In this document: in pieces, positions 1-64,000 of the stretch
Position numbering within the stretch: position 1 is the first letter of the stretch
Layout of the letters: every line of letters starts with the position of its first letter
NCBI GenBank assembly: GCA_963977015.1
Contig: CAXBMO010000006.1
Span: 160,001 to 224,000, forward strand
DNA length: 64,000 nucleotides
Source: an uncultured bacterium
GTDB taxonomy: Bacteria > Verrucomicrobiota > Verrucomicrobiia > Verrucomicrobiales > DEV007
Direction of reading: 5' to 3'
The notes under the pieces: generated by a model
Databases searched by the model: none
What the model was told of the DNA's origin: nothing
The model's input: only the letters and a program-made list of their open reading frames with translations
Made by a program: the position numbers and the translations under genes

Positions 1-54
1 TCGAAGATGCCCGGTGCTGAGCATGTCGGGCAGGCAACCGCGCAGATGCACTAA
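1..54 (+). CDS. 3' end of upstream gene, probably alternative complex III subunit ActB (partial)
   Basis: Frame 1 is open to TAA at 52-54 (SKMPGAEHVGQATAQMH). Identity is inferred only from position directly before actC. Confidence 0.45.
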   Translation, partial: SKMPGAEHVGQATAQMH

Positions 55-69
55 TTTTTACTGACCCAG

Positions 70-1455
<1,386 letters not shown>

Positions 1456-1457
1456 CA

Positions 1458-2018
1458 TTGAGCGATTCCGAGAAATTAACCAGAGCCTGGGGCTATGTGG
1501 CGGAGTTCGAAAGCCCGAAAGCGGTTTTCGATGCTGCTAAAAAGTGTCGTGAAGAGGGATTTAAGCGATGGGATGTCCATTCGCCGTTCCCGATCCACGG
1601 GATGGATGCCGCGATGGGATTGGGGCCCTCCTACCTTTCAAAGTTCGTCTTCTGCGGAGGACTTTTTGGGACGTTGACAGCCCTGGCCCTCCAGTTTGGA
1701 ACGCAGGTTGGCCTTTATCCGACGATTGTTCAGAACAAGCCGGCGAACCTTTGGACGATACCGGCGTTCTTCCCAATCACGTTTGAGCTGACGATTCTGT
1801 TCGCCGCATTCACCATTCTTTTTGGCCTGTTGATCATCATCAAGCTGCCGAGACTTCATCATCCACTGTTTGGATCCAAGTCCTTCACCAAGTTTTCGGA
1901 CGACGGCTTCATTATCGCGATCGAAGCGCGGGATCCCAAATTCTCCAGGGAGAAAACCAAGGAGTTTCTCCTCTCCGTGGGAGCGACCGAAGTTGAACTC
2001 GTGGAGGAAGAACTCTGA
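1458..2018 (+). CDS. actD: Alternative complex III subunit ActD (DUF3341)
   Basis: DVHSPFPIHGMDAAMG and FFPITFELTILFAA motifs, two TM helices, follows actC. TTG start. Confidence 0.92.
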   Translation: MSDSEKLTRAWGYVAEFESPKAVFDAAKKCREEGFKRWDVHSPFPIHGMDAAMGLGPSYLSKFVFCGGLFGTLTALALQFGTQVGLYPTIVQNKPANLWTIPAFFPITFELTILFAAFTILFGLLIIIKLPRLHHPLFGSKSFTKFSDDGFIIAIEARDPKFSREKTKEFLLSVGATEVELVEEEL

Positions 2019-2034
2019 GACTTTTTTAGGAACA

Positions 2035-2733
2035 ATGCGCTGGTTTTTCCTCATTACTTTTCTATTTGCAGTCCTCTGGGTCGGCCTTTGGGGCTGGCAG
2101 GGACAGACGTCGACCAATAATCCGGTCGAGGTGTTCCAGGACATGGATCATCAATACAAACTGCGTCCCCAGAAGCAGAGCGACTTCTTTGCTGACGGAA
2201 TGGTCAGTCGCAAGCCGGTGGAAGGAACCGTTCCCATGGGATACGTGGTTCCGGACAAGGCGATTTCCAAAGGTGGAAAGACCGATCCCCGGCTTGGCTT
2301 GTCCAATGACTACTACAGCACGGGACTGATCGGAGAGTTTTTCGGCTCCGGATTCCCTGAAGGGATTGAGGTCAGTGAGGACTTGCTGGATCGCGGTGAG
2401 CAGCGATTTGATATCTATTGCAGCGTTTGTCACGGGATGAGCGGTTACGGGAAAGGGGTTGTCGCCTCGTTCTGGTTGGGAGGAACACTTCCGCCGACCG
2501 CGAATCTGATTGATCCGAGAGTTGCTGAAATGCCGGAGGGACAGATTTTCCACACCATCACCAACGGGAAAGGCCTGATGGGGCCTTATGGAGGAAATAT
2601 CCCGCCAAATGATCGCTGGGCGATTGTGGCCTATTTACGTGCTCTTCAATTGAGCCAGAAGGCAGATCTGAAAAATCCGAAGGTGAAGGCTGCCTTCGAT
2701 GCCGCAGCCCAGAGCACCGAATCTACTCAATGA
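2035..2733 (+). CDS. actE: Alternative complex III monoheme cytochrome c ActE
   Basis: ATG at 2035, N-terminal hydrophobic anchor, DMDHQYK..PQ..SDFFADG..SRKPVEGTV, CSVCH heme motif, GLMGPY, DRWAIVAYLRALQ. Confidence 0.92.
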   Translation: MRWFFLITFLFAVLWVGLWGWQGQTSTNNPVEVFQDMDHQYKLRPQKQSDFFADGMVSRKPVEGTVPMGYVVPDKAISKGGKTDPRLGLSNDYYSTGLIGEFFGSGFPEGIEVSEDLLDRGEQRFDIYCSVCHGMSGYGKGVVASFWLGGTLPPTANLIDPRVAEMPEGQIFHTITNGKGLMGPYGGNIPPNDRWAIVAYLRALQLSQKADLKNPKVKAAFDAAAQSTESTQ

Positions 2734-4280
2734 GCGCCCACAAATCTGTTAAAGACCTCCCGAAAGGTGGAGAAAAGATCGACGGCAGCAAGGTTGCTGG
2801 AGCCAAGATGTTGTTTGCCCTGCTTGGGGTGATCGGCTTGGGAGGTATCCTGATTGCTTTCTTCATGGACGGTGAAAGTCATGAAGACGTTGCCGACCAG
2901 GCATCCTATTCTTATTTGTTCGCCTTTACCTTTGCTCTCACTTTGGGAATGGGCGGTTTGTTTTGGACCATTCTGCATCACGCGACCAACTCGGGATGGG
3001 GGATTTCAGTCCGTCGCCAAATGGAGAACATCATGGGGCTGCTGCCGTGGGTGTTCGTGCTTTCGATTCCTTTTTGGATTCCCAGCATTCGCGAAGATCT
3101 CTGGGAGTGGGAAGCCAAGGCGGTAAAACTGAAGGCTGAGGCCGGGAAGCTTGTTTCAGGTCACCTTGCGACGGAAAATGCTGAGTGGTCCCATCAGGTA
3201 GAGGATCTCAAGGGAAAAATCGCCGAACGAAAGGCATTGCTCGGAAATCTTGAGACGGGTGGGGGCGTAACGCCCGGAGACCTTGAGGCGATCAAGGAAC
3301 AAAGCATCGATCTCGAAGCAAAACTCGCGGTGCTTGAATCTGAGAAGCCGAATGCGAAGTCGGTTCTCAAACACCTGATGAAAGTCGGTGATGAAGAGCA
3401 TGGTCTTCAGGGAGATACCCTTTTGACGGAGAAATGGTTCTTCTACTTTAAGGACACCAAATTGCGCCTCGTTCTCTACACGGTCATTTTCGTGCTGATC
3501 GTCTATCTTCTAAGAAGTTGGTCGATTCGAAACGATAAGATCGCCGGAGAGGACTTGTTCAAACGCTCTCGTTACTGGAGCTGCTTCTTCCTGATTCCGT
3601 TTGCGGCTGGCTACACCTTCATGGTGATCGATTTCCTCATGTCCCTGAACTACAAGTGGTTCTCGACCATGTGGGGAGTTTACCTGTTTGCCGGCGCCGC
3701 CCTCAATGGGATGGGACTGTTGGTAATTGTTATCACCTGGTTGCGCAGCAAGGGTTATCTGAAGGAAGTCGTCAGTGACGAGCACTATCACCTGATGGGG
3801 AAACTGATGTTTACCTTCTGTGTGTTCTGGGCCTACATCGCATTCAGTCAGTATTTCTTGATTTGGTATGCCAACATTACGGAAGAGACGGAATTCTTCC
3901 TCCTGCGGAACAGCGGCGAGTGGCGAACTGTGAGTATGGCCCTCGTGGTGGGACACTTCTTCATCCCGTTTGTGATTCTTCTATGGCGGGGTGTGAAGAA
4001 GAAGGCCCATTTGATTTGCACGGTAGCGGTTTGGAACCTGGTGATGCACGTTGTTGATGTTTACTGGATCGTGATTCCCGAGCGCGCACCGAGCCTGAGT
4101 GCCTTGGCTCATTCTAAAGAGCCTGTTCTCTGGTATCCAGGAGCTCTCCTCTTTGATCTTTTAGCCTTGGTCGGCGTTGTCGGTGTCTTGGGATACGTTC
4201 TCATCCACATCATTCAGAAATCGAGTCTCTACCCCTGTGGTGACCCTCGGTTGGAAGAGTCAATTAACGTTGTGAACTAG
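2730..4280 (+). CDS. actF: Alternative complex III subunit ActF (ActC paralogue)
   Basis: Polytopic, with WFSTMWGVY, HYHLMGKLMF, FWAYIAFSQYFLIWYANITEE and DVYW motifs. ATGA overlap with actE. Confidence 0.9.
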   Translation: MSAHKSVKDLPKGGEKIDGSKVAGAKMLFALLGVIGLGGILIAFFMDGESHEDVADQASYSYLFAFTFALTLGMGGLFWTILHHATNSGWGISVRRQMENIMGLLPWVFVLSIPFWIPSIREDLWEWEAKAVKLKAEAGKLVSGHLATENAEWSHQVEDLKGKIAERKALLGNLETGGGVTPGDLEAIKEQSIDLEAKLAVLESEKPNAKSVLKHLMKVGDEEHGLQGDTLLTEKWFFYFKDTKLRLVLYTVIFVLIVYLLRSWSIRNDKIAGEDLFKRSRYWSCFFLIPFAAGYTFMVIDFLMSLNYKWFSTMWGVYLFAGAALNGMGLLVIVITWLRSKGYLKEVVSDEHYHLMGKLMFTFCVFWAYIAFSQYFLIWYANITEETEFFLLRNSGEWRTVSMALVVGHFFIPFVILLWRGVKKKAHLICTVAVWNLVMHVVDVYWIVIPERAPSLSALAHSKEPVLWYPGALLFDLLALVGVVGVLGYVLIHIIQKSSLYPCGDPRLEESINVVN

Positions 4281-4287
4281 AATTTCG

Positions 4288-4878
4288 ATGAGTAAGCAAC
4301 TTCATCCCGCAGACAAACCACTTCTCAGACTCGGCGCCTATCTTGGCGGTTTCGTCGCCATTTTCGCTTTCGCTTTGTTGGGGCTCCTCATTGCCAAAGC
4401 TCCCGTTCGAAGCAGCGAACCTTCCTTTTCGGAGGAGACAGCCAATGCTCGGAAAGCGATCGCTGATAAAGTCAAGGCAGCAGATGTCGCTGCCCTTACC
4501 GAGCCGGAGTTGATTGATGAAGCTTCCGGGGTTGTTCGAATTCCGATTGCAGCGGCCAAAGACGTGGTTCTTGAAGAACTCCAGAGCCTGAAGCCGAAGA
4601 AGTCTGCCATTCCCCTTCCGGGTTCGGCTGCCGCAACCAAGCTCATGCAAGAGCAGTCCGCGCCGGCTCCAGCAGCCAAAGCTGAGCCAAAGGAGGAAGC
4701 GCCCAAGAAACCCAAGGCCAAACCACAAGCAGCGGAGAAGAAAACGCCTGCTGCTGCGGAGCCGAAGCAACCAAAGAAGCCTCAGCAAAAGCCGAAGGCG
4801 GACGCTGTGCCGACGGACGAGGCCAAGCCTGCTTCCAAGCCTGAAACTCCCGCGAAACCATCAAACCCGCAGGGTTAG
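4288..4878 (+). CDS. ActG-like single-pass membrane protein with Pro/Ala/Lys-rich tail
   Basis: One TM helix, IDEASGVVRIPIAAAK resembles the ActG GVVRIPI..A motif, lies after actF. Confidence 0.6.
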   Translation: MSKQLHPADKPLLRLGAYLGGFVAIFAFALLGLLIAKAPVRSSEPSFSEETANARKAIADKVKAADVAALTEPELIDEASGVVRIPIAAAKDVVLEELQSLKPKKSAIPLPGSAAATKLMQEQSAPAPAAKAEPKEEAPKKPKAKPQAAEKKTPAAAEPKQPKKPQQKPKADAVPTDEAKPASKPETPAKPSNPQG

Positions 4879-4883
4879 TTTTT

Positions 4884-6356
4884 ATGAGTTCCGATACCAA
4901 CGAAATCGATATTAACCTTCGCGCGCAGATTGATCGCTCACTGCGCTTTCCGTTGCTATTTTTCTTCACGAGCGCCGCTGTATGGTTGGTTTTCGGCACG
5001 GCGTTGGGGTTTGTCAGCTCCTTGAGCTTGAATTTCCCCGGCCTGTTTGAAGGATGCGCGTTCCTGTCCTACGGCCGGGTCTTTCCAGCTCAAATGAATG
5101 CGCTGGTATACGGTTGGGGAATGCAGGCCGGTTTTGGAGTCGCCCTGTGGATTATGGCTCGTTTGAGTCGCTCCACCTTGAAAAACCCGGCGACAGTCAT
5201 CGTCGCCGGCCATGTCTGGAATGCGATGATCCTGTTTGGCTTGTTCTCGATCCTTTTTGGTTGGGGGACTTCAATTATGTGGTTGGATTTTCCGAAGGCC
5301 TTCGCACCTGCCGTGGTCGGAACCTTTATCGTGATCATGATCTGGGCGTTGGGAATGTTTGCGGCACGCCGCGACCGCGAAGCCTACGTATCCCAATGGT
5401 ACATTCTCGCCTCTATTCTCTGGTTTCCTTGGATTTACCTCACCGCCAATTGGTTCATCCACATTGATGAAGGTGCGGCCGTGATCAAGGCTGGGATTGA
5501 TGCCTGGTATGTCAGCAACATGATTTACATGGTGCTCGCCCCAATCGCGTTGGCTTCTGCCTACTATATTGTTCCCAAGGTCATTGGTCGGCCGATCTAT
5601 AGCAACAGTATCGCAGTGTTTGGATTTTGGACGCTGGCGATTTTCGCCGGTTGGACGGGGATGAATCGAATCATGGGCGGGCCTCTTCCGGCTTGGATGC
5701 CCACCTTTGGAAGCGCCGCTGCCATATTCCTGCTCATTCCTGCGTTGGCAGTTGCCTTTAACCTGGTAAAGACGCTCGGTTCACGTTCGGATTGGATCAG
5801 CTACAGTCCTTCGTTGCGATTCACCATTTTCGGAGTCTTCGCCTTTGTCGTGACCGTGGCGCTCGGCGCGATCATGTCCATCTTCCCTGCCGGAAAGATC
5901 TTTCAATTCACTCATGCGCAGGCCGGCTACGACCTGCTCGCGGTATATGGGTTTTACTCAATGACCATTCTTGGTGCGATCTACTTTATCGTTCCCCGGA
6001 TTGTCGGTTGCGAGTGGATCAACGGGGGCTGGATTCGATTCCATTTCTGGTTTTCGGCCTATGGAACCATCGCCATTGTGGCGTTCATGGTGTTCGCCGG
6101 CATGGCCCAGGGTTACATCATCAACAACTGGGGAGAGGATTTCTTAACCTCCGTCGAACGAGGAAAGCCCTACTTGGCTTCGCTCTGTTTGGGATGGGGA
6201 CTCATCGTTATTTCAAACATCGCCTTCCTGTTTCACCTCGGTCTGATGGCGATTAAGCGCGGCCGAACCGATGAGGTCGGGCCGACCTTGATTCATAAAC
6301 AGCCAGAGGATTACTTTGCAGAAACAGAACTAAGCAAGGAAGGAGCAAACGCATGA
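4884..6356 (+). CDS. CcoN-like (cbb3 oxidase subunit I fold) membrane protein lacking the heme/CuB histidine ligands
   Basis: About 12 TM helices with CcoN landmarks (LSYGRVFP, YVSQWY, YYIVPK..GRPIYS, FW..IF..WTG, GAIYF..PR, HFW), but the ligand positions read Q, S, NR and Y-D-L. Confidence 0.8.
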   Translation: MSSDTNEIDINLRAQIDRSLRFPLLFFFTSAAVWLVFGTALGFVSSLSLNFPGLFEGCAFLSYGRVFPAQMNALVYGWGMQAGFGVALWIMARLSRSTLKNPATVIVAGHVWNAMILFGLFSILFGWGTSIMWLDFPKAFAPAVVGTFIVIMIWALGMFAARRDREAYVSQWYILASILWFPWIYLTANWFIHIDEGAAVIKAGIDAWYVSNMIYMVLAPIALASAYYIVPKVIGRPIYSNSIAVFGFWTLAIFAGWTGMNRIMGGPLPAWMPTFGSAAAIFLLIPALAVAFNLVKTLGSRSDWISYSPSLRFTIFGVFAFVVTVALGAIMSIFPAGKIFQFTHAQAGYDLLAVYGFYSMTILGAIYFIVPRIVGCEWINGGWIRFHFWFSAYGTIAIVAFMVFAGMAQGYIINNWGEDFLTSVERGKPYLASLCLGWGLIVISNIAFLFHLGLMAIKRGRTDEVGPTLIHKQPEDYFAETELSKEGANA

Positions 6357-7000
6357 ACAGTTTTCGCGGTTTCATTTTATGTTTAGGGGCAACTTTCGCC
6401 CTCCCTTGGATCTTCCTGATCGTGGTTCCTTTCAAGGCGACCTCCAATCTGGATGTCGTAGAGTTTGAGGTCGAAGGCGAGAAGGTGACCTATCCACCAG
6501 CGCGTGTCGGAGCCGTTCGCGGCGCGGAAGTTTATGCCAGGAATGGTTGCGCCTACTGCCATACACAGATGGTTCGGCCAACGTATGCCGGGACTGATAT
6601 GTGGAGACCCGGTTGGGCTGGAAGAGGGGGCGAGGAATCAACCCTGCGTTCCACCATCCCACAAGATTACCTTGGAGAGAAGTATGCTTATCTGGGAGCC
6701 TTGCGCCACGGACCTGATTTGAGCAACGTCGGTTGGCGGATCACCGACCGGAAATGGCACTACGAGCATTTGTATGATCCTCGCTCGATCAAACCGACAA
6801 CCATCATGCCGAGCTACCGCAACCTTTTCGAGAAACGCCGGGTGATTGGGCAGCTCTCCGCAGATGCGATCGAGACGTTTGAGAAGAATGGCGAAACCTG
6901 GGAAGTGGTTCCCAGCAATGACGCAAAGTCTCTGGTCGATTACTTGATGTCGCTGAAGAAGGACTTTCTCGTACCCGACAGTCTTGCAGCAACGAAATAA
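6353..7000 (+). CDS. ccoO: CcoO-like monoheme cytochrome c (cbb3 subunit II family)
   Basis: N-terminal TM, G..VY..NGCAYCHTQMVRP, G..RHGPDLSNVG, WHYEHLYDPR, IMPSY, LVDYLMSL. Confidence 0.85.
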   Translation: MNSFRGFILCLGATFALPWIFLIVVPFKATSNLDVVEFEVEGEKVTYPPARVGAVRGAEVYARNGCAYCHTQMVRPTYAGTDMWRPGWAGRGGEESTLRSTIPQDYLGEKYAYLGALRHGPDLSNVGWRITDRKWHYEHLYDPRSIKPTTIMPSYRNLFEKRRVIGQLSADAIETFEKNGETWEVVPSNDAKSLVDYLMSLKKDFLVPDSLAATK

Positions 7001-7774
7001 ATGGCGATGGACGAAGATCACAATCAGAACTTGGATTACGGCGAACGCTCAAGCGTTGCGGATTTGAACTCAGCGGTGAAGCGTGAAAAATCGGAGCCTA
7101 CCGCAGGGTTGGAGCCCGTTTCGATCTGGGCTTTCATCATTGCGGGATTGGTGATGGTCGCTGGCGGTGCCTACCTCGGCGCGTATTCAGCGGGTGGCTT
7201 GAGCATGAAGAACACTTACGCGGTTGCCAACTACGTTCCAGCGGAACGCCCGGTGCTTGAAGGATCTGTTGTGGTCGAGGATACGCGACCTTGGATTGAC
7301 AAGTGGATGGCTGGTGGGAAATCCGTCTATGCCACCTGTCAGGCTTGTCACCAGACCAACGGAAACGGGATGCCTGGCCAATTTCCTCCTCTTGGCGATT
7401 CAGAGTGGGTGGTGAACGGCACTGAACGACTTGGCGCAATCCTGTTTCCCGGGATTCAAGGGCCGATGAGCGTCAAAGGATCGACTTACAATGGGTTGAT
7501 GCCAGCCCAAGGCGCAATGTTAAGCGACAAGCAGATCGCACAGGTCATGACCTATATCCGCCGCAGTTTCGGAAATGATGCGTCTGTTGTGACGGAAGAA
7601 ATGGTGAAGAATGCGCGGGCCAAGTATGGTTCCCGAACCGCACCATGGTCCGAAGCAGAACTTCTGGAAATTCCTCAAGACGCGATGCTTCCGGGCGCTG
7701 AAGTTGATTTGCAGACAGGGGAGCCGTTGGGAGGCGGGGAATCTGGAGGTGACGAACCTGCATCGGACGTATAG
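7001..7774 (+). CDS. Membrane-anchored class I monoheme cytochrome c
   Basis: One TM helix, CQACHQ..G.GMPGQFPPL..SEWV, YNGLMPA Met ligand, IAQVMTYIR..FGN. Confidence 0.9.
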   Translation: MAMDEDHNQNLDYGERSSVADLNSAVKREKSEPTAGLEPVSIWAFIIAGLVMVAGGAYLGAYSAGGLSMKNTYAVANYVPAERPVLEGSVVVEDTRPWIDKWMAGGKSVYATCQACHQTNGNGMPGQFPPLGDSEWVVNGTERLGAILFPGIQGPMSVKGSTYNGLMPAQGAMLSDKQIAQVMTYIRRSFGNDASVVTEEMVKNARAKYGSRTAPWSEAELLEIPQDAMLPGAEVDLQTGEPLGGGESGGDEPASDV

Positions 7775-7838
7775 GATGCGTCCCGCTTGCCTCGAGATAC
7801 GAAACAAGTAAGCCTAGAAGAACAACCACCATTTTTTC

Positions 7839-9758
7839 ATGAGTTCGACGACCGAATCTGCTGCTGGCCACGGCCACGACGATCACGACCACCACGATCC
7901 TTCGTTCTGGCAGAAGTACATTTTTTCGACCGATCACAAGGTAATCGGAATCCAGTACGGAATCACCTCGCTGGTCTTCATGGCGTTTGGATTTTTCCTC
8001 ATGATGGTGATGCGATGGAGCATCGCGTATCCTGACCAACCACTTCCCCTGGTCGGGAACTGGCCGTTTTTCCGGAATTGGATTGGCGAAGACGGATTGG
8101 TGACTGGTGAGCTTTACAACATGTTTGGGGCCATGCATGGCACGATCATGGTGTTCCTGGCCGTGGTGCCTCTCGCGTTCGGGGCTTTCGGGAACTACGT
8201 GACTCCTCTGCAAATTGGAGCCCCGGATATGGCGTTTCCCCGCTTAAATATGGTGAGTTATTGGTCTTACCTGTTTGGCGGAATCTTGATGCTGACAAGC
8301 TTCTTCCTGACCTCTGGTGCCGCCAAGGTGGGTTGGACAAACTACTCACCGCTCGCCACCACGACAGACCTTCATTTCCGCGATAAGTTCTGGACCGGGC
8401 AAACCCAGTGGCTCGTTGCGATGGTCTTCTTGATCAGCTCGTCACTGTTGGGCGCGGTCAATTTCATCACCACCATCATCAACCTCCGTGCGCCGGGAAT
8501 GACCTGGTTTCGGATGCCCTTCTTCTGCTGGGCACAGTTGGTGACCGCCTTTCTCCTGCTGCTCGCGTTCCCGCCACTGGAAGTGGCCGCAGTGATGCAG
8601 CTGATGGACCGTCTTGCCGGAACCAGTTTCTTCGTCCCGACCGGATTGGTCGTTGGAGGATCGCTCTTTGATTCTGCCGGCGGCGGTAGTCCGTTGCTCT
8701 ATCAGCACCTGTTCTGGTTTTTGGGACACCCGGAGGTTTACGTTTTGATCCTACCAGCGATCGGAATTGTTTCGGAAGTTGTCGTCAACAATACCCGAAA
8801 GCCTCTCTGGGGGTATCGGACCATGGTCGGAGCCGTGATGGTGCTCGGATTTCTGAGCTTTATCGTATGGGCCCACCACATGTATCTCACGGGAATGGGG
8901 ACCGCGATATCGACGTTCTTCCAAACCACGACGGTGCTCATTTCTGTTCCGTCGGTGATACTGATCACCTCCCTCCTCATTTCGATGTGGGGTGGTTCGA
9001 TCCGCTTCACGATGCCCATGCTCTGGGCGACCGCTTTCATTCCCATGTTCGGAATTGGAGGTCTTACCGGGTTGCCTCTGGCGTTTAACCTCATCGATCT
9101 TCACCTTCACGATACCTACTACGTCATCGGGCACTTCCATTACGTCGTCGCGCCGGGAACCATTTTCGGGCTGTTTGCCGGCATCTACTATTGGTTTCCA
9201 AAACAGACGGGGAGACAGATGAACAAACTCCTCGGCCACCTCCATTTTTGGCCATCGCTCATCTGTATGAACCTGATTTTCGCGCCGATGTTTATTCAGG
9301 GCATGTCAGGAATGCACCGCCGAGCGTTTGATGGCGGGGCTGCCTACGAGCAGATCGCAAGTCAGGTTTACTTGGGAGCGGATCATCCGTTGGCAAGAAT
9401 GTTCAATGCCTTCTTCAAGAACGGTGCCCACCTACCCGTCGAGGTGATTGACCTGAACCTGGTGACCTCTTTTGGGGCGTTCGTCCTCGCCTTGGCTCAG
9501 ATCCCATTTGTGGTGAATTTCTTCTGGAGCATGTTCAAAGGAGGGAAGAGCACCGAGCGCAATCCCTGGCAGGCAACTACCTTGGAGTGGGCCTGCCCAA
9601 CGCCTCCTCCTCACGGGAATTTTGACAAGGACCCGGTGGCTTATCGCGATCCTTACGAATACAGTGTGCCTGGAGCTGAGTCAGACTACACTCCACAGTT
9701 TGAGCCTGATCCAGCCGAGGTTACCGAACCTGAAAAGAAGGATGCTGCGGCTTCCTAG
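7839..9758 (+). CDS. ctaD: A-family heme-copper oxidase subunit I
   Basis: STDHKVIG, MHGTIMVF, GAPDMAFPRLN, YQHLFWFLGHPEVY, WAHHM, LHDTYYVIGHFHYV, GMHRR, NPW..TTLEW. All six His ligands are present. Confidence 0.97.
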   Translation: MSSTTESAAGHGHDDHDHHDPSFWQKYIFSTDHKVIGIQYGITSLVFMAFGFFLMMVMRWSIAYPDQPLPLVGNWPFFRNWIGEDGLVTGELYNMFGAMHGTIMVFLAVVPLAFGAFGNYVTPLQIGAPDMAFPRLNMVSYWSYLFGGILMLTSFFLTSGAAKVGWTNYSPLATTTDLHFRDKFWTGQTQWLVAMVFLISSSLLGAVNFITTIINLRAPGMTWFRMPFFCWAQLVTAFLLLLAFPPLEVAAVMQLMDRLAGTSFFVPTGLVVGGSLFDSAGGGSPLLYQHLFWFLGHPEVYVLILPAIGIVSEVVVNNTRKPLWGYRTMVGAVMVLGFLSFIVWAHHMYLTGMGTAISTFFQTTTVLISVPSVILITSLLISMWGGSIRFTMPMLWATAFIPMFGIGGLTGLPLAFNLIDLHLHDTYYVIGHFHYVVAPGTIFGLFAGIYYWFPKQTGRQMNKLLGHLHFWPSLICMNLIFAPMFIQGMSGMHRRAFDGGAAYEQIASQVYLGADHPLARMFNAFFKNGAHLPVEVIDLNLVTSFGAFVLALAQIPFVVNFFWSMFKGGKSTERNPWQATTLEWACPTPPPHGNFDKDPVAYRDPYEYSVPGAESDYTPQFEPDPAEVTEPEKKDAAAS

Positions 9759-9794
9759 CTCGCAGAACGCAGTCTAGTGACAAGATAGAATAAG

Positions 9795-11294
9795 ATGGAA
9801 ATTCCATACACCGTCAATCCCCGTCGCGATACGGGCCTCTTCAATGCAAAAGTTGGCATCTGGCTGTTTTTGGCATCAGAGGTGATGCTCTTTGGGGGAT
9901 TGTTCTCCGCCTACATATTCCTGCGCACCGGCGTTCGTGAAGGCGTTGATATTCCTTGGCCGAACGGACTCGACGTCCATGGCTGGATGTACTGGATCGG
10001 GTTCATCAACACCCTGATTTTGATTGCCTCGAGTGTGTTCGTCGTCATGGCGTGGGCGCAACTCAAGCTTCGGAATTACGGCAAGTATCAGCTCTACATG
10101 GCTGGCGTGTTGATCTGTTCCGCTCTCTTCATGGTCAACAAGGGCTATGAATACAACTCCAAGCTGAATCATCACTTCGGCATCTATCTCACGGATGGGA
10201 CGCTTCTGGATGGTGCCCTCGTTAAGGATGAAAAGCATGGCATCAAGGGCGACGAAATTGTTTTCCAGGCCGATGAGGTGGATTTTGCCTTGGTTGGGAC
10301 TGGTGTGTTTGGAAAGGCCGATCCCTACTTCCTCGATTTCGCAGAGAACAAGGATCTGACCTATGACATCCAACTCTTCAAAGCGGAGTCGGCGGATGGA
10401 AAACTGGAGTTCGTGGAAGGCGAAATGAAGTCAGGTTTGTCGGCCGACCTTATCCCCGGCGTGCTTGATGTTCATATTGCGGAGTTGGAGAAAGCGGCTG
10501 CGGCAGATGCCGTCGAGCGGAAGAAGGCTTTGAAGCAGAAGATTCGCGAAGCTGAGGGAGCTGCAAAGATTGCCCTTCAGAGGGAATTGGCTCTGCTCCG
10601 TCCCATCAAGATTCCAGGCAAGGTCGTTGGAAAGCCTTCCGAGCCTGCCAACTACGTATTTAAGCGGAAGGAAATTTTGGGCGGTAAGCCAGGCAAGGAA
10701 TCGATCGCATTTTTCCGCGGCAATGGGCTGCGGGGAACCTTGGTTGATGACACCGTGGATATCGAGGTTCACACCATCGATCTTCAAATGGTGGCGGTGG
10801 ATACCGAATCGATGGCCTGGGGCAATGACATTTGGTCTCATGGCGAAGGCGAGGCGATGAAAGAAGGCTACCTCCATCACAAGGCGGAAGCGGAAGAGCA
10901 CTACCGGGAATTCATTCAGCAAGGGTATTTCCCGGCTGACAAGATTTACCGCTGGCATCACGCACATGCGGCTCACTCCAAAGCCGAGACCGGAGGAGAG
11001 GACAGCCACAGCGAGTATTCAGTCGTTTCTGTTCCCGGTGATCAGGTGAGAAGGATGGGGAACCATGGACCCAAGTTTGGCCCTTACTATGCAATTTACT
11101 TCACGATGACGGCCTTACACGGACTTCACGTGGTTGGTGGAGCGATTGTGCTTGGCTATTTCCTCTTCTTTGGTCGGAAGCTCTACAAGAAGAATCCTGA
11201 ACACCTTGCCAACCGCGTCGAGGTTGGAGGTTTGTTCTGGCACTTTGTGGATCTGGTTTGGATCTTCCTCTTCCCGCTCTATTATCTCCTTTAA
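9795..11294 (+). CDS. ctaE: Heme-copper oxidase subunit III with large soluble insertion
   Basis: GIWLFLASEVMLFGGLFSAY, NTLILIASS, YFTMTALHGLHV, GLFWHFVDLVWIFLFPLYYL. About 300 extra residues in the middle. Confidence 0.92.
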   Translation: MEIPYTVNPRRDTGLFNAKVGIWLFLASEVMLFGGLFSAYIFLRTGVREGVDIPWPNGLDVHGWMYWIGFINTLILIASSVFVVMAWAQLKLRNYGKYQLYMAGVLICSALFMVNKGYEYNSKLNHHFGIYLTDGTLLDGALVKDEKHGIKGDEIVFQADEVDFALVGTGVFGKADPYFLDFAENKDLTYDIQLFKAESADGKLEFVEGEMKSGLSADLIPGVLDVHIAELEKAAAADAVERKKALKQKIREAEGAAKIALQRELALLRPIKIPGKVVGKPSEPANYVFKRKEILGGKPGKESIAFFRGNGLRGTLVDDTVDIEVHTIDLQMVAVDTESMAWGNDIWSHGEGEAMKEGYLHHKAEAEEHYREFIQQGYFPADKIYRWHHAHAAHSKAETGGEDSHSEYSVVSVPGDQVRRMGNHGPKFGPYYAIYFTMTALHGLHVVGGAIVLGYFLFFGRKLYKKNPEHLANRVEVGGLFWHFVDLVWIFLFPLYYLL

Positions 11295-11297
11295 GTC

Positions 11298-11720
11298 ATG
11301 GCAAGTTCACCCGAAGAAATTCGTAAACACATCAACACCTACTGGAAGGTTGGTGCCGCGCTCTGCGTGTTCACCTGCATCACCCTTGCGCTGGGGATTT
11401 GGCATCCGTTTGATTTTGGTTTTCCCGGTGTCGACACCATCGATATTGTTGTGGGTTTGTTGGTCGCCACCATCAAAACCAGCTTGGTGATGCTGATCTT
11501 CATGCACTTGAACCACGAGCGGGGTTTGATCTACAAGACCCTCCTGTTCACCGTTGCGTTCGCCATTAGTTTGATGGGCCTCTCGTTGTTTGCGAAGGCT
11601 GACCCGATCAAAGCGCATTCCGATGTTACGGTAAAAGTGGACCGCGAAGGCGAGAAGGAACGTATTATTGGTAGTGCGAACCAACCTCACTCCGATTCGA
11701 CGAAGGAGAGTTCCCACTAA
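11298..11720 (+). CDS. ctaF: Prokaryotic cytochrome c oxidase subunit IV
   Basis: Three TM helices, VATIKTSLVMLIFMHL motif, directly after subunit III. Confidence 0.88.
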   Translation: MASSPEEIRKHINTYWKVGAALCVFTCITLALGIWHPFDFGFPGVDTIDIVVGLLVATIKTSLVMLIFMHLNHERGLIYKTLLFTVAFAISLMGLSLFAKADPIKAHSDVTVKVDREGEKERIIGSANQPHSDSTKESSH

Positions 11721-11747
11721 GGAAACACCCATCCGAAACTTCCAACC

Positions 11748-11951
11748 ATGAGTCTGAAGCAATTCCATGTCTTTTTCATCACACTAGCAGTGCTCTGCAC
11801 GTTTAGTTTTGGTGTTTGGGCACTCTTTGCTCCATCAGACATCGTGGGAACATGGGGAAGAGTGGGTGGTTTCTTAAGCGCCGCCATCGGAGTTGCCCTG
11901 GTTCCTTATGGCATCTGGTTCGTCCGGAAATCGAAGAACATCATCACGTAA
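11748..11951 (+). CDS. Small two-TM hypothetical protein in oxidase operon
   Basis: 67 aa, MSLKQFHVFFI start, two hydrophobic helices, co-oriented within the operon. Confidence 0.7.
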   Translation: MSLKQFHVFFITLAVLCTFSFGVWALFAPSDIVGTWGRVGGFLSAAIGVALVPYGIWFVRKSKNIIT

Positions 11952-11983
11952 TCGCACGCGGCCACCCCTGACCTATACTTCCC

Positions 11984-12184
11984 ATGGACCTTCTTAATTT
12001 AGATACCATTCTAGCCTGTCCCGCTTGCCGGTTTAATGACTCCAGTGTAACCCAGGCCGCCAATCTTGCGATCGGGGTCATGGTGATGGTGGTTTTTGGA
12101 GTTCTCAGTGCCTTCATAGCCTTTATTGTCAAACTAGCAAAGGGCGAGCGCGCTGTAGCCGCCGTGGAAACACGCCAGCATTAA
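11984..12184 (+). CDS. Small membrane protein with CPAC motif
   Basis: 66 aa, LACPAC near the N-terminus followed by one TM helix, directly before subunit II. Confidence 0.7.
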   Translation: MDLLNLDTILACPACRFNDSSVTQAANLAIGVMVMVVFGVLSAFIAFIVKLAKGERAVAAVETRQH

Positions 12185-12225
12185 TTGTGTGAGACTGGCT
12201 GGGAAGCCTCAATTGATTTAGTAAA

Positions 12226-13020
12226 ATGGATCCTATTCTTGGTTTTAGTATTAACGAACTTCTTGGACAGCCTGAGTTGGCTTCAAAGCATGGTGGTCAG
12301 ATCGATCACATGCTGGAAGTCGTTCACTGGTTCATGGCCATTCTCGGAATTGGATGGACCATTTTCTTTTTCACCGTTCTCTTCAAATTCAACAAGAGGG
12401 CGAATCCGGCGGCAAGTTACAAGGGAGTAACCTCGCATTTTACGACCCACCTTGAGGTGCTGGTTGTGATTGTCGAAGTCGTTCTGCTCTTGGGTTTCGC
12501 GTTTCCACTCTGGGCCAAGCGCGTTGAGGACATTCCGAGCGAGGACGATCCCAATGTGGTGCGAGTCCGTGCTGTCGGAGAGCAATTCCGATGGAATTTT
12601 CATTATGCAGGAGCTGACGGTCGTTTTGGTTTGGTCAAGCCGGAGAACATCAACGGGACCAATCCTGTTGGTTTGGTCAACGCCGATCCGAATGCCTTTG
12701 ACGACTTCCTCGCGAACGAGCTGATCTTGCCAAAGGATCGGATGTGTATTGTTCAGGTATCCTCCAAAGACGTCATTCATAACCTGGCGCTGATCCCCAT
12801 GCGGATTCAGCAGGACGCGATTCCAGGAATGGAGATTCCGATGTATTTCACCCCAACCAAGACCGGTCGTTGGGACATTGTTTGTGCCCAGCTCTGTGGT
12901 GCAGGCCATGCCAAAATGGTCGCCTTTCTGGACGTTCAGGAACAAGAGGAGTTTGATTCATGGTTTACCCAGAAAACCGAATCTGCTGCTGCCAAGGCAA
13001 CCGCTGCGGCTGCCCAGTAG
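12226..13020 (+). CDS. ctaC: Cytochrome c oxidase subunit II (CuA), no fused cytochrome c
   Basis: Two TM helices, QFRWNFHY, SKDVIH, DAIPG, CAQLCGAGHAKM CuA motif. No CxxCH. Confidence 0.95.
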   Translation: MDPILGFSINELLGQPELASKHGGQIDHMLEVVHWFMAILGIGWTIFFFTVLFKFNKRANPAASYKGVTSHFTTHLEVLVVIVEVVLLLGFAFPLWAKRVEDIPSEDDPNVVRVRAVGEQFRWNFHYAGADGRFGLVKPENINGTNPVGLVNADPNAFDDFLANELILPKDRMCIVQVSSKDVIHNLALIPMRIQQDAIPGMEIPMYFTPTKTGRWDIVCAQLCGAGHAKMVAFLDVQEQEEFDSWFTQKTESAAAKATAAAAQ

Positions 13021-13113
13021 TCTTTTCGTTGGGGATGAGACGGCCCGGGAACTCCTGGGGCTGACACTCATGATCCAAACCCGCGCGAGGCATGATGCTC
13101 GGGCTGTTGAACT

Positions 13114-14112
13114 ATGTCTCTCGTCCTCAGAACTGCTCAAGTAGCGCTCGTTTCGGTCATCGTGCTCGTCTTTGTCGGCGCGATTGTGAGGTCATCCGGC
13201 GCTGGATTGGGATGCCCTGATTGGCCGACTTGCTGGGGACGCATCATTCCTCCCACCAAAGCGGAGCAGATCGATCCGGAGAAGCTGGACATTCCCAGAT
13301 TCAAGCGATACGCGGAGCGCCACGGCATCGACCCCGACACGGTTGAGCGAGAATCGGTTCTGGGTAGCTTCAATGCGGTTCACACTTGGACGGAGTTCAT
13401 CAATCGTCTCACATCGTTGCCCTTGGGGGTATCGACCCTGCTCCTGGCCATCTTCTCGTTTCGGGCAAGCCGTCATCGCAAGTGGGTAGTCGCCTTGGCT
13501 TGGTTTGCCCTCCTCGATGTTCTCTTCAATGCGTGGATGGGGGCCGAAGTCGTCCGCAGTGGATTGAAGCCGGGCATCATCACCCTTCACATGGCGCTCG
13601 CATTGCTGCTGATCTGTGTGCTGGTCACCATCACATGGTTGTCCCGCACCCCAAAGGTGTTGGACATTGGTGAAACCCGCCATCTCCGATGGGTGTCGCT
13701 TCTCTTTTTCGTCTGTCTCTTCGCGGAAGGCATCTTCGGGAGCCAGGTGCGCGAAATGACCGACCAACTGGCCAAAGCGGCTGGAGATATGCCGCGAAGT
13801 GAGTGGATTGGCGCGCTTGCCTCCACCTCCATTTACCAGATTCACCGGAGCTTTTCGTGGTCACTGCTCGTTTCCGCCGGAGCCGTGTTCTGGCTTGCCC
13901 GGCGCAGCAGGAGCGGCGCTGAGGCTTGGGAGCCCAAAGTGATCCTTGGAATCGTTCTCGCCATGATGTGCATGGGAATCATTCTCGCCCACGTTGCGAT
14001 TTATCCCGTCGTTCAGGTCCTCCACGTTGGACTCACCGCAATTTTGCTTGCCGTAACCTGGAAATGGGTGCTGGAAGTCTTATCCGCCCCACGCCATGAG
14101 CACTCCATCTGA
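13114..14112 (+). CDS. ctaA: Heme A synthase (COX15/CtaA)
   Basis: GAGLGCPDWPTCWG, WTEFINRL, LHM, IHRSFS, LHV motifs. Confidence 0.9.
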   Translation: MSLVLRTAQVALVSVIVLVFVGAIVRSSGAGLGCPDWPTCWGRIIPPTKAEQIDPEKLDIPRFKRYAERHGIDPDTVERESVLGSFNAVHTWTEFINRLTSLPLGVSTLLLAIFSFRASRHRKWVVALAWFALLDVLFNAWMGAEVVRSGLKPGIITLHMALALLLICVLVTITWLSRTPKVLDIGETRHLRWVSLLFFVCLFAEGIFGSQVREMTDQLAKAAGDMPRSEWIGALASTSIYQIHRSFSWSLLVSAGAVFWLARRSRSGAEAWEPKVILGIVLAMMCMGIILAHVAIYPVVQVLHVGLTAILLAVTWKWVLEVLSAPRHEHSI

Positions 14113-14974
14113 TATTCCTTCTCGCGCCGATCTCGTCGAGCTCACCAAAGCTCGGTTGAGCATCATGGTGGTCGTGACAACGGGGGCCGGCTTCATCTCC
14201 GGTTGGCCTGACGAGACGCCATTCCATTTCGCGCTTCTGTTTCACACCGTTTTTGGAACGATTTTGTCCGCCTTTGGCGCCGCCGTCTTCAATCAGCTGA
14301 TGGAGATTCAGGCCGACAAGAAGATGAAACGCACGGCAGACCGGCCGTTGCCTGCGGGGCGCATTCCGCCGGCTGGTGCGTTTGTGATTGGTTGGGTGTT
14401 GTCCGCCTTTGGCGTGGTTCACCTCGGTGTCAAAGTCAATACCTGGGCCGCGGTCATCGCCGGCCTTACGTTGGTGGTTTACATCTTCATCTACACGCCC
14501 CTCAAGCGCCGTTCGAGTTGGAACACGATTGTCGGCGCGGTCGCGGGTGCGCTTCCTCCGGTGATCGGCTGGGTTGGAGCGGGCCGGGGCTTGGATGCTG
14601 GAGCACTCTGGTGGTTTGCCCTGCTGTTCTTTTGGCAGCTTCCCCACTTCTTCGCCATCAACTGGATTTACCGGGAAGAGTATCAGAAAGGGGGCTTCAT
14701 CATGTTGGCCAATCAGGATGACGATGGGAGCAAGACATCGCGTTGGGCGCTCATCTTTGCCGTCTCGTTGGTGCTGCTGGCGTTCGTTGCACCCGTGGCT
14801 GAAATCACGCGGTGGTGGTTTGTCTTTCCCGGAGCCCTTGCGGCGGGATGGCTCGTGATGCTGTCGCTCAAGTTCGTCAAAACGCCCGAACGTTCGACCG
14901 GACGCCGTCTCTTTTTCGGGACCTTGATCTATCTGCCGATCGTGCTTGTTGCAGCGCTGCTCGCGAAGCCGTAG
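14096..14974 (+). CDS. ctaB: Protoheme IX farnesyltransferase (heme O synthase)
   Basis: ELTKARL, DKKMKRTADRPLPAGRI, YTPLKR, GALPPVIGW, FWQLPHF, YREEY. Confidence 0.95.
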   Translation: MSTPSDIPSRADLVELTKARLSIMVVVTTGAGFISGWPDETPFHFALLFHTVFGTILSAFGAAVFNQLMEIQADKKMKRTADRPLPAGRIPPAGAFVIGWVLSAFGVVHLGVKVNTWAAVIAGLTLVVYIFIYTPLKRRSSWNTIVGAVAGALPPVIGWVGAGRGLDAGALWWFALLFFWQLPHFFAINWIYREEYQKGGFIMLANQDDDGSKTSRWALIFAVSLVLLAFVAPVAEITRWWFVFPGALAAGWLVMLSLKFVKTPERSTGRRLFFGTLIYLPIVLVAALLAKP

Positions 14975-14985
14975 CATGGTTGGCG

Positions 14986-15498
14986 ATGGAGCCATTCGAA
15001 CTCAATACGGAGCGCCTCCAATTGCGTCACCTCGGCTTGGACGACTTTGACGCGATGCGCGAGATCCAGGGCGACGACGAAACGATGAGTTTCTACGGTG
15101 GTGCGTTTTGTTCCGAGAAAACCACGAACTGGATCGAACGAAGTCTCGCTTCCTACGCAGAAAACGGATTTGGGCTCTGGGCCGTCATTCATCGCCAGGA
15201 AGCGCGCTTGGTGGGGCTGTGCGGAATCACCTATCAACTTATCGATGGGGAGCAAATCCCCGAAATCGGTTATCAGTTCAATCGCAACTATTGGGGGCGG
15301 GGTCTCGCCACGGAAGCGGCGATCGCCTGTCGAGATCATGGATTCACGGAACTGCGCTTCCCGAGGTTGGTGTCGTGGATGGCGCCGGACAACTTTCCCT
15401 CCCGCCGGGTCGCCGAACGTGTCGGAATGACGATGTGGAAGGAAGTCATCAATTCCAAAACCGGAACTCCCCATGTGGTCTACGCGATCGAGCCATGA
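14986..15498 (+). CDS. GNAT N-acetyltransferase (RimJ/RimL family)
   Basis: ATG at 14986, TERLQLR, GFGLWAV, EIGY...YWGRGLATEAA, N.PSRRVAERVGM. Confidence 0.9.
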   Translation: MEPFELNTERLQLRHLGLDDFDAMREIQGDDETMSFYGGAFCSEKTTNWIERSLASYAENGFGLWAVIHRQEARLVGLCGITYQLIDGEQIPEIGYQFNRNYWGRGLATEAAIACRDHGFTELRFPRLVSWMAPDNFPSRRVAERVGMTMWKEVINSKTGTPHVVYAIEP

Positions 15499-15505
15499 CC
15501 GCGAC

Positions 15506-18445
15506 CTACTCGAACAACGCCGCAACATCGTCTTCCTCAAACTTGAGCTTCGCGCTTTCGCCGCCACTCAGGATTCCCTCCGCCAGAGCGGCTTTGCGTT
15601 TCTGCATCGCGACGATCTTTTCCTCGACCGTTCCTTCGGCGATCATCTTGTAAACAAAGACGGGACGTTGCTGCCCAATCCGGTAAGCCCGATCCGTTGC
15701 CTGGTTCTCGACCTGGGGATTCCACCACGGATCGTAATGAATGACGGTGTTCGCTTCCGTCAGGTTCAATCCGGTACCGCCTGCGCGGAGACTGATCAGG
15801 AAGAGGGGAACCTTGCCGGATTGAAACGCATCGACTGCCCGCCCACGATTCTGCGTGCTGCCGGTCAGCTTCACATGATCAATCTTCGCGGCGTGAAGTT
15901 GCTCTTCAATCAGCTTCAACATGCTCGTAAACTGGGAAAAAACCAGAATCCGGTGCCCGTCGCCGAGCATGTCGGGAAGCAACTCCATCAACTCGGCCAA
16001 CTTCGCGCTGTGCTGCCAGGTGAGCCCCTCTTCGCCCAGTTTCGCGAGCCTCGGATCGCAGCAAATCTGGCGCAGCTTCATCAAGGCATCGAGAATCACG
16101 ATTTGCGATCGAGCCAGGCCGCGTTCCGCGATTTCACTTTTCACCTTCTTGTGCATCGCCACGCGAACACTCTCGTACACATCGGCCTGCTTCCGCGTCA
16201 TCTCGACGGGATGGTCGATCTCCGTCTTCGGCGGCAATTCACTCACCACTTCGATTTTCTTGCGTCGCAGCAAGAACGGCTTCACCCGGCGCGTCAGCAC
16301 ACCCAGCATCGCCTCGTTCTGTTCCTGCTCGATTGGAATGCGGAACTGGCGCTTGAAGGATTCCTCCTCGCCGAGGAATCCCGGCATCAGGAAGTGGAAC
16401 AAACTCCACAGTTCGCCCAAGTGGTTCTCAATTGGTGTTCCGGTCAGGCAGAGGCGACGGTCGCTCTTCAGTTTGCTGAGAACTTCGGTTACTTTGGAGT
16501 TCGGGTTCTTAATGAACTGAGCCTCGTCGAGGATGATCCAGGAGTAGTTGATCTCCGCATGGCGAAACGCATCGCGACGCATCAAACCATAGGTCGTGAT
16601 CACGATGTCCGCGTTCGACACCGCGCGAAACTGTTGCAGGCGATCATTCCCATGCAGGGTGATCGCGACGAGATGGGGCGCGAATTTCTCCAGTTCATCG
16701 CGCCAGTTCTTCATCAAACTCGTCGGCGCGACCAAGAGGGCAGGGCGGTCGAGCCGTCCCGCGTCTTTCTCGCTCACCAGATGGGCAATCGTCTGGAGCG
16801 TCTTCCCCAGTCCCATGTCATCCGCCAGCACCCCGTTCAATTGGTTCTCCGCGAGGAACCGCAGCCAACCCACGCCGATCTTCTGATAGTCGCGAAGCTC
16901 GGCTTGGAGCTTTTCTGGATCTGCGACCGGAGCGATCGTGATTCCGTCACGCAGAATTCGTGCAATCTGCCGCACCGACTCCGGAATCCCCGGGATTTCG
17001 CCATCCACCTCGAACAACTCCGCCAACTCCGCCGCGCGCAGCGAGCCGACCTCCATCTTCTCGCCCGCATGAAAGGGATCGCGATCGTACAGCTCAAAGA
17101 TGCGTTCCACCATGGCGGCAAAGCGTTCGCCGGTGAAGACATGCGTCATCCCACCGATTGTTGGAACGAAAAACACTTGGCCTGCGATCTCATCCCGAAA
17201 CTGATCCGGCGATACCTTCGCATAGCGCTTCAACAAATCGTGAACCAGTGGCAACAGATTCACCCGCTTTCCATCCACCAGAATCCCAAGCTCAAATTCA
17301 AACCAGCCCTGCTTTTCGGAAGGGCCAATCGTCACCACATTCTCCGTTGGAGCCACCGCCAACCGGCGTTGTCCCTCAAACCGAAACGTCCAACCCCGCT
17401 TCTCCAATTCACCTTGAGCGTGCGCCAGAAAATGATGCCAACGACTCTGTCCCACGGCGGGCGCCGAAGGATCGGTCGTCTCCTCTGGCGGAACCACAAA
17501 ATCATTCGCCGCATCCTCCAATTCATACCCGGCGCCCACCTCCGCCAATGGCTTCAAACCCAGCTTCAACAACCATTCCGCCTCTTTCGTTTCCAAGTTC
17601 CGGTTCCGCTGAATCTCGATCAACTCGTTTTCCTGTACCGTCGTCGCAGCCGCCCGTTTCGATTGGTAACGCAGGAGATGTCCGTCGTAATCAAAAGTCA
17701 ATTTCCCGACAAACAGCTTCAGTGGACAGCCCAACGCTCGGGGATAGAATTCCCGTTGGCGAATGTCGAACACCGGCCTGGGGATGACATTCGTCACCGT
17801 CCGTTTCTTGAACGCGCCGGGCTCGGGCACCTTGCACTCTGGAAACTTCTTCGCCATCTCCGCAAAAAAATGCGATGCCATCTCGGCTTCCATCTCCCCT
17901 GTATTCAGCCACGCGCAGGCCAACGTGCTCGGAAAGCCGCACTCCACCTCCATCACCTCTCCGGTCATCAAATCGACGCCCGCAAGGGGCGCAGTCGCCA
18001 CAATCTCCAGGTTCGATGTTGTTTCCAGGCAGGGGCGTTGCGTCGGCAACACCGCATCCTTTCCCTTGGGATCCAGCAACTTCCAGCCCAGCTTTGCCCG
18101 CACCTTGCGCTCGCTCCAGTGGAGCGCCGTCGTCCCTTCCTCCCACACACATCGCCCCGTCCTCACAATATCCTCCAAAATCTGAAACCCCACCTTTCCC
18201 GTGAACTGAATCTGCTGTTGCTCCTTCGACGCCGCCATGTAGAGCCGCATCAAAATCCGCCGATCCTGTGCCGTCACAAACTCCTTCTTTCCCAGTCGTT
18301 GCAGCCCCTTCTTGTCATAGAGCGGCTTCGATCGTTTCAAATTCGAGCCCGGAAAGCGAATTTCACACAACGTCGCCCCATCCTCACCTGGGGTGAGCAC
18401 ATAGGTCATTAACTCCTCGCTGGCAGCGGCGGCAGACATCATCAA
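15506..18445 (-). CDS. SNF2-family DEAD/DEAH helicase-like ATPase
   Basis: LRDYQ..G, GVLADDMGLGKT, ILDEAQFIKN, LTGTPIEN, FSQF, ISLRAGGTGLNL, DPWWNP..ENQATDRAYRIGQ. Start uncertain (ATG 18409 also possible). Confidence 0.95.
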   Translation of the reverse strand: MMMSAAAASEELMTYVLTPGEDGATLCEIRFPGSNLKRSKPLYDKKGLQRLGKKEFVTAQDRRILMRLYMAASKEQQQIQFTGKVGFQILEDIVRTGRCVWEEGTTALHWSERKVRAKLGWKLLDPKGKDAVLPTQRPCLETTSNLEIVATAPLAGVDLMTGEVMEVECGFPSTLACAWLNTGEMEAEMASHFFAEMAKKFPECKVPEPGAFKKRTVTNVIPRPVFDIRQREFYPRALGCPLKLFVGKLTFDYDGHLLRYQSKRAAATTVQENELIEIQRNRNLETKEAEWLLKLGLKPLAEVGAGYELEDAANDFVVPPEETTDPSAPAVGQSRWHHFLAHAQGELEKRGWTFRFEGQRRLAVAPTENVVTIGPSEKQGWFEFELGILVDGKRVNLLPLVHDLLKRYAKVSPDQFRDEIAGQVFFVPTIGGMTHVFTGERFAAMVERIFELYDRDPFHAGEKMEVGSLRAAELAELFEVDGEIPGIPESVRQIARILRDGITIAPVADPEKLQAELRDYQKIGVGWLRFLAENQLNGVLADDMGLGKTLQTIAHLVSEKDAGRLDRPALLVAPTSLMKNWRDELEKFAPHLVAITLHGNDRLQQFRAVSNADIVITTYGLMRRDAFRHAEINYSWIILDEAQFIKNPNSKVTEVLSKLKSDRRLCLTGTPIENHLGELWSLFHFLMPGFLGEEESFKRQFRIPIEQEQNEAMLGVLTRRVKPFLLRRKKIEVVSELPPKTEIDHPVEMTRKQADVYESVRVAMHKKVKSEIAERGLARSQIVILDALMKLRQICCDPRLAKLGEEGLTWQHSAKLAELMELLPDMLGDGHRILVFSQFTSMLKLIEEQLHAAKIDHVKLTGSTQNRGRAVDAFQSGKVPLFLISLRAGGTGLNLTEANTVIHYDPWWNPQVENQATDRAYRIGQQRPVFVYKMIAEGTVEEKIVAMQKRKAALAEGILSGGESAKLKFEEDDVAALFE

Positions 18446-18639
18446 CGTTCGGGAAATAGACTGCCGAGAACTATTGGAAATTCAACTGCTCTTAACTACT
18501 TTAGAGTGAAGCGCATCGTAAGTTGGATCGCCGATTTGGGGCCACAACCTCAGCCGCCAATTCCTCGAGGCGGCCAAGCCTAACGGAGCACCTGACTAAA
18601 ATAGGTCGAAAAGTTAGAGACGAACTTCTTGCGCACAAT

Positions 18640-19233
18640 TCAAGCGGCCGGGACACATCGCCCTGTCAGGAAGGAGACGTGGATTTTCACGGTCGCGGCG
18701 AGGAGCTGCTCGAGTTCCGCAACCTCCTTCACCGAATACTTCAACTCCGCGGTCGAGACCGCGATCAAGCGGGCCACCAGCTCAATTCCCAATCCCGCCT
18801 TGGCCAGGGCGTCCCGGTTCGTCTCCGGGTCGGAGCGAATGGCATCCGCGAGCTGTTCTTCGAACATTTTCAGCATCCGCTTGCGGAGATCGGGGGCGAA
18901 GGAGTAAACGAAATCCAGAAGTTCCTGCGATTCGGGGCTGGTTTGGATCAGTTTGAAGGGGGCCAGGATCCAGGCATCGAGAATGGCCGTCATCCTGGCT
19001 TCCATTCCGGAGCATTGACTGGCGTTCTCCTGCGCCTCCTGAAACGAATGGTCGATCTTCCGGGTGATCACAGCTCTGAGGATCTCTTCCTTATTGCAGT
19101 AGACCAAGTAGACGGAGGGACGCGACATCCCGGCACCGCGGGCGATGTCGCCCATGGTGGCTTTCTTGAAGCCGTAACGGAGGAACACCTCCTGGGCGGC
19201 ATCGAGAATTTTGCACTGTTTTTCGGAATCCAA
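18640..19233 (-). CDS. TetR/AcrR family transcriptional regulator
   Basis: ILDAAQEVFLRYGFKKATMGDIARGAGMSRPSVYLVY.NKEEI HTH. Divergent from the RND operon. Start taken at TTG 19233 (GTG 19242 possible). Confidence 0.9.
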   Translation of the reverse strand: MDSEKQCKILDAAQEVFLRYGFKKATMGDIARGAGMSRPSVYLVYCNKEEILRAVITRKIDHSFQEAQENASQCSGMEARMTAILDAWILAPFKLIQTSPESQELLDFVYSFAPDLRKRMLKMFEEQLADAIRSDPETNRDALAKAGLGIELVARLIAVSTAELKYSVKEVAELEQLLAATVKIHVSFLTGRCVPAA

Positions 19234-19243
19234 GAAAAACACG

Positions 19244-19268
19244 TTGACACTTTTTGGTAAAGTGTCAA
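19244..19268. promoter_or_regulatory. Putative TetR operator 1
   Basis: Perfect 10-bp inverted repeat TTGACACTTT-TTGGT-AAAGTGTCAA in the divergent intergenic region. Confidence 0.75.
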
Positions 19269-19280
19269 GAATGCGCGGCG

Positions 19281-19305
19281 CTGACAATTTTACAAAAACT
19301 GTCAG
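19281..19305. promoter_or_regulatory. Putative TetR operator 2
   Basis: CTGACAATTT-TACAA-AAACTGTCAG, 9/10 inverted repeat with the same TGACA-N13-TGTCA spacing as operator 1. Confidence 0.72.
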
Positions 19306-19338
19306 AAGTTCTCTCCTCGCCACACTCCTCCCGCTCTC

Positions 19339-20463
19339 ATGACTTTGAGTTCCTTTTCATTTCCAGCCGGCCTTCCGCGAAAGGCCCGTATTCTCTTGGC
19401 CGTGCTTCCGGCTGTTGCGCTCATTTCCTGCAATCCGGAGCCAGAGGGAGAACCGACCGAGACTTCTCGCCCGCGACCGGTCAAAGTCACGGCGATCCAC
19501 AATGGCGGATTGGCCAAGGTGGTCGAGTTTCCCGGTCAGATCGAGCCGGTTCAGAAAGCCTGGAAGGCGTTCGAAGTCACCGGACGCATCGTCGAGATGC
19601 CGGTGAAGGAAGGGCAGGCGATCAAGAAGGGGGAGGTTCTGGCCAAGTTGGATCCGCGCGACTTTCAATCGGCTCGCGACTCGGCGCAGGCGAGCCATGA
19701 GGCGGCTCAAACCATGGCGGAACGGCTCCGCAAATTGATTCAGGGCAACGCCGTCTCGCGCCAGGAACTCGAGCTGGCCGAGCGCGACCTGCGAACGGCC
19801 GAGGCTGAGTATGAGCGCGCCGCGAAAGCGCTGGAAGACACCGTGATGGTCGCCGATTTCGACGGAAACGTTGCAGAGATATTGGTCGAGGACTTTGCCA
19901 ACGTGACGGCCAAACAGAACGTGATGCTGATTCAGGACACCTCGTCGCTGGAGATCGTGATCCAGGTGCCGGAGAGCATCATGACCATCCCCATTTCCGG
20001 CGAAACCGATGCCGAGAAAGTCGCCAGCACCAATCCCGTGGTCCTCGTCAGTTCCCTGCCGGACCAGGAGTTTCCCGCACGCTTCAGCGAGTTGTCGGAA
20101 ACGGCTGATCCCGTGACGCGAACCTACGAGGCAACCCTCTCCTTCACCGTACCGGAAGATTCGCTTATCCAGCCCGGGATGACCGCGAAAGTGAAAGCCG
20201 TCATCCCCCCGAACGAACGCTCCAAGACGGAAGGGTTCCCGGTGCCCGCCAAAGCGGTGTTCTCGAACAACGAGGGCGCGGCGCAGATCTGGAGGCTCGA
20301 TCCGGCGACCTCGACGGTCTCGGCCGTTACCGTGGAACCCGGCGCGTTGGCCGAAGACACGATCGTGGTCACCGGCGATCTCGACAACGGCGATCTCATC
20401 GTGACCTCCGGCGTGCATCATCTGCAGGAAGGCCGCGAAGTGCGGATTTGGGACGCGAAGTAG
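19339..20463 (+). CDS. RND efflux periplasmic adaptor (membrane fusion protein)
   Basis: Lipobox LISC, FEVTGRIVEMPVKEGQ.IKKGEVLAKLD, ADPVTRTY, PGMTA, IVTSGVH.L.EG. Confidence 0.93.
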   Translation: MTLSSFSFPAGLPRKARILLAVLPAVALISCNPEPEGEPTETSRPRPVKVTAIHNGGLAKVVEFPGQIEPVQKAWKAFEVTGRIVEMPVKEGQAIKKGEVLAKLDPRDFQSARDSAQASHEAAQTMAERLRKLIQGNAVSRQELELAERDLRTAEAEYERAAKALEDTVMVADFDGNVAEILVEDFANVTAKQNVMLIQDTSSLEIVIQVPESIMTIPISGETDAEKVASTNPVVLVSSLPDQEFPARFSELSETADPVTRTYEATLSFTVPEDSLIQPGMTAKVKAVIPPNERSKTEGFPVPAKAVFSNNEGAAQIWRLDPATSTVSAVTVEPGALAEDTIVVTGDLDNGDLIVTSGVHHLQEGREVRIWDAK

Positions 20464-20494
20464 TCACGCTGGACGACCAACGATTTCTGTTCCC

Positions 20495-23400
20495 ATGAAT
20501 CTTGCTGAATTCTGTATTCGCCGAAAGACGACCACGCTGGTCCTGACCGTTGTCCTCCTGCTGGGCGGCCTGGTCAACTACCTCGACATGAGCCGGCTCG
20601 AGGACCCGGAGTTTACCCTCAAAGATGTCCTCGTCGTCACTCCCTACCCGGGAGCCTCGCCGGAAGAGGTCGAAGAAGAAGTGACCGACGAGGTCGAGAT
20701 CGCGATTCAACAGCTCGGCCAGCTTGAGGAAATCCTCTCCCGCTCCGAACGCGGCCTGTCCACGATCACCGTCAGCGTGCTCGAAAAATACGACAAGCAC
20801 ACCTTGCCCCAGGTCTGGGATGAGCTTCGCCGGAAGGTCAGCGACGTTCAATCCAGTCTCCCTCCGGGCGCGGGGCCATCCATCGTGATCGACGACTATG
20901 GAGACGTCTTCGGAATCTATCTGGTGCTTCATGGTGACGAGTTCTCCTACGCCGAGCTGAAGGAAGTGGCCGACTTCCTCAAACGCGAACTGCTGCTCGT
21001 CGAGGACGTCGCCAAGATTGAAATCCACGGCGACCGCACCGAGGCGATCATCGTCGAGCCGCTCTGGGAACAAATGGCCCGCATCGGCGTCGCCCCGGAA
21101 GCGATACTGGCTCAGTTGCAGGAGAAAAACCTGGTTCGCGACACCGGCCGGGTCCGAATCGGCGACGAATTCATTGCCCTGAATCCGACGGGCGAAATCA
21201 CCTCTCTCGAAGACTTCGAGCAACTCATCTTCTCTCACGAAGGCAAGCAGTTTCACCTGCGGGACATCGCCAGGGTGCGGCGCGGTTACGTCGAACCTCA
21301 GCAGGAGATTCTGCGCTACGATTCCATGAATGGCGTGGCGCTGGGAATCTCCACGATCTCCGGCGGTAACGTAGTGACGATGGGCAAGGCGCTCGACAAA
21401 CGCCTCGCGGAACTGGAAAACGACATTCCTCTCGGCATGGAAATCGGGATCATCTCGCATCAGTCGGCCTCGGTCTCCACCGCGATCAACGGTTTCATCG
21501 CCAGCCTGCTGCAGGCCCTGATCATCGTCATCGTCGTCCTGTTGGTCTTCATGGGCTTGCGTAGCGGGTTGCTGATCGGGCTCATTTTGGTTCTCACGAT
21601 CATGGGGAGCTTCGTCTTTCTGAATCCCATGGGCGTGGCGCTGGAACGCATCTCGCTGGGCGCCTTGATCATCGCGCTGGGCATGCTGGTCGATAACGCG
21701 ATCGTGATTGTCGACGGCATGCTGGTGGGGATGCGCCGCGGTCAAAGTGCCACGGAGGCCGCGATCGGCGTGGTGAAGCAGTCGGCGCTTCCCCTGCTGG
21801 GTGCCACCGCGATTGCCGTGTTCGCCTTTGCCGCGATCGGCACAACCGACAATGCGGCGGGCGAGTTCTGCCGTTCCCTCTTTCTGGTCATCTGCGTGTC
21901 GTTGTTCCTCAGCTGGATTACGGCGGTGACGGTCACGCCGCTCCTCGGCGTCCTGGTTCTCAAAGTCCGCACGGTGGAGCCCGGTGAGGAACCGAAGGAA
22001 CCGTTCAACGGTTGGTTCTATCGCCTTTACAAAGGGTTGCTGCGTGGCTGCATCCGGTTCCGCTGGGTAACGGTCCTGGTGGTTGCCGCCATGTTCGTGA
22101 CCTCGATGTGGGGGTTCGGCTTCGTCAAACAATCGTTCTTCCCGCCCTCGACTCGACCGCAGTTCCTGGTCGACTTCTGGTTGCCCCAAGGCACCCACAT
22201 CGATGTGACGAACCGGCAGGCTCAACGCGTCGAAGCCTGGCTCGCCGAGCAACCGGAAATCGGGCACGTCACCACGACGATCGGCCGTGGAGGTTTGCGC
22301 TTTCTCCTGACCTTTCAGCCCGAACTGCCGAACCCGGCGTATGCCCAGTTCATCGTGGACGTGGACGACTCGCGCTCGGTTCCCGGCTTGATCGAGCGCA
22401 CCGATGCCTTTCTCGAACAGGAGTTTCCGGATGCGCTGGGTTACGGCGTCAAATTCGAGTTCGGTCCCGGCGGCAAGGGCAAAATCCAGGCGCGCTTCTC
22501 CGGTCCGGATTCCGAGACGCTGCGCAATCTCGCGAGCCAGGCGGCGTCGATCATCCGCGCCCATCCCAACTCCAAGGCGATCCGCACGGACTGGCGTCAA
22601 CGCGTCAAGCTCCTGCGGCCCCAACTGGCCGAAGACCGCGCCAACCTGCTCGGCATCGGCAAACCGGAGCTTTCCCAGGCGATTCGTCAGGCCTTCGCCG
22701 GAGTGACCGTCGGCGTTTACCGCGAAGGCGACCTGCTTCTTCCGGTGATCATGCGGGCGCCGGAAGATCAACACAGCGACATCAACCTGTTGGAGAGCAT
22801 CCAGATCTGGAGCCCGGTCGCTCAAAAGCGGATTCCCCTGAGTCAGGTCGTTTCCGGAATCGAAACCGAGTTCGAAGATGAAATCCGGATCCGGCTCGAT
22901 CGCAAACCGATCATCACGGTCTACGCGGATCCGATCGAAGGCCCGGCCAGCGAGTTGTTTGCGGAACTGCGACCGCAGATCGAAGCCATGCCGCTGCCCG
23001 AAGGGTACGAGCTGCTCTGGTATGGGGAATACAAGGACTCCAATGACGCCAACGCCGCTCTGGCCGCTGGCATTCCCCTGTTCATGTTGCTCATGGTCCT
23101 GACCACGCTGATCCTCTTTAACTCCATTCGTCAGCCGCTCGTTATCTGGCTTTGTGTGCCGCTCGCGCTCATCGGCGTTTCCGTGGGGCTCGTCACGACC
23201 GGTCAGCCGTTTTCCTTCATGGCGTTGCTGGGTTTTCTCAGTCTGTCGGGGATGCTGATCAAAAACGCCATCGTCATGATCGACGAACTGAACGTGCAGC
23301 TCGCCGACGGCAAGGAGCCCTTCGCCGCGGTGATCGACTCCGCGGCCAGCCGCCTCCTGCCGGTCGCGATGGCTGCCTCGACCACCGCGCTCGGTATGAT

Positions 23401-23533
23401 TCCGCTGTTCTTCGACGCCTTCTTCGCGGCCATGGCCGTCACCATCGTGTTCGGCCTCATGTTCGCCACCGTCCTGACGACCATTGTCGTGCCGGTGTTC
23501 TACTCCATCTTTTACCGCGTCCGGACGACGTGA
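20495..23533 (+). CDS. RND efflux permease (AcrB/AcrD/AcrF family)
   Basis: 1012 aa, YPGASPEEVE, LGMLVDNAIV, GMLIKNAIV, RLLPV, two-fold repeated TM architecture. Confidence 0.95.
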   Translation: MNLAEFCIRRKTTTLVLTVVLLLGGLVNYLDMSRLEDPEFTLKDVLVVTPYPGASPEEVEEEVTDEVEIAIQQLGQLEEILSRSERGLSTITVSVLEKYDKHTLPQVWDELRRKVSDVQSSLPPGAGPSIVIDDYGDVFGIYLVLHGDEFSYAELKEVADFLKRELLLVEDVAKIEIHGDRTEAIIVEPLWEQMARIGVAPEAILAQLQEKNLVRDTGRVRIGDEFIALNPTGEITSLEDFEQLIFSHEGKQFHLRDIARVRRGYVEPQQEILRYDSMNGVALGISTISGGNVVTMGKALDKRLAELENDIPLGMEIGIISHQSASVSTAINGFIASLLQALIIVIVVLLVFMGLRSGLLIGLILVLTIMGSFVFLNPMGVALERISLGALIIALGMLVDNAIVIVDGMLVGMRRGQSATEAAIGVVKQSALPLLGATAIAVFAFAAIGTTDNAAGEFCRSLFLVICVSLFLSWITAVTVTPLLGVLVLKVRTVEPGEEPKEPFNGWFYRLYKGLLRGCIRFRWVTVLVVAAMFVTSMWGFGFVKQSFFPPSTRPQFLVDFWLPQGTHIDVTNRQAQRVEAWLAEQPEIGHVTTTIGRGGLRFLLTFQPELPNPAYAQFIVDVDDSRSVPGLIERTDAFLEQEFPDALGYGVKFEFGPGGKGKIQARFSGPDSETLRNLASQAASIIRAHPNSKAIRTDWRQRVKLLRPQLAEDRANLLGIGKPELSQAIRQAFAGVTVGVYREGDLLLPVIMRAPEDQHSDINLLESIQIWSPVAQKRIPLSQVVSGIETEFEDEIRIRLDRKPIITVYADPIEGPASELFAELRPQIEAMPLPEGYELLWYGEYKDSNDANAALAAGIPLFMLLMVLTTLILFNSIRQPLVIWLCVPLALIGVSVGLVTTGQPFSFMALLGFLSLSGMLIKNAIVMIDELNVQLADGKEPFAAVIDSAASRLLPVAMAASTTALGMIPLFFDAFFAAMAVTIVFGLMFATVLTTIVVPVFYSIFYRVRTT

Positions 23534-23544
23534 ACCACGCAGCC

Positions 23545-24957
23545 ATGTCTTCTCCAAACGTCATCCTCCAAAGCCTGACCGCAACGCTCGTTGGCCTTGC
23601 CCTCACCAGCTGCACCTCGCTGGTCGATCGATGGTCGCCGGAAGGAGGCGAACCGCAAACGCCGGAACGCTTTCGTCACGCCGCCGCCAATGATAGTGCG
23701 GCGGCTCCGTCCAGCGGTCCCTGGTGGAAGACCTATCGCGACCCGGAACTCAATGAGTTGATGAGCCGGGTGGAAACCAACAACCCGGACGTCATGTCCG
23801 CCCTGGCACGGGTCGATCAAGCTTATGCGGCATTGGGGATCACGGGCGCCCAGCGCTTTCCCCAAGTCGGTGGCACCGGTTCATTTACCAATCTGAAGGA
23901 CAGCGCAAACAGTCTCCGGTTCACGTTGGACCCGCTGCAATACGAGCAATACCGGCTCGCCGTTAACGCGTCCTGGGAACTGGATCTCTGGGGTAGAATC
24001 CGGGGATCCTATCGCCGCGAAGAATTCCGGTCCGAGGCCGCCCAGGCCCAATACGAAGACGTTATGCTGTCGCTTCGAGCCGCCCTGGCCCGGCAGTATT
24101 TCGCGCTGCGTTTTGCGCAACAGGAAAAGGCCATCCTGGCCGATGGCGTGGCCGTTCGTGAGGAATCGCTGCAGCTGCAGGAAACTCGCATGGCGGAGGG
24201 AGCGGGCGTCAAACTGGACGTCGCGCGGGCCCGGACCGAGCTGGAATCGACTCGGGTGCAGGCCGCGGAACTGGACCGGGTGGCCGGCAAGCTGGAACAT
24301 GCCATCGCCGTTCTCGCCGGAGAAGCGCCGTCCAACTTCACGCCGTCGAAAGAAGCGTCCCCGGTCCGTCTTCCCAAGGTTCCCGCCGGCGTGCCCTCGG
24401 AACTGCTCAATCGCCGGCCCGACCTGCGCGTCGCGGAACGCAACCTCCGCGCCGCAGCCAAGCAAGTCGGGATTCGCAAAGTCGATTTCCTGCCGCGCAT
24501 CTCCCTGATGGGAGACGGTGGCGTTGCCAGCCTGCGGACGGACAATCTCTTTGCCAGCCCGGAAAGCGTGTACCGCTCCCTGGGGCCTCAGGTCGATCTC
24601 CCGCTCTTCCAGGGTGGCGTCCGGACCTCAGCCGTGGCCCAGGCCGAAGCGGCCTGGCGCGAGGCGGTCGAAAACTACCAAAGTGCTCTCCTGACCGCCG
24701 TGCGGGAAGTGGATGACTCCCTCCTGGACCTTCAGATTCTGCAACAGCAAATCGACGCCCAGGCACGCGCCGTCGACGCCGCCAACGAAACGGCGCAGTT
24801 GTCGAAAGAGCGTTTTGATCGCGGCCTGGTCAGTTACTTCGAAGTGGTCGATGCCGAGCGCGCGCGGCTCGAAGCCCAGCGAGTTGAGAACAGTTTGCGG
24901 AGCGAGCATGCCGCAGCCAGCGTCCAATTGATCCAGGCGCTTGGGGGGAGTCTATAG
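23545..24957 (+). CDS. Outer membrane efflux lipoprotein (NodT/OprM family)
   Basis: ATG at 23545, lipobox LTSC, WWKTYRDPELN, ASWELDLWG, PSELLNRRPDLR, FLPRISL, LIQALGG. Confidence 0.93.
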   Translation: MSSPNVILQSLTATLVGLALTSCTSLVDRWSPEGGEPQTPERFRHAAANDSAAAPSSGPWWKTYRDPELNELMSRVETNNPDVMSALARVDQAYAALGITGAQRFPQVGGTGSFTNLKDSANSLRFTLDPLQYEQYRLAVNASWELDLWGRIRGSYRREEFRSEAAQAQYEDVMLSLRAALARQYFALRFAQQEKAILADGVAVREESLQLQETRMAEGAGVKLDVARARTELESTRVQAAELDRVAGKLEHAIAVLAGEAPSNFTPSKEASPVRLPKVPAGVPSELLNRRPDLRVAERNLRAAAKQVGIRKVDFLPRISLMGDGGVASLRTDNLFASPESVYRSLGPQVDLPLFQGGVRTSAVAQAEAAWREAVENYQSALLTAVREVDDSLLDLQILQQQIDAQARAVDAANETAQLSKERFDRGLVSYFEVVDAERARLEAQRVENSLRSEHAAASVQLIQALGGSL

Positions 24958-25118
24958 ACAGGCGCCGCTCACGGCTGGCAGCGCAAGCCTCCGGCTCGGT
25001 TCTTCGGTATGTTAGCGCGATCATCGCGTGCTACATTCCGGCGTCACTACACCTGCCCCGAAATGCCTCAAATCGTTTCACACGTTGATTTGCATCCATA
25101 AATCACCAAAGATCCGGC

Positions 25119-25859
25119 ATGGGAGAAACCAGCTTCACGCGCCACGACCAATTTCCGGAGACCCGCTGGACGCTCATTCGACGCGCCACGGACGCCAATC
25201 CCGAGCAAATGCGGTTGGCCTTGGAGGAGTTTTGCCGCACGTACTGGTTTCCACTTTACTGCTACGCAAGGCGTCGTGGCCACTCGGTCCACGATGCGCA
25301 GGACACCATCCAAAGCTTCTTTGTCCACTTGCTGGACCAAACCGAAAAGTTTCGACATCTCGACGCCAATCACGGCAAACTGCGATCCTGGCTTTTAACC
25401 TCACTTCGGAACTTTCTATCCAATGAACGGAAACGATCACTGGCCGCGAAACGAGGCGGGTCAGTTCCAATCCTGGCAATCGATATCGATCTGGCGGAAG
25501 AACGGTTGGGAACTTGGAACCCCGTCGCCGATGCGACGACGGCGGAGCATGATTTCGACCGTCTTTGGGCGGAAACGGTCTTGCGCCTGGCGCGGCAAAA
25601 GCTCAGAACCACGTTCGAGACGGCCGGGAAGGGCCGGGAGTATGAAATCCTCAAACCGTTCCTTACCAAGGGGACGCCCGAAGGCCTGATTCCAGAGGCC
25701 GCGGCGAAGCTGGAAAAAACAGAGGGTGCGGTCCGGATGGCGATCCTGCGGTTGCGGGATGACTACCGTGTCGCGATCCAGTGCGAGATCGCAGACACAT
25801 TGGATGTGGACGATGATGTGGAGGAAGAGGTGCGCTACCTCATCTCGTGTCTAGGGTAG
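25119..25859 (+). CDS. ECF-type RNA polymerase sigma factor (PVC kinase-associated type)
   Basis: FPETRWTLI, ALEEFCRTYWFPLY.YARRRG, DAQD..QSFF, GKLRSWL, KRGG, FDRLWA, C-terminal HTH. Directly precedes a Ser/Thr kinase. Confidence 0.85.
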   Translation: MGETSFTRHDQFPETRWTLIRRATDANPEQMRLALEEFCRTYWFPLYCYARRRGHSVHDAQDTIQSFFVHLLDQTEKFRHLDANHGKLRSWLLTSLRNFLSNERKRSLAAKRGGSVPILAIDIDLAEERLGTWNPVADATTAEHDFDRLWAETVLRLARQKLRTTFETAGKGREYEILKPFLTKGTPEGLIPEAAAKLEKTEGAVRMAILRLRDDYRVAIQCEIADTLDVDDDVEEEVRYLISCLG

Positions 25860-25920
25860 CGCAGTTTCGTCAGCAAATTGCATTTACTTTGCGGTCGCAT
25901 TGATCAGAATCTCGTTGCCG

Positions 25921-28900
25921 ATGGCCGATCTTGACAGCCTTTCCTCAGTTCCAAATCTCGACGCCTCGATTTCCGTTTCAGCCGGGGAGGTTACCTTCAA
26001 TGGCTATGAAATTCTGAGCACATTGGGACGTGGCGGGATGGGCGTCGTCTATCGTGCCCGGGACCCGAAGCTGAACCGGCAAATCGCACTGAAGCTCCTG
26101 CCATCTTCGATTTTCGCGTCAGCGGGCGAGCGGGCGCGGTTTCAACAAGAGGCGAAAGCCGCAGCCGCGATCGATCACCCGAACATCATCCCGGTTTACG
26201 AAATCGGCGAAGTCGAGGGCCAACCGTTTTTGGTGATGCGGCTCATTGAGGGGAAGTCGCTTTCCGAATGCGAAGCCGAGTTCCGGGGCCATCTTCAAAA
26301 AACGGCCCAACTCATTGCCACGGTCGCCCGCGCGGTGCAGGCCGCGCATGGAAAAGGGATTTTGCATCGCGATTTGAAGCCGTCGAACATTCTCGTCGAT
26401 GCAAAAACGGGCGAGCCGCATGTTGCTGACTTCGGCATTGCCAAGATCCTCGACGAAGACGGCGCTCCTGGTCTCACCCTCACTGGCGAAGTTCTCGGCA
26501 CGCCCGAATACATGTCGCCCGAACAAGCCAATGGCGAACGTCTCAGTCAGGCCGCCGATGTTTACAGCCTGGGCGCGGTTCTCTACCAACTCCTCACCGG
26601 GAATCTACCGATTCAAGGTAAAACGGCTGCCGACACGCTCCGCAAAATCGCCGAGGAAGTGCCCAATCGGCCCCAATTTGCCGGTGGCAAGCACGATTTG
26701 GATCTGGAGGCGATCACGATGAAGTGCTTGGAGAAGAATCCAGCCCATCGCTACGACTCAGCCGCTGCCCTGGCCGATGATTTGGAGAGTTGGCTTCGGC
26801 ACGAGCCAATTCGTGCGCGGAATCTTACGCGGACTCAGCGATTGGGGCGATGGGCGCGTCGCAAGCCAGTCCACGCGACTGCGGTAGGGCTGGCCTCGGC
26901 ATTTTTGTTGACGTTAGCGATCGGCGGACCCCTGGTGGCGCTCAATCAGAAGAGGCTCACCAAGGCCGCATTGGCTGCCGAGAATAACGCGAACACGGAA
27001 CGTGGCAAAGCCGAGCGGACAGCTGCTGAGCTTCGCCGCAGTCTCTACAACGTGGAAATGCGGGTCGCGTCTCAGGCCGCGCACGAACCGGGCGGGTTGG
27101 CGATCGTCGAGAACCTGACCTCGAAATGGGCCGGCGCCGAGGATCTAATCGGCTGGGAGTGGCGCCATTTCCGAAGCCAACTCGATCAGCCTTTCGAGAT
27201 TCTGGCCACTTCGTCCCCCACCCAGAACAGCGAACTTGCCATCAGTTCCGATGGCCGGCTCTTCGCAACGAAGCTGACAGCTCGTGGGCCCGTCTCTCTG
27301 CTCGATGCGGCCACTGGCGAACGGATCCTCGATTTTCAGGTCACGTCGAATTGGAACGCCACCATTTTGGAGTTCTTTCCGGACAACGCGAAGATTCTGA
27401 TCGGAGCCCAGCATCCTCTGCATTTCGGAGTCTTTTCGGTCGAGGACGGCCGAAAGCTCCACGGAGGAAGCGGTCAGCGTGAGGCGAATGAGATGACCTT
27501 GACCCCGGACGGGAGCCTGCTCATTCAGGCGACGCGACGAAGGACCCGGATTCTCCAAGCGTCCGATGGAAAGGTTCTTGCCGATGAACCGCATGGCGCG
27601 AACCCGACGAGCCTGGCCTTGAACCCAGCCGACTCGAGCGAGTTCCTCTCCGCCGGCTGGCAGGGGACGGTGATCCACGGACGGTTTGACCCCGCGTCCA
27701 GGAGTCTGGATTTGAAGGAGTTTCCGGCGGCGGGCATCGACACGGCCGTGTGGGAAGTCGACTGGAGCCCGGACGGCGGACACGTTGCCCTGATCAACAC
27801 GCCCGACTACTCGGTTTCGGTTCTCGATGGGGAAAACTTCGAACCGGTCTGGATTTCCGGAAGTTCTTCGGCGCCGCTCCACGCCGCTTCCTACAGCGTC
27901 GACGGACGCTTTCTCGCCGTCTCGGGAGAGGACCGCGCCATCCGGATCTACGAAGCCGGCTCGGGAATCCTGGTTTCGACCCTTCGCGGTCATTCGGGAA
28001 ACGTGTATCAGATCGCCTGGCATCCTGATGGGACGAAACTTTACTCCTGCTCCCAGGATGAAACGCTTCGGGTCTGGGACGTTTCCCGGATCGGTGAAGC
28101 GCTGGCTCTCCCCAACCGGAACTTTGAAATCTATTCGCTGGTCTGGGAGCCCCAGGGGCAGGTGCTGCTCGCCTGCAACGGTCTTCATGCGAATGCCTGG
28201 AGGTTGCAGCCGGAGGTGGATGAAAAACCCGCCTTCAGTCTGGGCTATCTGAAAGGGGCTGAGGTTTCGGTGCATCCGGACGGCGACCGGGTGGCCGCCG
28301 CCACCGAAGGGCATCTGCGGATTTTCTCCATGGAGAACGGCAGGGAGTTGGGATCGTTCGATCTGCTGAAGGACAGCTTTTTCGAGAATTGGAAGAACCT
28401 ATCCCGGATACGCTGGTCTCCGGATGGCGCCTGGATTGCGTTGAGTCGCAACTACTCGAATCTGGTCTATCTGCTGCCGGAAAACCTCGGACGGCCCGGC
28501 CCGAAATTCAGCGCATTGTCCGTCTCCAAATTCGGCGCGAGCTGGTGCTGGGCGCCGGACAGCAGCGCGATCATTTCCATTCGTAACCGGACCCAGCTTT
28601 TGCGCACGCCGCTCGATGGCGAGCCCGAGCAGTTGCTGGCGAAAACGACGGACACGATTCTCGATCTCGCCTTCGATCCGAAGGGACGCTGGCTGGCGTT
28701 GACGGGTGAGAACGTGATCGAACTGCGCGATGTGGAGAATTTCGAACTTCAGAAAACGATGATTGGCCATTCGAGCAACATCCACCAGGTTGCCTGGGCG
28801 CCGGACGGGCGCAGGTTGGCGTCGCTTGAGCAAAGCGGTGTCATCGGGATCTGGGATCCGGATACGGGGGAAGCCGTGGCGATGCTGGAGAGCCCGAACG

Positions 28901-29016
28901 GTGAGCGAATCACGGCGATCGCGTGGAGTCCGGACGGTCAGACGCTCGCGGCGGGCGATGCGACCGCGGTAACGCACCTGCTGGAGGGAAATGTAAAACG
29001 AACTTCAGTTCGTTGA
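25921..29016 (+). CDS. Ser/Thr protein kinase with TM helix and C-terminal WD40 repeats
   Basis: LGRGGMGVVY, IALK, HRDLKPSN, DFG, GTPEYMSPE, one TM helix, GH..V..W.PDG...D..R.WD repeats. ATG at 25921. Confidence 0.93.
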   Translation: MADLDSLSSVPNLDASISVSAGEVTFNGYEILSTLGRGGMGVVYRARDPKLNRQIALKLLPSSIFASAGERARFQQEAKAAAAIDHPNIIPVYEIGEVEGQPFLVMRLIEGKSLSECEAEFRGHLQKTAQLIATVARAVQAAHGKGILHRDLKPSNILVDAKTGEPHVADFGIAKILDEDGAPGLTLTGEVLGTPEYMSPEQANGERLSQAADVYSLGAVLYQLLTGNLPIQGKTAADTLRKIAEEVPNRPQFAGGKHDLDLEAITMKCLEKNPAHRYDSAAALADDLESWLRHEPIRARNLTRTQRLGRWARRKPVHATAVGLASAFLLTLAIGGPLVALNQKRLTKAALAAENNANTERGKAERTAAELRRSLYNVEMRVASQAAHEPGGLAIVENLTSKWAGAEDLIGWEWRHFRSQLDQPFEILATSSPTQNSELAISSDGRLFATKLTARGPVSLLDAATGERILDFQVTSNWNATILEFFPDNAKILIGAQHPLHFGVFSVEDGRKLHGGSGQREANEMTLTPDGSLLIQATRRRTRILQASDGKVLADEPHGANPTSLALNPADSSEFLSAGWQGTVIHGRFDPASRSLDLKEFPAAGIDTAVWEVDWSPDGGHVALINTPDYSVSVLDGENFEPVWISGSSSAPLHAASYSVDGRFLAVSGEDRAIRIYEAGSGILVSTLRGHSGNVYQIAWHPDGTKLYSCSQDETLRVWDVSRIGEALALPNRNFEIYSLVWEPQGQVLLACNGLHANAWRLQPEVDEKPAFSLGYLKGAEVSVHPDGDRVAAATEGHLRIFSMENGRELGSFDLLKDSFFENWKNLSRIRWSPDGAWIALSRNYSNLVYLLPENLGRPGPKFSALSVSKFGASWCWAPDSSAIISIRNRTQLLRTPLDGEPEQLLAKTTDTILDLAFDPKGRWLALTGENVIELRDVENFELQKTMIGHSSNIHQVAWAPDGRRLASLEQSGVIGIWDPDTGEAVAMLESPNGERITAIAWSPDGQTLAAGDATAVTHLLEGNVKRTSVR

Positions 29017-29064
29017 GTTGTTCGCCGCGCCAGTCTGTAACAAACTGAAGTTTGTTTTACGTTT

Positions 29065-31107
29065 ATGCCCGTCTTCATTCTCACCATCTTCCTCAGCGCG
29101 TTCCTGCTCTTTCAGGTCCAGCCGATCATCGCGCGTTACATCCTTCCCTGGTTCGGCGGCAGCCCGGCGGTCTGGACGACTTGCATGCTCTTCTTCCAAG
29201 TCGGCCTTCTCGTCGGCTACACCTACGCCCATCTCCTCGTTTCCAAACTCCGCGCGGAACCCAAAATCCAGATCGCCGTCCACCTCGGTCTCCTCGCGAT
29301 TTCACTCCTGCTCCTGCCGGTCACGCCGTCCGAGAGCTTCAAGCCGACCGCCGATTCCGACCCGACGCTCGGCGTCCTGAAGCTGCTGGCCGCGACCGTC
29401 GGTCTGCCTTACATCTTCATCTCCGCCTCCGGCCCGCTCCTCCAGCACTGGTTCAGCGAAGCCCTCCCCGGCAAATCACCCTACCGCCTCTACGCCGTCT
29501 CGAATTTCGGCTCGTTGCTCGGATTGCTCTCTTACCCCTTCCTCTTTCAACCCGCCTTCGGTCTGACGACCCAGACGGTCTTCTGGTCGATCGGTTACGG
29601 CGGCTACGCAGTGGCGGCCGGAGTCTGCGCCTGGCTTTTTTTGCGAAAGCGACAACTGGCGGGCCCGGGGGCCGAACGGGAAACCGCCTTGGCCAGGCCC
29701 AGCGTCCGCCATCGCTTGCTTTGGATCGCCTTCGCCGCCTGCGGATCGGTCATCCTCCTCGCCGGGACCAATCAAATGACGCAGGACGTCTCCGTCACAC
29801 CGGTTTTCTGGGTCCTGCCGCTCGCGCTTTACCTGATCACCCTCATCATCGCCTTCGATCACCCCCGCTGGTACCGGCGCGCGGTCTGGATTCCGCTCGC
29901 GATCGTTTCTGTCGCCGCGCTGGCCGCTCTGCTCAATCTCGAAGGCGAGCTGCCGGTCCACCTGACCATCCAGGTCGCGATCTTCCTCGCGACGATTTTC
30001 ACGGTCTGCATGGTCTGCCACGGCGAGATGGTAAGGCTCAAACCCGCGCCGCGATTTCTGACTTCGTTCTACCTTTCCGTCTCGCTCGGCGGCGCACTCG
30101 GTGGGGTGTTGGTGAGTCTCGTCGCTCCGGCCATCTTCAACGGCTATTTTGAACTCCACGCCGGCCTCGTCCTGACCTTGATCCTCGTCGCCGTCAATCT
30201 CGGCCCGAAACGCCGCATTCTGTCCTTCGCGTTGTTCGCCGTCCTAGTCGTGTTTCTGGGCCGACACATCTACCTGCAAATCAACGGCTCCATCGACGCG
30301 CGCCGCAATTTCTACGGCGTGCTCCGCGTTTACGAACACTACGTCGGCGAGCCCGATCACCAGAAAGAACTCTACCACGGGCGGATCGATCACGGACACC
30401 AGTTCCTGACCGATCCCTTCAACCGGATTCCGTCCAGTTACTTCGGCAAACACAGCGGTGCCGGCGTTTTCTTCCGGATGCACCCGAGCCGCGATTCACA
30501 CAGCCCCAAGCCGATGAAAATCGGCGTTCTGGGTCTTGGAATCGGCACACTGGCCAACTACGCGCAGCCGGGCGACGAAGTTCGATTCTACGAGATCAAC
30601 CCCGATGTCGAGATCCTCGCGCGGAAACATTTTTTGTATCTCGAACACTGCAAGGGCGAAGTCGAGGTCGTCCTCGGCGACGGCCGCACGGAGCTGGAGC
30701 GCGAACTGCAACGCGGCGAGCCGCAGCAGTTCGATGTTCTGTTTCTCGATGCCTTCAGCGGCGACTCGATCCCGATGCATCTGCTGACGCGGGAGGCGTT
30801 CGAGATCTACGAAAAGCACCTCAAACCCGGCGGCCACATCGTCGCGCAAATCACGAATCTACATGTGGATCTGAGCGACCCGTTGCGAGTGCTTGCGGCG
30901 GATCTCGGCAAGGAAATCATGCATATCGAAGCACCGCCGCGGGAGGCGTGGGAGTTTTATTCGCGATGGATCGTGATTGGCGATGATCGCACCGTAATCG
31001 ACCGGATTCACGCCGCGGGATACGCGACCGATTGGGAGCGAAAAGAGCCGAAACCTGTGCGCTGGACGGACGACTACAGCAATTTGCTTGAGGTGATGTA
31101 TTGGTGA
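29065..31107 (+). CDS. Membrane protein fused to spermidine-synthase-like SAM-dependent domain
   Basis: Many N-terminal TM helices, RNFYGVLRV, IGVLGLGIGT, YEINP, GDGR, DAFSGDSIP.HLLT.EA, WTDDYSNL. Confidence 0.88.
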   Translation: MPVFILTIFLSAFLLFQVQPIIARYILPWFGGSPAVWTTCMLFFQVGLLVGYTYAHLLVSKLRAEPKIQIAVHLGLLAISLLLLPVTPSESFKPTADSDPTLGVLKLLAATVGLPYIFISASGPLLQHWFSEALPGKSPYRLYAVSNFGSLLGLLSYPFLFQPAFGLTTQTVFWSIGYGGYAVAAGVCAWLFLRKRQLAGPGAERETALARPSVRHRLLWIAFAACGSVILLAGTNQMTQDVSVTPVFWVLPLALYLITLIIAFDHPRWYRRAVWIPLAIVSVAALAALLNLEGELPVHLTIQVAIFLATIFTVCMVCHGEMVRLKPAPRFLTSFYLSVSLGGALGGVLVSLVAPAIFNGYFELHAGLVLTLILVAVNLGPKRRILSFALFAVLVVFLGRHIYLQINGSIDARRNFYGVLRVYEHYVGEPDHQKELYHGRIDHGHQFLTDPFNRIPSSYFGKHSGAGVFFRMHPSRDSHSPKPMKIGVLGLGIGTLANYAQPGDEVRFYEINPDVEILARKHFLYLEHCKGEVEVVLGDGRTELERELQRGEPQQFDVLFLDAFSGDSIPMHLLTREAFEIYEKHLKPGGHIVAQITNLHVDLSDPLRVLAADLGKEIMHIEAPPREAWEFYSRWIVIGDDRTVIDRIHAAGYATDWERKEPKPVRWTDDYSNLLEVMYW

Positions 31108-31215
31108 GGCGAATTCGGGAAGGCAAAAAAAACATCATCTTTTTTGTGACAGGGCCCCCTGAAAATCTGTTGCAAGGGATGCACCCGCCATTTTTGCGCG
31201 GGCAAACCTTCTCCC

Positions 31216-31503
31216 ATGCTTTCCAAAGAGTATTCCGATCTCCCCGAACCCACCACCTGGTGGCCGTCAGATGTCATTGATGCGATCTACGCCAGTCTCA
31301 CGGCGGAAGAACGCCTCATCCTCCGCGCCATTACCAATGGCGAAACAAACAGTCAGATCGCCGCTCGCCTCGGAATCGCGGAAAAGTCTGCCGAGAAGCA
31401 TATCACCCGTCTGTTCGCGAAAATCGGCGTTTCGGTGCGAACCAAGGCCGCCGTGTTTTACACGCTTTGGGCCGCAACCCACCAAGCCAGAGCAGGCACT
31501 TAA
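31216..31503 (+). CDS. Stand-alone LuxR/GerE-type HTH regulator
   Basis: LTAEERLIL..I..G.TNSQIA..LGI.EK..EKHI..LF.KIGV..RT.A. No receiver or ligand-binding domain. Confidence 0.85.
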   Translation: MLSKEYSDLPEPTTWWPSDVIDAIYASLTAEERLILRAITNGETNSQIAARLGIAEKSAEKHITRLFAKIGVSVRTKAAVFYTLWAATHQARAGT

Positions 31504-31524
31504 ATTTAAACAAAGCCTAACCAA

Positions 31525-31544
31525 AATGGGGAGATTCCCCCATT
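31525..31544. promoter_or_regulatory. 20-bp palindrome abutting a -35-like TTGACC upstream of tpsA (putative LuxR-type activator box)
   Basis: AATGGGGAGA-TTCCCCCATT (8/10 symmetric). TTGACC at 31543-31548. Confidence 0.55.
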
Positions 31545-31589
31545 GACCTTTTCTCGGATTGTCCTCCAATCTCGCAACGGGCCGCCACC

Positions 31590-34500
31590 ATGAACACTTG
31601 CCGCAATTTTACCACCTTACTTACCTGTTTTGCGCTTCTTCAATCGCCACTCGCCGTGGCAAATCCTGCCAATGGCATCATCAAGTTCGGCGATGGCGAA
31701 ATTAACTTCGACACTGAGAACGCAGTCTTCATCCACCAGGATTCCGACAAACTCATCATCGACTGGGAATCTTTCTCCATCGATCCCGGCGAACTGACGA
31801 AATTCCTTCAGCCCAATTCCTCCTCTGCGGCTCTGAACCGCGTTTTCTCGGGCGATCCCAGCGCGATCCACGGACAATTGCAGGCCAATGGCCGCGTTCT
31901 GCTCCTTAACCCGAACGGAATCCTCGTCGGCCCCAACGGCCAAATCGACACCGCCGGCTTTGTCGCGTCCACCCTCAACCTCAGCGATTCCGACTTCCTC
32001 GACGGTGGCGACATGACCTTTTTCGGCAATTCAACCGCAGCCGTTACCAACCTCGGCACGATCAACGCCATCGATGGCGGCGACATTTTCCTCATCGCCC
32101 GTGAAGTCCGCAACGCCGGAACCCTCAACGCGCCCGAAGGCACTGTCGGGATGGCCGCCGGCTCCGAAGTCGTCATCGCAGCCGAGGGCGAGGAGCGCAT
32201 TCTCATCACGCCCGATGGGCAGAACGCGTCCGTCACCAACGAAGGCGTGGTCCGCGCCGCGACTGCCGAACTCAAAGCCGCGGGCGGCAATCCCTACGCC
32301 CTCGCCATCAACAACACCGGCCTGGTTCGCGCCACCAAGTTCCAAAATCGCGGCGGTAAGCTCTACCTCTCGGCTTCCGGCGGCCGCATCGTCAATTCCG
32401 GATCGTTGCGGGCCAGCTCCAGCGTCTCGATTCGCCAAACCGGCCAGTCGGGCGATGTCGAAATCGGCGGTTCGGCCACCGCCCAGGATGAAATCACCGG
32501 GAACGGCGGAGAGGTCGAGATTTCCGGCCCCAACGTCGCGCTGTTGCCCGGTTCCAGCGTTAACGCATCGGGCAATGAGGCCGGGCAAGTCGCGATTCGG
32601 GCCACCGTCATCGGCGGCAAGACGCAAATCGGTGGCTCGGTGGCCGCATCAGCCTCGGCCGGCGATGGCGGACTGGTCAGCGTCACTGGTGAAACGATCG
32701 AAGTCAGCCCGACCGGGCGGATCGAGGCAAACGGCGCGCAAAACGGCGGTCTCCTCATGCTCGGCGTCAATCCAGCCGCTCCCTCCACCGAAATTCCGAC
32801 GAATTCCGCTGCGCTCGCTGCGAGTTCGCTCCTTTCCGCCAACGGCGGCGCAGGAAACGGGGGCGATGTCCTCCTTTTCGGAACCGGCGATGGCGAAATG
32901 TCGCTCGGCGGCATGATTCGAGTCAATGGCGGGGGCGGAAACGGGGGCCAAATTGTCGCGATCGGCGGGGACATCACGGTTCAGCCGACCGCTTTGCTTC
33001 AGGCCAACGGAGAAATTGACGGCGGCTTCATCCAACTGGAAGGCGAAGGCGATGTCATCGTTGGCGGCCGCGTCGATGCGGCTGGAGCGGAGGGAAGCGG
33101 CGGCAGAATCGCGCTCGTCGGTGAAAACGTCACCCTCACCCAGACCGGCGTGATCGATGCGGGCGGTGAGACGGATGGCGGCTTCGTCTCGATACAAGGC
33201 GGCGAGGACGGAATTGTCTCCGTAGCCGGTCAAATTCGCGCGATCGGCCAAACTGGGGATGGCGGGATGATCCAAATCAACGGCGGCGACGTCGTTGTCG
33301 CGCAAACCGGCCTTCTCGATGTCTCGGGCGGCGCGAACGGCGGCTTCATCCAGGTCGAAGCGCAAAACAACGCCACCTTCAACGGCACGGCGCGTGCAAT
33401 CGGCGGCTCCGGCGATGGTGGCGTGGTGGAAGTTCTGGGCGAAAACGTGACGCTCGGCTCGACCGCGTTGATCGATGCCTCGGGCGGCGTCAACGGCGGC
33501 CAGGTGTTCGTCGGCGGCGGGCGCAAAGGCCGGGACCCGAATCGACGCAACGCGCAAAACACCACCGTGGCGAACGGCGCGCGGATCGTCGCGAACGGCG
33601 GTGAGGCGGGTGGTGAAGTGGTCCTCTGGGCCGATGGCGCGATGGATTTTCGGGGGAGTGTTGTAGCGGAAGATACCAAATCTTCCGGCAGTGGCTCTGA
33701 AACGTCGGAATTTTTCGCAAATTCCGCTACGGGCGAAGGCAGCGGCGGTTTCGTGGAAGTCTCCGGCCTCGAATACCTCAATTTCGCCGGCCACGTCGAT
33801 ACCGGGGGCGGCCAGCTGCTGCTGGATCCGTTCAACTACACCATCGGCGCGGCGGAAGCCGGAGCCATCGTCGCGGCGCTGGCCAACAACAACGTCACCA
33901 TCGACACGACGCAAGACGTCGGCGCGCAGGGCTCCAGCGGCAACGCGGCCGACACCGGGATCATCACCGTCAACTCCAACCTATTCTACGATTCGCCCAA
34001 CGACCTGACCTTCCTCGCGATGGCCGATCTCATCTTCAACGCCAGCGTCCAGAACCGCAACGACACGGATGGCGACATCAACCTCGTCGCCGGCTGGGAT
34101 GGGACTACGGCTTACAACACGGCCACCTTCGCAGCGGAAGATGTGACCAACACCACCGTCTTCGGCAACAACATGGGTTCCGTCTTCATCGGCACCGGCA
34201 ATCAGACTCAAGGCATCGCCGTCGGCAGCCGTAGCGGAGCGACGAATGCGTTCGGTTACGACGTGAATGTGCTGGGCGCGACCAACAGCGATGGCGATTC
34301 CGGAACGACCGGGGACAATACCCGCTTCGGTCACCTGGGCTTCCGAATCACCAATGGAACCAGCCTGGATGGGACCAATCTGGGCTCCAATGCCATCGTG
34401 GACGGCGACATCACCATCCACGCCATGAATAGCCTGTCCGCCATCGCGGGCAATGACGTCGATAATTATGCGAAGGTGGGTCACGTCGGTCCCGACCGGA

Positions 34501-36569
34501 GCGGGGATCGCGCCACCCCTGAAGCGGCCGCGAGTTCGGACATTGAGATCAGCACGGGAGGCGACATCGATTTCCGGGGTGGTTCAGGTATCAGCGCGAC
34601 GGCCCAGCTTGGCCAGGGAGGGGACGCCGCGAATGGCAATTTCACCGGAACGATCACCATCACAAGAGCCGGTGATCTCAACTTCTTGGCCGGAGATGGC
34701 AGCGCCGCCTACGTGCAACTGGGCAATGGAGGCTTTGCTCCCACTGGTTCAAGCGATCCCGTAGGCAACAAGAGCGGGACGATCCTGATTCTGGACGTGA
34801 ACGACATCCTCTTCATGGGCGGCGGGGGGAGAAACAGCTACACGCATCTCGGCAATGGCGGCCGGGCGGCCCGCGGGAACAATAGCGGCGACGTCACCAT
34901 TGTCAGCGCCAACGACATCATCTTTCAGGCGGGGACCGGGGATTTCTCCACGGCTTCGTTCGGCCAGCACGGGGGAAACGGCACGACGAACAACAGTGGG
35001 TCCGCAACCATCACTCGCGCTAGGGACATCCGCTTCATCGGAGGGAGCGGGATCGCGGCGTACGCCCATCTGGGTCAGGAATCCGGTTCGAGCGGCAACC
35101 AGAGCGGGGACGTGACCATCGGTAGCATCCGGGATCTGACCCTTCAGGGGGGCAGCGGTACGGGCAGCTACGTCAGACTGGGCCAGGGAGGCGCCGACAG
35201 TGGGCCCCACAGTGGGACCATTGAGATCGGCAGCGCCAGGGACATTTCTCTGCTCGGTGGCGCCGGATCAGATACGCTCGCCCTGATCGGGCACGGCAGC
35301 GATGAATCGTCCAATGGTCACGGGAGCATCTCGATCGGCTCCGCCCAGGATATCAGCCTCCTCGCCGGGGCGGGAGGCGCCCACGCCCAGATCGGGCACC
35401 TGGGCGTGGGCGCCCACAGCGGAGATGTCATGATTGGCCAGGTGAATGACGTCACGCTTCGCACGACGAATGATGAAGCCGAAGCTCGGATCGGGCATCA
35501 GTCCGGCGGCGTCACCGGGAACATTTCGATTCAGTCGGCTCGGGACATCGAACTCGACGCCAGCCAGACGACTCACGGGACTGCCCAGATCGGTCATGGA
35601 GGAAGCGGCGATCAGGGCGGCGACATCCTCATTGAGCGGGCCCGGAACCTGAGGGTCGCAGCAGGGGTGGGATCGACCAGGACCCAGTCGAAGAAAGGAA
35701 CCTCGTTCACCGTTCAGAACCCCAGCAACGCGAGCGTCGGTCATGGAGGAGGCAACGGGGATTCGGCAGCGAATGCGTCGGGCGAAATCACCGTCAACCT
35801 GACCGAAGATCTGGAAATGACGGCGACGACGCCCAACGTGGCGGGAACCCCACGCATCGGTCACAAAGCCGTCACCACGGTCAGTCGGGATATCACTGTG
35901 GAAGTTGGCGGTGACGCGACGCTTTCGCCCGAAGCCGTCATTGGCCATGTCCTCCAGCCAAGAGTCAGGGATATCGTGGACGGAACCTATGACAGTGGTG
36001 ATACGGATCTTCGCGTGGACGGCATCCTCACCGCCCGGGCGGGCGCACAGTTTGCCAGCTCCCCGAATGGAATGCTCAACGTGCAGGTCCCCAACCCGGC
36101 CAGCTTCCAGGCCGAAGCCGGAGTGCTCTTCAACGACCTGCCCTTCGGCGGCCCCGGCAGCCCGCTCCCCGGTGAATTACTGATTGTCCCTTTCGGTGGT
36201 GCAGGCGGCGGTGGAGATCCGCTTCCGAAGATGGGGAACCGCCCGACGACAAAGGACATTCCGCCGAGCCCCGCCACGGGCGGTGGTGGAACGATCTTCG
36301 TGGAAGAAGCGGGAGGCCAATTGCCGCCGCTCCTGCGCCCTTTCGATCCGGTTTTCGAGCAGGAATCTTTTGGTTTCGACAACCCGGTGGAGTTCGTTCC
36401 CGGGTTGGATGACGACTCGGTGAGGCTCATCCCCGACACGTTCGTTCCACCCCCAGATCCGCAAACCACCCCCGAAACCGGTTCCGGCCCCGAGTTGTTG
36501 CCCGAGGAAGGCATGCAACAGAGCCTGAGCAGCGGCGAAGAGAAGGAAGAAACGGAGGCGGACGAATGA
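31590..36569 (+). CDS. Two-partner secretion exoprotein TpsA (filamentous haemagglutinin N-terminal domain)
   Basis: Signal peptide, IIDWESFSI, ALNRV...PS.I.GQLQANG.V.LLNPNGIL.G, Gly-rich beta-helix repeats, GGFVEVSG, LLLDP. Confidence 0.92.
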   Translation: MNTCRNFTTLLTCFALLQSPLAVANPANGIIKFGDGEINFDTENAVFIHQDSDKLIIDWESFSIDPGELTKFLQPNSSSAALNRVFSGDPSAIHGQLQANGRVLLLNPNGILVGPNGQIDTAGFVASTLNLSDSDFLDGGDMTFFGNSTAAVTNLGTINAIDGGDIFLIAREVRNAGTLNAPEGTVGMAAGSEVVIAAEGEERILITPDGQNASVTNEGVVRAATAELKAAGGNPYALAINNTGLVRATKFQNRGGKLYLSASGGRIVNSGSLRASSSVSIRQTGQSGDVEIGGSATAQDEITGNGGEVEISGPNVALLPGSSVNASGNEAGQVAIRATVIGGKTQIGGSVAASASAGDGGLVSVTGETIEVSPTGRIEANGAQNGGLLMLGVNPAAPSTEIPTNSAALAASSLLSANGGAGNGGDVLLFGTGDGEMSLGGMIRVNGGGGNGGQIVAIGGDITVQPTALLQANGEIDGGFIQLEGEGDVIVGGRVDAAGAEGSGGRIALVGENVTLTQTGVIDAGGETDGGFVSIQGGEDGIVSVAGQIRAIGQTGDGGMIQINGGDVVVAQTGLLDVSGGANGGFIQVEAQNNATFNGTARAIGGSGDGGVVEVLGENVTLGSTALIDASGGVNGGQVFVGGGRKGRDPNRRNAQNTTVANGARIVANGGEAGGEVVLWADGAMDFRGSVVAEDTKSSGSGSETSEFFANSATGEGSGGFVEVSGLEYLNFAGHVDTGGGQLLLDPFNYTIGAAEAGAIVAALANNNVTIDTTQDVGAQGSSGNAADTGIITVNSNLFYDSPNDLTFLAMADLIFNASVQNRNDTDGDINLVAGWDGTTAYNTATFAAEDVTNTTVFGNNMGSVFIGTGNQTQGIAVGSRSGATNAFGYDVNVLGATNSDGDSGTTGDNTRFGHLGFRITNGTSLDGTNLGSNAIVDGDITIHAMNSLSAIAGNDVDNYAKVGHVGPDRSGDRATPEAAASSDIEISTGGDIDFRGGSGISATAQLGQGGDAANGNFTGTITITRAGDLNFLAGDGSAAYVQLGNGGFAPTGSSDPVGNKSGTILILDVNDILFMGGGGRNSYTHLGNGGRAARGNNSGDVTIVSANDIIFQAGTGDFSTASFGQHGGNGTTNNSGSATITRARDIRFIGGSGIAAYAHLGQESGSSGNQSGDVTIGSIRDLTLQGGSGTGSYVRLGQGGADSGPHSGTIEIGSARDISLLGGAGSDTLALIGHGSDESSNGHGSISIGSAQDISLLAGAGGAHAQIGHLGVGAHSGDVMIGQVNDVTLRTTNDEAEARIGHQSGGVTGNISIQSARDIELDASQTTHGTAQIGHGGSGDQGGDILIERARNLRVAAGVGSTRTQSKKGTSFTVQNPSNASVGHGGGNGDSAANASGEITVNLTEDLEMTATTPNVAGTPRIGHKAVTTVSRDITVEVGGDATLSPEAVIGHVLQPRVRDIVDGTYDSGDTDLRVDGILTARAGAQFASSPNGMLNVQVPNPASFQAEAGVLFNDLPFGGPGSPLPGELLIVPFGGAGGGGDPLPKMGNRPTTKDIPPSPATGGGGTIFVEEAGGQLPPLLRPFDPVFEQESFGFDNPVEFVPGLDDDSVRLIPDTFVPPPDPQTTPETGSGPELLPEEGMQQSLSSGEEKEETEADE

Positions 36570-36719
36570 AGACACCCCAAGCGCTGATTTCCGGGTTGCT
36601 TCATCCTCCCGCATCGTTAACAATCCGCCAACACTCACAAACATCCCAATCCGCCCTGGTGGATTGACCTTTTTAGAAACCTTCCAAGGTACGTTCACGC
36701 GCACCCTCAACCTAGCCTT

Positions 36720-38492
36720 GTGAAACACTGTCTGCCCACGCACACGCCGGGCCGCTTTCGAATTGCGGTCCTCTTATTCTCGTTTTTCTCCACTGCCGGG
36801 ATGATCTCGGCGCAGGATATCGAACGCCTGAAACCACGCGTTCCCGAGGTCGAGGCGACCGCACCGGTTGCCGAGGTTGCGGATTCGGACGCGGGTGGCT
36901 CGCCAGCAAGCGCTGACGACGAGGTTTTGGGCACGATTCACGGCATCACTTTGATCGGCCATCCGGATCTGGCCTCGAAAGACACGCCGCCAAACGTGAA
37001 AGGCGTCGAGGTTCTGGACGAGGAGTTGGTCGCGCCCGAAAGCGTGCTCACGGCGCTGGAACCGTTCATCGGCGGCCCGCTGAGCGTGAAAACGATCCAG
37101 GATTTGAGCCAAACCACGGTGAAAGCCTACCGCGAGGCGGACATGCCGGTGGTCGATGTCGGGTTCCCCGAGCAAAACGTGAGCACGGGCGTCCTGCAGC
37201 TCGTCGTCGTGGTCGGCAAAGCGGGGGAAATCACGGTGGAAGGCAATCAACACTTCAAAGACCGGATTTACCTGCGCAGTTTCCGCACCCAAACCGGCGA
37301 TGTGTTGCGGCAGAGCGTGGTGTTGGAGGACCTGAAGTATCTCAACCGCAGCCGTTACCGCCAGGTCCGCGCCAACTACACGCCGGGCGAGGATTTTGGG
37401 GAGGCGGACGTGGTTTTGGAGGCGGAGGAGCGTTTCCCCTTCAGCGCCTACGCCGGTTACGAGGATACGGGCAACGAGTTGATCGGCATCGACCGGCTGC
37501 TTTTCGGGTTGGAATGGGGCAATGTGTTCGGTTGGGACCACAGCCTGGCCTATCAATACACCACGGTGACCGAATTTGACGGGTTGCACGGCCATGCCTG
37601 GATTTACCGCATTCCGATTCCGCGCTGGCGTCACGAATTCCGCGTTTTGGGTGCCTACGTGACCTCCGACGCCTCGTTTCAAGCGGCGGGCGAGACCCTG
37701 AACACCGGTGGCCAAAGCGTCCAGATTACTCCGGCCTACATCATCCCGCTGCCGGATTTGTTCGGCTACGAGCAAGAGTTGAGCGCCGCGTTCGATTTCA
37801 AGAGCACGAACAACGACCTGGAATTCGGCGGCGCGCAGGTGATTGATTCGACCGCGGAGGTGTCTCAGTTCTCGCTCGGTCAAACCCTGACGAAAACCAC
37901 CAAACTCGGCCGTCAGTTGATTAGCAACCGGCTGGTGTGGAGTCCCGGCGAGCTGAGCAACCACAACAGCGACGATGCGTTCCAGGAACTGCGCGGCCTG
38001 GGGTCGGCGGATTATTTCTACTGGAGCGGCGAGTTCACCCAGGTCATCGACCTGCCGCAAGGATTCACTTTTGTGGGCGATTTGGAAGCGCAACTCAGCA
38101 CGCAAAATCTTTTGCCGAGCGAGACGCTGGTTCTGGGCGGGGCGACCTCGGTCCGTGGCTTCGAGCAAAACATCACCCGGGCCGATCAGGGGCTGATTTT
38201 GAACCTGGAGCTGTATTCGCCGGTGATTCGCCCGCTGGAAATGGTGGGAATCGATCAAGCCAACGACCGTTTCCGGGCTTTCGCGTTTTTCGACTACGCG
38301 ACCGCGAGCAACGTCAATCTACTCCCCGGCGAGGGAGATGGGATTCACCTGGGCGGAGCGGGATTGGGCCTGGACTACCAACTCTTCCAGCATCTCAGTC
38401 TCCGCGCGGCCCATGCCTGGCAGGTGAGCCAAAGCGGGTTTGAGGACGACCAAAACGCGCGCTGGCACTTGTCTGGGACGGTAAGGTGGTGA
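36720..38492 (+). CDS. TpsB transporter (ShlB/FhaC/HecB family)
   Basis: POTRA-like region (YRE...PEQNV..GVL), SVRGF loop-6 motif, FFDY, C-terminal aromatic beta-strand ending W. Confidence 0.9.
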   Translation: MKHCLPTHTPGRFRIAVLLFSFFSTAGMISAQDIERLKPRVPEVEATAPVAEVADSDAGGSPASADDEVLGTIHGITLIGHPDLASKDTPPNVKGVEVLDEELVAPESVLTALEPFIGGPLSVKTIQDLSQTTVKAYREADMPVVDVGFPEQNVSTGVLQLVVVVGKAGEITVEGNQHFKDRIYLRSFRTQTGDVLRQSVVLEDLKYLNRSRYRQVRANYTPGEDFGEADVVLEAEERFPFSAYAGYEDTGNELIGIDRLLFGLEWGNVFGWDHSLAYQYTTVTEFDGLHGHAWIYRIPIPRWRHEFRVLGAYVTSDASFQAAGETLNTGGQSVQITPAYIIPLPDLFGYEQELSAAFDFKSTNNDLEFGGAQVIDSTAEVSQFSLGQTLTKTTKLGRQLISNRLVWSPGELSNHNSDDAFQELRGLGSADYFYWSGEFTQVIDLPQGFTFVGDLEAQLSTQNLLPSETLVLGGATSVRGFEQNITRADQGLILNLELYSPVIRPLEMVGIDQANDRFRAFAFFDYATASNVNLLPGEGDGIHLGGAGLGLDYQLFQHLSLRAAHAWQVSQSGFEDDQNARWHLSGTVRW

Positions 38493-38599
38493 GCGAACAG
38501 CGGGGCCGGTAGCGGAGGGCGTTTCGATCGCAGGTTGGGAGCCATCCAAGACCCGAAACCTGGGCTCCGTCCAACGCATCAGCCCCTGTAACCGGTCAC

Positions 38600-38640
38600 C
38601 AGATTCTGTGATTTCTCAGCTGGATTGTTGCGGCCGACGG
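38600..38640 (+). repeat. Degenerate direct repeat, copy 1
   Basis: CAGATTCTGTGATTTCTCAGCTGGATTGTTGCGGCCGACGG. 35/41 identical, ungapped, to 44150-44190. Confidence 0.75.
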
Positions 38641-38660
38641 GCACCAGCTTTTCAATTCGA

Positions 38661-39932
38661 TCAACCCGCCATTTCCAATCCCGCCAGGGTTCCGGTTCCG
38701 CTGGCGAATTTGTCCGCCTCGATCCCGAGCCGCTGAAGCATGCTGACGAATAACCTGGGCAATGCCTCATTGCGCGCCTGGTCGAATGCCAGATGTTGAC
38801 CATGTTTGAATCCGCCTCCGGCGAGCAGGATGGGCATGTTCTTCGTGTCGTGATTGTTCCCGTTGCCGAGGTTGCTGCCGTAAAGAACCATCGTCCGGTC
38901 CAGCAGCGGCCGGCCCCCGTCGTTGGTATCGCGGAGGCGCTTGAGCAGGCCGCCGAACGCCCGGAACTGGGCCAGTTCCAGATTCATGAGTTCCTTCAGC
39001 TTGTCCTCGCGCCCGACATGGTGGGAGAGGTTGTGGCTCTCGGTCGAGACGCCGGGGATGTGCGCCGAAAAGCCGTCGAGCTTGATGAGGAGGCTGATGA
39101 GGCGGGTCGAATCGGTCGCGAGCGCGAGGTGGATGAGGTCGTAGATCGTGGTGAGTTTGTCAGGGAGATACTCCGCGTCCGTCAGCGGTGGGACATCGAC
39201 CTTTGGCTTGGGTCTACGCTCCCATTCCTCGGCGATCTCCAGCCTGCGCTCGACTTCGCGGACCGAGGTAAAGTACTGGTCGAGTCGCTCCTTGTCGGCT
39301 TGGCCGAGCTTCTGTTGAAGCTCAGTCGCACGATGGGCGACGGTGTCCAGAATGCTGCGCCCGACGCGAAGATCATGAATCTGACGCTCGATCTCGGCCT
39401 CGGCGCCGGCAAAGAAGAGTGTCTTGAAAACGGCGGCCGGGCTGTTCTCTGCCGGGATCATCACGCCGCTGGAGGTGAAGGAGAGCGATTGATTCGTGCG
39501 CCTTTTGGCGACGACCAGCGGTAGGGCCGAGACCCGGGTTTGCTCCCCAATGTGGTCAGCCGCGAACTGGTCCAACGAGATGGAGTTGCGAAACGAAGCC
39601 GAGCCCGGGTGGGGGGCCGCGGTGAGGAACGTGGCCTCCGCAGAGTGGCCGCCGGTGACATTGGGATGCGAGCAACCGGAAATGACGGTGAAGTCGTCGC
39701 GGTAGTCGGCCAGCGTTTGGAGATAGGCGGGCAGGGCGTAGTCGGGGCCGCTCTGTTCGGGCACGAAGTGGCGGCTGAGGATGCCGAGATTCGTGTTGAT
39801 CGCGACGATCCGGCGGGGGACATCGCCAGCCGCTGCCGAAGCGCGCGCCGGGAGCATTGCCTCCAGAAACGGCAGGCCGAGTGCGACACCGGAGGCGCGG
39901 AGGAAGGTTCGGCGGTTGAGTGGGGTCTTCAT
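38661..39932 (-). CDS. DUF1552 family protein (Tat-exported)
   Basis: NRRTFLR.SGVALGLPFLEAM, SISLDQ, DKERLDQYFTSVREVE, HNLSHH, LLDRTMVLYGS, NNH..NMPILLAGG. Confidence 0.92.
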   Translation of the reverse strand: MKTPLNRRTFLRASGVALGLPFLEAMLPARASAAAGDVPRRIVAINTNLGILSRHFVPEQSGPDYALPAYLQTLADYRDDFTVISGCSHPNVTGGHSAEATFLTAAPHPGSASFRNSISLDQFAADHIGEQTRVSALPLVVAKRRTNQSLSFTSSGVMIPAENSPAAVFKTLFFAGAEAEIERQIHDLRVGRSILDTVAHRATELQQKLGQADKERLDQYFTSVREVERRLEIAEEWERRPKPKVDVPPLTDAEYLPDKLTTIYDLIHLALATDSTRLISLLIKLDGFSAHIPGVSTESHNLSHHVGREDKLKELMNLELAQFRAFGGLLKRLRDTNDGGRPLLDRTMVLYGSNLGNGNNHDTKNMPILLAGGGFKHGQHLAFDQARNEALPRLFVSMLQRLGIEADKFASGTGTLAGLEMAG

Positions 39933-42900
39933 GGATGGATGGTTTGTTCAAGAAACAAGGGGCTTGTCACGACCGCCTCGATCAGCGAGCGTACGCCGTG
40001 GCCTGAATCGGCCGTCTCACGAACGATTTCGTCGATCGCCGCGCGATCCGAAAAGCGGTAGCCCTTGCCGGTCGCATAAATCAGGAGCTGCCGGGCCAGA
40101 TTGCGAGCCAACGACCTTTCATCAGCCAGAAGCAACTCGCGCAGCCCGACCACGTCGTCGAAGGCACCGCCGTCCGGCAGTTGGCCACTGGCATCGACGG
40201 CTCCTCCCAGACGGATCGGTTTGCGATCGCCGCGCGCGGTGAGGACACTGACATGCGGCTCAAGTTGCTTGACGCGATCCTTGCCCTCGCCAACCCAAAC
40301 CATCTTCGGCCGCCCGCTGCCTCGGTAGTTATTGCGCCAACCGCCGATCACATCGAAATTCTCCAGCGCCATGCCGGGCGGGTCCATGATTTTGTGACAA
40401 CTGGCGCAGGACGCATCGGCGCGATGGGCTTCGATCATTTCGCGAATCGTCACCGCGCCGGTCGCATCCGGTTCAACCGCCGGGATATTCGGCGGGGGCG
40501 GGCGCAGCGGGATCCCCAGAATCCGCTCCGTGACCCAGACGCCGCGCAACACGGGGGAGGTCGCGGTTCCGTTGGCCGTGACCTTCAAGACCGAGGCCTG
40601 CGTCAGGAGCCCGCCCCGGGGGCTCTCGCGTGGTATCTTCACCTCGCGCAGTTGGCCTCCTGCGACGCCGCGAATGTCGTAGAGTTCGGCAAGGCGTTGG
40701 TTGATGAGAACGAAGTCCGAATCGACGATGTGACCAACGCTGCGGTTCTCGGTGATGAGCTTGCGGAAGTAAGCCCTCGTCTCGGCCAGCATTGAGTCGC
40801 GCAGCCACGGATCAAATTCCGGGTAGAGCTGGGGATCGGGCGTGGTGAAGTCGATGTCTTTCAGCTCAAGCCATTCGTCGAGAAAGTGCTCGATGAAGCG
40901 ATCCGATCGCGAATCGTCCAACATGCGCGTCACCTGAGCGCGCAAGGTGTCTGGCTTCGTCAATTCGCCAGATGACGCCAAACGCAGCAACTCGTCATCC
41001 GGCAGCGAGTTCCAGAGGAAATACGACAGCCTCGAGGCCAATGCCCTGTCCCCCTCCAGCCCGAGAAAGAGAAAATCCGGCGCGCAGAGAATCGCTTTGT
41101 AACCCGCGATCATCGCGTCCTTGAAACGTTCGCCCGCCAGCAGCTGCTGATCGACGATGGTGCGATACGGTTCGATATCAGCCTGTGCAACCGGTCGGCG
41201 AAAGGCGCGGGTGGCGAAGTCGGCGAGCATCTCGGAGGTATCCGGGGAACGCAGGTCCGGTTCGATCAACTTCACCGGCACGATCTCCACGCCGCTCACA
41301 CCGAGATTGCGATCCGCCTTCGTCTTCTCATCAAAAAAATCGTTGGGAAACCGCACGCCGATCATCGCGGCGCCCGCGCTTTGAATCTCGAACGTCCGGC
41401 GGATCGTCTGCGGTTCGGCACGGCCGGCTTCGATCTTGAAACGTCCGTGGGGCATCTCGCGCCCGTTCAGCATCGTCCAAAGTTGAGCCGGCTCGTCACC
41501 CGCCGGAGTTTGAAACGCGGTAACGCGTAGTTCATAGGTTCCCGGTTTGGGAAAATTCACCATCGTGGTGATCTCTCCGGGCAGGTTCAGCAACCACTCT
41601 GATTCCAGTGAGTGACCGTCGCCCTCAAACTGTTGATGGGACAATGTCAGGGGATCCGCGCAGGTTGGTTTGCCTTCGATCATGGGACGAGGAAACTTGC
41701 CGATGGGCGTTTCGCCGAACAGCCGTTGCTGGCTGCGTGGCGGCCACGATTCGAGCAGCGGGCCTTCGATCTCGAACCAATCGTAGGCAACCCCCGGGCC
41801 TTCGTAACTTCTAACGCCATTGTGGGCGCCCCCGCCCATCGGCCCCGTCCCCGGCAGCGTCATCGTGTGAAACGACACCTTCTCGCCGGGTTCCAGCCAG
41901 ACGCGGAATTCGTGCTCAGTCGGCTTGAGTGAAGGCGCGTCGAAAAACCCCAACACCTTTCCCTTGAGCGACGCCCGGACGACATGAACCACCTCGGCGT
42001 CGCCATAAAACGCGGTATTCTCCTCGGTTTCGCGCACGACGCGTTCGGGCATCGGGTCGCCGACCCACCCTTGCTTTTCGTCCCGCTTCCAACTCTCGGG
42101 TTTGGGGTTCTGCCAGCCGTGGAACTCGGTGTATTTGCGAATCACACTTCGCACGGCAGGCTCGATCGCGCCCTGATTCCAGCGACAACCCCAGATCGAA
42201 AATCGGACCCGATACCACCCGCCATGTTGCACCCGAAACTTGTCCGGCTGGAGTCCCTGTGGCTGGTGCGCGCCGAATATGCCGCTCAGCACCACCATCG
42301 AATCGGCCTTTCCATCGAACGAGGCGAGGCGGTAGAAGCCGGGATTTTCGACCGGGTGGCCAATGACCTTCGACGTCAGTTCCGGCGCCAGCTTGCCGTC
42401 GCGAATCGGCGCCGCCGAATGAATCCGAATCGCGGAGCGGCCTGTCGCTTGCTCGGCCGCCAAGCCTCGCCAAATCTGGGTTTCCGGCCGCTTCGGTGCC
42501 TCAACGACCGCTTGACGCAGAGCGACGTCGGCTGCGTCGAGGTATTTTCGAATCTGGACATGGGATAGTTCCAGCGCGCCCGGAACTTTGTCGAAGCCGT
42601 GTTGCTGACCATCTTCGGGCAGGACCTCCTTTACGCGCAGCAACGGCAGGGCGAGCAAATCCCGCAAGGTGTGCTCGTACTCCGTCCGGTTCATGCGGCG
42701 CACCAGACCCTTGCCGTCTCGCGTTTCGATCTCACGTTCGGCCGCCAGTAGCTGCCGGCTCAGATTGGCAACGAAGCCATCACGCGCGGCGCTCTCCGGC
42801 TGCGGCTTATTTATCGGCGGCATCTCGCCGGCGCGCACGCGGTCGTGGACCAGCACCCACTTGGCGAGCGTGTCAGGATCGGCGAGATCGCCTGTTAACG

Positions 42901-43054
42901 CGGTCAAATCGAGGCCGCCCTTCGTGGTGAGATCGTCATGACAATCGTAGCAGTGTTGCTCGAAGAAGGCGTTTTGCTTCGAATTCGGTGCCGCAAGGGC
43001 GGGCAAGGCAACGGCGAGGAAAAATAGTGTGGTCAAGAAAACGGTCAGATTCAT
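39929..43054 (-). CDS. DUF1587/1595/1592/1588/1585 multidomain protein with two CxxCH motifs and a CBM-like insert
   Basis: Signal peptide, CYDCH, RRMNRTEYEHTLRDLL, FATRAFRRPV, LASRLSYFLWNSLPD, RGGLLTQAS, TSPVLRGVW, CASCH..MDPPG..LENFD. Confidence 0.92.
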   Translation of the reverse strand: MNLTVFLTTLFFLAVALPALAAPNSKQNAFFEQHCYDCHDDLTTKGGLDLTALTGDLADPDTLAKWVLVHDRVRAGEMPPINKPQPESAARDGFVANLSRQLLAAEREIETRDGKGLVRRMNRTEYEHTLRDLLALPLLRVKEVLPEDGQQHGFDKVPGALELSHVQIRKYLDAADVALRQAVVEAPKRPETQIWRGLAAEQATGRSAIRIHSAAPIRDGKLAPELTSKVIGHPVENPGFYRLASFDGKADSMVVLSGIFGAHQPQGLQPDKFRVQHGGWYRVRFSIWGCRWNQGAIEPAVRSVIRKYTEFHGWQNPKPESWKRDEKQGWVGDPMPERVVRETEENTAFYGDAEVVHVVRASLKGKVLGFFDAPSLKPTEHEFRVWLEPGEKVSFHTMTLPGTGPMGGGAHNGVRSYEGPGVAYDWFEIEGPLLESWPPRSQQRLFGETPIGKFPRPMIEGKPTCADPLTLSHQQFEGDGHSLESEWLLNLPGEITTMVNFPKPGTYELRVTAFQTPAGDEPAQLWTMLNGREMPHGRFKIEAGRAEPQTIRRTFEIQSAGAAMIGVRFPNDFFDEKTKADRNLGVSGVEIVPVKLIEPDLRSPDTSEMLADFATRAFRRPVAQADIEPYRTIVDQQLLAGERFKDAMIAGYKAILCAPDFLFLGLEGDRALASRLSYFLWNSLPDDELLRLASSGELTKPDTLRAQVTRMLDDSRSDRFIEHFLDEWLELKDIDFTTPDPQLYPEFDPWLRDSMLAETRAYFRKLITENRSVGHIVDSDFVLINQRLAELYDIRGVAGGQLREVKIPRESPRGGLLTQASVLKVTANGTATSPVLRGVWVTERILGIPLRPPPPNIPAVEPDATGAVTIREMIEAHRADASCASCHKIMDPPGMALENFDVIGGWRNNYRGSGRPKMVWVGEGKDRVKQLEPHVSVLTARGDRKPIRLGGAVDASGQLPDGGAFDDVVGLRELLLADERSLARNLARQLLIYATGKGYRFSDRAAIDEIVRETADSGHGVRSLIEAVVTSPLFLEQTIHP

Positions 43055-43776
43055 CTGCGTTCAGATTTGGCGCGTTTGGTATTTTGTTTCGCTTGCCGTT
43101 TTAAATCGGCCTCGGTCTGGTGCATTCCATCAGCCGCCGCCTGACGCGCTTTGGCAAGATCGCGTTCCTCGATCGCGTTCAGGAGCTGATTGTGATGCCG
43201 CAACGCCACCTTCGCGCCGCTCTGCTTCAGCGTCTTGCGCCGCGACTCGAAGAGAAATTGCGCCATCACATCGAGCACGATCCCAAACACCGGATTGCCC
43301 GTCGCCTCGGCGACGATCTTGTGAAAGCGCATGTCGGCGAGGATTTGCTCCTCGATTGTTTTCGCCTTTGCCAGCGCGTCGTTCGCCTCGCGCATCTGCC
43401 GCAGATGCTCATCCGTCGCTTTCTCCGCCGCCTGCACGGCCGCCTCGATTTCCACCGGGCGCCGTACTTCGAGCACATCGAGCAACGTGACGCTGGAGCG
43501 TTCCATCAGGGTGCTGAGCCCGTCAATCACCACCTGCGTATTTGCCGGCAGCACCCTCGGCAGCTTGCCCTGCGAGATTTCCACCAGCCCCTGCGATTCC
43601 AGAATCCGCATCGCCTCGCGAATCACGGTGCGCGATACGCCGAGTTTCTCGGCCAACTCGCCCTGAGAAGGCAACTCGGCGCCAGGCTCGATCATTTCTT
43701 CGAGGATAAACAGTCGCAAGGCTTCGACGGCGCGAGTGACGAGGTTTTCCGGTTTGAGGTCACTCAAGGCGGGCAT
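43051..43776 (-). CDS. GntR/FadR family transcriptional regulator
   Basis: LPSQGELAEKLGVSRTVIREAMRILESQGLV wHTH and FCD domain (D.RFH..A..TGN, HH). ATG at 43776. Confidence 0.93.
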   Translation of the reverse strand: MPALSDLKPENLVTRAVEALRLFILEEMIEPGAELPSQGELAEKLGVSRTVIREAMRILESQGLVEISQGKLPRVLPANTQVVIDGLSTLMERSSVTLLDVLEVRRPVEIEAAVQAAEKATDEHLRQMREANDALAKAKTIEEQILADMRFHKIVAEATGNPVFGIVLDVMAQFLFESRRKTLKQSGAKVALRHHNQLLNAIEERDLAKARQAAADGMHQTEADLKRQAKQNTKRAKSERR

Positions 43777-43781
43777 GGGGA

Positions 43782-43811
43782 TCACTTATGTGATAAGTGA
43801 CAGGGTGTCAA
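43782..43811 (-). promoter_or_regulatory. Putative gntR promoter with overlapping palindromic operator
   Basis: TCACTTAT-GTG-ATAAGTGA perfect 8-bp inverted repeat (43782-43800). TTGACA on the minus strand at 43811-43806. Confidence 0.7.
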
Positions 43812-43906
43812 GAATGGACCGCCACTGATGGTTTCTCAGGCCACCTGCTTGCGGAATCCCCGGGCAGTTTTGAGCAATCGACAACAGATCGTTGTCCAAC
43901 GGGGTC

Positions 43907-44077
43907 ATGAAGGTTTGTCAATGTGTTGCTGCAATGCTTTTGAGCGTGGTCTGCCTGGTGGGGTGCAGCTCGACTCCCACGACCATGGGAACGGGTCAAA
44001 AGATTGTGCTGAAATCGATGCTGCCATTCTGTGGCAAGACGGTGAATTCAACAAGTGCTGCACCACTCGATCGATAG
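43907..44077 (+). CDS. Possible small lipoprotein or gene remnant
   Basis: MKVCQCVAAMLLSVVCLVGC signal peptide with lipobox, only 56 aa. Confidence 0.35.
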   Translation: MKVCQCVAAMLLSVVCLVGCSSTPTTMGTGQKIVLKSMLPFCGKTVNSTSAAPLDR

Positions 44078-44149
44078 GTTGCTCCAGTGCGGGGTGATGC
44101 GGGACTGAGTTGAGAGGGCAGGGCTGATCCAATGCCGGGAACCAATTGG

Positions 44150-44190
44150 CAGATTCGGTCGTTTTTCAGCTAGATTGCTGCGGCCGACGG
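44150..44190 (+). repeat. Degenerate direct repeat, copy 2
   Basis: CAGATTCGGTCGTTTTTCAGCTAGATTGCTGCGGCCGACGG. Matches 38600-38640 at an offset of 5550 bp. Confidence 0.75.
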
Positions 44191-44221
44191 CGTGGATTGG
44201 GTAACCCCGTTTTCCTATTCG

Positions 44222-45832
44222 ATGAACCCCACCATTGTATTGCTCCTTCTTCTTGTGATTCCGCTGGTTGGGCGCGCCGCAAGTGAAGTTCCGCTCCATC
44301 AACAAATCGATCACCTCGTCGAGGCGGAGGCAGGAGTGTCGGTAGCCAATTTGGCGGACGATGCCGAGTTTTTCCGGAGGGTGAATCTGGATTTTGCCGG
44401 GGTCATTCCAACGGCTGGAGAAACTCGCAAATTTCTGGACGATTCGTCGCCAACCAAAAGAAGGACGACGATTGACGCGCTGCTGAACGGTCCCCGCTAC
44501 GCTTCAACGATGCGCGACCGCTTCCACGTTCATCTGATGGAGCGGCGGGGCAGCGACGAGATCTGGATGGCTTGGCTGGAGAAGGCTTTTGCGGAAAACA
44601 AGCCTTGGGATCAAATGGCCCGGGAAATGATCCGGTCGGACTTTCGCGATGAACCGAATCGCGGAGCGGCTTATTTTTACGCGAAGCGGCTTGAGAAATA
44701 CGGTGCAAACGTCACTGATTATCCCGGGTTGACGCGTGACTTCGGACGTCTCTTTCTCGGGATGGACCTGCAGTGTGCCGAGTGCCACAAGCATCTCTTG
44801 ATCGATGACTATGACCAAGTCGACTTTCAGGGGCTCATGGCCGGGTTTTCAAAGTTGAAGTTGCTGCGCGAGGAATATCCGGCCGTGGAGGAGCAGCTCA
44901 CCACCGGGAAGCATGAATACAGTAGCGTGTTTGTTGGGAAGCCACGGATGGTTGGGCCCAAGATTCCTGGGCTGCCGGAAGTCGAGTTGGTTTCGTTCGA
45001 GAAGGATGACCTCTACATTCAGACGCCGGATCGAAAGACCAAGACGCCGGGCATTCCGCGCTTCAGCCCGCTTCAGCAGTTTGCGCAGCTTCTTCCCGAG
45101 GCGCCCACGTTTTCCGCGAACATCGTCAACCGCATGTGGTTTCTGATGATGGGACGTGGATTGGTCGAGCCGCTTGATCAGTTCCACTCGGAGAATCCGG
45201 CTTCGCATCCCGAATTGCTGAATTTGCTCGCGGCGGAGTTTGCGCGGCAAAATTTTGATATGAAGTGGCTCTTTCGCGAACTGGCACTCACGAAAACCTA
45301 TCAGCGCACGAGCCGGCTTCCTGGTGGAATCGAGCGGGGCGCCAACGACCGTCACTTTCTTTCCGCGACCGAACGCAGGCTCTCTGCCGAGCAACTTCTC
45401 GCGAGCACGTTGCAGGCCGTCAATGTTCAGCCGGAGGATGCGCCGCTTGAGAACAGCTCGCCTGAAGATGAAAGCGGTGACGAGATCATTGGGCTGAATG
45501 AGCGCTTCAATGCCGCGTTTGCCGCCGAAGCCCGCGAGCCGGAATACGAGTTCGCTCCAAGTTTGAAGAGTGCCTTGTTCACGATGAACGACGATGAAGT
45601 CGCCCGGCTCTTGCAACGCGACGACGCGCTTCCGGCCCAGTTGGCTCGTGAAACGGACAATGTGCGAATTGCGGAATCGCTTTTTCTCAATGTGTTCAGC
45701 CGAAGGCCGGAGAAGGAGGAGATTGATGATGTGGCGGCCTTTTTGACCGGTTTTCCGGGGGAACGCAAACAGGCGATAGTGGACGTGACCTGGGCGATGC
45801 TGACATCAACGGAATTTGTGGTGAATCACTGA
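44222..45832 (+). CDS. DUF1549/DUF1553 domain protein
   Basis: Signal peptide, DDAEFFRRVNLD..G.IPT, NKPWDQMAREMI, FLGMDLQCAECHKH, VNRMW...GRGLVEPLD, SHPELL, RRLSAEQL, EFVVNH. Confidence 0.92.
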   Translation: MNPTIVLLLLLVIPLVGRAASEVPLHQQIDHLVEAEAGVSVANLADDAEFFRRVNLDFAGVIPTAGETRKFLDDSSPTKRRTTIDALLNGPRYASTMRDRFHVHLMERRGSDEIWMAWLEKAFAENKPWDQMAREMIRSDFRDEPNRGAAYFYAKRLEKYGANVTDYPGLTRDFGRLFLGMDLQCAECHKHLLIDDYDQVDFQGLMAGFSKLKLLREEYPAVEEQLTTGKHEYSSVFVGKPRMVGPKIPGLPEVELVSFEKDDLYIQTPDRKTKTPGIPRFSPLQQFAQLLPEAPTFSANIVNRMWFLMMGRGLVEPLDQFHSENPASHPELLNLLAAEFARQNFDMKWLFRELALTKTYQRTSRLPGGIERGANDRHFLSATERRLSAEQLLASTLQAVNVQPEDAPLENSSPEDESGDEIIGLNERFNAAFAAEAREPEYEFAPSLKSALFTMNDDEVARLLQRDDALPAQLARETDNVRIAESLFLNVFSRRPEKEEIDDVAAFLTGFPGERKQAIVDVTWAMLTSTEFVVNH

Positions 45833-45837
45833 GAACG

Positions 45838-47106
45838 ATGAATCAACTCTGCACTCCATCAGATCATTCCCTTTCCCGCCGTCAGTTCTTGGGCGGGCTC
45901 GGCGGGGCGGCTTTGGGAGGTCTGGTATCTCCCGTCGTTGCCGAGGAACTCCGCAAGAGTGATAAACAGGTCCTCTTTGTTTGGCTCGACGGCGGAATGA
46001 GCCAACTCGAATCCTGGGATCCCAAGCCGAACACTCAATTCGGCGGCCCCTTCCGCCCCATTCCCACCAGCGTGCCCGGCACCCATATCTGCGAGCTCCT
46101 GCCGCGCTGCGCGAAGCAGATGCATCGGCTCACCATCGTGAGAAACATGCGCACCCAGGACAACAGCCATTCGGCCGGTGTCCCGCGCATCCTCCGGGGC
46201 GATCCGGCCAATCGCGGAGTGGAGTATCCCTGGTTCGGATCGGCGGTTTCCAAGCTGTTCGGCCCGGGCAAGAGTGGCTTGCCGCCTTACGTCTGGATCA
46301 AGCCCGGGAGCAGCGGTTTCAAAACGAGCACCGCTGGGTTTCTCGGCCCCAAGTATGGTGCGCTGGCTTTTGGCGATGGGAAGCCGCCGGAAAATTTCGA
46401 TCCGCCTGAGGAGATTTCTCCGGAGCGGGATGCGGCCCGGCAGGCTTTGCGAGAGCGGTTCAGCAATCGTTATGTAAAGGAGCGGCGGCCCCAGGCCAAC
46501 GAGGCAAATCTCCATGTGTTCGACATGGCGCAAACGCTCATGAAGCGTGCTGACTTGTTCGACACGACGAAAATTTCGGGCCGCGATGTGGAACGTTATG
46601 GCAAATCAGAACTGGGCAAGCACATGCTGGTCGCGCGCAATATGCTGGAAGCTGGAGTGCGGTTTGTTCAGGTTACGAGTTATGGTTGGGATTCGCATGG
46701 CGACCATTTCAACGCCGCCGCAAGCCTTCACCCGAAGTTCGACAACGCGTTTGCTTCGATCATCGAGGACCTGCACGAACGCGGGATGTTGGACCATGTG
46801 CTCGTCGTCGCGATGAGCGAGTTCGGTCGGACCCCGCGAATCAACGGGCACTACGGCCGCGATCATTGGCCCGAAGCATGGTCGATGGCGATGGCGGGAA
46901 CCGGGCTGACACCGGGGGGCGTGATTGGAGCAACGAGCAAGGATGGAACAGAGGTTGAGGAGCGAGGGTATGACATCGGGAGCGTCTTTCACACGTGGTA
47001 CAGCGCGCTCGGCATCGATTCGCTGAACGAAGAGTTTTACAATGGCGATCAGCCCCTGCCGATCGCTCATCATGAGATGGACCCCATCACAGAGGCGCTG
47101 GCATGA
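45838..47106 (+). CDS. DUF1501 family protein (Tat-exported)
   Basis: SRRQFL, WLDGGMSQLESWDPKP, GWDSH, SEFGRTPRIN, GRDHWP. Confidence 0.93.
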   Translation: MNQLCTPSDHSLSRRQFLGGLGGAALGGLVSPVVAEELRKSDKQVLFVWLDGGMSQLESWDPKPNTQFGGPFRPIPTSVPGTHICELLPRCAKQMHRLTIVRNMRTQDNSHSAGVPRILRGDPANRGVEYPWFGSAVSKLFGPGKSGLPPYVWIKPGSSGFKTSTAGFLGPKYGALAFGDGKPPENFDPPEEISPERDAARQALRERFSNRYVKERRPQANEANLHVFDMAQTLMKRADLFDTTKISGRDVERYGKSELGKHMLVARNMLEAGVRFVQVTSYGWDSHGDHFNAAASLHPKFDNAFASIIEDLHERGMLDHVLVVAMSEFGRTPRINGHYGRDHWPEAWSMAMAGTGLTPGGVIGATSKDGTEVEERGYDIGSVFHTWYSALGIDSLNEEFYNGDQPLPIAHHEMDPITEALA

Positions 47107-48215
47107 GCAAGATTCCTCCCATTGAGCCGAAGCCGCTTGGCATCTTGACGCCGGAGACGCACATCACGGCGCTGCGCTACAGTCCCTGTGGAAACATCCT
47201 CGCGGGAGCGTCGTTCGATCAACGGATCCGTCGCTGGGACCTGCGCACCGTTCGAGGCTCGGAACCCGAACCCCAAAAACCAAAAGCCGAGTACCCAGCC
47301 GCCCGGATGCCGGATGTCGGCGGGCATAATGGGTTCGTTAGTGCGGTAGAGTTTCATCCTTCGCGATTGCTGGCCATCAGTGCGGATACCTGGGGCGCGA
47401 TTCAAGCCTGGCCTTATCTCGCTGATGAACCGAATCAGCTTTGGACGCTACCGGCGGCACACGATGGTTGGATTCGCGAATTGAAGATCAGTCCCGACGG
47501 TGAGTGGTTGGTGAGTTGTGGGAAGGATGGAGTGGTGCGGATCTTTTCCACGATTGACGGCAGACTGCTCAGCGAAACGCATCATCATGGCGAAGACGTC
47601 TTTGCTGCTGCGATTCATCCGGACGGAAACCTGATCGCCTCGGCAGATATGCGCGCGCGCGTCATTTTACAGGAGGTTCCGACCGGGAAAGTGGTGCGGG
47701 AATTTGTTGCGGAGGATTTTTACCAGCTTCACCGGGAGCAGGACCTGGCCGGAATTCGCAAACTGGCCTTCACTCCGGACGGGAAGCAATTGGCCATAGC
47801 CGGAACTCATCCTTCCGGAGGCGGGTTTTTCCAGGGCCTGGCTCACATCCACCTGGTTGATGTTGAGTCCGGGGAGGACCAGCACCAGCTCGTCATGGGC
47901 GTTGAAAAGAAGGACATTTTTGTGCACGACCTGCACTTGCGAGCCGATGGGTTGATCTGCGCGGTTACTTCCGGACAACCCGGCGGAGGGAACCTGATCC
48001 TCCGTTATCCCCATGAAGATGAGCCGCGTTTGATGCACGCCAAAGGCACGGTCAATTGTCACAGCCTGGCGGTTTCGGGTGATGGTCAACGAATCGCGGT
48101 TTCCGCGACCAACACCGGTTCGAATGGCAACGGCAAGCGGCTGGACAAGGAAGGCAACTACGTTGGCAATTACTCGCCGATCCACGTTTTCGAAATCGAA
48201 CCGGGGCTGATTTGA
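47103..48215 (+). CDS. WD40-repeat protein
   Basis: GHNGFVSAVEFHP, AHDGWIRELKISPDG, IHPDG repeats. ATGA overlap with the DUF1501 gene. Confidence 0.88.
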   Translation: MSKIPPIEPKPLGILTPETHITALRYSPCGNILAGASFDQRIRRWDLRTVRGSEPEPQKPKAEYPAARMPDVGGHNGFVSAVEFHPSRLLAISADTWGAIQAWPYLADEPNQLWTLPAAHDGWIRELKISPDGEWLVSCGKDGVVRIFSTIDGRLLSETHHHGEDVFAAAIHPDGNLIASADMRARVILQEVPTGKVVREFVAEDFYQLHREQDLAGIRKLAFTPDGKQLAIAGTHPSGGGFFQGLAHIHLVDVESGEDQHQLVMGVEKKDIFVHDLHLRADGLICAVTSGQPGGGNLILRYPHEDEPRLMHAKGTVNCHSLAVSGDGQRIAVSATNTGSNGNGKRLDKEGNYVGNYSPIHVFEIEPGLI

Positions 48216-48309
48216 AACCGATTTCCATTGGTGTGCTGGCAGCTTCGGTCGTGGGGACTGGCGGCGGAGACGTCTCCTCCTCAGTGGCTGCAATTCGATC
48301 AATACGAAT

Positions 48310-48813
48310 GTGAAGTTGAGCGAGCATCTAACCGTTGCCGATGGCTATCTCGAGCTGGGCATGTATCGGGATGCCCTTGATGTGCTGGAGGAAATTGTGC
48401 CGGAGACAGAGCACGAACATTTTCAGGTGATCCGCAAACGCCTGACAATATGGGAGGCCGTGGGGGATTGGGCGCAAGGCGCGCGAACGGCGCGGGAAGC
48501 GGTTCTGACGCTACCGAATTACGCGGATCTCTATCTCAAGGGGGCCTATGCCATTCGCCGGGCGGAAAGCGTCGAGTCGGCTCTCGAGTTTCTCAAAAGC
48601 GGAGAACATTGCTGCAGCTACACATCGCTGTGGTGGTATTACCTGGGCTGTTACTACTGCGTGCTTGGTCGAATCGACGATGCAAAGAAGCATGTCTACA
48701 AGGCAGTGGGTTTTGGGAAGCGTGCCTTGCAGGAGAAGGACTTGGAACCACTGTGGGATGAGTTTCGCGCAGCGCGATGGGCAGAGGAAGACGAGGAAGA
48801 GGGCTTCGACTGA
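48310..48813 (+). CDS. TPR-like helical protein
   Basis: ADGYLELGM..DAL, YYLGCYYC.LG...AK, ALQEKDLEPLW. GTG start. Confidence 0.75.
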   Translation: MKLSEHLTVADGYLELGMYRDALDVLEEIVPETEHEHFQVIRKRLTIWEAVGDWAQGARTAREAVLTLPNYADLYLKGAYAIRRAESVESALEFLKSGEHCCSYTSLWWYYLGCYYCVLGRIDDAKKHVYKAVGFGKRALQEKDLEPLWDEFRAARWAEEDEEEGFD

Positions 48814-48835
48814 TTCAGCTCAACCGCTGAAGCCG

Positions 48836-48879
48836 TTGCAGAACGCAAGGTCACGGCACCAAGGCTTTGCATTGTGCAA
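48836..48879. promoter_or_regulatory. Paired TTGCR-N3-YGCAA boxes (putative enhancer) upstream of dodecin
   Basis: TTGCAGAACGCAA (48836-48848) and TTGCATTGTGCAA (48867-48879), 31 bp start to start. Confidence 0.65.
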
Positions 48880-48933
48880 TGCGTCGGCGGCTCTCGGGGA
48901 CGAGAAGGCGTGATAAATTGAGAGGATTTGGGT

Positions 48934-48949
48934 TGGAATGCCTCCTGCT
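48934..48949 (+). promoter_or_regulatory. Putative sigma54 -24/-12 promoter (dodecin-aconitase)
   Basis: TGGAATG-CCTC-CTGCT with exact GG-N10-GC spacing, 12 bp before ATG 48962. Confidence 0.6.
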
Positions 48950-48961
48950 CGGCAAGGTGGT

Positions 48962-49171
48962 ATGAATGATCACGTTTACAAAAAGATCGAGATTGTCGGC
49001 AGTTCACAGAACGGTGTCGATGACGCCATTCGCAATGCCATTACCCGGGCATCGGAGAGTATTCACAACCTGCGCTGGTTCGAGGTCGCGGAGATCCGGG
49101 GAGATATTCGCGACGGGAAGCCGGCCCACTGTCAAGTGACCCTCAAGATTGGTTTCACCCTGGATGAATAA
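48962..49171 (+). CDS. Dodecin (flavin-binding protein)
   Basis: MNDHVYKKIEIVGSS, DAIRNAI.RA, LRWFEV.EIRG, QVTLKIGF. Confidence 0.95.
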   Translation: MNDHVYKKIEIVGSSQNGVDDAIRNAITRASESIHNLRWFEVAEIRGDIRDGKPAHCQVTLKIGFTLDE

Positions 49172-49176
49172 GCGCC

Positions 49177-51117
49177 ATGCCCGAAAACCTGACTCATAAA
49201 CTGATACGCAGTCATCTCATCGACGGCACCATGAAGCCGGGTGAGGAGATCGCTCTACGCATCGACCAAACTCTGACCCAGGACGCAACGGGAACGCTGG
49301 TGATGCTGGAGTTCGAGGCCATGAACGTGGATCGCGTCCGAGCGGAGTTGTCGGCGCAATACGTCGATCACAACCTGTTGCAGGAAGATCACAAGAACCC
49401 GGATGACCACCTGTTTCTCTGGAGCGCGTGTCGAAAGTTCGGCGTGCAATATAGCCCGCCGGGAAACGGGGTGAGTCATCCGGTGCACATGGAGCGCTTC
49501 GGAATTCCGGGCAAGACGTTGGTGGGCTCCGATAGCCATACTCCGGCCGCGGGTTCGCTGGGGATGCTGGCCTTCGGCGCGGGCGGAGTGGAGGTGGCGC
49601 TGGCGATGGCGGGCGAGCCTTTGTACCTCGTGATGCCGGAAGTGTGGGGCGTGAGGCTGACCGGAGAGTTGCCCCCGTGGGTCAGTGCCAAGGACGTGGT
49701 TCTGGAGATGTTGCGTCGTCACGACGTCGATGGAGGCGTGGGGCGCATTGTGGAATATTACGGACCGGGCCTGGATTCGCTTTCGGCGATGGATCGGCAC
49801 GTGATCGCCAACATGGGCACGGAATTGGGTGCGACGACAACGGTGTTCCCTTCCGACGGGGTGGTGAAAGATTTCCTCCGGCAACAGGAGCGTGAGGACG
49901 ATTGGCAGGAATGGGTGGCGGACCATGGAGCGGAATACGATGTGAAGGAAGAGATCGATCTCTCGACGCTTGAACCGCTGATTGCCTGCCCGTCCAGCCC
50001 GGGCAAGGTCGTTCCGGTGCGCGAGGTCGCCGGGCGCGAGATCTACCAGACCTATATCGGTTCGTCCGCCAATCCGGGGCTGCGCGACTTCGCGGTGCCC
50101 GCCATGATGGTGGATGGACGACAAATCTGTAAGAGCGTTTCTTTTGATGTGAACCCGACCTCTCGCCAGCTCTTGGACAATCTGGTTGAGCTTTCCTATC
50201 TGGGAAAACTGATCCGGGCGGGAGCGCGCATCCATCAGGCTGGCTGCAATGGTTGCATTGGCATGGGGCAGGCGCCTGCGACCGGTCGCATCAGCCTGCG
50301 GACTGTTCCGCGCAATTTTCCGGGGCGCTCCGGTACCCGTGAAGACCAGGTTTATCTCTGTAGTCCGGAAACCGCCGCGGCATCGGCCTTGACGGGAAGA
50401 ATCACGGATCCGCGCGAGTTGGATATGCCGTATCCCGAATGGCGGGAACCGGAGGAAATCCGCGTTCATCGCTCCATGATGGACGCCCCGGAAACTGCGG
50501 AGAAAGCGGTGAAGGTTGAGCTCATCAAAGGGCCCAATGTTGCGTCTTTGCCCAAACTCGAGCCGCTCCCGGAGACGTTGGAAGGGCCGGTCTTGTTGAA
50601 AGTGGGTGATGATATATCGACGGACGAAATCATGCCGGCGGGAGCGCGGGTTCTGCCGTTCCGGAGTAATATCCCGAAGATGAGTGAGTTCGTCTTTGAA
50701 GGTGTCGACCCGGGTTATGTAGAGCGCGCCCTGGAATATCAGAAGAGCGGTTCGCTCATTGTGGCGGGAGACAACTACGGTCAGGGTTCCAGCCGCGAAC
50801 ACGCGGCGCTGGCGCCTCGGTTTCTAGGCCTCCGTGCTGTCATTGCAAAGAGTTTCGCCCGAATCCACTGGCAGAACCTGGCGAATTTCGGGATTCTTCC
50901 GCTCACCTTCGTCGATCCGCAGGACTATGATGCGATCGAAGACGGCGATCAGTTGAAGATCGAAGGGATCCGCGAGATCCTGCAACAAGGCGGGGATGAC
51001 GCGATTACCGTGCGCAATAATACCAAAAACACGACCTTCGAAGCGCGGCATCGCCTGAGTAGCCGGCAGCGCAAAATGATCCTCGCGGGCAGTATCCTGG
51101 CCACGGTGGATTCCTGA
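49177..51117 (+). CDS. Aconitate hydratase, short type
   Basis: QDATGT, DHN, GSDSHT, GCNGCIG, RNFPGRSG, YLCSPETAAA, ISTDEI, NYGQGSSREHAA, KSFARIH. First Fe-S Cys motif reads IGSSAN. Confidence 0.9.
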   Translation: MPENLTHKLIRSHLIDGTMKPGEEIALRIDQTLTQDATGTLVMLEFEAMNVDRVRAELSAQYVDHNLLQEDHKNPDDHLFLWSACRKFGVQYSPPGNGVSHPVHMERFGIPGKTLVGSDSHTPAAGSLGMLAFGAGGVEVALAMAGEPLYLVMPEVWGVRLTGELPPWVSAKDVVLEMLRRHDVDGGVGRIVEYYGPGLDSLSAMDRHVIANMGTELGATTTVFPSDGVVKDFLRQQEREDDWQEWVADHGAEYDVKEEIDLSTLEPLIACPSSPGKVVPVREVAGREIYQTYIGSSANPGLRDFAVPAMMVDGRQICKSVSFDVNPTSRQLLDNLVELSYLGKLIRAGARIHQAGCNGCIGMGQAPATGRISLRTVPRNFPGRSGTREDQVYLCSPETAAASALTGRITDPRELDMPYPEWREPEEIRVHRSMMDAPETAEKAVKVELIKGPNVASLPKLEPLPETLEGPVLLKVGDDISTDEIMPAGARVLPFRSNIPKMSEFVFEGVDPGYVERALEYQKSGSLIVAGDNYGQGSSREHAALAPRFLGLRAVIAKSFARIHWQNLANFGILPLTFVDPQDYDAIEDGDQLKIEGIREILQQGGDDAITVRNNTKNTTFEARHRLSSRQRKMILAGSILATVDS

Positions 51118-51125
51118 GCGCAGGG

Positions 51126-51160
51126 ATGCGTTCCGCAAGGCGATCCATTGCGACTTGCAA
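51126..51160. promoter_or_regulatory. Paired TTGCR-N3-YGCAA boxes upstream of PA2169-like gene
   Basis: ATGCGTTCCGCAA (51126-51138) and TTGCGACTTGCAA (51148-51160). Confidence 0.62.
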
Positions 51161-51192
51161 GGCTCTCGCGATCGATTCTCCGGAAAGCGGGT

Positions 51193-51208
51193 TGGCACGA
51201 GATTTGCA
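51193..51208 (+). promoter_or_regulatory. Sigma54 -24/-12 promoter
   Basis: TGGCACG-AGAT-TTGCA, a perfect match to the TGGCACG-N4-TTGCW consensus. Confidence 0.85.
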
Positions 51209-51221
51209 CTTCTATCCTATT

Positions 51222-51686
51222 ATGACGACTTCAACCCTTATCGATAAAGACCGCTGCATCGGAGTTTGCAACAATCTGCTTCAAGGTGAGCGCTCGGCGG
51301 TGGAGACCTATACCCTGGTGCTCAAGAAATTCAGCGCCAATGGAGCTGCCCCTGAACTGACACGTCTCCGCAACGAACATGCCGCAGCGGTGAGGCAATT
51401 GGAAGACAACGTCCGCCAAATGGGTGGCGTTCCGGATTCCGGCTCGGGCTTGTGGGGCAAATTTGCCAAATCGGTCGAGCGGGCGGCGCAACTGTTCGGC
51501 GCGGAATCGGCCATGGCGGCTCTCCAACTTGGCGAGGCTCACGGACGGGTTCAATACCAGCAGGCTTTGGAGGACGAAAGCGTATTGCCGGAATGCAAGG
51601 AGATGATCAGCACTTGTCTATTTCCGCAGACAAAAGAGCACATCGCCACTCTGGAACGGTTGCAACACGGCGAGATGGCTCGCTGA
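51222..51686 (+). CDS. PA2169/DUF2383-like ferritin-fold four-helix bundle protein
   Basis: ATG at 51222, NNLLQGERSAVETY, H...L...VR..GG.P..SG.WG, L.LGE.HG...Y..AL.D. Confidence 0.8.
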   Translation: MTTSTLIDKDRCIGVCNNLLQGERSAVETYTLVLKKFSANGAAPELTRLRNEHAAAVRQLEDNVRQMGGVPDSGSGLWGKFAKSVERAAQLFGAESAMAALQLGEAHGRVQYQQALEDESVLPECKEMISTCLFPQTKEHIATLERLQHGEMAR

Positions 51687-51792
51687 ATCGAGAAAATTTC
51701 TACTTGGTGGTAGAACCGGTCCAGGCCGGCTGGCAAGGGAGCACTTGCTTGACTGGCCTGGATTCGGAGCCTGACATGCGCGAAGTTTGGAG

Positions 51793-53190
51793 ATGAATAC
51801 GACGCATCGCATCGAACGAGACTCCATGGGCGAGGTGGAAGTGCCGGCAGGATCGCTCTACGGCGCCTCAACCCAGCGCGCCATCCGGAACTTTCCCGTC
51901 AGCGGGCGCGGTTTCGGGCGTGGTTTGATCCGCGCCATCGGATTGGTCAAGCGAGCTTCCGCCGAGGCGAACTTCGCGCTCAGGAAGCTGGATGCGGGAC
52001 GCTACCAGGCGATCTGCCGATCTGCCGAAGACGTGATCGAGGGAAATTTGGACGAACACTTTGTCGTCGATGTCTTCCAAACCGGTTCCGGAACGAGCAC
52101 CAACATGAACGCCAATGAGGTGATCGCCAATCGTGCGTCCCAGTTGGCAGGGAAACCGCTGGGCGCGAAGGATCCCGTTCATCCCAACGATCACGTGAAC
52201 CTGGGGCAGTCCAGCAACGACGTGTTCCCCACCGCGATTCACATCGCCGCCGCGGAAACGCTCCAAAACCGGCTTCTGCCGGAACTCATCGCCCTGCAAC
52301 GCTCGCTGGAGACCAAATCGAGCGAATTCGACAAGGTGCTGAAGATCGGGCGAACCCATCTGATGGACGCGACTCCGATTCGCTTGGGCCAGGAGTTTTC
52401 CGGTTATGGGCGGCAAATGGAGAAAGCGGTCAAACGGGTCGAGGCCGCGACTGAGGCATTGCTGGAACTGCCGCTCGGTGGAACCGCCGTCGGGACGGGA
52501 CTCAACACCCATCCTGAATTCGCCGCAAAGGCGATCACCTTTATCGCGGAGCGAACGGGGCTGAAGTTTGTCGAAGCCGAAAACCATTTCGAAGCCCAGG
52601 GCGGGAGAGACGCGCTTTGCGAGGTAAGCGGTCAGTTGAAAACCGTCGCCGTGTCGCTGTTCAAGGTTGCCAACGATCTCCGCTGGATGGGGTCAGGGCC
52701 CCGGTGCGGTCTTGGCGAGCTCCGCCTTCCTGCCTTGCAGCCCGGAAGCTCGATCATGCCCGGCAAGGTAAACCCGGTGGTTTGCGAATCGGTCATGCAG
52801 GTTGCAGCACAGGTGGTTGGGAATGATGCAGCGATCACCTGGGGAGCGGCCAACGGCAATCTGGAGCTGAACGTGATGATGCCGATGATGGCCCGCAATG
52901 TTTTGGAAAGCGCCGAGTTGCTCGCCAACGTCAGTCGCATCTTCCGCGAAAACGTCATCGATGGTCTTGAGGCCGATGTGGAGCGGTGCCGGCAGATGGT
53001 GGAGCGTAGCATGGCTCTCGTGACCAGTCTCGTTCCGGAAATCGGCTACGACCGCAGCGCGGAAATTGCCCGGATCGCGTCTGAATCGGGCAAGACCATT
53101 CGGGAGGTGTGCGAAGAGTTGGAGGTTCTGCCGCCGGATCGACTGGCCGCGCTTCTCGACGGGACAACGATGACGATTCCCACCGGGTAG
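51793..53190 (+). CDS. fumC: Class II fumarate hydratase
   Basis: RIERDSMG, QTGSGTSTNMNANEV, HPNDHVN..QSSND, KIGRTHLMDATP, GSSIMPGKVNP signature. Confidence 0.95.
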   Translation: MNTTHRIERDSMGEVEVPAGSLYGASTQRAIRNFPVSGRGFGRGLIRAIGLVKRASAEANFALRKLDAGRYQAICRSAEDVIEGNLDEHFVVDVFQTGSGTSTNMNANEVIANRASQLAGKPLGAKDPVHPNDHVNLGQSSNDVFPTAIHIAAAETLQNRLLPELIALQRSLETKSSEFDKVLKIGRTHLMDATPIRLGQEFSGYGRQMEKAVKRVEAATEALLELPLGGTAVGTGLNTHPEFAAKAITFIAERTGLKFVEAENHFEAQGGRDALCEVSGQLKTVAVSLFKVANDLRWMGSGPRCGLGELRLPALQPGSSIMPGKVNPVVCESVMQVAAQVVGNDAAITWGAANGNLELNVMMPMMARNVLESAELLANVSRIFRENVIDGLEADVERCRQMVERSMALVTSLVPEIGYDRSAEIARIASESGKTIREVCEELEVLPPDRLAALLDGTTMTIPTG

Positions 53191-53217
53191 ACAGCGATTC
53201 GAGCAACGAAACCTCGT

Positions 53218-53973
53218 TCACTCCCAGTAGTAGGGCCGACCGTAGAAATCGTAGAGTTCCTCTTCGTAGGTGCGGTTGACGGGAACCTTGGGATCGAATG
53301 GTGGGGATGCCTGGATTTGGTCTTTGGTCAGGTTCACTTGAGCACACGAAGTTGCCCAGTCGAACTGACTCATCCAGTCGATGTCGATGATCACTTTGCG
53401 ACCGGGCAACCAGTGTCGGGTGGCCACGACAAAGTGGCGGATCCGCCAGGGACTGGTATCCAGAATCAGATCCTCGACGTGACCGATCTTGTCCTCGACC
53501 GAGGCGATCTGGTAGCCGATCACCTCTTTGGTGGAACGCAGATGGGTCTGCTCAATCTCGGCAATCGCTTCCTCGTGCCGTTCGACTTCTTCCGGCGATG
53601 GATCGATATGGGCATAGGCCGAAGCGCCCCACATATCGGCACCTATCCAGTAGGGCTCGTGGCCGTAGTATTCGGCGTATTCTTTCTCAAACCGCCGGGA
53701 GATGGGTTCGTCGGTTTCCAGCAGCGGGCTGGATTCCACCTGATCTTTCGTGAGGGTTACGGGAAAGCGATGGGCGTAAATTTTCGGGTCGGGCGGGACG
53801 AGATGACGCGGGCTGATGAGAACCTGGTGCGAACTGAGCCATCCCCCCGTGTCGGCCACGAGGTAGCGAATGCCCCACTTCTCGTCATCGAAAAGGAAAT
53901 CCTTCACCTTGCCGATATTTCCATCGGTCGCTTCGATCGGATAACCCAGTAAGTTTTTGATGCTTCGTAACAT
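53218..53973 (-). CDS. Tandem PRC-barrel domain protein
   Basis: MLRSIKNLLGY.IEATDG.IGKVKDFLFDD..W.IRYLVADTGGWL, repeated as HLRS.KEVIGY.I....IGHVED. Ends YGRPYYW. ATG at 53973. Confidence 0.9.
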   Translation of the reverse strand: MLRSIKNLLGYPIEATDGNIGKVKDFLFDDEKWGIRYLVADTGGWLSSHQVLISPRHLVPPDPKIYAHRFPVTLTKDQVESSPLLETDEPISRRFEKEYAEYYGHEPYWIGADMWGASAYAHIDPSPEEVERHEEAIAEIEQTHLRSTKEVIGYQIASVEDKIGHVEDLILDTSPWRIRHFVVATRHWLPGRKVIIDIDWMSQFDWATSCAQVNLTKDQIQASPPFDPKVPVNRTYEEELYDFYGRPYYWE

Positions 53974-54009
53974 AGTACTAGGGAGTTTCAGTGTTTTGAC
54001 TCTCTGTAT

Positions 54010-54025
54010 CGCGGGAATCGTGCCA
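54010..54025 (-). promoter_or_regulatory. Putative sigma54 promoter of PRC-barrel gene
   Basis: Minus strand reads TGGCACG-ATTC-CCGCG with exact GG-N10-GC spacing. Confidence 0.7.
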
Positions 54026-54068
54026 TTCCTCTCTTCCTGCGCTTCAGGATGGCGCCCGGGGCAATGGA

Positions 54069-54114
54069 TTGCACCCTGCACGAGTCTCTCCTCTTCAGTG
54101 CGTGCATTCTGCAA
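54069..54114. promoter_or_regulatory. Paired TTGCR-N3-YGCAA boxes upstream of PRC-barrel promoter
   Basis: TTGCACCCTGCAC (54069-54081) and GTGCATTCTGCAA (54102-54114), 33 bp start to start. Confidence 0.62.
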
Positions 54115-54260
54115 GGGCGCGATCGGCTGGTTCAAGGGATCGAGAGAGAAACTCCGAAGCATTTTTTATTATCCAGGGAATATACCAATGGAAGATGCGC
54201 TAAATCCTTTGACCATTCCCGTGAAGCGGCCCGTCTAAATGGTTCTAACCTCACAACGCT

Positions 54261-54770
54261 ATGATTAATCCCTACAACCTCGACCATATCCTGGAAGGCT
54301 GGGGTGAAGAAGGACTAGACCCCGTCACTCTCCGGGAACTGTGGAACAAAGCCACCGAGCCTCTCTTTGACGTTTTGGTCGTCGATGACGAACCGACGTT
54401 CACCCGGTTGGTAAAGTACAACCTCGAAGCGGATGGCCACTACCACGTGTTTTGTGAAAACGATGCACGCAAAGCTCTGTCCGATTGCCTGGACCTGTTG
54501 CCTGATGTCGTGCTGCTCGACTTGCGAATGCCTCAACTCGACGGCGAAGAAGTTTACCGGCAAATTCGGGAAAACCCGGCCCTGAACTGGCTGCCGGTCG
54601 TCAAGTTCTCTGCGGAACTCCCGGGCACCAGTCGTTTTTGCAAGAACCCGATCCTGGGTGAGGATGGCCATCTCATGCTGGCCAAACCGGCTTCCCTGGA
54701 CGAGATCAACCAAGCGATCCGGATGGAAATCCAGAACGCGCTGGAGGATCTCATTCTCGCCAACGAATAG
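54261..54770 (+). CDS. Single-domain response regulator (receiver)
   Basis: VLVVDDE, PDVVLLDLRMPQLDG, FSA, LAKP. No output domain. Confidence 0.85.
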   Translation: MINPYNLDHILEGWGEEGLDPVTLRELWNKATEPLFDVLVVDDEPTFTRLVKYNLEADGHYHVFCENDARKALSDCLDLLPDVVLLDLRMPQLDGEEVYRQIRENPALNWLPVVKFSAELPGTSRFCKNPILGEDGHLMLAKPASLDEINQAIRMEIQNALEDLILANE

Positions 54771-54898
54771 TCGATCCCAGGCCCTTTTGCTTTGTTCCGG
54801 TAACGTTTGAGAGCGGTTCGTTCTGCCAGTTCCGAGATCGGGGTCGTCGAACGAAATCTTGGTGGGTTGGAATTCGTCAGGACCTCGTCGATGGGGGC

Positions 54899-54914
54899 TG
54901 GCATGGTTCCTGCA
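54899..54914 (+). promoter_or_regulatory. Putative sigma54 promoter
   Basis: TGGCATG-GTTC-CTGCA with exact GG-N10-GC spacing, 33 bp before ATG 54948. Confidence 0.72.
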
Positions 54915-54947
54915 CCTTGTTACGGCTGAAACAACCTCTCATGATTT

Positions 54948-55214
54948 ATGGCTACCCAACCCAAACCGGAAACCGTTGTTCAGCAAATGAGCACTCACCT
55001 GTCGAAGTTCAAAGAGATGGCTCACCGTACCAGGGGGCGTTTGGAACGCCTCGCGGAGATGTCGTTTGAGATTGAAGACGAACTGAAACAGAAAGAATAC
55101 GCCGATCGCGTCAGCGAGCTTTTCACCATCTCCACGCAATTCGAGGAAAAATTGGACTCGTTGATCAACGATTACGAAATCGAGCGCAATCGCATCGCCA
55201 ACGAAGCGGCATAG
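54948..55214 (+). CDS. Small charged helical hypothetical protein
   Basis: 88 aa Glu/Lys/Arg-rich amphipathic helices. Fills the gap between genes and has a promoter upstream. Confidence 0.75.
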   Translation: MATQPKPETVVQQMSTHLSKFKEMAHRTRGRLERLAEMSFEIEDELKQKEYADRVSELFTISTQFEEKLDSLINDYEIERNRIANEAA

Positions 55215-55233
55215 CGCGCTCTGCAGTTCGCCA

Positions 55234-55265
55234 TTGCAGAACGCAACGATCATTGCAAACGGCAA
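55234..55265. promoter_or_regulatory. Paired TTGC-N5-GCAA boxes between 88-aa gene and site-2 protease
   Basis: TTGCAGAACGCAA (55234-55246, identical to 48836-48848) and TTGCAAACGGCAA (55253-55265). Confidence 0.6.
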
Positions 55266-55295
55266 TCGTTCTTCCAACTCCCAACGAACGCAATC

Positions 55296-56453
55296 ATGGC
55301 GTGGACATTTCCAGTCCTCCGAATTCTCGGCACCCAACTTCGGGTTCATGTGACCTTTTTTCTCCTGCTTGCCTGGGTGGGAATCGCCACCTATGCACAA
55401 AGCGGATGGGAAGGTGCGGTTTACGGCATTGCTTTTATCCTGGCGCTCTTTGTTTGCGTCATTCTCCACGAGTTTGGACACGCCTTGGCGGCCAAGGCAT
55501 TTGGAATATCCACGCCGGATATTACACTTCTGCCAATTGGAGGTCTCGCCCGGCTACAGCGAATGCCGCGCGATCCGATCAAGGAACTCGTGATCGCATT
55601 GGCGGGACCGGCTGTGAATGTGGTGATTGCTGGTCTGATCTTTCTTTTCCTGCGGATCAGCACCATTCCTTTGGCGATCGACCTGGAGGCACGGTCGATA
55701 TCCGGATTCTTCGTCAGTCTGATGGCGGTGAACGTGTGGCTCGTGATTTTCAACATGATCCCGGCCTTCCCGATGGATGGCGGACGGGCGCTGCGTGCGT
55801 TGCTGGCCACGGCGATGCCTCATTCCCGCGCAACGAATATTGCAGCGAGGATTGGTCAGGCTTTGGCCTTGGGCGGCGTGTTCGTTGGATTCATGAATCA
55901 ATGGTGGTTGCTGGTATTGGTCGCTTTCTTCATCTTTTTGGGGGCTGGGGCAGAGGCCTCTGCCTCCCGCCTGCGGGAAGCGACGCGGGGCCTCGCCGTT
56001 TCCGACGCGATGATGACGCGTTTCAAGATGCTGCGGGAGACGGATCCCATTTCCAAGGCGGTGGATCTGCTTCTCGATGGCTCGCAGACGGACTTCCCGA
56101 TCCTCGACGATCGAGATGAGCTGTCCGGAATGGTTCTGCGAAAGGACCTGATTAACGCACTGCGTAAGCATAGCGGGTCGGCGGCCGTGGTCGAAGCACG
56201 AAGCGGCTGCGAATTCGCGGTCGCGGCGGATTCGGCGCTGCCGGATGCGATGCAGATCCTTCAGGAGAGCCAACGCTCGACCATTCCGGTGATGTCCGGC
56301 GGTAGGCTGATCGGATTGCTCAGCACCAAGAACATTGGAGAGATGCTGATGGTGAAGGCCGCCAAGGACGAGAGGAGGAGATCGCATGAGGGCGAGCTTG
56401 ACGCGGGTGAGGTCGAATCCGGGCAGACCTTGATCGGTGGGCATTCCAGTTGA
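55296..56453 (+). CDS. Site-2 protease (M50) with tandem CBS domains
   Basis: ILHEFGH, ITLLPIGGLA, IALAGPAVN, FNMIPAFPMDGGR, C-terminal CBS pair. Confidence 0.93.
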   Translation: MAWTFPVLRILGTQLRVHVTFFLLLAWVGIATYAQSGWEGAVYGIAFILALFVCVILHEFGHALAAKAFGISTPDITLLPIGGLARLQRMPRDPIKELVIALAGPAVNVVIAGLIFLFLRISTIPLAIDLEARSISGFFVSLMAVNVWLVIFNMIPAFPMDGGRALRALLATAMPHSRATNIAARIGQALALGGVFVGFMNQWWLLVLVAFFIFLGAGAEASASRLREATRGLAVSDAMMTRFKMLRETDPISKAVDLLLDGSQTDFPILDDRDELSGMVLRKDLINALRKHSGSAAVVEARSGCEFAVAADSALPDAMQILQESQRSTIPVMSGGRLIGLLSTKNIGEMLMVKAAKDERRRSHEGELDAGEVESGQTLIGGHSS

Positions 56454-56551
56454 ATCAGATGCCCACGATTCCGCCAACTGAATGAGAAAGTGCAATCGGA
56501 TGCAATTGTGATTTACCAACGAATGTCGAGTCGCTAGGTTTATCGAGAAGT

Positions 56552-57253
56552 ATGACTGCGACTGAAGTGATGGCGTTGCTGGAGGAAAACCGGAATGAAC
56601 GGGGAATCCGGAATTGGGACCGTCTCGGAGAAGGGACGGGTGGGCTGGAGAGCTTTGGCATCGGCCTGACGAAGTTGCGTAAGCTCGCGAAACAGGTTGG
56701 GCGCGATCACGAATTGGCTCTGAGGCTTTGGGAAAGTGACAACCACGATGCTCGGTTGATCGGGTTGCTGATTGACGATCCAAGGGTGATGACGCGGGAG
56801 CAGGCGGAGCAGCAGGTCGAGAAGGTGGGAATTGGTTCCCTCGCGCACGTATTCAGTTCCTGCGATGCGACACTGGCAAAGGCGCCATTTGTCTTTAAGC
56901 TGGCCAGCGATTGGATCAAGGCGACGGATTCGCTGCGCAAGCGGTGTGGATACGGTCTCGTTTATGAGCTTTCCAAGAACACGCGCAAGAAAGAGCTGAC
57001 TGATGAGTTTTTTCTCGATTGTATCGACCGGATTCGTGAGCAGTTCGAATCGGAAGACCTCTGGGTGCGGATGGCGATGGGATCGGCCCTGATGGGAATC
57101 GGCAAACGCAACCCGAAGTTGAACCAGGCGGCGGTTGACCTGGCGAGGGAGTTGGGGCCGATCGACTTTAGTGAGGATGGCAATCGCTGTGAACCGTTCG
57201 ACGTGCTGAAACACCTTACGAATAAGGATCTCAAGGCCAGGCTGGGGATCTGA
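56552..57253 (+). CDS. DNA alkylation repair protein (AlkD-like HEAT repeat)
   Basis: FGIGLTKLRKLAKQVGRDHELAL.LWES...DARL, helical repeats, L.GIGKRN. Confidence 0.82.
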   Translation: MTATEVMALLEENRNERGIRNWDRLGEGTGGLESFGIGLTKLRKLAKQVGRDHELALRLWESDNHDARLIGLLIDDPRVMTREQAEQQVEKVGIGSLAHVFSSCDATLAKAPFVFKLASDWIKATDSLRKRCGYGLVYELSKNTRKKELTDEFFLDCIDRIREQFESEDLWVRMAMGSALMGIGKRNPKLNQAAVDLARELGPIDFSEDGNRCEPFDVLKHLTNKDLKARLGI

Positions 57254-57355
57254 CGGAGGCCGAATTTTTTCGCGCCTTGAGCGGGACACAAAAGTTGCCC
57301 GGGAATCATGCCTGCCCGGTTGCGTTTCGTGCGGAAGTAGGTCTATCCTCTGGTC

Positions 57356-58618
57356 ATGCCCAATTCCCGGTCGCTTCAAATCGCCTGCTGCGTCGCAATC
57401 CTTGGTTCCGGGATAGGTCCGGCGGCTGCTGATGATCTTGATTTCGCGGAATTGACCGCTCCGGAACATGATTACTGGAACCGGCCTCTCAACGACCCTT
57501 TCACCAAGCTCAAAGAGGATCTCCAGGCAGGGCGGTTGAATCTCGATACCAGCAGCGAAAAGGCTTACCTTCTGAGTTTGTTGGCAGAACTCAAAATCCC
57601 GGTTTCGACTCAGATGCTGGTCTTTTCCACGACCAGTCTGCAACTCAGGCTGATTTCACCACGAAGCCCGCGGGCGTTGTATTTTAACGAAGACCTTTAC
57701 CTGGGTTATGTTCCGGGCGGAAAGATTGAGATTGTATCGCTTGATCCCCAGATTGGCGGAATCTTTTATATCTTCGATATCCCGCGAGGCAATCGCCCTC
57801 CGGTCGTGGAACGCTCGAGCCGTTGCATGAATTGCCATTCCGATGATGATACCCGTCAAGTGCCGGGCATCGTTATCAAGTCCGTCATTCCCGGTTCACG
57901 CGGGGGAAGTCTGGACTCCTTTCGCCGCAGCCAAACCGGCCACCAGATTCCGTGGGAAGATCGCTTTGGCGGTTGGCACGTGACCGGCAAACACGGAATC
58001 GAGAAGCATTGGGGCAACCAGATTGGTCAATTTTCGCCGGAGGGAATCGTCACGACGGAAATTCCTCCCGGCACGGAATTTGACTGGTCTGTCTATCCGG
58101 TGAAGAGCAGCGACATTCTCGCTCATTTGCTGCACGAACATCAGGCGGGATTTGTCAATCGGGCGGTGGAGCTGCAATATCGGACCCGGTCTTATCTTCA
58201 GGAGGGTGGGGGCCGCCTGCAACCCGAACGCCGGGAACAGATCCTGGAGCACAGTCAGGCACTGGTGCGCTACCTGCTATTTGCGGACGAGACGCCATTC
58301 CCGAGCGGTGGGATCGATGGAGCCGTTGAACTCAAGGAGGCGTTTCTCGCGACGCGGCGAATGACCCAGGAAGGCCTGTCTCTCAAAGACTTCAATCTGG
58401 AAACTCGGATGTTTCAGTTTCGCTGCAGCTATATGATTTACAGTTCGATTTTCCAGGGGCTGCCAGAGGGATTGCGGCAACAGATCTACCGCCTCATGGT
58501 GGCTGCCCTTGATCCTGAGAAAGCCGGCCCTGCTTACGATTACCTGCCAACGCAGGAAAAAGGGGCGATCTTAAAAATTCTTCGGGAAACCATTCCCGAG
58601 TTCCCGGGATCTTCGTAA
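57356..58618 (+). CDS. Exported hypothetical protein with single CxxCH
   Basis: Signal peptide, Q.LVFS.TSLQ...ISP..PRALYFNED.YLGYVPG, CMNCH, RFGGWHVTG, SLKDFNL..R.F..RCSYMIY. Confidence 0.8.
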   Translation: MPNSRSLQIACCVAILGSGIGPAAADDLDFAELTAPEHDYWNRPLNDPFTKLKEDLQAGRLNLDTSSEKAYLLSLLAELKIPVSTQMLVFSTTSLQLRLISPRSPRALYFNEDLYLGYVPGGKIEIVSLDPQIGGIFYIFDIPRGNRPPVVERSSRCMNCHSDDDTRQVPGIVIKSVIPGSRGGSLDSFRRSQTGHQIPWEDRFGGWHVTGKHGIEKHWGNQIGQFSPEGIVTTEIPPGTEFDWSVYPVKSSDILAHLLHEHQAGFVNRAVELQYRTRSYLQEGGGRLQPERREQILEHSQALVRYLLFADETPFPSGGIDGAVELKEAFLATRRMTQEGLSLKDFNLETRMFQFRCSYMIYSSIFQGLPEGLRQQIYRLMVAALDPEKAGPAYDYLPTQEKGAILKILRETIPEFPGSS

Positions 58619-58640
58619 ACCTGCATCCGTTGAGTACATC

Positions 58641-58672
58641 AAAAAGACGTCCCCACGACCGCAGGGACGTCT
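58641..58672 (-). terminator. Rho-independent terminator after rhodanese gene
   Basis: AGACGTCCC/GGGACGTCT 9-bp stem followed on the minus strand by a T run. Lies between convergent genes. Confidence 0.65.
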
Positions 58673-58712
58673 AAATGATCAAAGCTGATTCCGCCGATAA
58701 AAGCGGATTAAC

Positions 58713-59108
58713 TCAGCCTTTGCTGTCGACCTTTTCAGTCGGCTTACCAGCTTGTAGCCAACCGGAAATTCCAGCCGAGAGGTGTTTGACGTTGGTGAAG
58801 CCGAGAGCTTCGGCAGCCTTGGCGCCAGCTTGATAGGCACTGCAGGAAGGACCGCCGCAATAGGCAACCACGAGCTTGTCTTTGTCGTCGCCGAGTTTTG
58901 ACGCAAGCGCATCTTTGGTGGCACGGTAGTCAATGGCGCCTGGAATGTGGCCTTTGGCGAATGAGCCGGATCCGTTGACATCAAGGATGACGACTTCTTT
59001 CTTGGCGATGGCTTCTTCCAGTTCGCTGATGCTGATGTCGGGATATTCACCGGCAAAAGCTGCAGTTGCAAACACGGCACAAGCCAGGGTGGCGAGGAGT
59101 TGTTTCAT
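58713..59108 (-). CDS. Exported rhodanese-like domain protein
   Basis: Signal peptide (AFA), ILDVN....F..GHIPGAI, VAYCGGPSC, GF.NV.HLSAGISGW. Confidence 0.9.
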   Translation of the reverse strand: MKQLLATLACAVFATAAFAGEYPDISISELEEAIAKKEVVILDVNGSGSFAKGHIPGAIDYRATKDALASKLGDDKDKLVVAYCGGPSCSAYQAGAKAAEALGFTNVKHLSAGISGWLQAGKPTEKVDSKG

Positions 59109-59259
59109 TTAAGGATAGTAGGTAGTTGGTTTGTATTTTTTGTTGGAGGTGAGATCCGCACCCGCGGGCCTCACCGGGATTGAACCCGGTTCTGGGAACC
59201 GGATTCAAAAGTAGCACGGGCGACTATGCCCAAAGTTATCAGGAACGGGGAGGGAACGC

Positions 59260-59763
59260 TCAGTTGGCGTTCGCTGCGGCGATGGCGTCTTGAGCCTGGC
59301 TGGCCGGTTTCGCGCTAAGATCGCGCCAGATCACTTTGCCGTCCCGAATCAGAAAACTTTGTCGGGACGCCAATCCTGGTCCCCGGGTTGGAACGCCAAA
59401 GGCTTCGATGACCTTGCCCTCTTTGTCCGCGAGAAGCGTAAAGGGAAGACTGAACTTGTCCGAAAACAGTTTTTGGTCGGTTACGGTGTCCGCACTCACG
59501 CCAAACACCTTGATTCCCGCCTTGGAAACGGCTTCGAACTCATCCCGAAGGTTGCAGGCCTGCTTGGTGCATCCGGGAGTGTCAGCCTTTGGATAAAAGT
59601 AGACCAGCGAGGTTCCCTCGGCCAATGCTTCGCCGAGATTGACCTCTGCGCCATTTTGATCGGTGGTTACTAATTGGGGGGCGCTGTCGCCGACATTCAG
59701 TGGCTCCGCCTGCAGGGCTGTAACTGATAGAATTGCGAGAAGAGAGAGGATTGGAATACGCAT
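59260..59763 (-). CDS. bcp: Peroxiredoxin (BCP/PrxQ) with signal peptide
   Basis: ATG at 59763, LNVGD.AP, YFYPKADTPGCTKQAC.LRD, GVSAD, LPFTLLAD, RQSFLI. Confidence 0.9.
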   Translation of the reverse strand: MRIPILSLLAILSVTALQAEPLNVGDSAPQLVTTDQNGAEVNLGEALAEGTSLVYFYPKADTPGCTKQACNLRDEFEAVSKAGIKVFGVSADTVTDQKLFSDKFSLPFTLLADKEGKVIEAFGVPTRGPGLASRQSFLIRDGKVIWRDLSAKPASQAQDAIAAANAN

Positions 59764-59970
59764 GGGATGGGTTTTTTTCGTGTGGGTAGTAGTCACCAAG
59801 GTTAGTATGACTTGGCTTCAATTTCCTTTCACCTGATCTCGACGCATTGGACAGGGTTTTTGTGATCTCGAGCGCGAAGATTGGTCGGCGTCACCGTGGC
59901 CCGTTCGTGAAAGTTTTGCTTTCGAGACGCGTGATAAAGCAAGACTATTCTGCAAAATAAAAAAGCACAG

Positions 59971-60309
59971 ATGCACCACACTCCAGGACATAGCCCAGTG
60001 ACTCTGGCTGATTGCAAGATAACAACCTACGAGGACGGGCCCCTGTGCGTTGACGTAAGATTCGAGACGATGGCGGAACTTGATGGTCTTATCGAGGCAC
60101 TTTCGCTTCTGCGTGATGCGACAGATTTTGACCATGTGCATTTACAGGATGACCCGAAGGTAGGAAGTCCGTCGGTGGCTGACACTGAGATCATCTTCCA
60201 CATGCCGGGCTCTTGCTTTGATTCCACGCGAAGCGATATGATTGCTCATGCTGAGCGGCGCATCAAATCCAGCATGAATCAGAAGCAAGTCGGCGCATAC
60301 AACCCCTGA
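59971..60309 (+). CDS. Hypothetical protein, cassette-like context
   Basis: 112-aa ORF after an A-rich leader. Stop codon lies inside the following inverted-repeat element. Confidence 0.6.
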   Translation: MHHTPGHSPVTLADCKITTYEDGPLCVDVRFETMAELDGLIEALSLLRDATDFDHVHLQDDPKVGSPSVADTEIIFHMPGSCFDSTRSDMIAHAERRIKSSMNQKQVGAYNP

Positions 60310-60405
60310 CCCGCCCTGAGTCCGATAATCATTGGCAGCATAACCCCTCAACCCGCAGTCGAAAGCGCGCTCCTGGTCAGGGGTGCATGGCCTTTGACGA
60401 TGAAC
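60279..60405 (+). repeat. Degenerate attC-like inverted-repeat element
   Basis: Perfect ACCCCTGACC (60302-60311)/GGTCAGGGGT (60375-60384) arms extendable with bulges. Bridges one ORF's stop and the next ATG. Confidence 0.45.
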
Positions 60406-61524
60406 CCCCGTGCACAAACCGCAGTGAGAATCCTTGGGATCTTCCTGACGATTGCCATTTTTGCGCCAACGGGAGAGTGCGTTGCTCAGGATCGGGATGA
60501 ATTTGAACGAGCGCAGGTAATTGCCAAACGAAAGCGAGCCGGAGAGTCTCTATCCGCTGCTGACGCGGCTTTGATGAGCAAATACGTGCAGCGTGGATGG
60601 ATTTCCGATATGGATCCGACCCGCACATCGACGGGGATGATCCCGTTGTGTGACATGACCGCCACCGATCGCTATCAGGGTGAGGACGGCGGCCTCTACG
60701 GGCGCGGGTTGAACGAGCCGGATGCAGCGCATCAGGGCCTGATCGACAAATCCCTCAGCGAGGTGGTTCCCCGGGCTCCCGATGGTGAGCCATCGCGCAA
60801 CGGCAAGGTCGTGATGATCTCTGTGGGGATGTCGAACACGAGCCGCGAGTTTGGCCCCTTCATCCAGGTTGCCAACCGCGACGATCGCAAGTCACCCGAT
60901 GTCGTTCTCGTCAACTGCGCTCAAGGCTCGAGAGCGGCCCGGCAGTGGGTCGAGATGGAAGACGTATGGCAGGGATTGGAAAGGAACCTTGCGCGAAATC
61001 AAGTGACGACCCGTCAGGTCCAGGTGGCTTGGGTAAAACTCACCGAAATGGGGCCGTCAAAGTATGGGGCGTTTCCGCAACACGCAGAATATTTCAAAGG
61101 CAATGTCGTCAAGATCCTGCAACGCCTGAAACAGACCTGCCCGAATCTCGGAATCGTCTATTTTTCGACCCGGGTTTATGCCGGTTATGCGGTGGGTGAT
61201 CGCTCTCTGAACCCCGAGCCCTACGCCTACGAGAATGCCTTTTCCATCCGCTGGTTGATTCGCGATCAATTGAAAGGCGATCCCGAGCTGAACCCTCACT
61301 CCAGCAACGGCCCGGTCAAGGCGCCGCTGCTCCTGTGGGGGCCCTATCTTTGGTGTGATGGAATGAAACCGCGCAGTGATGGGTTGGTGTGGCCCCCGGA
61401 GTATCTCGATTTCGACGGAGTTCATCCGAGCGAAAGCGGCAAGGCAAAAATTGCCGAGCTGTTGATCGACTTCTTCGCGACAAACCAGAACGCGAAGCCT
61501 TGGTTCACCGGGGCGGCACGATAA
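60400..61524 (+). CDS. Exported hypothetical protein, SGNH-hydrolase-like
   Basis: Signal peptide, SVGMSNT (GxS block I-like), NCAQG, DGVHPS..G (DxxH block V-like). Confidence 0.7.
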   Translation: MNPRAQTAVRILGIFLTIAIFAPTGECVAQDRDEFERAQVIAKRKRAGESLSAADAALMSKYVQRGWISDMDPTRTSTGMIPLCDMTATDRYQGEDGGLYGRGLNEPDAAHQGLIDKSLSEVVPRAPDGEPSRNGKVVMISVGMSNTSREFGPFIQVANRDDRKSPDVVLVNCAQGSRAARQWVEMEDVWQGLERNLARNQVTTRQVQVAWVKLTEMGPSKYGAFPQHAEYFKGNVVKILQRLKQTCPNLGIVYFSTRVYAGYAVGDRSLNPEPYAYENAFSIRWLIRDQLKGDPELNPHSSNGPVKAPLLLWGPYLWCDGMKPRSDGLVWPPEYLDFDGVHPSESGKAKIAELLIDFFATNQNAKPWFTGAAR

Positions 61525-61530
61525 ACCACG

Positions 61531-61614
61531 GCAGAACCCGGCCTCTGATAGAGTGGCTTCACCGCTCAAACGGACATTTGTGGAGAATTCCGTTCTTGGC
61601 ACCGAGTGTTCTGC
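61531..61614. repeat. Intergenic multi-stem element closed by GCAGAAC/GTTCTGC
   Basis: Outer perfect 7-bp inverted repeat, inner hairpins GAGTGG..CCGCTC and AACGGA..TCCGTT. Confidence 0.4.
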
Positions 61615-61631
61615 TGTTAGTGGTAAGGTTA

Positions 61632-64000
61632 ATGAAAGATTCGACTTCTTCTCCAGGCGGTTCGGGGCCGGTTGCCGTTATTGCCGTCCATGGAGTGGCG
61701 GATCAATCCAAGGATGAAACCGCGGTGACCGCCGCCAACCTGCTCCTCTACGCGGATAATTTGGGCGAAGATGGCGAGGATTGTTCCAAGGCGCACTATG
61801 CGGGTTTCGAGCAAGAGAAGATCCGGGTTGCGGTTGAACCGTTGGATGTTTCGGGAATGGGCGACGAGACTTCCTGGCAGAGCCAACTGCGCGATCACCT
61901 GATTGATTACTCGGGTGAAGGGACCAAAGGTTCCTACGAAACGGTGAGAATGGAGGGCCATCGCTACACCAAAACGTCGAACAACGCGGCACCGAAATTG
62001 GATCGAGGCGTGCATGTTTATGAGATGCATTGGGCGGATGTGAGCCGGCTCAAAATCGGGTTCCTCAATATTTTGGTAGCGCTCTATCGACTGTTGTTTG
62101 AGGCATCGTGGCTGGGGCAGCAGACGATTGGTCCGTGGGCGTCGTCCGCCAAGGACGTGGGGCGATTCAGCTATTTCACATCGTTTCGCGGCCTGATGCT
62201 GCTGCTCCATACCATTGCCCGGGTGATCTTGACCCGGTTTATGCTGCCCATTTACCTGATCATGATCGCGATGTTGACGTTGACGGCGATCCCGGTGGTG
62301 GAGACGGATTGGGCCCAGCGAATGCTGGGGGGATTGGGAGGATACGCAGGGCTTCTGGCACTCTTTACGGTGGCCATCGTGGCAGTGGTCCTGGTGCTGA
62401 CGGCGTCGCACTTCTGGCAGAGCATCCCGTGGCCTCCCGTTTTTGTGCTGGTGGCGATCTTGAGCTTTTTCGCCTGGATTTTTGTGTTTGCCGCGCTTCA
62501 GATCGAAGGTGAATTTGGCACCTGGTGGGCGGAATCCGGAGTGGCGTTGGTGCTCTGGGGCGTGATCTGCCTGCTGATTTACTTTCTGCTTGTCCCGGCA
62601 CTCAACAATCGCTACCCGGGGAGTCGGCTTGTGGTCTGCCTGCTGCTCACCTACTTTACGGCCGGATTGATCCTGGGGCTGATGCGGGAAACGGAGTGGC
62701 CTCTGGCGATGAGCGCCTCGTTGTTCGCCCTGAGACTGGGGTTTGCTCTCATCCCGATTCTCTGGATCATTCTGGCGACGTCGGCCAATCTCTTTTTCGT
62801 CCTGGCAGTCATCGAATTGATCTCGCTGAGACTGAGACCGTGGAAGGACAAGGAAGTTCTCCGGAGAAAACGAGCCCGCCTCCACACCGCGATGATTTCC
62901 CTCGCGCTTCCGGTGCTCCTCATCAGTTTCTTCAACTCGACCTTTTTCCTGCTCGCGTTGTTTCCGGTCAAATCCGGACTGGTGGATGGAGCGGTGCCGA
63001 TTCCCGGCCGCACCGGCGATGCCCCGGCTCAAATTGCCACCGTCGCCAATTTTGTGGAAGCCCACATCGAACCTTTCGCAGACAGGTTCGCCAATCTCCC
63101 GAATTTCCGGAGATGGACCGAAGAGAACCATGGCCAAGACGCGGTCTTCTCGGAATATGTGAATTCGGCCTCAGCGAAAATGGTGATTCCGTTTCTCGAG
63201 GCGATTTTCATGGTCGTCTTGCTGGTGTTGGGCTATTCCGCCTGGACTCTGGCGCCGGCTGCTTTGGCGGAATCTGCTCGCTGGACGACGAAGGACGATC
63301 CTGATCGGTGGGATTCCGTTTCCCAGTCGTTGGGAAAGAACCTGTCCCGAGGTTATAGCTGGTTGTGGGCAGGTCAGGTGGTGCTGATTGGCTGCCTGTT
63401 CGCGACTCAGGTGCTGTTTGTTTACCGGAGCATCCGGTCCAAAGCCGACCTTGAAGTAGAAACGCGTCCGTTTGCGGTCCTCTTTGATCAATTTCTCGGT
63501 CTGACATCCTTCACTGAAAGCGTGGATGATCTGGAGATTGTCGCTGCGACTGCCAATATTCCTGATTCTGGCGGAGTTGCCGCCGCCGCCGAGGGGAGAA
63601 TTGAGCTTCCCGAACCGGTCGCTTCTCCGTCTCCGCGTCCCGAACCAACGAGACGCATCGAGCGAATCCAGCCGGTCAATCCTCGGCAATCGCCGATACA
63701 GTCTCAGGTTCAGCAAGCGGCTCCCATTCAACAACAGAGGATCGATGCGTTGGCCTACCCGGAGCAGAAGCTCTACCTGAAACGGGCCAAGATCGGGAAC
63801 ATTGAGCGTCAGGAAACCCGGGAACGCATTGAGGAAATCCTTCAGCAACACGAAGAGGAGATCCAGAAAAAGAAGGGATCTCCAACCAAGGGGGACGCGC
63901 CCAATGATCGCCCTCCGAATGCGGCGCCCGGAGCCAACGATGCGCCGGATGCTCCGGCCGCTGACGAACTCGGAATGGCGGAAAAGTTGAAAGTGAAGAC
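61632..64000 (+). CDS. Large polytopic membrane protein, partial (runs off window; absent from ORF track)
   Basis: Manual translation from ATG 61632 is open to the window end: MKDSTSSPGGSGPVAVIAVHGVADQ...VYEMHWAD, roughly 10 hydrophobic segments, then a Pro/Gln-rich region. Confidence 0.8.
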   Translation, partial: MKDSTSSPGGSGPVAVIAVHGVADQSKDETAVTAANLLLYADNLGEDGEDCSKAHYAGFEQEKIRVAVEPLDVSGMGDETSWQSQLRDHLIDYSGEGTKGSYETVRMEGHRYTKTSNNAAPKLDRGVHVYEMHWADVSRLKIGFLNILVALYRLLFEASWLGQQTIGPWASSAKDVGRFSYFTSFRGLMLLLHTIARVILTRFMLPIYLIMIAMLTLTAIPVVETDWAQRMLGGLGGYAGLLALFTVAIVAVVLVLTASHFWQSIPWPPVFVLVAILSFFAWIFVFAALQIEGEFGTWWAESGVALVLWGVICLLIYFLLVPALNNRYPGSRLVVCLLLTYFTAGLILGLMRETEWPLAMSASLFALRLGFALIPILWIILATSANLFFVLAVIELISLRLRPWKDKEVLRRKRARLHTAMISLALPVLLISFFNSTFFLLALFPVKSGLVDGAVPIPGRTGDAPAQIATVANFVEAHIEPFADRFANLPNFRRWTEENHGQDAVFSEYVNSASAKMVIPFLEAIFMVVLLVLGYSAWTLAPAALAESARWTTKDDPDRWDSVSQSLGKNLSRGYSWLWAGQVVLIGCLFATQVLFVYRSIRSKADLEVETRPFAVLFDQFLGLTSFTESVDDLEIVAATANIPDSGGVAAAAEGRIELPEPVASPSPRPEPTRRIERIQPVNPRQSPIQSQVQQAAPIQQQRIDALAYPEQKLYLKRAKIGNIERQETRERIEEILQQHEEEIQKKKGSPTKGDAPNDRPPNAAPGANDAPDAPAADELGMAEKLKVK

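Follow-up and report, generated by a model that had tools for sequence, protein, structure and literature searches.

A CcoN-like protein without cofactor ligands encoded with two cytochromes c between ACIII and aa3 oxidase genes in Verrucomicrobiales

Gene organization of the operon

The window analysed here is a 64,000-nt stretch of DNA from an uncultured bacterium (Verrucomicrobiales; DEV007), corresponding to positions 160,001-224,000 of the forward strand of contig CAXBMO010000006.1 (assembly GCA_963977015.1). All genes of the operon described below lie on the + strand. The first is actC (70..1455), encoding the NrfD-type quinol-binding membrane subunit of alternative complex III (ACIII; PF03916 NrfD, E 6.7e-22), followed by actD (1458..2018; PF11821 ActD, E 1.8e-58) and actE (1870..2733), whose product is a monoheme cytochrome c (PF13442/PF00034, residues 173-259). 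The listed ORF of ActE begins at a TTG within actD and its true start is probably located further downstream; the window protein has a single CxxCH, as do 58 of 59 orthologues, the median length of which is 217 aa. The polytopic membrane protein encoded at 2730..4280 gave no Pfam or NCBIfam match and was named ActF-like because of the gene order (ActA-F, as described in PMC5928083); tblastn placed it upstream of the CcoN-like gene in all 60 related loci with room for it. The 196-aa protein encoded at 4288..4878 belongs to no Pfam or NCBIfam family. Its translation has a single hydrophobic segment, at the N-terminus, and a tail rich in Lys, Pro and Ala, and its atlas neighbours are verrucomicrobial hypothetical proteins. 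In related loci the same slot is occupied by an ORF of 129-408 aa (called in 55/60), with one or two CxxCH motifs in 10 loci.

The next three genes form a compact module. The 490-aa CcoN-like protein (4884..6356; PF00115, E 6.1e-41) is followed by a CcoO-like monoheme cytochrome c that bears a hydrophobic segment at its N-terminus (6353..7000; PF02433 FixO, 73.9 bits against a cut-off of 29.6) and by a membrane-anchored, c552-like monoheme cytochrome c (7001..7774; PF00034, E 8.5e-10). The first two genes overlap in the ATGA at 6353-6356 and the third starts at the TAA/ATG junction at 7000/7001, so that the reading frames, the overlap and the next-base start given in the first-pass annotation can be seen directly in the sequence.

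Downstream of the module lie the aa3 oxidase genes. CtaD (subunit I, 7839..9758) matches 1ar1_A with E 6.2e-125 and has all ligands present, the motifs HG, GHPEVY, AHHMY and GHFHYV being kept in that alignment. CtaE (subunit III, 9795..11294; PF00510, best stretch residues 431-497) is unusually long at 499 aa, and its orthologues have a median of 492 aa. CtaF (subunit IV, 11298..11720; PF03626, E 3e-10; TIGR02229 above cut-off) is followed by CtaC (subunit II, 12226..13020; PF00116), which has the CuA motif CAQLCGAGHAKM but lacks a cytochrome c domain, and by the heme A synthase CtaA (13114..14112; PF02628, E 6.7e-45) and the heme O synthase CtaB (14096..14974; TIGR01473, 247 bits, above the cut-off of 210).

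The gene context in related genomes was taken from the best 80 of 435 genome hits, all from Verrucomicrobiales and each representing a species-level locus; only loci whose contig has room for the gene in question were counted. Wherever the contig reaches, the order is ActA-F, a small variable gene, the CcoN-like, CcoO-like and anchored monoheme cytochrome c genes, and the aa3 genes. CcoO-like was found in 77/77 loci, CtaD in 67/67, CtaC in 57/57, ActF in 60/60 and ActC in 54/54, and the cytochrome c gene, judged by best hit, in 70/72, with a weaker downstream hit in L078 and L080. In the window and in the related loci the cta genes come after the act genes and share their strand, as in an ACIII-A-type oxidase operon. 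The module had been described as wedged between ACIII and an aa3 oxidase, and the same holds, with CtaD intact, in every related locus that is long enough: the degenerate CcoN-like gene is flanked by both act and cta neighbours wherever the contig allows.

Loss of the cofactor ligands in the CcoN-like protein

CcoN of P. stutzeri (3mk7_A) aligned to residues 28-436 of the CcoN-like protein with E 4.4e-30 (phmmer against PDB). The CcoN scaffold is kept and all six His ligands are gone, H60 corresponding to Q70, H207 to S211, H257/H258 to N261/R262, H345 to Y349 and H347 to L351; these residues agree, by arithmetic from the start at 4884, with the sites previously marked at 5091, 5505-5519, 5652-5669 and 5925-5936. 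The cross-linked Tyr is also replaced, A255 being aligned with Y251 of P. stutzeri and Y267 of TAV1, and no Tyr occupies this position in any of the 78 sequences (the window protein and 77 orthologues) used for site counts. The claim that every His site has been replaced stands for the window protein but not for its subfamily, in which the H60 equivalent is still His in 56/78 sequences; the H345 and H347 positions are never His in the 78, and the former ligand positions vary freely among them.

The degenerate family alignment (A1) was compared by hhalign with an alignment of 12 intact verrucomicrobial/planctomycete CcoN proteins (A4). The match had a probability of 100 and E 3e-119 over 469 columns, and the six substitutions were identical. 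The first-pass annotation had allowed for His ligands at shifted positions; this profile-profile alignment to the 12 intact CcoN showed none and no register shift. As read by hand from the phmmer alignment, T215, S240, H243 and E323 of P. stutzeri, which are proton-channel and active-site residues, correspond to A219, A244, G247 and L327, and the Ca-site residue E122 to M132. The TIGR00780 score is 121.2 bits against an equivalog cut-off of 583.15. Judged from the phmmer and hhalign alignments, in both of which the six His are absent, canonical binding of heme b, heme b3 or CuB is not open to the CcoN-like protein, as was originally proposed.

Extent and origin of the degenerate clade

A profile search against 1.84 billion representatives returned 555 hits at E <= 1e-30, and the six His positions were tallied in the best 150. 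No His was kept in 76, one in 51 and two in 15, giving 0-2 of the six in 142/150 of these cluster representatives; three were kept in 3, four in 1, five in 1 (a fragment) and all six in 4. Among 127 degenerate representatives, Gly, Pro, Trp, Phe or Tyr occupies almost every position conserved in at least 80 %, and the intact relatives share these positions, which form a fold signature and not a new site. The only ligand-capable residues that reach at least 40 % at a column in the wide clade are His387 (76 %), His at position 50 (61 %) and Met360 (58 %).

These data bear on two further readings of the protein. One is that it is still a redox enzyme, with heme or metal bound through non-canonical ligands. 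The His retained at the H60 position in the majority of close orthologues speaks for it, as do other frequent His residues (position 110 in 71/78, 344 in 44/78 and 387 in 78/78), but in the window protein this position is Gln, His never occurs at its partner H347 or at H345, the His residues at 344 and 387 fall on His of intact CcoN that are not ligands, and the wide clade offers only the three candidates named above. This reading is very unlikely. The other is that the fold was kept for a non-redox function of its own, such as ACIII-coupled conduction of protons or ions, sensing of a gas or of redox state, or chaperoning of heme or copper for aa3 assembly. A 12-helix protein that is strongly conserved is compatible with such a function, and so are the Arg/Lys at the former CuB His258 position in 68/78 sequences, the Asp/Glu between former H345 and H347 in 62/78, the opposite charge of these two positions together in 58/78 and the invariant His387. 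Against this, the canonical channel residues are now Ala, Gly or Leu, the conserved positions of the degenerate representatives amount to the fold signature, the wider clade does not generally have the Arg/Asp pair and His387 is found in real CcoN too; a function of this kind appears improbable, though less so than non-canonical ligation.

The nearest intact relatives are CcoN proteins of Verrucomicrobiota and planctomycetes (Opitutaceae bacterium TAV1, Telmatocola sphagniphila), with 32 % identity over 469 columns. They belong to the same phylum or superphylum as the window protein and keep the six His and the Tyr, of which the window protein has none. When 63 rows were analysed with IQ-TREE, the tree splitting the 12 intact proteins and P0137 from 50 degenerate ones had a logL 75 above that of the free search and a p-AU of 0.95; in FastTree trees the placements of intact and degenerate groups conflict. 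All six His and the Tyr are kept in 114 of the best 120 relatives of P0137. One 706-aa protein, P0233, is a CcoN-like domain with 1/6 His fused to a FixO domain; its only source is one contig of 3.9 kb, and the fusion may be an artefact of read-through.

According to a review (PMC8498564), ACIII is adjoined by a C-type oxidase in Opitutaceae and in verrucomicrobial methanotrophs, and the genes at 4884-7774 likely derive from an ACIII-cbb3 operon of this type. When an aa3 oxidase took over, the cbb3 oxidase of the ancestral operon would have become redundant.

Selection on the CcoN-like gene

A protein from which every catalytic residue is gone could be a decaying pseudogene retained by chance. 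The frame is open in 80/80 loci (77 by ORF call and 3 in loci containing N bases), and 77 positions are at least 95 % conserved among the 78 sequences. In comparison with the closest locus, dN was 0.050 for the CcoN-like gene, 0.028 for CtaD, 0.099 for CcoO-like and 0.307 for the 196-aa neighbour, at a dS of about 2, which is saturated; for ActC, dN was 0.050 with respect to the next-closest locus. The dN of the CcoN-like gene is as low as that of core subunits. Median identity to the window CcoN-like protein was 49 % over 80 loci, higher than for CcoO-like, ActF and CtaE, and the clade runs deep, comprising hundreds of clusters at 50 % identity. The pseudogene reading is contradicted by the open frames, the low dN, the conservation and the depth of the clade, and its probability is negligible. 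By these measures the CcoN-like gene is maintained by purifying selection and is not decaying, which bears out the earlier view that the dead CcoN had been kept.

The two partner cytochromes

Both cytochromes retain their c-heme motifs, as annotated originally. In the CcoO-like protein CAYCH and Met152 align with CcoO of 8smr_F, and CxxCH is kept in 79/79 orthologues; the score on TIGR00781 is 71.5, below the equivalog cut-off of 200.65. The axial Met is less uniform, for of the 80 aligned sequences 64 have Met, 11 Cys, 3 Ser and 1 Lys, and the lineages with Cys, Ser or Lys fit poorly to a simple high-potential wire.

The third protein carries CQACH as its single CxxCH, a motif found in 75/75 orthologues, and its Met167 is invariant in 25 sequences. 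CcoP is a diheme protein, with two c-heme domains behind an N-terminal anchor. In PDB the third protein was matched best by a Cu nitrite reductase, in its cytochrome c domain (1.5e-18), and by cytochrome c552 of Thermus (1.1e-17), CcoP reaching no more than 8.6e-7, and its TIGR00782 score was 32.5 against a cut-off of 179.95. On these matches its cytochrome domain is closer to c552 and the Cu nitrite reductase cytochrome c than to CcoP. Thermus c552 donates electrons to a CuA oxidase. The resemblance of the heme domain to Thermus c552, the intact CtaD and the P0233 fusion count for the adaptor role proposed below.

In F. johnsoniae the heme that bridges ACIII and the oxidase is described as an extra cytochrome c domain on ActA (PMC5928083), and in R. 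marinus as a c heme fused to subunit II. ActA lies outside the window and its heme count comes from related loci: five CxxCH motifs were found in 49 of the 50 loci reaching that far (about 255 aa; no ActA ORF was called in L003), and therefore the F. johnsoniae-type extra domain is absent there. The observation that CtaC has no fused cytochrome c extends from the window, in which CtaC has no CxxCH, to 60/60 orthologues, with the CuA motif in 58/60. In the related loci neither known bridging heme is therefore present, which leaves a gap that the two module cytochromes would fill. ActE of R. marinus is reported to donate directly to caa3, the acceptor being the fused cytochrome c (PMC5928083); extra carriers are not obviously required, yet that fused acceptor is missing here.

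Proposed role of the module

The three genes at 4884-7774 are best explained as the remains of a cbb3-type oxidase, the catalytic subunit of which lost two hemes, CuB, the cross-linked Tyr and the proton-channel residues, and retained its 12-helix fold. It is roughly as probable as not that the relic CcoN-like protein serves as a structural adaptor positioning two c hemes between ACIII and CuA. Docked beside the membrane arm of ACIII, of aa3 or of both, it would hold in position the heme c of the CcoO-like protein and that of the c552-like cytochrome; electrons would run from the ActA/ActE heme wire through these two hemes to CuA of CtaC without a soluble carrier, and O2 would be reduced by aa3 only.

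The notion of a CcoN scaffold that holds the hemes was already part of the first-pass annotation and is upheld as far as the CcoN-like protein is kept by selection and the c-heme motifs of its partners are retained. It has to be modified in that the CcoO-like protein and the third cytochrome each have their own N-terminal hydrophobic anchor, and therefore holding them in the membrane is not the whole reason to keep a 12-helix protein.

The self-anchored cytochromes could also reflect a purely structural or assembly role of the CcoN-like protein, as a spacer, a lipid-facing brace or an assembly factor of ACIII or ACIII-aa3, with the cytochromes serving another route (a different acceptor or a periplasmic donor). 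In an exploratory partial Mantel analysis of 47 taxa the residual distances of the CcoN-like protein covaried with those of ActD (0.40), ActF (0.34) and ActC (0.28) and showed no residual covariation with CcoO-like (-0.11, p 0.90); the CcoO-like/cytochrome c pair gave 0.53 and ActE/CtaC 0.34. The positive values also count for the adaptor reading, and the missing covariation of CcoN-like with CcoO-like counts against it. The analysis missed the known contact pair ActC-ActF (-0.12) and therefore discriminates poorly. Another redox role of the cytochromes is hinted at by the extra upstream cytochrome c present in 10 of the 11 loci with Cys for the CcoO-like axial Met, and by a weak, below cut-off SoxX match of CcoO-like (E 4.2e-7). 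The ATGA overlap, the next-base start and the co-occurrence of the three genes wherever the contig allows argue the other way, as does the missing bridging heme in CtaC and, in related loci, ActA, and a purely structural role is considered unlikely, albeit the least unlikely of the alternatives. The adaptor proposal can tentatively be taken further: the whole old subunit I clade may have become cofactor-free, the Verrucomicrobiales 'ghost cbb3' forming a stoichiometric core part of an ACIII/ghost-cbb3/aa3 megacomplex, docked on ActC/D/F, with the two c hemes as the sole bridge to CuA. This extended form is somewhat less probable than the adaptor itself.

Annotation and comparison with known systems

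NCBI and JGI records call these proteins cbb3-type cytochrome c oxidase subunit I, which is the mis-annotation that had been foreseen. Inferences of microaerobic, high-affinity respiration in Verrucomicrobiota made from gene names may be wrong for the degenerate clade and, if the proposed reading is true, genome and metagenome surveys that assign a 'cbb3/high-affinity oxidase' to these lineages would be wrong. A standard heme-copper oxidase classifier is described as discarding sequences without the six His (PMC3084760), and a 2024 survey states that these are completely conserved outside gNOR (PMC11214002). Since the six His are treated as defining the superfamily, a large selected clade without them would extend the known roles of the fold. 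A literature search found no description of a ligand-less CcoN-like protein, and the present one, if the reading is true, would be the first catalytic subunit of a respiratory oxidase kept as a pseudo-enzyme. The series from intact through partly degenerate to ligand-free proteins provides natural material in which the conversion of a redox enzyme into a scaffold could be followed.

The module shares with cbb3 oxidases (CcoNOP(Q), P. stutzeri 3mk7/5djq) the homologous subunit I fold over residues 28-436, the stop/start overlap of ccoN and ccoO, a monoheme CcoO that begins with a hydrophobic N-terminal segment, and a further c-type cytochrome anchored in the membrane as the third component. It differs in that the CcoN-like protein lacks the Tyr and every ligand of heme b, heme b3 and CuB, its channel residues and active-site Glu being replaced, that the third subunit has one heme and resembles c552 more closely than it does CcoP from cbb3 oxidases of solved structure, and that the scores fall far under the NCBIfam equivalog cut-offs; none of the scanned window ORFs was of the ccoGHIS type.

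In gNOR, too, a subunit I homologue with a replaced active-site His is described; there one His is changed to Asp and the enzyme is proposed to be still catalytic, whereas the CcoN-like family has lost all or nearly all ligands. P. aeruginosa likewise has extra CcoN genes outside a full cco operon, and an orphan CcoN subunit is reported to support biofilm growth and virulence (bioRxiv 10.1101/171538).

The closest parallels in gene order are ACIII-caa3 of R. marinus and ACIII-aa3 of F. johnsoniae, in which an act cluster is followed by an A-type oxidase cluster as in the window. In both supercomplexes the ActA/ActE heme wire is described as leading to the oxidase without a soluble carrier (PMC5928083). 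The handover from ACIII to the oxidase differs between these two solved cases, and the operon described here predicts a third arrangement, which, if true, would be an unrelated answer to the same bridging problem: unlike either of them, it carries three extra genes, including that of a 12-helix oxidase relic, between act and cta.

Loss of cofactor ligands in the CcoN-like protein

In a phmmer search of the PDB all five matches of the 490-aa CcoN-like protein (4884-6356, + strand) were cbb3 subunits, and the alignment with P. stutzeri CcoN (3mk7_A) covered residues 28-436 with an E value of 4.4e-30. The six His ligands of heme b, heme b3 and CuB are all substituted in this alignment (H60 by Q70, H207 by S211, H257/H258 by N261/R262, H345 by Y349 and H347 by L351) and the active-site Y251 is replaced by A255. 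Hand reading of the same alignment placed A219, A244, G247, L327 and M132 opposite T215, S240, H243, E323 and E122 of P. stutzeri; we take the first four to be channel or active-site residues and E122 to belong to the Ca site. Alignment of the profile of 28 family members with that of 12 intact verrucomicrobial and planctomycete CcoN sequences (probability 100, E value 3e-119, 469 columns) was essentially free of gaps across every ligand region and gave identical substitutions, with His344 and His387 paired to non-ligand His residues of intact CcoN. A register shift displacing the His ligands was ruled out by this near-gapless alignment. The ligand loss claimed in the first-pass annotation is real, as the two alignments agree on it. 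In contrast to the CcoN-like protein, CtaD encoded in the same operon retains every ligand motif of the P. denitrificans aa3 subunit I. Helices were not cleanly resolved by a crude hydropathy scan.

At the position of the former CuB ligand His258 (Arg262, window 5667-5669), 68 of 78 sequences of the Verrucomicrobiales subfamily have Arg or Lys, and 62 have Asp or Glu at the position flanked by the former H345 and H347 (Asp350, 5931-5933); the opposite charges occur jointly in 58. These residues may form a buried ion pair occupying the old binuclear site.

Organization of the operon

All genes of the region lie on the + strand. ActC (70-1455), ActD (1458-2018) and ActE (listed ORF 1870-2733) of alternative complex III (ACIII) and an ActF-like polytopic protein (2730-4280) are followed by a single-anchor protein of 196 aa rich in Lys, Pro and Ala (4288-4878), the CcoN-like protein, the CcoO-like protein (6353-7000), a monoheme cytochrome c (7001-7774) and CtaD, CtaE, CtaF, CtaC, CtaA and CtaB of the aa3 oxidase, in that order (7839-14974). 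The ATGA overlap of the ccoN-like and ccoO-like genes, noted at first reading, was found at 6353-6356 and the stop/start junction leading into the cytochrome c gene at 7000/7001. Scanning of 1-15600 for promoters and terminators gave weak matches only, all inside genes, and was uninformative on operon structure.

The TTG start of the listed ActE ORF lies 150 bases within actD and the cytochrome domain begins at about residue 173; with orthologues measuring 217 aa at the median, a true start further downstream is probable. Of the 499 aa of CtaE (9795-11294), the best match to the COX3 domain takes in only residues 431-497, which leaves a long N-terminal part uncovered; CtaE orthologues are similarly long (median 492 aa). 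The 196-aa protein has a single hydrophobic segment, at the N-terminus, and a long tail rich in Lys, Pro and Ala. At the same place, downstream of ActF and ahead of the CcoN-like gene, 55 of 60 related loci had an ORF call of 129-408 aa, and the 196-aa protein itself is poorly conserved (tblastn match in 3 of 80 loci only, dN 0.31-0.47). Neighbours found in the Atlas searches were verrucomicrobial.

Maintenance of the CcoN-like gene

At E ≤ 1e-5, a word-indexed search with the CcoN-like protein retrieved 844 relatives from 8000 scored candidates; the top 120 were 461-519 aa long and showed 46-91 % identity. Scanning of species-representative genomes gave 435 relatives, from which the best 80 loci were retained. 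The CcoN-like frame was uninterrupted in all 80: ORF calling gave 77, and the remaining three, filtered out solely for N bases, were open as well. The reading of the gene as a pseudogene, to which we assign a negligible probability, was rejected.

Among 78 aligned sequences 77 positions were at least 95 % conserved and the former ligand positions were free to vary. No His was found at the H345 or H347 position, one sequence had it at the H207 position, and the H60 position was still His in 56. The dN values versus the closest locus were 0.050 for the CcoN-like gene, 0.028 for ctaD, 0.099 for the ccoO-like gene and 0.307 for the gene of the 196-aa neighbour. Because dS was saturated (about 1.7-3.8, or undefined) even in comparison with the three closest loci, absolute dN/dS is unreliable and only dN and its rank among the neighbours can be used. 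Across the loci, identity to the window protein had a median of 49 % for the CcoN-like protein, 46 % for the CcoO-like protein, 46 % for cytochrome c, 47 % for ActF and 40 % for CtaE; CtaD (75 %) and ActC (76 %) both exceeded the CcoN-like value. Judged from the sequences, the CcoN-like gene is maintained and not decaying.

Gene context in related loci

The gene context was analyzed in the same 80 of 435 loci, a biased sample whose titles all name Verrucomicrobiales, and gene order was constant wherever the contig was long enough. Among loci with room, the CcoO-like gene was present in 77/77, CtaD in 67/67, CtaC in 57/57, ActF in 60/60 and ActC in 54/54; cytochrome c was present by best match in 70/72, the other two showing a weaker match downstream. 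ActB and ActA lie upstream in related loci, and ActA of about 255 aa carries five CxxCH motifs in 49 of the 50 loci reaching it. A single CxxCH was found in 79/79 CcoO-like, 75/75 cytochrome c and 58/59 ActE orthologues. The CuA motif was present in 58/60 CtaC orthologues and CxxCH was absent from 60/60. The co-occurrence of the CcoN-like gene with act and cta neighbours, in each of those among the 80 loci that have room, and the lack of a cytochrome c fused to CtaC were borne out.

The axial Met of the CcoO-like protein (window counterpart 6353-7000) is replaced by Cys in 11 of 79 orthologues (loci L057, L065, L068, L070-L073, L075, L077, L078 and L080), by Ser in three and by Lys in one. Ten of the 11 Cys loci, versus 1 of 63 Met loci, have an additional cytochrome c gene, mono- or di-heme, immediately upstream of the CcoN-like gene. 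Since these loci are related (Luteolibacter-type), the Met to Cys change and the extra cytochrome c may represent a single event.

A wider group of degenerate CcoN-like proteins

A profile search of 1.84 billion cluster representatives gave 2646 matches at E ≤ 1e-3, of which 555 reached E ≤ 1e-30. In the best 150 representatives none of the six His was retained in 76, one in 51, two in 15, three in 3, four in 1, five in 1 (a fragment) and all six in 4. Intact representatives included Telmatocola sphagniphila and Burkholderiales proteins. Cluster members were named as Verrucomicrobiales, Verrucomicrobiae, Limisphaerales, Pedosphaera and Opitutales, with one partial member labelled Binatia.

Positions at least 80 % conserved in 127 degenerate full-length representatives were nearly all Gly, Pro, Trp, Phe and Tyr, and were common to intact relatives too; retention of the fold for a separate, non-redox function in the membrane seems rather improbable to us. 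Only three ligand-capable residues reached at least 40 % of their column in the same 127 sequences, namely His387 (76 %), His at position 50 (61 %) and Met360 (58 %), and non-canonical binding of cofactors by the CcoN-like protein is considered very improbable.

The FastTree tree with 4 intact rows placed the intact sequences on one side of a branch, in conflict with the tree with 40 intact rows, in which they were nested among degenerate groups. Because of this disagreement an IQ-TREE constraint test with 63 rows was relied on: the tree grouping 12 intact sequences with P0137, an Opitutales cluster representative, had a log-likelihood 75 above the free search (p-AU 0.95). A single clade of degenerate proteins is therefore compatible with the alignment and favoured in this analysis, as a preference and not a proof.

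P0137, which keeps the four heme ligands and misses two CuB His and the Tyr, was placed among intact Opitutales-type CcoN, and 114 of its 120 best relatives, including that of Opitutaceae bacterium TAV1, are fully intact. Partial loss was seen in six of the 120 proteins of this otherwise intact group, and in some of them the Tyr or a single CuB His is all that is missing. Such cases may have arisen independently as first stages of the same decay, or they may reflect sequence errors. Another representative, P0233 (706 aa, single 3.9-kb contig), has a CcoN-like domain with one of six His fused to a FixO/CcoO domain. Long fused CcoN-like forms of 859-2450 aa were searched for and none was found, which is weak evidence.

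Annotation and literature

As predicted, cbb3 names are attached to these proteins: the product name borne by cluster members is either 'cbb3-type cytochrome c oxidase subunit I' or simply 'hypothetical protein'. Full-text literature searches found no description of a ligand-less CcoN. According to Sousa et al. 2011, sequences without the six His were discarded from the HCO database (PMC3084760). Supplement file 4 of Murali et al. (PMC11214002) assigns two and one 'C' sequences to two Akkermansiaceae genomes, which might include the CcoN-like protein. Genome papers accept the cbb3 annotation at face value (PMC13608581, PMC6688271). PMC5492636 mentions an 'unknown group' in the C-family tree of Muntyan 2015, which might overlap with the degenerate clade.

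Other features of the window

Two ORFs of 979 aa each, one per strand, overlap at 15473-18445; only the - strand ORF has family matches (SNF2-related helicase), and the + strand ORF has none. A two-partner secretion pair at 31590-38492 consists of a 1659-aa TPS-domain protein followed by a ShlB/FhaC-type transporter. The cluster of PVC-typical proteins at 38661-47106 (DUF1552, PSCyt/PSD domains, DUF1501) is consistent with a Verrucomicrobiota/Planctomycetota-type genome.

A possible bridge from ACIII to CuA

At about even confidence, and on sequence evidence, we propose that the CcoN-like module acts as a positioning or docking unit: the CcoN-like protein would position or dock the two c-type cytochromes, and electrons would pass from the heme wire of ACIII through the two c hemes to CuA. 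Weak support comes from an exploratory partial Mantel (mirror-tree) test with 47 taxa, which fails on the known contact pair ActC-ActF; its correlations were, for the CcoN-like protein, 0.40 with ActD, 0.34 with ActF and 0.28 with ActC, 0.53 for the CcoO-like protein with cytochrome c and 0.34 for ActE with CtaC. The value for the CcoN-like with the CcoO-like protein was -0.11. Alternatively, the CcoN-like protein could have a structural or assembly role while the cytochromes serve a different route, which we regard as unlikely but not negligible.

For the heme domain of the third protein of the module, the best matches are the cytochrome c domain of a Cu nitrite reductase (1.5e-18) and Thermus c552 (1.1e-17), and CcoP is far behind at 8.6e-7; c552 donates electrons to a CuA oxidase. 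The three-gene module fits descent from an ACIII-cbb3 operon, and for the adjacency of ACIII and C-type oxidase genes others reportedly cite Refojo 2010. ACIII clusters often precede oxidase clusters, according to Sousa et al. 2018 (PMC5928083). The same paper describes ActE of R. marinus as facing subunit IIc of caa3 at its cytochrome c domain, a domain whose place is taken in F. johnsoniae by an extra one on ActA. Whereas subunit II of the R. marinus ACIII-caa3 pair bears a cytochrome c domain, the present CtaC has none, and unlike in F. johnsoniae, ActA, which falls outside the window, is without the extra cytochrome c domain in the related loci.

Follow-up and report, generated by a model that had tools for sequence, protein, structure and literature searches.

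The oxidase locus

The stretch of DNA analysed here (the window, 64,000 nucleotides) carries a heme-copper oxidase gene cluster on its forward strand, with a CcoN-like and a CcoO-like gene upstream. The genes are listed below, where "clade" refers to the group of related oxidases without the K-channel lysine that is delimited further on and to which the window enzyme belongs.

4884..6356, forward strand: CcoN-like gene, product ligand-less (context only, uncoupled from the loss of the lysine)
6353..7000, forward strand: CcoO-like gene (context only, likewise uncoupled)
7839..9758, forward strand: coxI, subunit I of an A1-type heme-copper oxidase, 639 aa (Pfam COX1, E = 7.6e-132; Paracoccus aa3 chain 1ar1_A, E = 6e-125)
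9795..11294, forward strand: coxIII, 499 aa, with a large internal insert (Pfam COX3 covers both ends only)
11298..11720, forward strand: coxIV (Pfam COX4_pro; TIGR02229 at 41.1 bits, above the cut-off of 37.25)
11748..11951, forward strand: sA, a small two-helix membrane ORF between coxIV and coxII with the N-terminus M-S-L-[KR]-x-F-H (39/40 clade loci examined)
11984..12184, forward strand: sB, a small ORF encoding C-x-x-C-F-G and a single membrane helix (39/40 clade loci examined)
12226..13020, forward strand: coxII, CuA subunit II, 264 aa, without a cytochrome c domain (Pfam COX2)

The order coxI-coxIII-coxIV-sA-sB-coxII is the gene order of the subfamily. Cultured Rubritalea marina DSM 17716 (L009) has this operon as well. 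In two Planctomycetota loci (L047 and L048) coxII precedes coxI. No Pfam or NCBIfam family was matched by sA or sB, and a homologue search with sA returned four proteins, all without a name.

Class, metal ligands and D-channel

CoxI (P0001) was typed as A1 because the GHPEVY motif is present. It matched the CtaD, QoxB and CyoB models, and CtaD (TIGR02891) was still the best-scoring family with 568.9 bits, although the score was below the cut-off of 670.75. Similarly, subunit II scored 118.5 bits with TIGR02866 (CoxB), its best-scoring family, against a cut-off of 147.7. Identity as a C-family (cbb3) subunit I was rejected on the presence of GHPEVY and of a CuA subunit II and on the absence of any match to TIGR00780. 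Members of the clade are named "cbb3-type" by NCBI.

The residues of subunit I and subunit II that bear on proton transfer are as follows:

8727..8741, forward strand: H297-P-E299-V-Y301 of CoxI, with the CuB ligand, the D-channel Glu and the cross-link Tyr that is the K-channel end point (invariant, 40/40 clade sequences)
8772..8777, forward strand: Ser312 (Paracoccus S291, the K-channel serine; Ser kept in the window) and Glu313
8930..8995, forward strand: central part of helix VIII, to which the initial annotation drew attention (helix VIII = residues 355-383 in the AlphaFold2 model)
8952..8954, forward strand: Ser372 (Paracoccus T351), retained upper K-channel hydroxyl (Ser in 53/54 clade sequences)
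8961..8963, forward strand: Leu375 in place of the K-channel lysine (Paracoccus K354; CTG codon, ungapped alignment)
8967..8969, forward strand: Thr377, two residues past the lysine position, polar and specific to the clade, where Lys-bearing sequences have an invariant Phe (from sequence counts)
9042..9053, forward strand: Pro402 and Gly405, mid-channel residues of helix IX that are small or kinking and specific to the clade (Phe and Thr, respectively, in Lys-bearing sequences)
12454..12456, forward strand: Glu77(II), entry glutamate of the canonical K-channel (Paracoccus E78), in THLEV (kept in 44/45 clade sequences)
12475..12477, forward strand: Glu84(II), a second membrane-embedded Glu and candidate replacement of the lysine (45/45 clade sequences)
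12889..12891, forward strand: Gln222(II), in C-A-Q-L-C, at the position of the canonical CuA/Mg-bridging Glu (Gln in 44/44 clade sequences)

The catalytic centre and the D-channel were complete. The six His ligands of heme a, heme a3 and CuB (H100, H297, H346, H347, H432 and H434) aligned to those of 1ar1_A and were invariant in 40/40 clade sequences, and the same invariance was found in 40 clade sequences for H424, D425, R494 and R495 and for D130 and N137 of the GAPDMAFPRLN motif. In Paracoccus the D-channel comprises D124, N113, N131, S134, S193, N199 and E278 (PMC3084760). The corresponding set in CoxI, D130, N119, N137, S140, S202, N208 and E299, was invariant or at least 90% conserved in the clade. 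The initial annotation had described the D-channel Asp and Asn, the Glu and Tyr of GHPEVY, the His ligands and the RR pair as intact, and all of these were found. It had also described the Mg site as intact, which holds for H424 and D425; the bridging residue of subunit II, however, is Gln222 instead of Glu. In subunit II the CuA ligands H185, C220, C224, H228 and M231 were invariant.

The lysine position of helix VIII

The K-channel of Paracoccus is defined by K354, T351, S291 and Y280 (PMC3084760). In a phmmer alignment with PDB chains, residues 315-418 of CoxI were aligned without gaps to residues 294-397 of 1ar1_A (Paracoccus denitrificans aa3 subunit I), and the alignment paired Leu375 with Lys354, Ser372 with Thr351, Ser312 with Ser291 and Tyr301 with Tyr280. 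The window enzyme thus has Leu, Ser, Ser and Tyr at these four positions, and the leucine proposed by the initial annotation at the lysine position was confirmed. It lies in the stretch VLISVPSVILITSLL within residues 360-390, and in the AlphaFold2 model 8 residues separate it from the point where helix VIII ends on the N-side. The clade-specific residues of the helix VIII core are S369, V373, L375 and T377.

The column of Leu375 held Leu in 119/119 of the best-matching 90%-identity clusters and Ile or Leu in 54/54 clade CoxI sequences, which were drawn from 80 genome loci and the window; no Lys was found among these orthologues. The substitution is therefore due neither to chance nor to error. 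Errors of sequencing or assembly, like gene decay, have a negligible probability of explaining Leu375: the orthologue counts refute them, the CoxI frame is intact over 639 aa and every metal ligand is present. The proposal that the enzyme is a natural variant was borne out: the evidence supports a naturally occurring form of A1-type oxidase that has been selected, with an intact D-channel and active site and with the entry Glu kept in subunit II.

Phylogenetic distribution of the lysine loss

The clade without the lysine was recovered with FastTree (59 rows, support 100, zero Lys within) and again with IQ-TREE (30 rows, SH-aLRT 100), and it included Verrucomicrobiota, Acidobacteriota, Planctomycetota, Marinimicrobia and other phyla. 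The subfamily is a large, old and monophyletic group of aa3-type (A1) cytochrome c oxidases. Among the 150 best 50%-identity representatives, 86 had Lys, 53 (two of them visibly garbled rows) had another residue and 11 did not cover the column, so that Lys was absent from 53/139 scorable representative clusters. The other lineages without the lysine in this set were Q-type, Binataceae-type and P0105/P0109-type clades. The trees required at least 6 to 8 changes between the Lys and non-Lys states. The earlier description of this lysine as nearly invariant was not borne out by these counts and changes, and family A enzymes without it have already been published.

Other K-channel positions in subunit I

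Outside the lysine column, the upper part of the pathway was retained and its middle was not. Ser372 was found in nearly all clade sequences, and the same column in 26 Lys-bearing sequences held Thr in 19 and Ser in 7. In contrast, the column of Ser312 was variable in the clade (n = 54: A 33, G 7, S 6, T 3, C 3, I 1, V 1), with S or T in only 9/54 sequences versus Ser in 26/26 Lys-bearing sequences. The K-channel serine is thus unconstrained in the clade and lost from most members. Adjacent Glu313 was Glu in 53/54 and Asp in 1/54 clade sequences, but it was rejected as a clade-specific compensation because 10/26 Lys-bearing sequences share the Glu.

Thr377 was Thr in 49/54 and Ser in 5/54 clade sequences versus Phe in 26/26 Lys-bearing sequences. 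Helix IX, which carries Pro402 and Gly405, is described among the helices lining the K-channel in the accessible text of PMC6115622. Among clade-specific and invariant residues in the membrane helices of subunits I and II, no new compensating Lys or Arg was found, and the only new ionisable membrane residues of the clade in these subunits were Glu84(II) and Glu248(I).

The alternative K-channel of B-family enzymes, in which the Lys, Thr and Ser positions are occupied by Thr, Ser and Tyr (PMC3084760), was also considered and rejected: these positions are Leu, Ser and Ser in the window (the last is Ala in most of the clade), a D-channel is present and ba3 chains were matched only at E ~1e-5.

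A second glutamate in subunit II

The entry glutamate of the K-channel, reported as kept in the initial annotation, was seen as Glu77(II), and it fell in the same alignment column as the Glu that Lys-bearing enzymes have in L-E-x-x-W-T-x-x-P. Seven residues (two helical turns, ~10 Å) above it, Glu84(II) was present in 45/45 clade sequences versus 0/24 Lys-bearing sequences, in which Pro occupies the position (19 by alignment and 5 Bacteroidota sequences by eye, where MAFFT was offset by three columns). Across these sequences the substitutions were conserved clade-wide and co-occurred exclusively. The co-occurrence of the lysine loss with Glu84(II) is a single event on one branch and not a repeated covariation, and the lysine-free Binataceae-type enzyme (L065) has Ile together with the canonical E...P in subunit II.

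In the AlphaFold2 single-chain model (pLDDT 91.3) Glu84(II) sits in TM2 (helix 72-101), at a predicted depth compatible with that of Leu375. The conservation moment of TM2 pointed to Glu84 (1-8 degrees), a result that was matched by 238 to 616 of 5000 shuffles and is partly circular, being driven by the two glutamates; we regard it as weak. Helix II of subunit II is described as surrounding the K-channel and adjoining helix VIII of subunit I in the accessible texts of three sources (PMC6115622, PMC9961948 and bioRxiv 10.1101/2022.04.13.488242). The Gln at position 222 of subunit II was likewise a clade feature, with Glu in 24/26 Lys-bearing sequences. What is new here is the combination of a clade-wide loss of the K-channel serine, a kept entry Glu77(II) and a gained, invariant Glu84(II). 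In the main texts of the literature searched, family A enzymes without the lysine were reported for other lineages, and neither this clade nor a second glutamate in subunit II was mentioned; supplements may list the clade.

Neighbouring and accessory genes

The initial annotation linked the loss of the lysine to the CcoN-like protein encoded upstream. This protein has other residues in all six columns that hold the His ligands in CcoN 3mk7_A, and its role must therefore be non-catalytic, which would suit a functional tie between the lysine loss and the ligand-less CcoN-like/CcoO-like pair, for instance a proton path through a pseudo-CcoN. The window and 12 other loci have the pair directly between the ACIII and the oxidase genes. 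However, among the 39 clade loci with at least 5 kb of upstream DNA the CcoN-like gene was found in 13, and the 26 without a nearby copy nevertheless carry Ile or Leu, Glu84(II) and Gln222(II). The loci with the gene form one inner sub-branch of the clade, so the lysine loss preceded the CcoN-like gene. With a clade-wide substitution and a gene of such restricted occurrence, the proposed link was not supported and a functional tie is very improbable.

The small protein sA, or another accessory subunit, might instead supply the missing positive or relay group in trans, with its invariant N-terminal [KR]-x-x-H placed at the N-side entrance of the channel. The conservation of sA and sB between coxIV and coxII in 39/40 clade loci, the M-S-L-[KR]-x-F-H start kept across phyla and the position of both proteins outside described families are in line with this. 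On the other hand, the motif comprises residues 4-7 and would lie at the membrane surface instead of at the depth of position 375, both the subunit status of sA and its binding place are supposition, and the two Planctomycetota loci deviate in having coxII before coxI. A contribution of this kind is considered improbable.

A proposed rewired K-pathway, and possible operation through the D-channel only

The reading that we favour, tentatively and at slightly less than even probability, is that the enzyme has a rewired and still working K-pathway that uses Glu84(II), while the intact D-channel takes the remaining protons. On the branch to the subfamily, the middle of the K-pathway was rebuilt: the lysine of helix VIII changed to Ile or Leu, the helix VI serine was freed from constraint, nearby residues were exchanged (G to V373, F to T377, F to P402 and T to G405), and the conserved Pro in TM2 of subunit II gave way to the invariant Glu84, two turns above the entry Glu77. 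Protons would then pass from Glu77(II) to Glu84(II), through water and Ser372, to the heme a3 farnesyl hydroxyl and Tyr301. A protonatable carboxylate of subunit II would assume the relay and charge-compensation role of the lysine, and the D-channel would carry the pumped protons and the rest of the chemical protons.

In its more specific form, this reading holds that the relay has moved between subunits and changed its sign, giving an "E-E pathway" from Glu77 over Glu84 and Ser372 to Tyr301; such a shift is a reasonable possibility that still falls short of being probable. The ends of the pathway are under selection (Glu77(II) 44/45, Ser372 53/54, Tyr301 40/40), and the bypassed Ser312 column is not. 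We infer that Glu84(II) faces the channel and carries protons; buried opposite Thr377, it could also be purely structural. The rerouted proton path suggested by the initial annotation is thus plausible.

The alternative is that the K-pathway has been lost and that the D-channel takes all chemical and pumped protons, in which case Glu84(II), Thr377 and the helix IX changes would be matters of packing. The exchange of Lys for Ile or Leu and the unconstrained K-channel serine would be expected from such a loss, the D-channel residues D130, N119, N137, S140, S202, N208 and E299 are all invariant or nearly so, and the tree requires at least 6 changes between Lys and non-Lys. Furthermore, family A enzymes that lack the lysine and have no evident compensation exist in the Binataceae-type lineage, in iron oxidisers and, as far as the accessible text on them goes, in archaea with seven inferred losses; as these other lineages do without such a Glu, the K-pathway may be dispensable in some A-type enzymes. 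A dead pathway is nevertheless hard to reconcile with the clade because the entry Glu77(II) (44/45), Ser372 (53/54) and the buried Glu84(II) (45/45) are conserved, and the iron oxidisers that are thought to be channel-less have, in the accessible text, also lost the entry Glu, which the clade has not. Lysine mutants of canonical enzymes are described as blocked in the reductive phase in the accessible texts of PMC6115622 and bioRxiv 10.1101/2022.04.13.488242. For the near-invariance of these three residues, operation through the D-channel only is the weaker reading compared with the rewired pathway; it is possible, but rather unlikely.

Comparison with known oxidases

The window enzyme was similar to the canonical aa3 oxidases of Paracoccus denitrificans (1AR1, E = 6e-125) and Rhodobacter sphaeroides (1M56, E = 2e-120), with which it shares, in subunit I, all heme and CuB ligands, GHPEVY including the cross-link Tyr and a complete D-channel. 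Subunit II has the CuA centre and the entry Glu in common with them, and the genes for heme A synthesis (ctaA and ctaB) are present as well. It differs from them in the window by Leu for Lys354 and Ser for Thr351, and in the clade by an unconstrained Ser291 position. In subunit II, further differences are Glu for Pro at the entry Glu +7 and Gln for the CuA/Mg-bridging Glu; subunit I has an insert of 12 residues as well as Glu248. The genes are arranged as I-III-IV-sA-sB-II, and both catalytic subunits score under the NCBIfam equivalog cut-offs.

[quoted passage not shown] According to the accessible text of the same source, they are of the A2 type, their entry Glu E78(II) is non-conservatively replaced and the authors regard the channel as probably absent. 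Membership in family A, a hydrophobic residue at K354 and a D-channel are therefore shared with the window enzyme, which in contrast is of the A1 type, keeps the entry Glu77(II) (44/45) and has the extra invariant Glu84(II). A natural family A enzyme without the conserved K-channel is also described from Ferrigenium straubiae (bioRxiv 10.64898/2026.01.22.701106), and loss of the conserved K-channel, with seven independent losses inferred, from archaeal family A oxidases (PMC8239418). These belong to lineages other than the present clade, and the accessible text of the two sources mentions no compensating subunit II residue.

Like the proposed route, the K-channel analogue of Thermus ba3 is a path without a lysine, leading from a glutamate of subunit II to the cross-link Tyr. 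Unlike ba3, the clade has Ile or Leu at the lysine position, a new polar group in subunit II and a D-channel.

The ACIII-linked aa3 oxidases of Bacteroidota, which we take to be of the Flavobacterium johnsoniae supercomplex type, are similar in that the oxidase genes follow an actC-D-E-F cluster (L056, L057, L059, L071 and L078). They differ from the clade in having a CoxI with both the Lys and the Ser, a canonical E...P in subunit II and a place on a different branch.

Significance

The K-channel is named after its lysine, whose mutation stops the reductive half of the cycle in all model enzymes, and in mechanistic models this lysine is a mobile charged gate. A-type oxidases without it are already known from other lineages. 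The present clade is environmentally abundant and spans phyla, with soil Acidobacteriota and Verrucomicrobiota and marine Marinimicrobia and Planctomycetota. As its members score below the CtaD and CoxB cut-offs and carry "cbb3-type" names at NCBI, inferences of oxygen affinity from metagenomes can mislead for these groups. The clade is a natural experiment on what this role calls for: a lysine, any group that can be protonated, or neither. If the E-E pathway is true, the mechanism of a two-channel (D and K) proton pump that is standard in other respects would not depend on the lysine as a cation.

Organization of the gene cluster

The window contained a single respiratory gene cluster on the + strand (70-14974), arranged as listed below, and no second oxidase was found in the remaining window.

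Genes of the respiratory cluster (window coordinates, strand, product)
70-1455, +, actC
1458-2018, +, actD
ending at 2733, +, actE-like cytochrome c
2730-4280, +, actF-like
4288-4878, +, ORF without a family
4884-6356, +, CcoN-like
6353-7000, +, CcoO-like
7001-7774, +, membrane-anchored cytochrome c
7839-9758, +, coxI (subunit I)
9795-11294, +, coxIII
11298-11720, +, coxIV
11748-11951, +, sA, small membrane ORF
11984-12184, +, sB, small membrane ORF
12226-13020, +, coxII (subunit II)
13114-14112, +, ctaA
14096-14974, +, ctaB

The rest of the window carried genes typical of Planctomycetes-Verrucomicrobia (DUF1552, DUF1592, PSCyt and DUF1501) and a two-partner secretion pair unrelated to the oxidase (31590-38489; a 1659-aa TPS-domain protein followed by a ShlB/FhaC-type transporter). 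Among the best 80 of 577 confirmed genome matches, the closest were Verrucomicrobiales MAGs (77% identity) and Rubritalea marina DSM 17716 (67%). The predicted CoxIII was 499 aa long, and its COX3 match was confined to the two ends, separated by a roughly 300-residue hydrophilic insert; this long form was common to Verrucomicrobiales-type loci, and CoxIII ORFs were about 200-400 aa in other loci of the oxidase clade defined below.

Leucine at the K-channel lysine position

Residues 315-418 of CoxI gave a gap-free alignment with Paracoccus denitrificans aa3 subunit I (1ar1_A, residues 294-397; HMMER, E = 6e-125). The codon at 8961-8963 is CTG and places Leu375 on Paracoccus Lys354, as the initial annotation had read it. 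In the same alignment Ser372, Ser312, Tyr301, Glu299 and Asp130 corresponded to Thr351, Ser291, Tyr280, Glu278 and Asp124, and these six Paracoccus residues are among the K- and D-channel residues given in PMC3084760. The heme and CuB ligands, H-D pair, R-R pair and D-channel were all present, and in 40 relatives they varied little or not at all. In subunit II the CuA site was complete and Glu77 occupied the entry-glutamate position. The earlier description of an intact D-channel, His ligands and R-R pair and of a glutamate at the K-channel entry was thus upheld.

Distribution of the lysine loss

Leucine occupied this column in all 119 of the best clusters at 90% identity. A genome scan with CoxI found 600 matching stretches and confirmed 577 of them. 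From the 80 best, which were retained, came 82 CoxI ORFs, including that of the window and a second copy in locus L036. A group of 54 at ≥55% identity, hereafter the clade, had Ile or Leu in every member. Lysine was present in 26, mostly at 39-43% identity; these came from loci of Pseudomonadota and Bacteroidota and included the weaker of the two L036 copies. The remaining two were L065 (Binataceae), with Ile, and L025, which ends before the column. No orthologue with Lys was found among the 119 nearest clusters or the 54 clade sequences, which ruled out a sequence error, and the lysine loss is a clade trait. Locus L036 carried both operon types on one MAG contig (3382-5040 and 9968-11749), one of the K-less clade type and the other an A-type, Lys-bearing operon with coxII-coxI order and a canonical E...P subunit II, so the two oxidases can coexist in one genome.

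A FastTree phylogeny of the 187 rows with at least 400 core columns filled placed the window enzyme inside a 59-row clade (support 100) that held no Lys; one of its rows, P0149, was visibly garbled. In an IQ-TREE analysis (LG+C20, quick) of 96 chosen rows (30 clade, 32 other non-Lys and 34 Lys, with P0149 omitted), the clade formed one side of a branch with an SH-aLRT of 100. The taxa as recorded were Verrucomicrobiota, Acidobacteriota, Planctomycetota, Marinimicrobia, and Ignavibacteria-type and Omnitrophota MAGs; a few recorded taxa were implausible and probably mis-binned.

The lysine had initially been regarded as nearly invariant in the A-family, a view that the wider sample did not support. 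Among the best 150 representatives of 50%-identity clusters, 86 had Lys, 53 had another residue and 11 did not cover the column. The 53 non-Lys rows, two of them garbled, comprised Ile (18), Leu (11), Gln (9), Val (4), Ala, Glu and Met (2 each) and single cases of Thr, Phe, His, Gly and Asp. At least eight changes between the Lys and non-Lys states were required on the FastTree tree and at least six on the IQ-TREE tree. A separate family A branch (11 rows, FastTree support 99) had Gln at this position, apart from one His and one Ala, and was represented by P0059, P0060, P0097, P0111, P0117, P0122, P0132, P0141 and P0147; several further small family A branches had Ile, Leu, Met, Ala, Phe or Val.

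Loss of the lysine by itself has precedents. Published work describes K-less family A enzymes of acidophilic Fe(II)-oxidisers in which K354 is replaced by Ile and the COX2 entry glutamate E78 is also gone, typed A2 and judged a rare case by the authors (bioRxiv 10.1101/2020.03.01.968255), seven inferred K losses in archaeal family A oxidases (PMC8239418) and a K-less family A enzyme in Ferrigenium straubiae (bioRxiv 10.64898/2026.01.22.701106). The Fe-oxidiser enzymes differ from the clade, which is A1 and keeps the entry glutamate. In the B-family K-analogue, Thr stands in place of the Lys and a D-channel is absent, whereas the clade has Ile or Leu there and a D-channel.

Accompanying changes in subunits I and II

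The K-channel serine at position 312 was Ser in 26/26 Lys-bearing CoxI, but among the 54 of the clade this residue was Ala in 33, Gly in 7, Ser in 6, Thr and Cys in 3 each and Ile and Val in 1 each. The upper hydroxyl at 372 was Ser in 53/54 (Lys-bearing: Thr 19/26, Ser 7/26), and position 377 was Thr in 49/54 and Ser in 5/54 instead of Phe (26/26). Position 373 changed from Gly/Ala to Val, 402 from mostly Phe to Pro and 405 from mostly Thr to Gly, and Ser369 was new in the clade. No new Lys or Arg was found in the membrane helices of subunit I or II among clade-specific and invariant residues. Outside the K-channel, helix V of the clade enzymes also had a buried Glu248 (8580-8582) and Gln254 (8598-8600), and the P-side loop preceding helix VI had a 12-residue insert (residues 266-277; 8634-8669) predicted to form a small hairpin.

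The changes in subunit II were sharper than those in subunit I. The entry Glu77 was retained in 44/45 clade proteins, and 45/45 had another TM2 glutamate, Glu84, seven residues beyond it. Glu84 was found in none of 24 Lys-bearing proteins, where the Pro of L-E-x-x-W-T-x-x-P stood instead (19/24 from the alignment and five Bacteroidota rows by eye, as MAFFT had offset these by three columns). In canonical enzymes a Glu between the CuA cysteines bridges CuA and the Mg/Mn site. The window enzyme had Gln222 there (C-A-Q-L-C, C220-C224; 12883-12897), and the motif was C-x-Q-L-C in 44/44 clade proteins versus C-x-E-L-C in 24/26 Lys-bearing ones. The Mg site, first described as intact, kept H424 and D425 but was therefore not fully canonical.

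Clade gene order was coxI-III-IV, sA, sB, coxII, except in the Planctomycetota loci L047 and L048, where coxII came first. Of the 40 clade loci inspected, 39 had sA (two helices, motif M-S-L-[KR]-x-F-H) and 39 had sB (one helix, motif C-x-x-C-F-G). Neither had a family in Pfam or NCBIfam, and a homologue search with sA matched four proteins, none named. They may be additional subunits or a factor that handles Cu. sA, whose N-terminal [KR]-x-x-H is conserved, might assist the proton path, an explanation considered improbable.

The CcoN-like subunit

The CcoN-like protein matched P. stutzeri CcoN (3mk7_A) with E = 4e-30. All six His-ligand columns were substituted (Q; S; N and R; Y and L), which bears out its initial description as ligand-less; its CcoO-like partner is monoheme with C-A-Y-C-H kept. 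The pair (4884-7000) lies between the ACIII (act) genes and the oxidase genes. For 39 clade loci, 5 kb or more of sequence preceded coxI; a CcoN-like gene was present in 13 of them and ACIII genes in 16, and the 26 loci without the CcoN-like gene still had Ile/Leu, Glu84 and Gln222. The CcoN-like loci fell in one Verrucomicrobiota sub-branch, of Verrucomicrobiales and Chthoniobacterales type, whereas the lysine loss was clade-wide. The suggested tie between the two was thus not supported, and by its distribution in these loci the CcoN-like gene is not coupled to the loss. It seems possible that the protein is a scaffold or supercomplex adaptor.

Proposed proton route

Both ends of the K-pathway were kept: its N-side end is Glu77 of subunit II, and its upper end comprises Ser372 and Tyr301. 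The two middle residues, Lys and Ser, were gone in the clade. Glu84 is a buried, invariant carboxylate on the same helix as Glu77, two helical turns (about 10 Å) above it. AlphaFold2 single-chain models gave TM2 of subunit II as a helix at 72-101 (pLDDT 91.3) and helix VIII of subunit I at 355-383 (pLDDT 72.7 overall), so that position 375 lies eight residues in from the N-side end of helix VIII; this depth is compatible with that of Glu84. In published descriptions, helix II of subunit II is one of the helices that surround the K-channel (PMC6115622), and the channel entrance lies at the interface with it (bioRxiv 10.1101/2022.04.13.488242). Taken together, these features suggest a route, put forward with slightly less than even confidence, in which reductive-phase protons would pass from Glu77 to Glu84 and reach the farnesyl hydroxyl and Tyr301 by way of water and Ser372. 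Space for Glu84, and its solvation, would be provided by Thr377 together with the smaller residues of helix IX.

In the main rival reading, the K-pathway no longer functions and the D-channel, which is intact, carries everything, as proposed for the Fe-oxidiser enzymes. Retention of Glu77 and the invariant charged residue inside TM2 argue against this reading, which was considered the less likely of the two. For the Glu77-Glu84 route, the co-occurrence of Glu84 and the lysine loss counts as one evolutionary event, and a conservation-moment test of TM2 was weak.

Classification and significance

The window enzyme shares its fold, ligands, D-channel and CuA with A1-type aa3 oxidases but lacks the K-channel part of the A-type definition. 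Its CoxI and CoxII scored below the NCBI CtaD and CoxB equivalog cut-offs, and clade members (P0177, P0182, P0193, P0201 and others) are named 'cbb3-type cytochrome c oxidase subunit I' by NCBI despite being A1 type. Such naming and scores probably lead to mistyped oxidases in metagenome studies. Full-text literature searches gave no account of the clade's lysine loss or of the second subunit II glutamate, and priority may lie elsewhere. Overall, the clade-wide pattern across the two subunits offers an alternative to the lysine, concrete and open to testing, in abundant aerobes.

Follow-up and report, generated by a model that had tools for sequence, protein, structure and literature searches.

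General-stress regulons of the EcfG, SigB and RpoS type are governed by sigma-70-family factors that are freed by partner switching or proteolysis, and ferritin-like four-helix-bundle proteins are typical members of such regulons. A sigma-54 regulon of Planctomycetia was reportedly predicted by Studholme and Dixon in 2004. According to PMC12316311, sigma-54 promoters are predicted in Planctomycetia before genes for chaperones, ATP-dependent proteases, UspA and MscS. These predictions concern promoters only, without UAS, and a term search of 8 of the survey's supplementary files returned no entries for dodecin, aconitase, PRC-barrel, COG3360, COG0114 or COG1048. The closest described arrangement of activator sites is that of LuxO and qrr in the Vibrionaceae, where paired TTGCA-N3-TGCAA 13-bp inverted repeats lie upstream of a -24/-12 promoter. 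LuxO is an NtrC-family activator with the published enhancer consensus TTGCAWWWTGCAA (PMC10162802), and its ChIP-seq sites are given in PMC10328515. In the sigma-54 regulome of D. vulgaris, as described in PMC4641369, the promoters are mostly located within 100 nt of an activator site, a UAS occasionally lies 3' of its promoter, and some activator sites have no sigma-54 promoter.

A gene cluster with a similar layout is found in the window analysed here, a stretch of DNA of 64 kb (Table 1). The eight palindromes and four GG-N10-GC sites reported by a first-pass annotation were all recovered when recomputed, including the two identical palindromes at 48836 and 55234 (TTGCAGAACGCAA). The consensus proposed for them, TTGCR-N3-YGCAA (a 13-bp inverted repeat, 5-N3-5), describes four of the eight sites exactly, and the other four are off by one base. 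Exact sites are overrepresented: 64 kb should contain 0.50 by expectation but contain 4, a number reached in 0 of 100 shuffles. One-mismatch palindromes occur in the window at background frequency (11 against 10.4 expected), and the four such sites in the cluster thus count only through their pairing. Pairing itself is clearly non-random: four pairs with a start-to-start distance of 15-40 bp are present (31, 22, 33 and 19 bp for pairs 1-4), against a mean of 0.04 and a maximum of 2 in 300 Markov-1 simulations. All eight palindromes are intergenic, their 3-bp spacers read GAA, TTG, TTC, ACT, CCC, TTC, GAA and AAC, and a PSSM built from them detected no other strong site across the 64 kb, so that the motif is restricted to 6.4 kb of the window.

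Table 1. Positions of candidate UAS sites, sigma-54-like promoters and genes in the window.
Feature	Position	Strand	Remarks
UAS site 1a, TTGCAGAACGCAA	48836..48848	.	exact; same sequence as site 4a
UAS site 1b, TTGCATTGTGCAA	48867..48879	.	exact; P1 begins 54 nt on
UAS site 2a, ATGCGTTCCGCAA	51126..51138	.	1 mismatch: A at position 1
UAS site 2b, TTGCGACTTGCAA	51148..51160	.	exact; P2 begins 32 nt on
UAS site 3a, TTGCACCCTGCAC	54069..54081	.	1 mismatch: C at position 13; 43 nt upstream of P3
UAS site 3b, GTGCATTCTGCAA	54102..54114	.	1 mismatch: G at position 1
UAS site 4a, TTGCAGAACGCAA	55234..55246	.	exact; 319 nt downstream of P4
UAS site 4b, TTGCAAACGGCAA	55253..55265	.	1 mismatch: G at position 9; protease ATG 30 nt on
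P1, TGGAATGCCTCCTGCT	48934..48949	+	GG-N10-GC; weak, 8/11; before dodecin gene
P2, TGGCACGAGATTTGCA	51193..51208	+	full sigma-54 consensus, 11/11; before DUF2383 gene
P3, TGGCACGATTCCCGCG	54010..54025	-	8/11: perfect -24, poor -12; PRC-barrel ATG 37 nt on
P4, TGGCATGGTTCCTGCA	54899..54914	+	9/11; exact to degenerate consensus TGGCAY-N5-YTGCW; before 88-aa ORF
Dodecin, 69 aa	48962..49171	+	NCBIfam equivalog NF043052, residues 3-68 on profile 2-67
Aconitate hydratase, 646 aa, PRK07229 type	49177..51117	+	
DUF2383 / PA2169-family four-helix-bundle protein, 154 aa	51222..51686	+	
Class II fumarase, fumC-like	51787..53190	+	likely ATG 51793
Protein with two PRC-barrel domains, 251 aa	53218..53973	-	
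Receiver-domain-only response regulator	54261..54770	+	without AAA+ or HTH domain
88-aa helical-hairpin protein	54948..55214	+	no family match
M50 site-2-type metalloprotease with CBS domains	55296..56453	+	

The candidate promoters were scored on an 11-point scale against the extended sigma-54 consensus TGGCAC-N5-TTGCW. In P1, P2, P3 and P4, GG and GC are exactly 10 nt apart, and the site at 51193, which had been called a perfect consensus, indeed reaches the full score. The degenerate consensus is matched exactly in the window only at 51193 and 54899, against 0.23 expected. The proposal of four sigma-54 promoters is supported by their orientation before genes and by two exact matches, and it is weakened by the low scores of P1 and P3. 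The 64-kb window contains 67 sites scoring at least 8/11, but only five of these are intergenic, correctly oriented and at most 50 nt from a start codon, and four of the five are P1-P4. The distance from site end to start codon is 13 nt for P1, 14 nt for P2, 37 nt for P3 and 34 nt for P4, and no sigma-70-like consensus promoter was detected in the intergenic regions of the cluster.

As the first-pass annotation had noted, three pairs with 22, 31 and 33 bp spacing are situated upstream of promoters; in these pairs 1-3, palindrome and TGG of an outward-facing -24/-12 site are separated by 32-54 nt. The fourth pair is arranged differently. It is positioned approximately 320 nt 3' of P4, and no sigma-54 site follows it. 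The stretch between site 4b and the protease ATG contains no GG-N10-GC. P4 in turn has pair 3 as its nearest upstream pair, with no palindromes in the 785 nt between them. Transcription from P1 is predicted to start at about 48960, which would give the dodecin mRNA a leader of about 2 nt, and an mRNA with this start would lose the SD-like AAGGTGG at 48953-48959. For P2 the predicted start is at about 51219, with the ATG 3 nt on. A start codon 14-15 nt past the -12 GC, which would make the mRNAs near-leaderless, is shared by P1, P2 and unrelated acidobacterial loci.

The gene identities given earlier were confirmed by Pfam and NCBIfam. The start of the DUF2383 protein fits the lengths of its homologues (144-154 aa), and the fumarase scores under the fumC_II equivalog cut-off while its best solved relatives are fumarases. 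By annotation, the PRC-barrel protein, the DUF2383 protein and dodecin fit stress protection, and aconitase and fumarase belong to core metabolism. The response regulator is the only regulator gene nearby, and neither rpoN nor activator genes were found in the 64-kb window.

Taken together, these features make it fairly probable that the cluster comprises three, perhaps four, sigma-54 units whose LuxO-type pairs are bound by one activator and which are switched jointly by one signal. The units served would be dodecin-aconitase, DUF2383 (possibly with fumC), the PRC-barrel gene, and the 88-aa ORF (possibly with the M50 protease). Ahead of three of these promoters lie two LuxO-type repeats 22-33 bp apart, a distance of about 2-3 helical turns. 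We infer that every pair is recognised by a single enhancer-binding protein of the NtrC family, which would carry a Fis-type HTH and have its gene outside the window. Once bound, this protein would form an ATPase ring and, through DNA looping, remodel the closed complex of the sigma-54 holoenzyme. The units would switch on together in response to a single signal. Judged from gene content, this signal may most likely be a stress, redox or energy-limitation cue, which is the weakest step of the model. The sequence features lend reasonable support to a sigma-54-plus-activator mechanism for the three units with pairs 1-3. The suggested control by sigma-54 and an activator agrees with the geometry of promoters and UAS and with the enrichment of such pairs beside sigma-54-like sites (see below), but it is less certain for the fourth unit, as pair 4 lies upstream of no such site.

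A scan of public genomes with the paired motif placed the cluster in a wider context. Among the matches listed, 115 loci were compared with shifted controls. A sigma-54-like site of at least 9/11, facing outward and within 200 bp of the pair, is present at 23 of the 115 listed loci versus 17 of 433 controls, and at a threshold of at least 10/11 the numbers are 12 of 115 versus 2 of 433. Such pairs are thus enriched beside sigma-54-like sites across phyla. The scan also recovered, among the matches listed, the loci of V. cholerae and V. cincinnatiensis (L022, L078), where Rfam places Qrr directly after the sigma-54 site. At the listed loci with a sigma-54-like site, the spacing within pairs falls into two groups, 18-23 and 29-33 bp, and the pairs of the window resemble them in this respect. 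The UAS-promoter distance at the other listed loci is mostly 65-126 nt, and the window's 32-54 nt are shorter. Sigma54_activat genes adjoin the pair in 4 of 16 listed sigma-54-positive loci with 2-kb flanks (L005, L073, L076 of the Pirellulales, and L080), and three of them carry HTH_8. At one locus of the Verrucomicrobiae (L056) the pair is followed by a sigma-54-like site and then by a DUF892 ferritin-like gene of stress type.

Compared with LuxO/qrr, the window differs in several respects. LuxO spacers consist of A/T only, whereas those of the window are mixed, and hence its sites would work like LuxO sites but are not LuxO sites. The targets are protein-coding genes without Qrr, the pair-promoter distance is shorter than the 75-94 nt in L078 and L022, and a cognate HTH_8 NtrC-family activator gene is absent from the 64 kb. 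With NtrC/ZraR-family regulons such as those of D. vulgaris the cluster shares a short UAS-promoter distance of up to about 100 nt (PMC4641369), but many of these regulons are local to their activator, as at the four loci named above, and no activator gene is adjacent in the window. In a module of Planctomycetota (L076), seen also at locus L001, an activator, a UAS pair, a sigma-54 promoter and a Nitro_FeMo-Co-like gene occur together. In L076 a PAS-AAA+-HTH_8 activator directly adjoins a UAS pair of the same type, which indicates that this UAS type is used with sigma-54 in Planctomycetota, although A/T spacers (TTGCATAATGCAA), other targets and the adjacent activator distinguish L076 from the window. 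The cluster resembles EcfG, SigB and RpoS regulons in gene types, for example the PRC-barrel gene, which is EcfG-dependent in Sphingomonas melonis (PMC6599016), but its promoter class is sigma-54 and would depend on an ATPase activator. The first-pass annotation knew of no description of such a system. The palindrome is, however, the known LuxO-type UAS (PMC10162802, PMC10328515), and sigma-54 control of stress genes had already been predicted for Planctomycetia (PMC12316311).

The breadth of the regulon is a separate matter. From gene content, the regulon may be read as a general-stress or stationary-phase programme. It is unlikely that a LuxO-like activator with sigma-54 acts as this lineage's stress or stationary-phase master switch in the role of RpoS, SigB or EcfG and also drives near-leaderless mRNAs. 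It is possible, if tentative, that the sigma-54/activator mechanism is real and serves a narrow module responding to one specific signal instead of a lineage-wide general-stress regulon, for example iron- or oxidant-robust TCA enzymes (aconitase and the Fe-independent class II fumarase) with flavin- and metal-handling helpers. Two of the largest regulated genes encode TCA enzymes, no strong copy of the motif lies outside the 6.4-kb stretch, and a peroxiredoxin gene at 59260-59799 has neither a sigma-54-like site within 150 nt upstream nor a strong palindrome. Elsewhere, among the matches listed, this UAS type precedes unlike small regulons (qrr, kdp, Nitro_FeMo-Co genes, CoA-transferase). However, the PRC-barrel, DUF2383 and dodecin proteins do not have TCA functions, a PRC-barrel gene is part of a general-stress regulon elsewhere (PMC6599016), and the small regulon size is read from one window.

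The palindromes might also bind an ordinary non-AAA+ repressor or activator, for example of HxlR/MarR-like type, acting at other promoters, with the GG-N10-GC sites partly coincidental. The pairs at L064 and L066 adjoin genes for HxlR-type regulators, and thus the motif also occurs with regulators other than enhancer-binding proteins; 92 of the 115 listed pair loci lack a sigma-54-like site. In the window, P1 and P3 are weak, pair 4 directly precedes the protease ATG without a -24/-12 site, and the SD-like sequence before the dodecin ATG suggests that the leader is longer and comes from another promoter. We nevertheless regard this explanation as quite unlikely, considering that two exact sigma-54 sites are both located directly before genes, an outward-facing -24/-12 site comes within 32-54 nt of three of the four pairs, sigma-70-like promoters were not detected in these intergenic regions, and the motif equals the proven UAS of an activator (LuxO; PMC10162802, PMC10328515). 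It is very improbable that the palindromes arose by chance or belong to a repeat or RNA structure without regulatory function, for example REP-like elements or terminator hairpins. Abundant (TTGCAAW)n heptamer arrays in Planctomycetota elsewhere match the same pattern, and the region of pair 4 folds somewhat better than shuffled sequences (z = -2.41). The window sites are not heptamer arrays, however, their pairing is far above chance, the other three pair regions fold unremarkably (z = -1.62, +0.34 and -1.67), terminator-like sites are absent from these intergenic regions, and Rfam families, Qrr included, gave no match in the window.

The joint sigma-54 units proposed above reveal no new mechanism. 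With the LuxO-type architecture already published, the cluster plausibly represents a new regulon of a well-known kind. To our knowledge, few regulons have been defined in Planctomycetota. If confirmed, the cluster would offer a specific, testable entry point into gene regulation in the source lineage, namely one promoter class with a few stress and TCA genes under joint control, and a defined 13-bp enhancer site that could serve as bait for its activator. Beyond this lineage, the LuxO-type site appears to be a widespread activator recognition motif far outside Vibrio (23 of 115 listed pairs, in diverse phyla, lie beside sigma-54-like promoters), which helps to annotate sigma-54 regulons in uncultured bacteria.

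All eight 13-bp palindromes and all four GG-N10-GC sites described in the first-pass annotation lie at the coordinates claimed for them when 48500-55600 is read and every motif recomputed, and two of the palindromes (48836 and 55234) are indeed identical. The motifs and their placement are thus real. The proposed consensus, TTGCR-N3-YGCAA, holds exactly at 48836, 48867, 51148, and 55234, but is broken at one position at 51126, 54069, 54102, and 55253. Exact sites are enriched in the window (4 versus 0.50 expected; at least four in 0 of 100 shuffles); palindromes with one mismatch are, as a class, at background (11 versus 10.4 expected in the 64-kb window). Single degenerate palindromes therefore have no weight, which is carried by the exact sites and the pairs alone, and the four imperfect sites count only through a partner 19-33 bp away. 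The window contains four such pairs, compared with a mean of 0.04 and a maximum of 2 in 300 Markov-1 simulations. All eight palindromes are intergenic, and a PSSM derived from them detected no further strong site in the 64 kb.

Paired palindromes (pairs 1-4, sites a/b), sigma-54-like sites (P1-P4), and genes of the region
Feature	Position	Details
Pair 1	48836/48867	spacing 31 bp
P1	48934	TGGAATGCCTCCTGCT; predicted start ~48960
Dodecin	48962-49171	69 aa; equivalog profile covered over its full length
Aconitase	49177-51117	646 aa; PRK07229 type
Pair 2	51126/51148	spacing 22 bp
P2	51193	TGGCACGAGATTTGCA; predicted start ~51219
DUF2383/PA2169-family protein	51222-51686	homologues 144-154 aa
Class II fumarase	51787-53190	score under the fumC_II equivalog cut-off; best relatives of known structure are fumarases
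Two-PRC-barrel protein	53218-53973	minus strand
P3	54025(-)	TGGCACGATTCCCGCG; predicted start ~53999(-)
Pair 3	54069/54102	spacing 33 bp
Receiver-only response regulator	54261-54770	
P4	54899	TGGCATGGTTCCTGCA; predicted start ~54925
88-aa protein	54948-55214	helical hairpin; family-less
Pair 4	55234/55253	spacing 19 bp
M50 protease with CBS domains	55296-56453	

Among the sigma-54-like sites, P2 matches the consensus fully and P4 nearly so, and these two are the only exact occurrences of TGGCAY-N5-YTGCW in the window (0.23 expected). P1 and P3 each match TGGCAC-N5-TTGCW at 8 of 11 positions and are each one of 67 window sites of such quality. They are retained despite this because of their position: only five of the 67 sites are intergenic, correctly oriented, and at most 50 nt from a start codon, and four of these five are the sites proposed in the first-pass annotation. 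The fifth (18475-18490, TGGAAATTCAACTGCT, 8/11) lies 33 nt 5' of a 245-aa ORF without a family (18523-19260), and palindromes are absent nearby. In the intergenic stretches of the region, a simple sigma-70 scan found no consensus-like sigma-70 promoter and a terminator scan found no terminator. A candidate at 54065(+) (TGGATTGCACCCTGCA, 7/11) overlaps site 3a and was discarded because the palindrome itself gives rise to the match; another at 55276(-) (8/11) overlaps site 4b and points at no gene. The decamer GGGTTGGAAT at P1 (48930-48939) has a second copy 35 nt upstream of P4 (54864-54873), in which the GC at the -12 position is missing.

Pairs 1-3 sit upstream of a promoter, with the proximal palindrome ending 54, 32, and 43 nt from the TGG; the fourth unit departs from this scheme, pair 4 lying 319 nt downstream of P4. 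The distances of pairs 1-3 are shorter than at most of the other listed loci (mostly 65-126 nt from palindrome to TGG). A span of 32-54 nt is compatible with the sigma-54 regulome of D. vulgaris, where, according to the accessible part of the study, the activator site is no more than 100 nt away from most promoters (PMC4641369). Transcription starts were predicted by taking the conserved GC as -13/-12, an established convention accurate to ~2 nt. At P1 and P2 the start codon is 14-15 nt past the -12 GC and 28-29 nt past the T of TGG (48948-48962 and 51207-51222), and the predicted leaders at the dodecin and DUF2383 genes would be only 2-3 nt long. Since the predicted start of P1 would leave the SD-like AAGGTGG outside the transcript, this implies either a point against P1 or a second promoter. 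Near-leaderless sigma-54 transcripts may be real, because in the genome scan described below L001 and three orthologous acidobacterial loci (L025, L026, and L071) have strong sigma-54 sites with the same 28-29 nt offset from TGG to ATG.

Pair 4 has three candidate roles. It follows the 88-aa ORF and precedes the protease gene; the palindromes nearest to P4 on its upstream side are those of pair 3, 785 nt away, and GG-N10-GC is absent from the 30 nt preceding the protease ATG. Pair 4 could be a downstream enhancer of P4. Downstream positions of the enhancer site (UAS) do occur, but the cases in the accessible part of PMC4641369 are closer (40-70 bp). Pair 4 could also be an operator, or it could contribute to a modest hairpin just past the stop codon of the 88-aa ORF (55216-55245, z = -2.41), whose inverted repeat, TCTGCAGT ... 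ATTGCAGA, takes in the left half of site 4a.

Motifs of the type seen in the window are already known. The enhancer site of LuxO is a 13-bp motif, TTGCAWWWTGCAA, in the available text of PMC10162802, and the LuxO ChIP-seq sites in that of PMC10328515 have the same form. Among the matches listed in our scan, two are Vibrio loci with a Qrr small RNA (Rfam) directly after the sigma-54 site. These matches and the published motif identify the architecture of the window palindromes as that of a known NtrC-family recognition site, although the window spacers are mixed whereas LuxO spacers are A/T-only. From motifs and placement together, we can soundly infer that sigma-54 and a LuxO-like activator would control three transcription units.

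The scan of public genomes for the paired pattern yielded at least 121 loci; the window's own genome is not among the listed matches, and in a tblastx comparison none of these proved orthologous to the motif-bearing region. A sigma-54-like site lies beside the pair in 25 of the 121 listed loci. Among the 115 listed loci with full flanks, an outward-facing site (≥9/11) within 200 bp of the pair occurs in 23, versus 17 of 433 control pseudo-sites shifted by 700-1500 bp within the same loci; at ≥10/11 the counts are 12/115 and 2/433. Positive loci on the list belong to Vibrio, Clostridium, Acidobacteriota, Verrucomicrobiae, Syntrophales, and Planctomycetota, and their pair spacings cluster at 18-23 and 29-33 bp, as do the spacings in the window. 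In 4 of the 16 listed positive loci with 2-kb flanks (L005, L073, L076, and L080), a gene for an enhancer-binding protein adjoins the pair; that of L076, from a Pirellulales genome, is a typical NtrC/ZraR-family member. However, 92 of the 115 listed loci lack a sigma-54-like site, and HxlR-type regulators adjoin two pairs (L064 and L066). The paired motif therefore hints at an activator site without being diagnostic of one.

Planctomycetota account for 21 of the 121 listed titles. This excess was rejected as support, since most of these matches (13 of 21, by eye) are unrelated (TTGCAAW)n heptamer arrays (L003, L004, L012, L014, L032, L033, L050, L068, L097, L101, L110, L112, and L114). Such arrays are often inverted around short intergenic stretches and fit the paired pattern, yet they are a different repeat element. 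Five of the other eight have an outward-facing sigma-54-like site (L041, L046, L076, L091, and L118), that of L041 being doubtful at only 7 nt from the pair. In L046 (Pirellulales, 2001-2151) the gap is 18 nt, as in window pair 1, one site equals the window's TTGCAGAACGCAA, and the pair is followed 92 nt on by CGGCATTGGAGTTGCA and then by kdpA. A module recurs in L076 and L001: a TTGCATAATGCAA-type pair, a sigma-54-like promoter, and a small protein with a Pfam match to Nitro_FeMo-Co; L091 (Phycisphaerae) resembles these two loci by the N-terminal residues of its protein only. In L076 a PAS-AAA+-HTH_8 activator directly adjoins the pair.

Gene identities in the region were confirmed by Pfam and NCBIfam. 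For the DUF2383 gene, an alternative start at 51126 was ruled out because the lengths of the homologues fit 51222. Homologues of the aconitase share 70-76% identity across many phyla, and the homologue search did not resolve its lineage. A protein atlas did not suggest what the 88-aa protein does. The fumarase and PRC-barrel genes run towards each other, their stop codons only 27 nt apart (53191-53217), and no terminator-like structure was detected in this gap. Homologues of the PRC-barrel protein occur on plasmids (25 records, 33-42% identity); upstream of six inspected plasmid homologues no clear sigma-54 or EcfG consensus was found. Two of these loci from Sphingomonadales plasmids (L124 and L127) share TTCCGGCCCTGC ~70 nt before the PRC-barrel ATG, possibly a conserved promoter element. 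The 64-kb window lacks rpoN and Sigma54_activat proteins, and no RNA element came up when the window was scanned with Rfam and for tRNAs or when the four UAS regions were folded as RNA. The rest of the window contains PSCyt/PSD/DUF1501 families typical of Planctomycetota. Its left part (70-15000 and 31590-38492) encodes two terminal-oxidase sets (COX1/FixO/cytochrome c and COX1-COX3-COX2 with CtaA/CtaB) and a two-partner secretion pair, a 1659-aa TPS-domain protein with a ShlB-type transporter.

The claim of novelty may hold for the putative regulon itself, of which the literature searches found no description, but not for the enhancer motif, which is of the LuxO type. A 2025 PSSM survey, as far as its accessible parts extend, places predicted sigma-54 promoters of Planctomycetia in front of genes for chaperones, proteases, UspA, and MscS, and cites an earlier in silico study of Pirellula enhancer-binding proteins (PMC12316311); entries for dodecin, aconitase, PRC-barrel, COG3360, COG0114, or COG1048 were not found in eight of its supplementary files. 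The label "general stress" has its basis in annotation, and as a physiological claim it is unproven. In Sphingomonas melonis a PRC-barrel gene depends on EcfG, according to the available text of PMC6599016, and a literature search on PA2169 with RpoS gave nothing usable. In L056 (Verrucomicrobiae, ~1868-2044), a pair and a sigma-54-like site, CGGCACACCCATTGCT, precede a gene for a DUF892 (YciF-like, ferritin-like) protein; this locus adjoins a histidine kinase and an OmpR-type regulator. Aconitase and fumarase belong to core metabolism, all occurrences of the motif in the window fall within 6.4 kb, and in other genomes the same type of site serves small unrelated regulons (qrr, kdp, and Nitro_FeMo-Co genes). 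A lineage-wide programme is no more likely than a narrow module for redox, iron, or energy.
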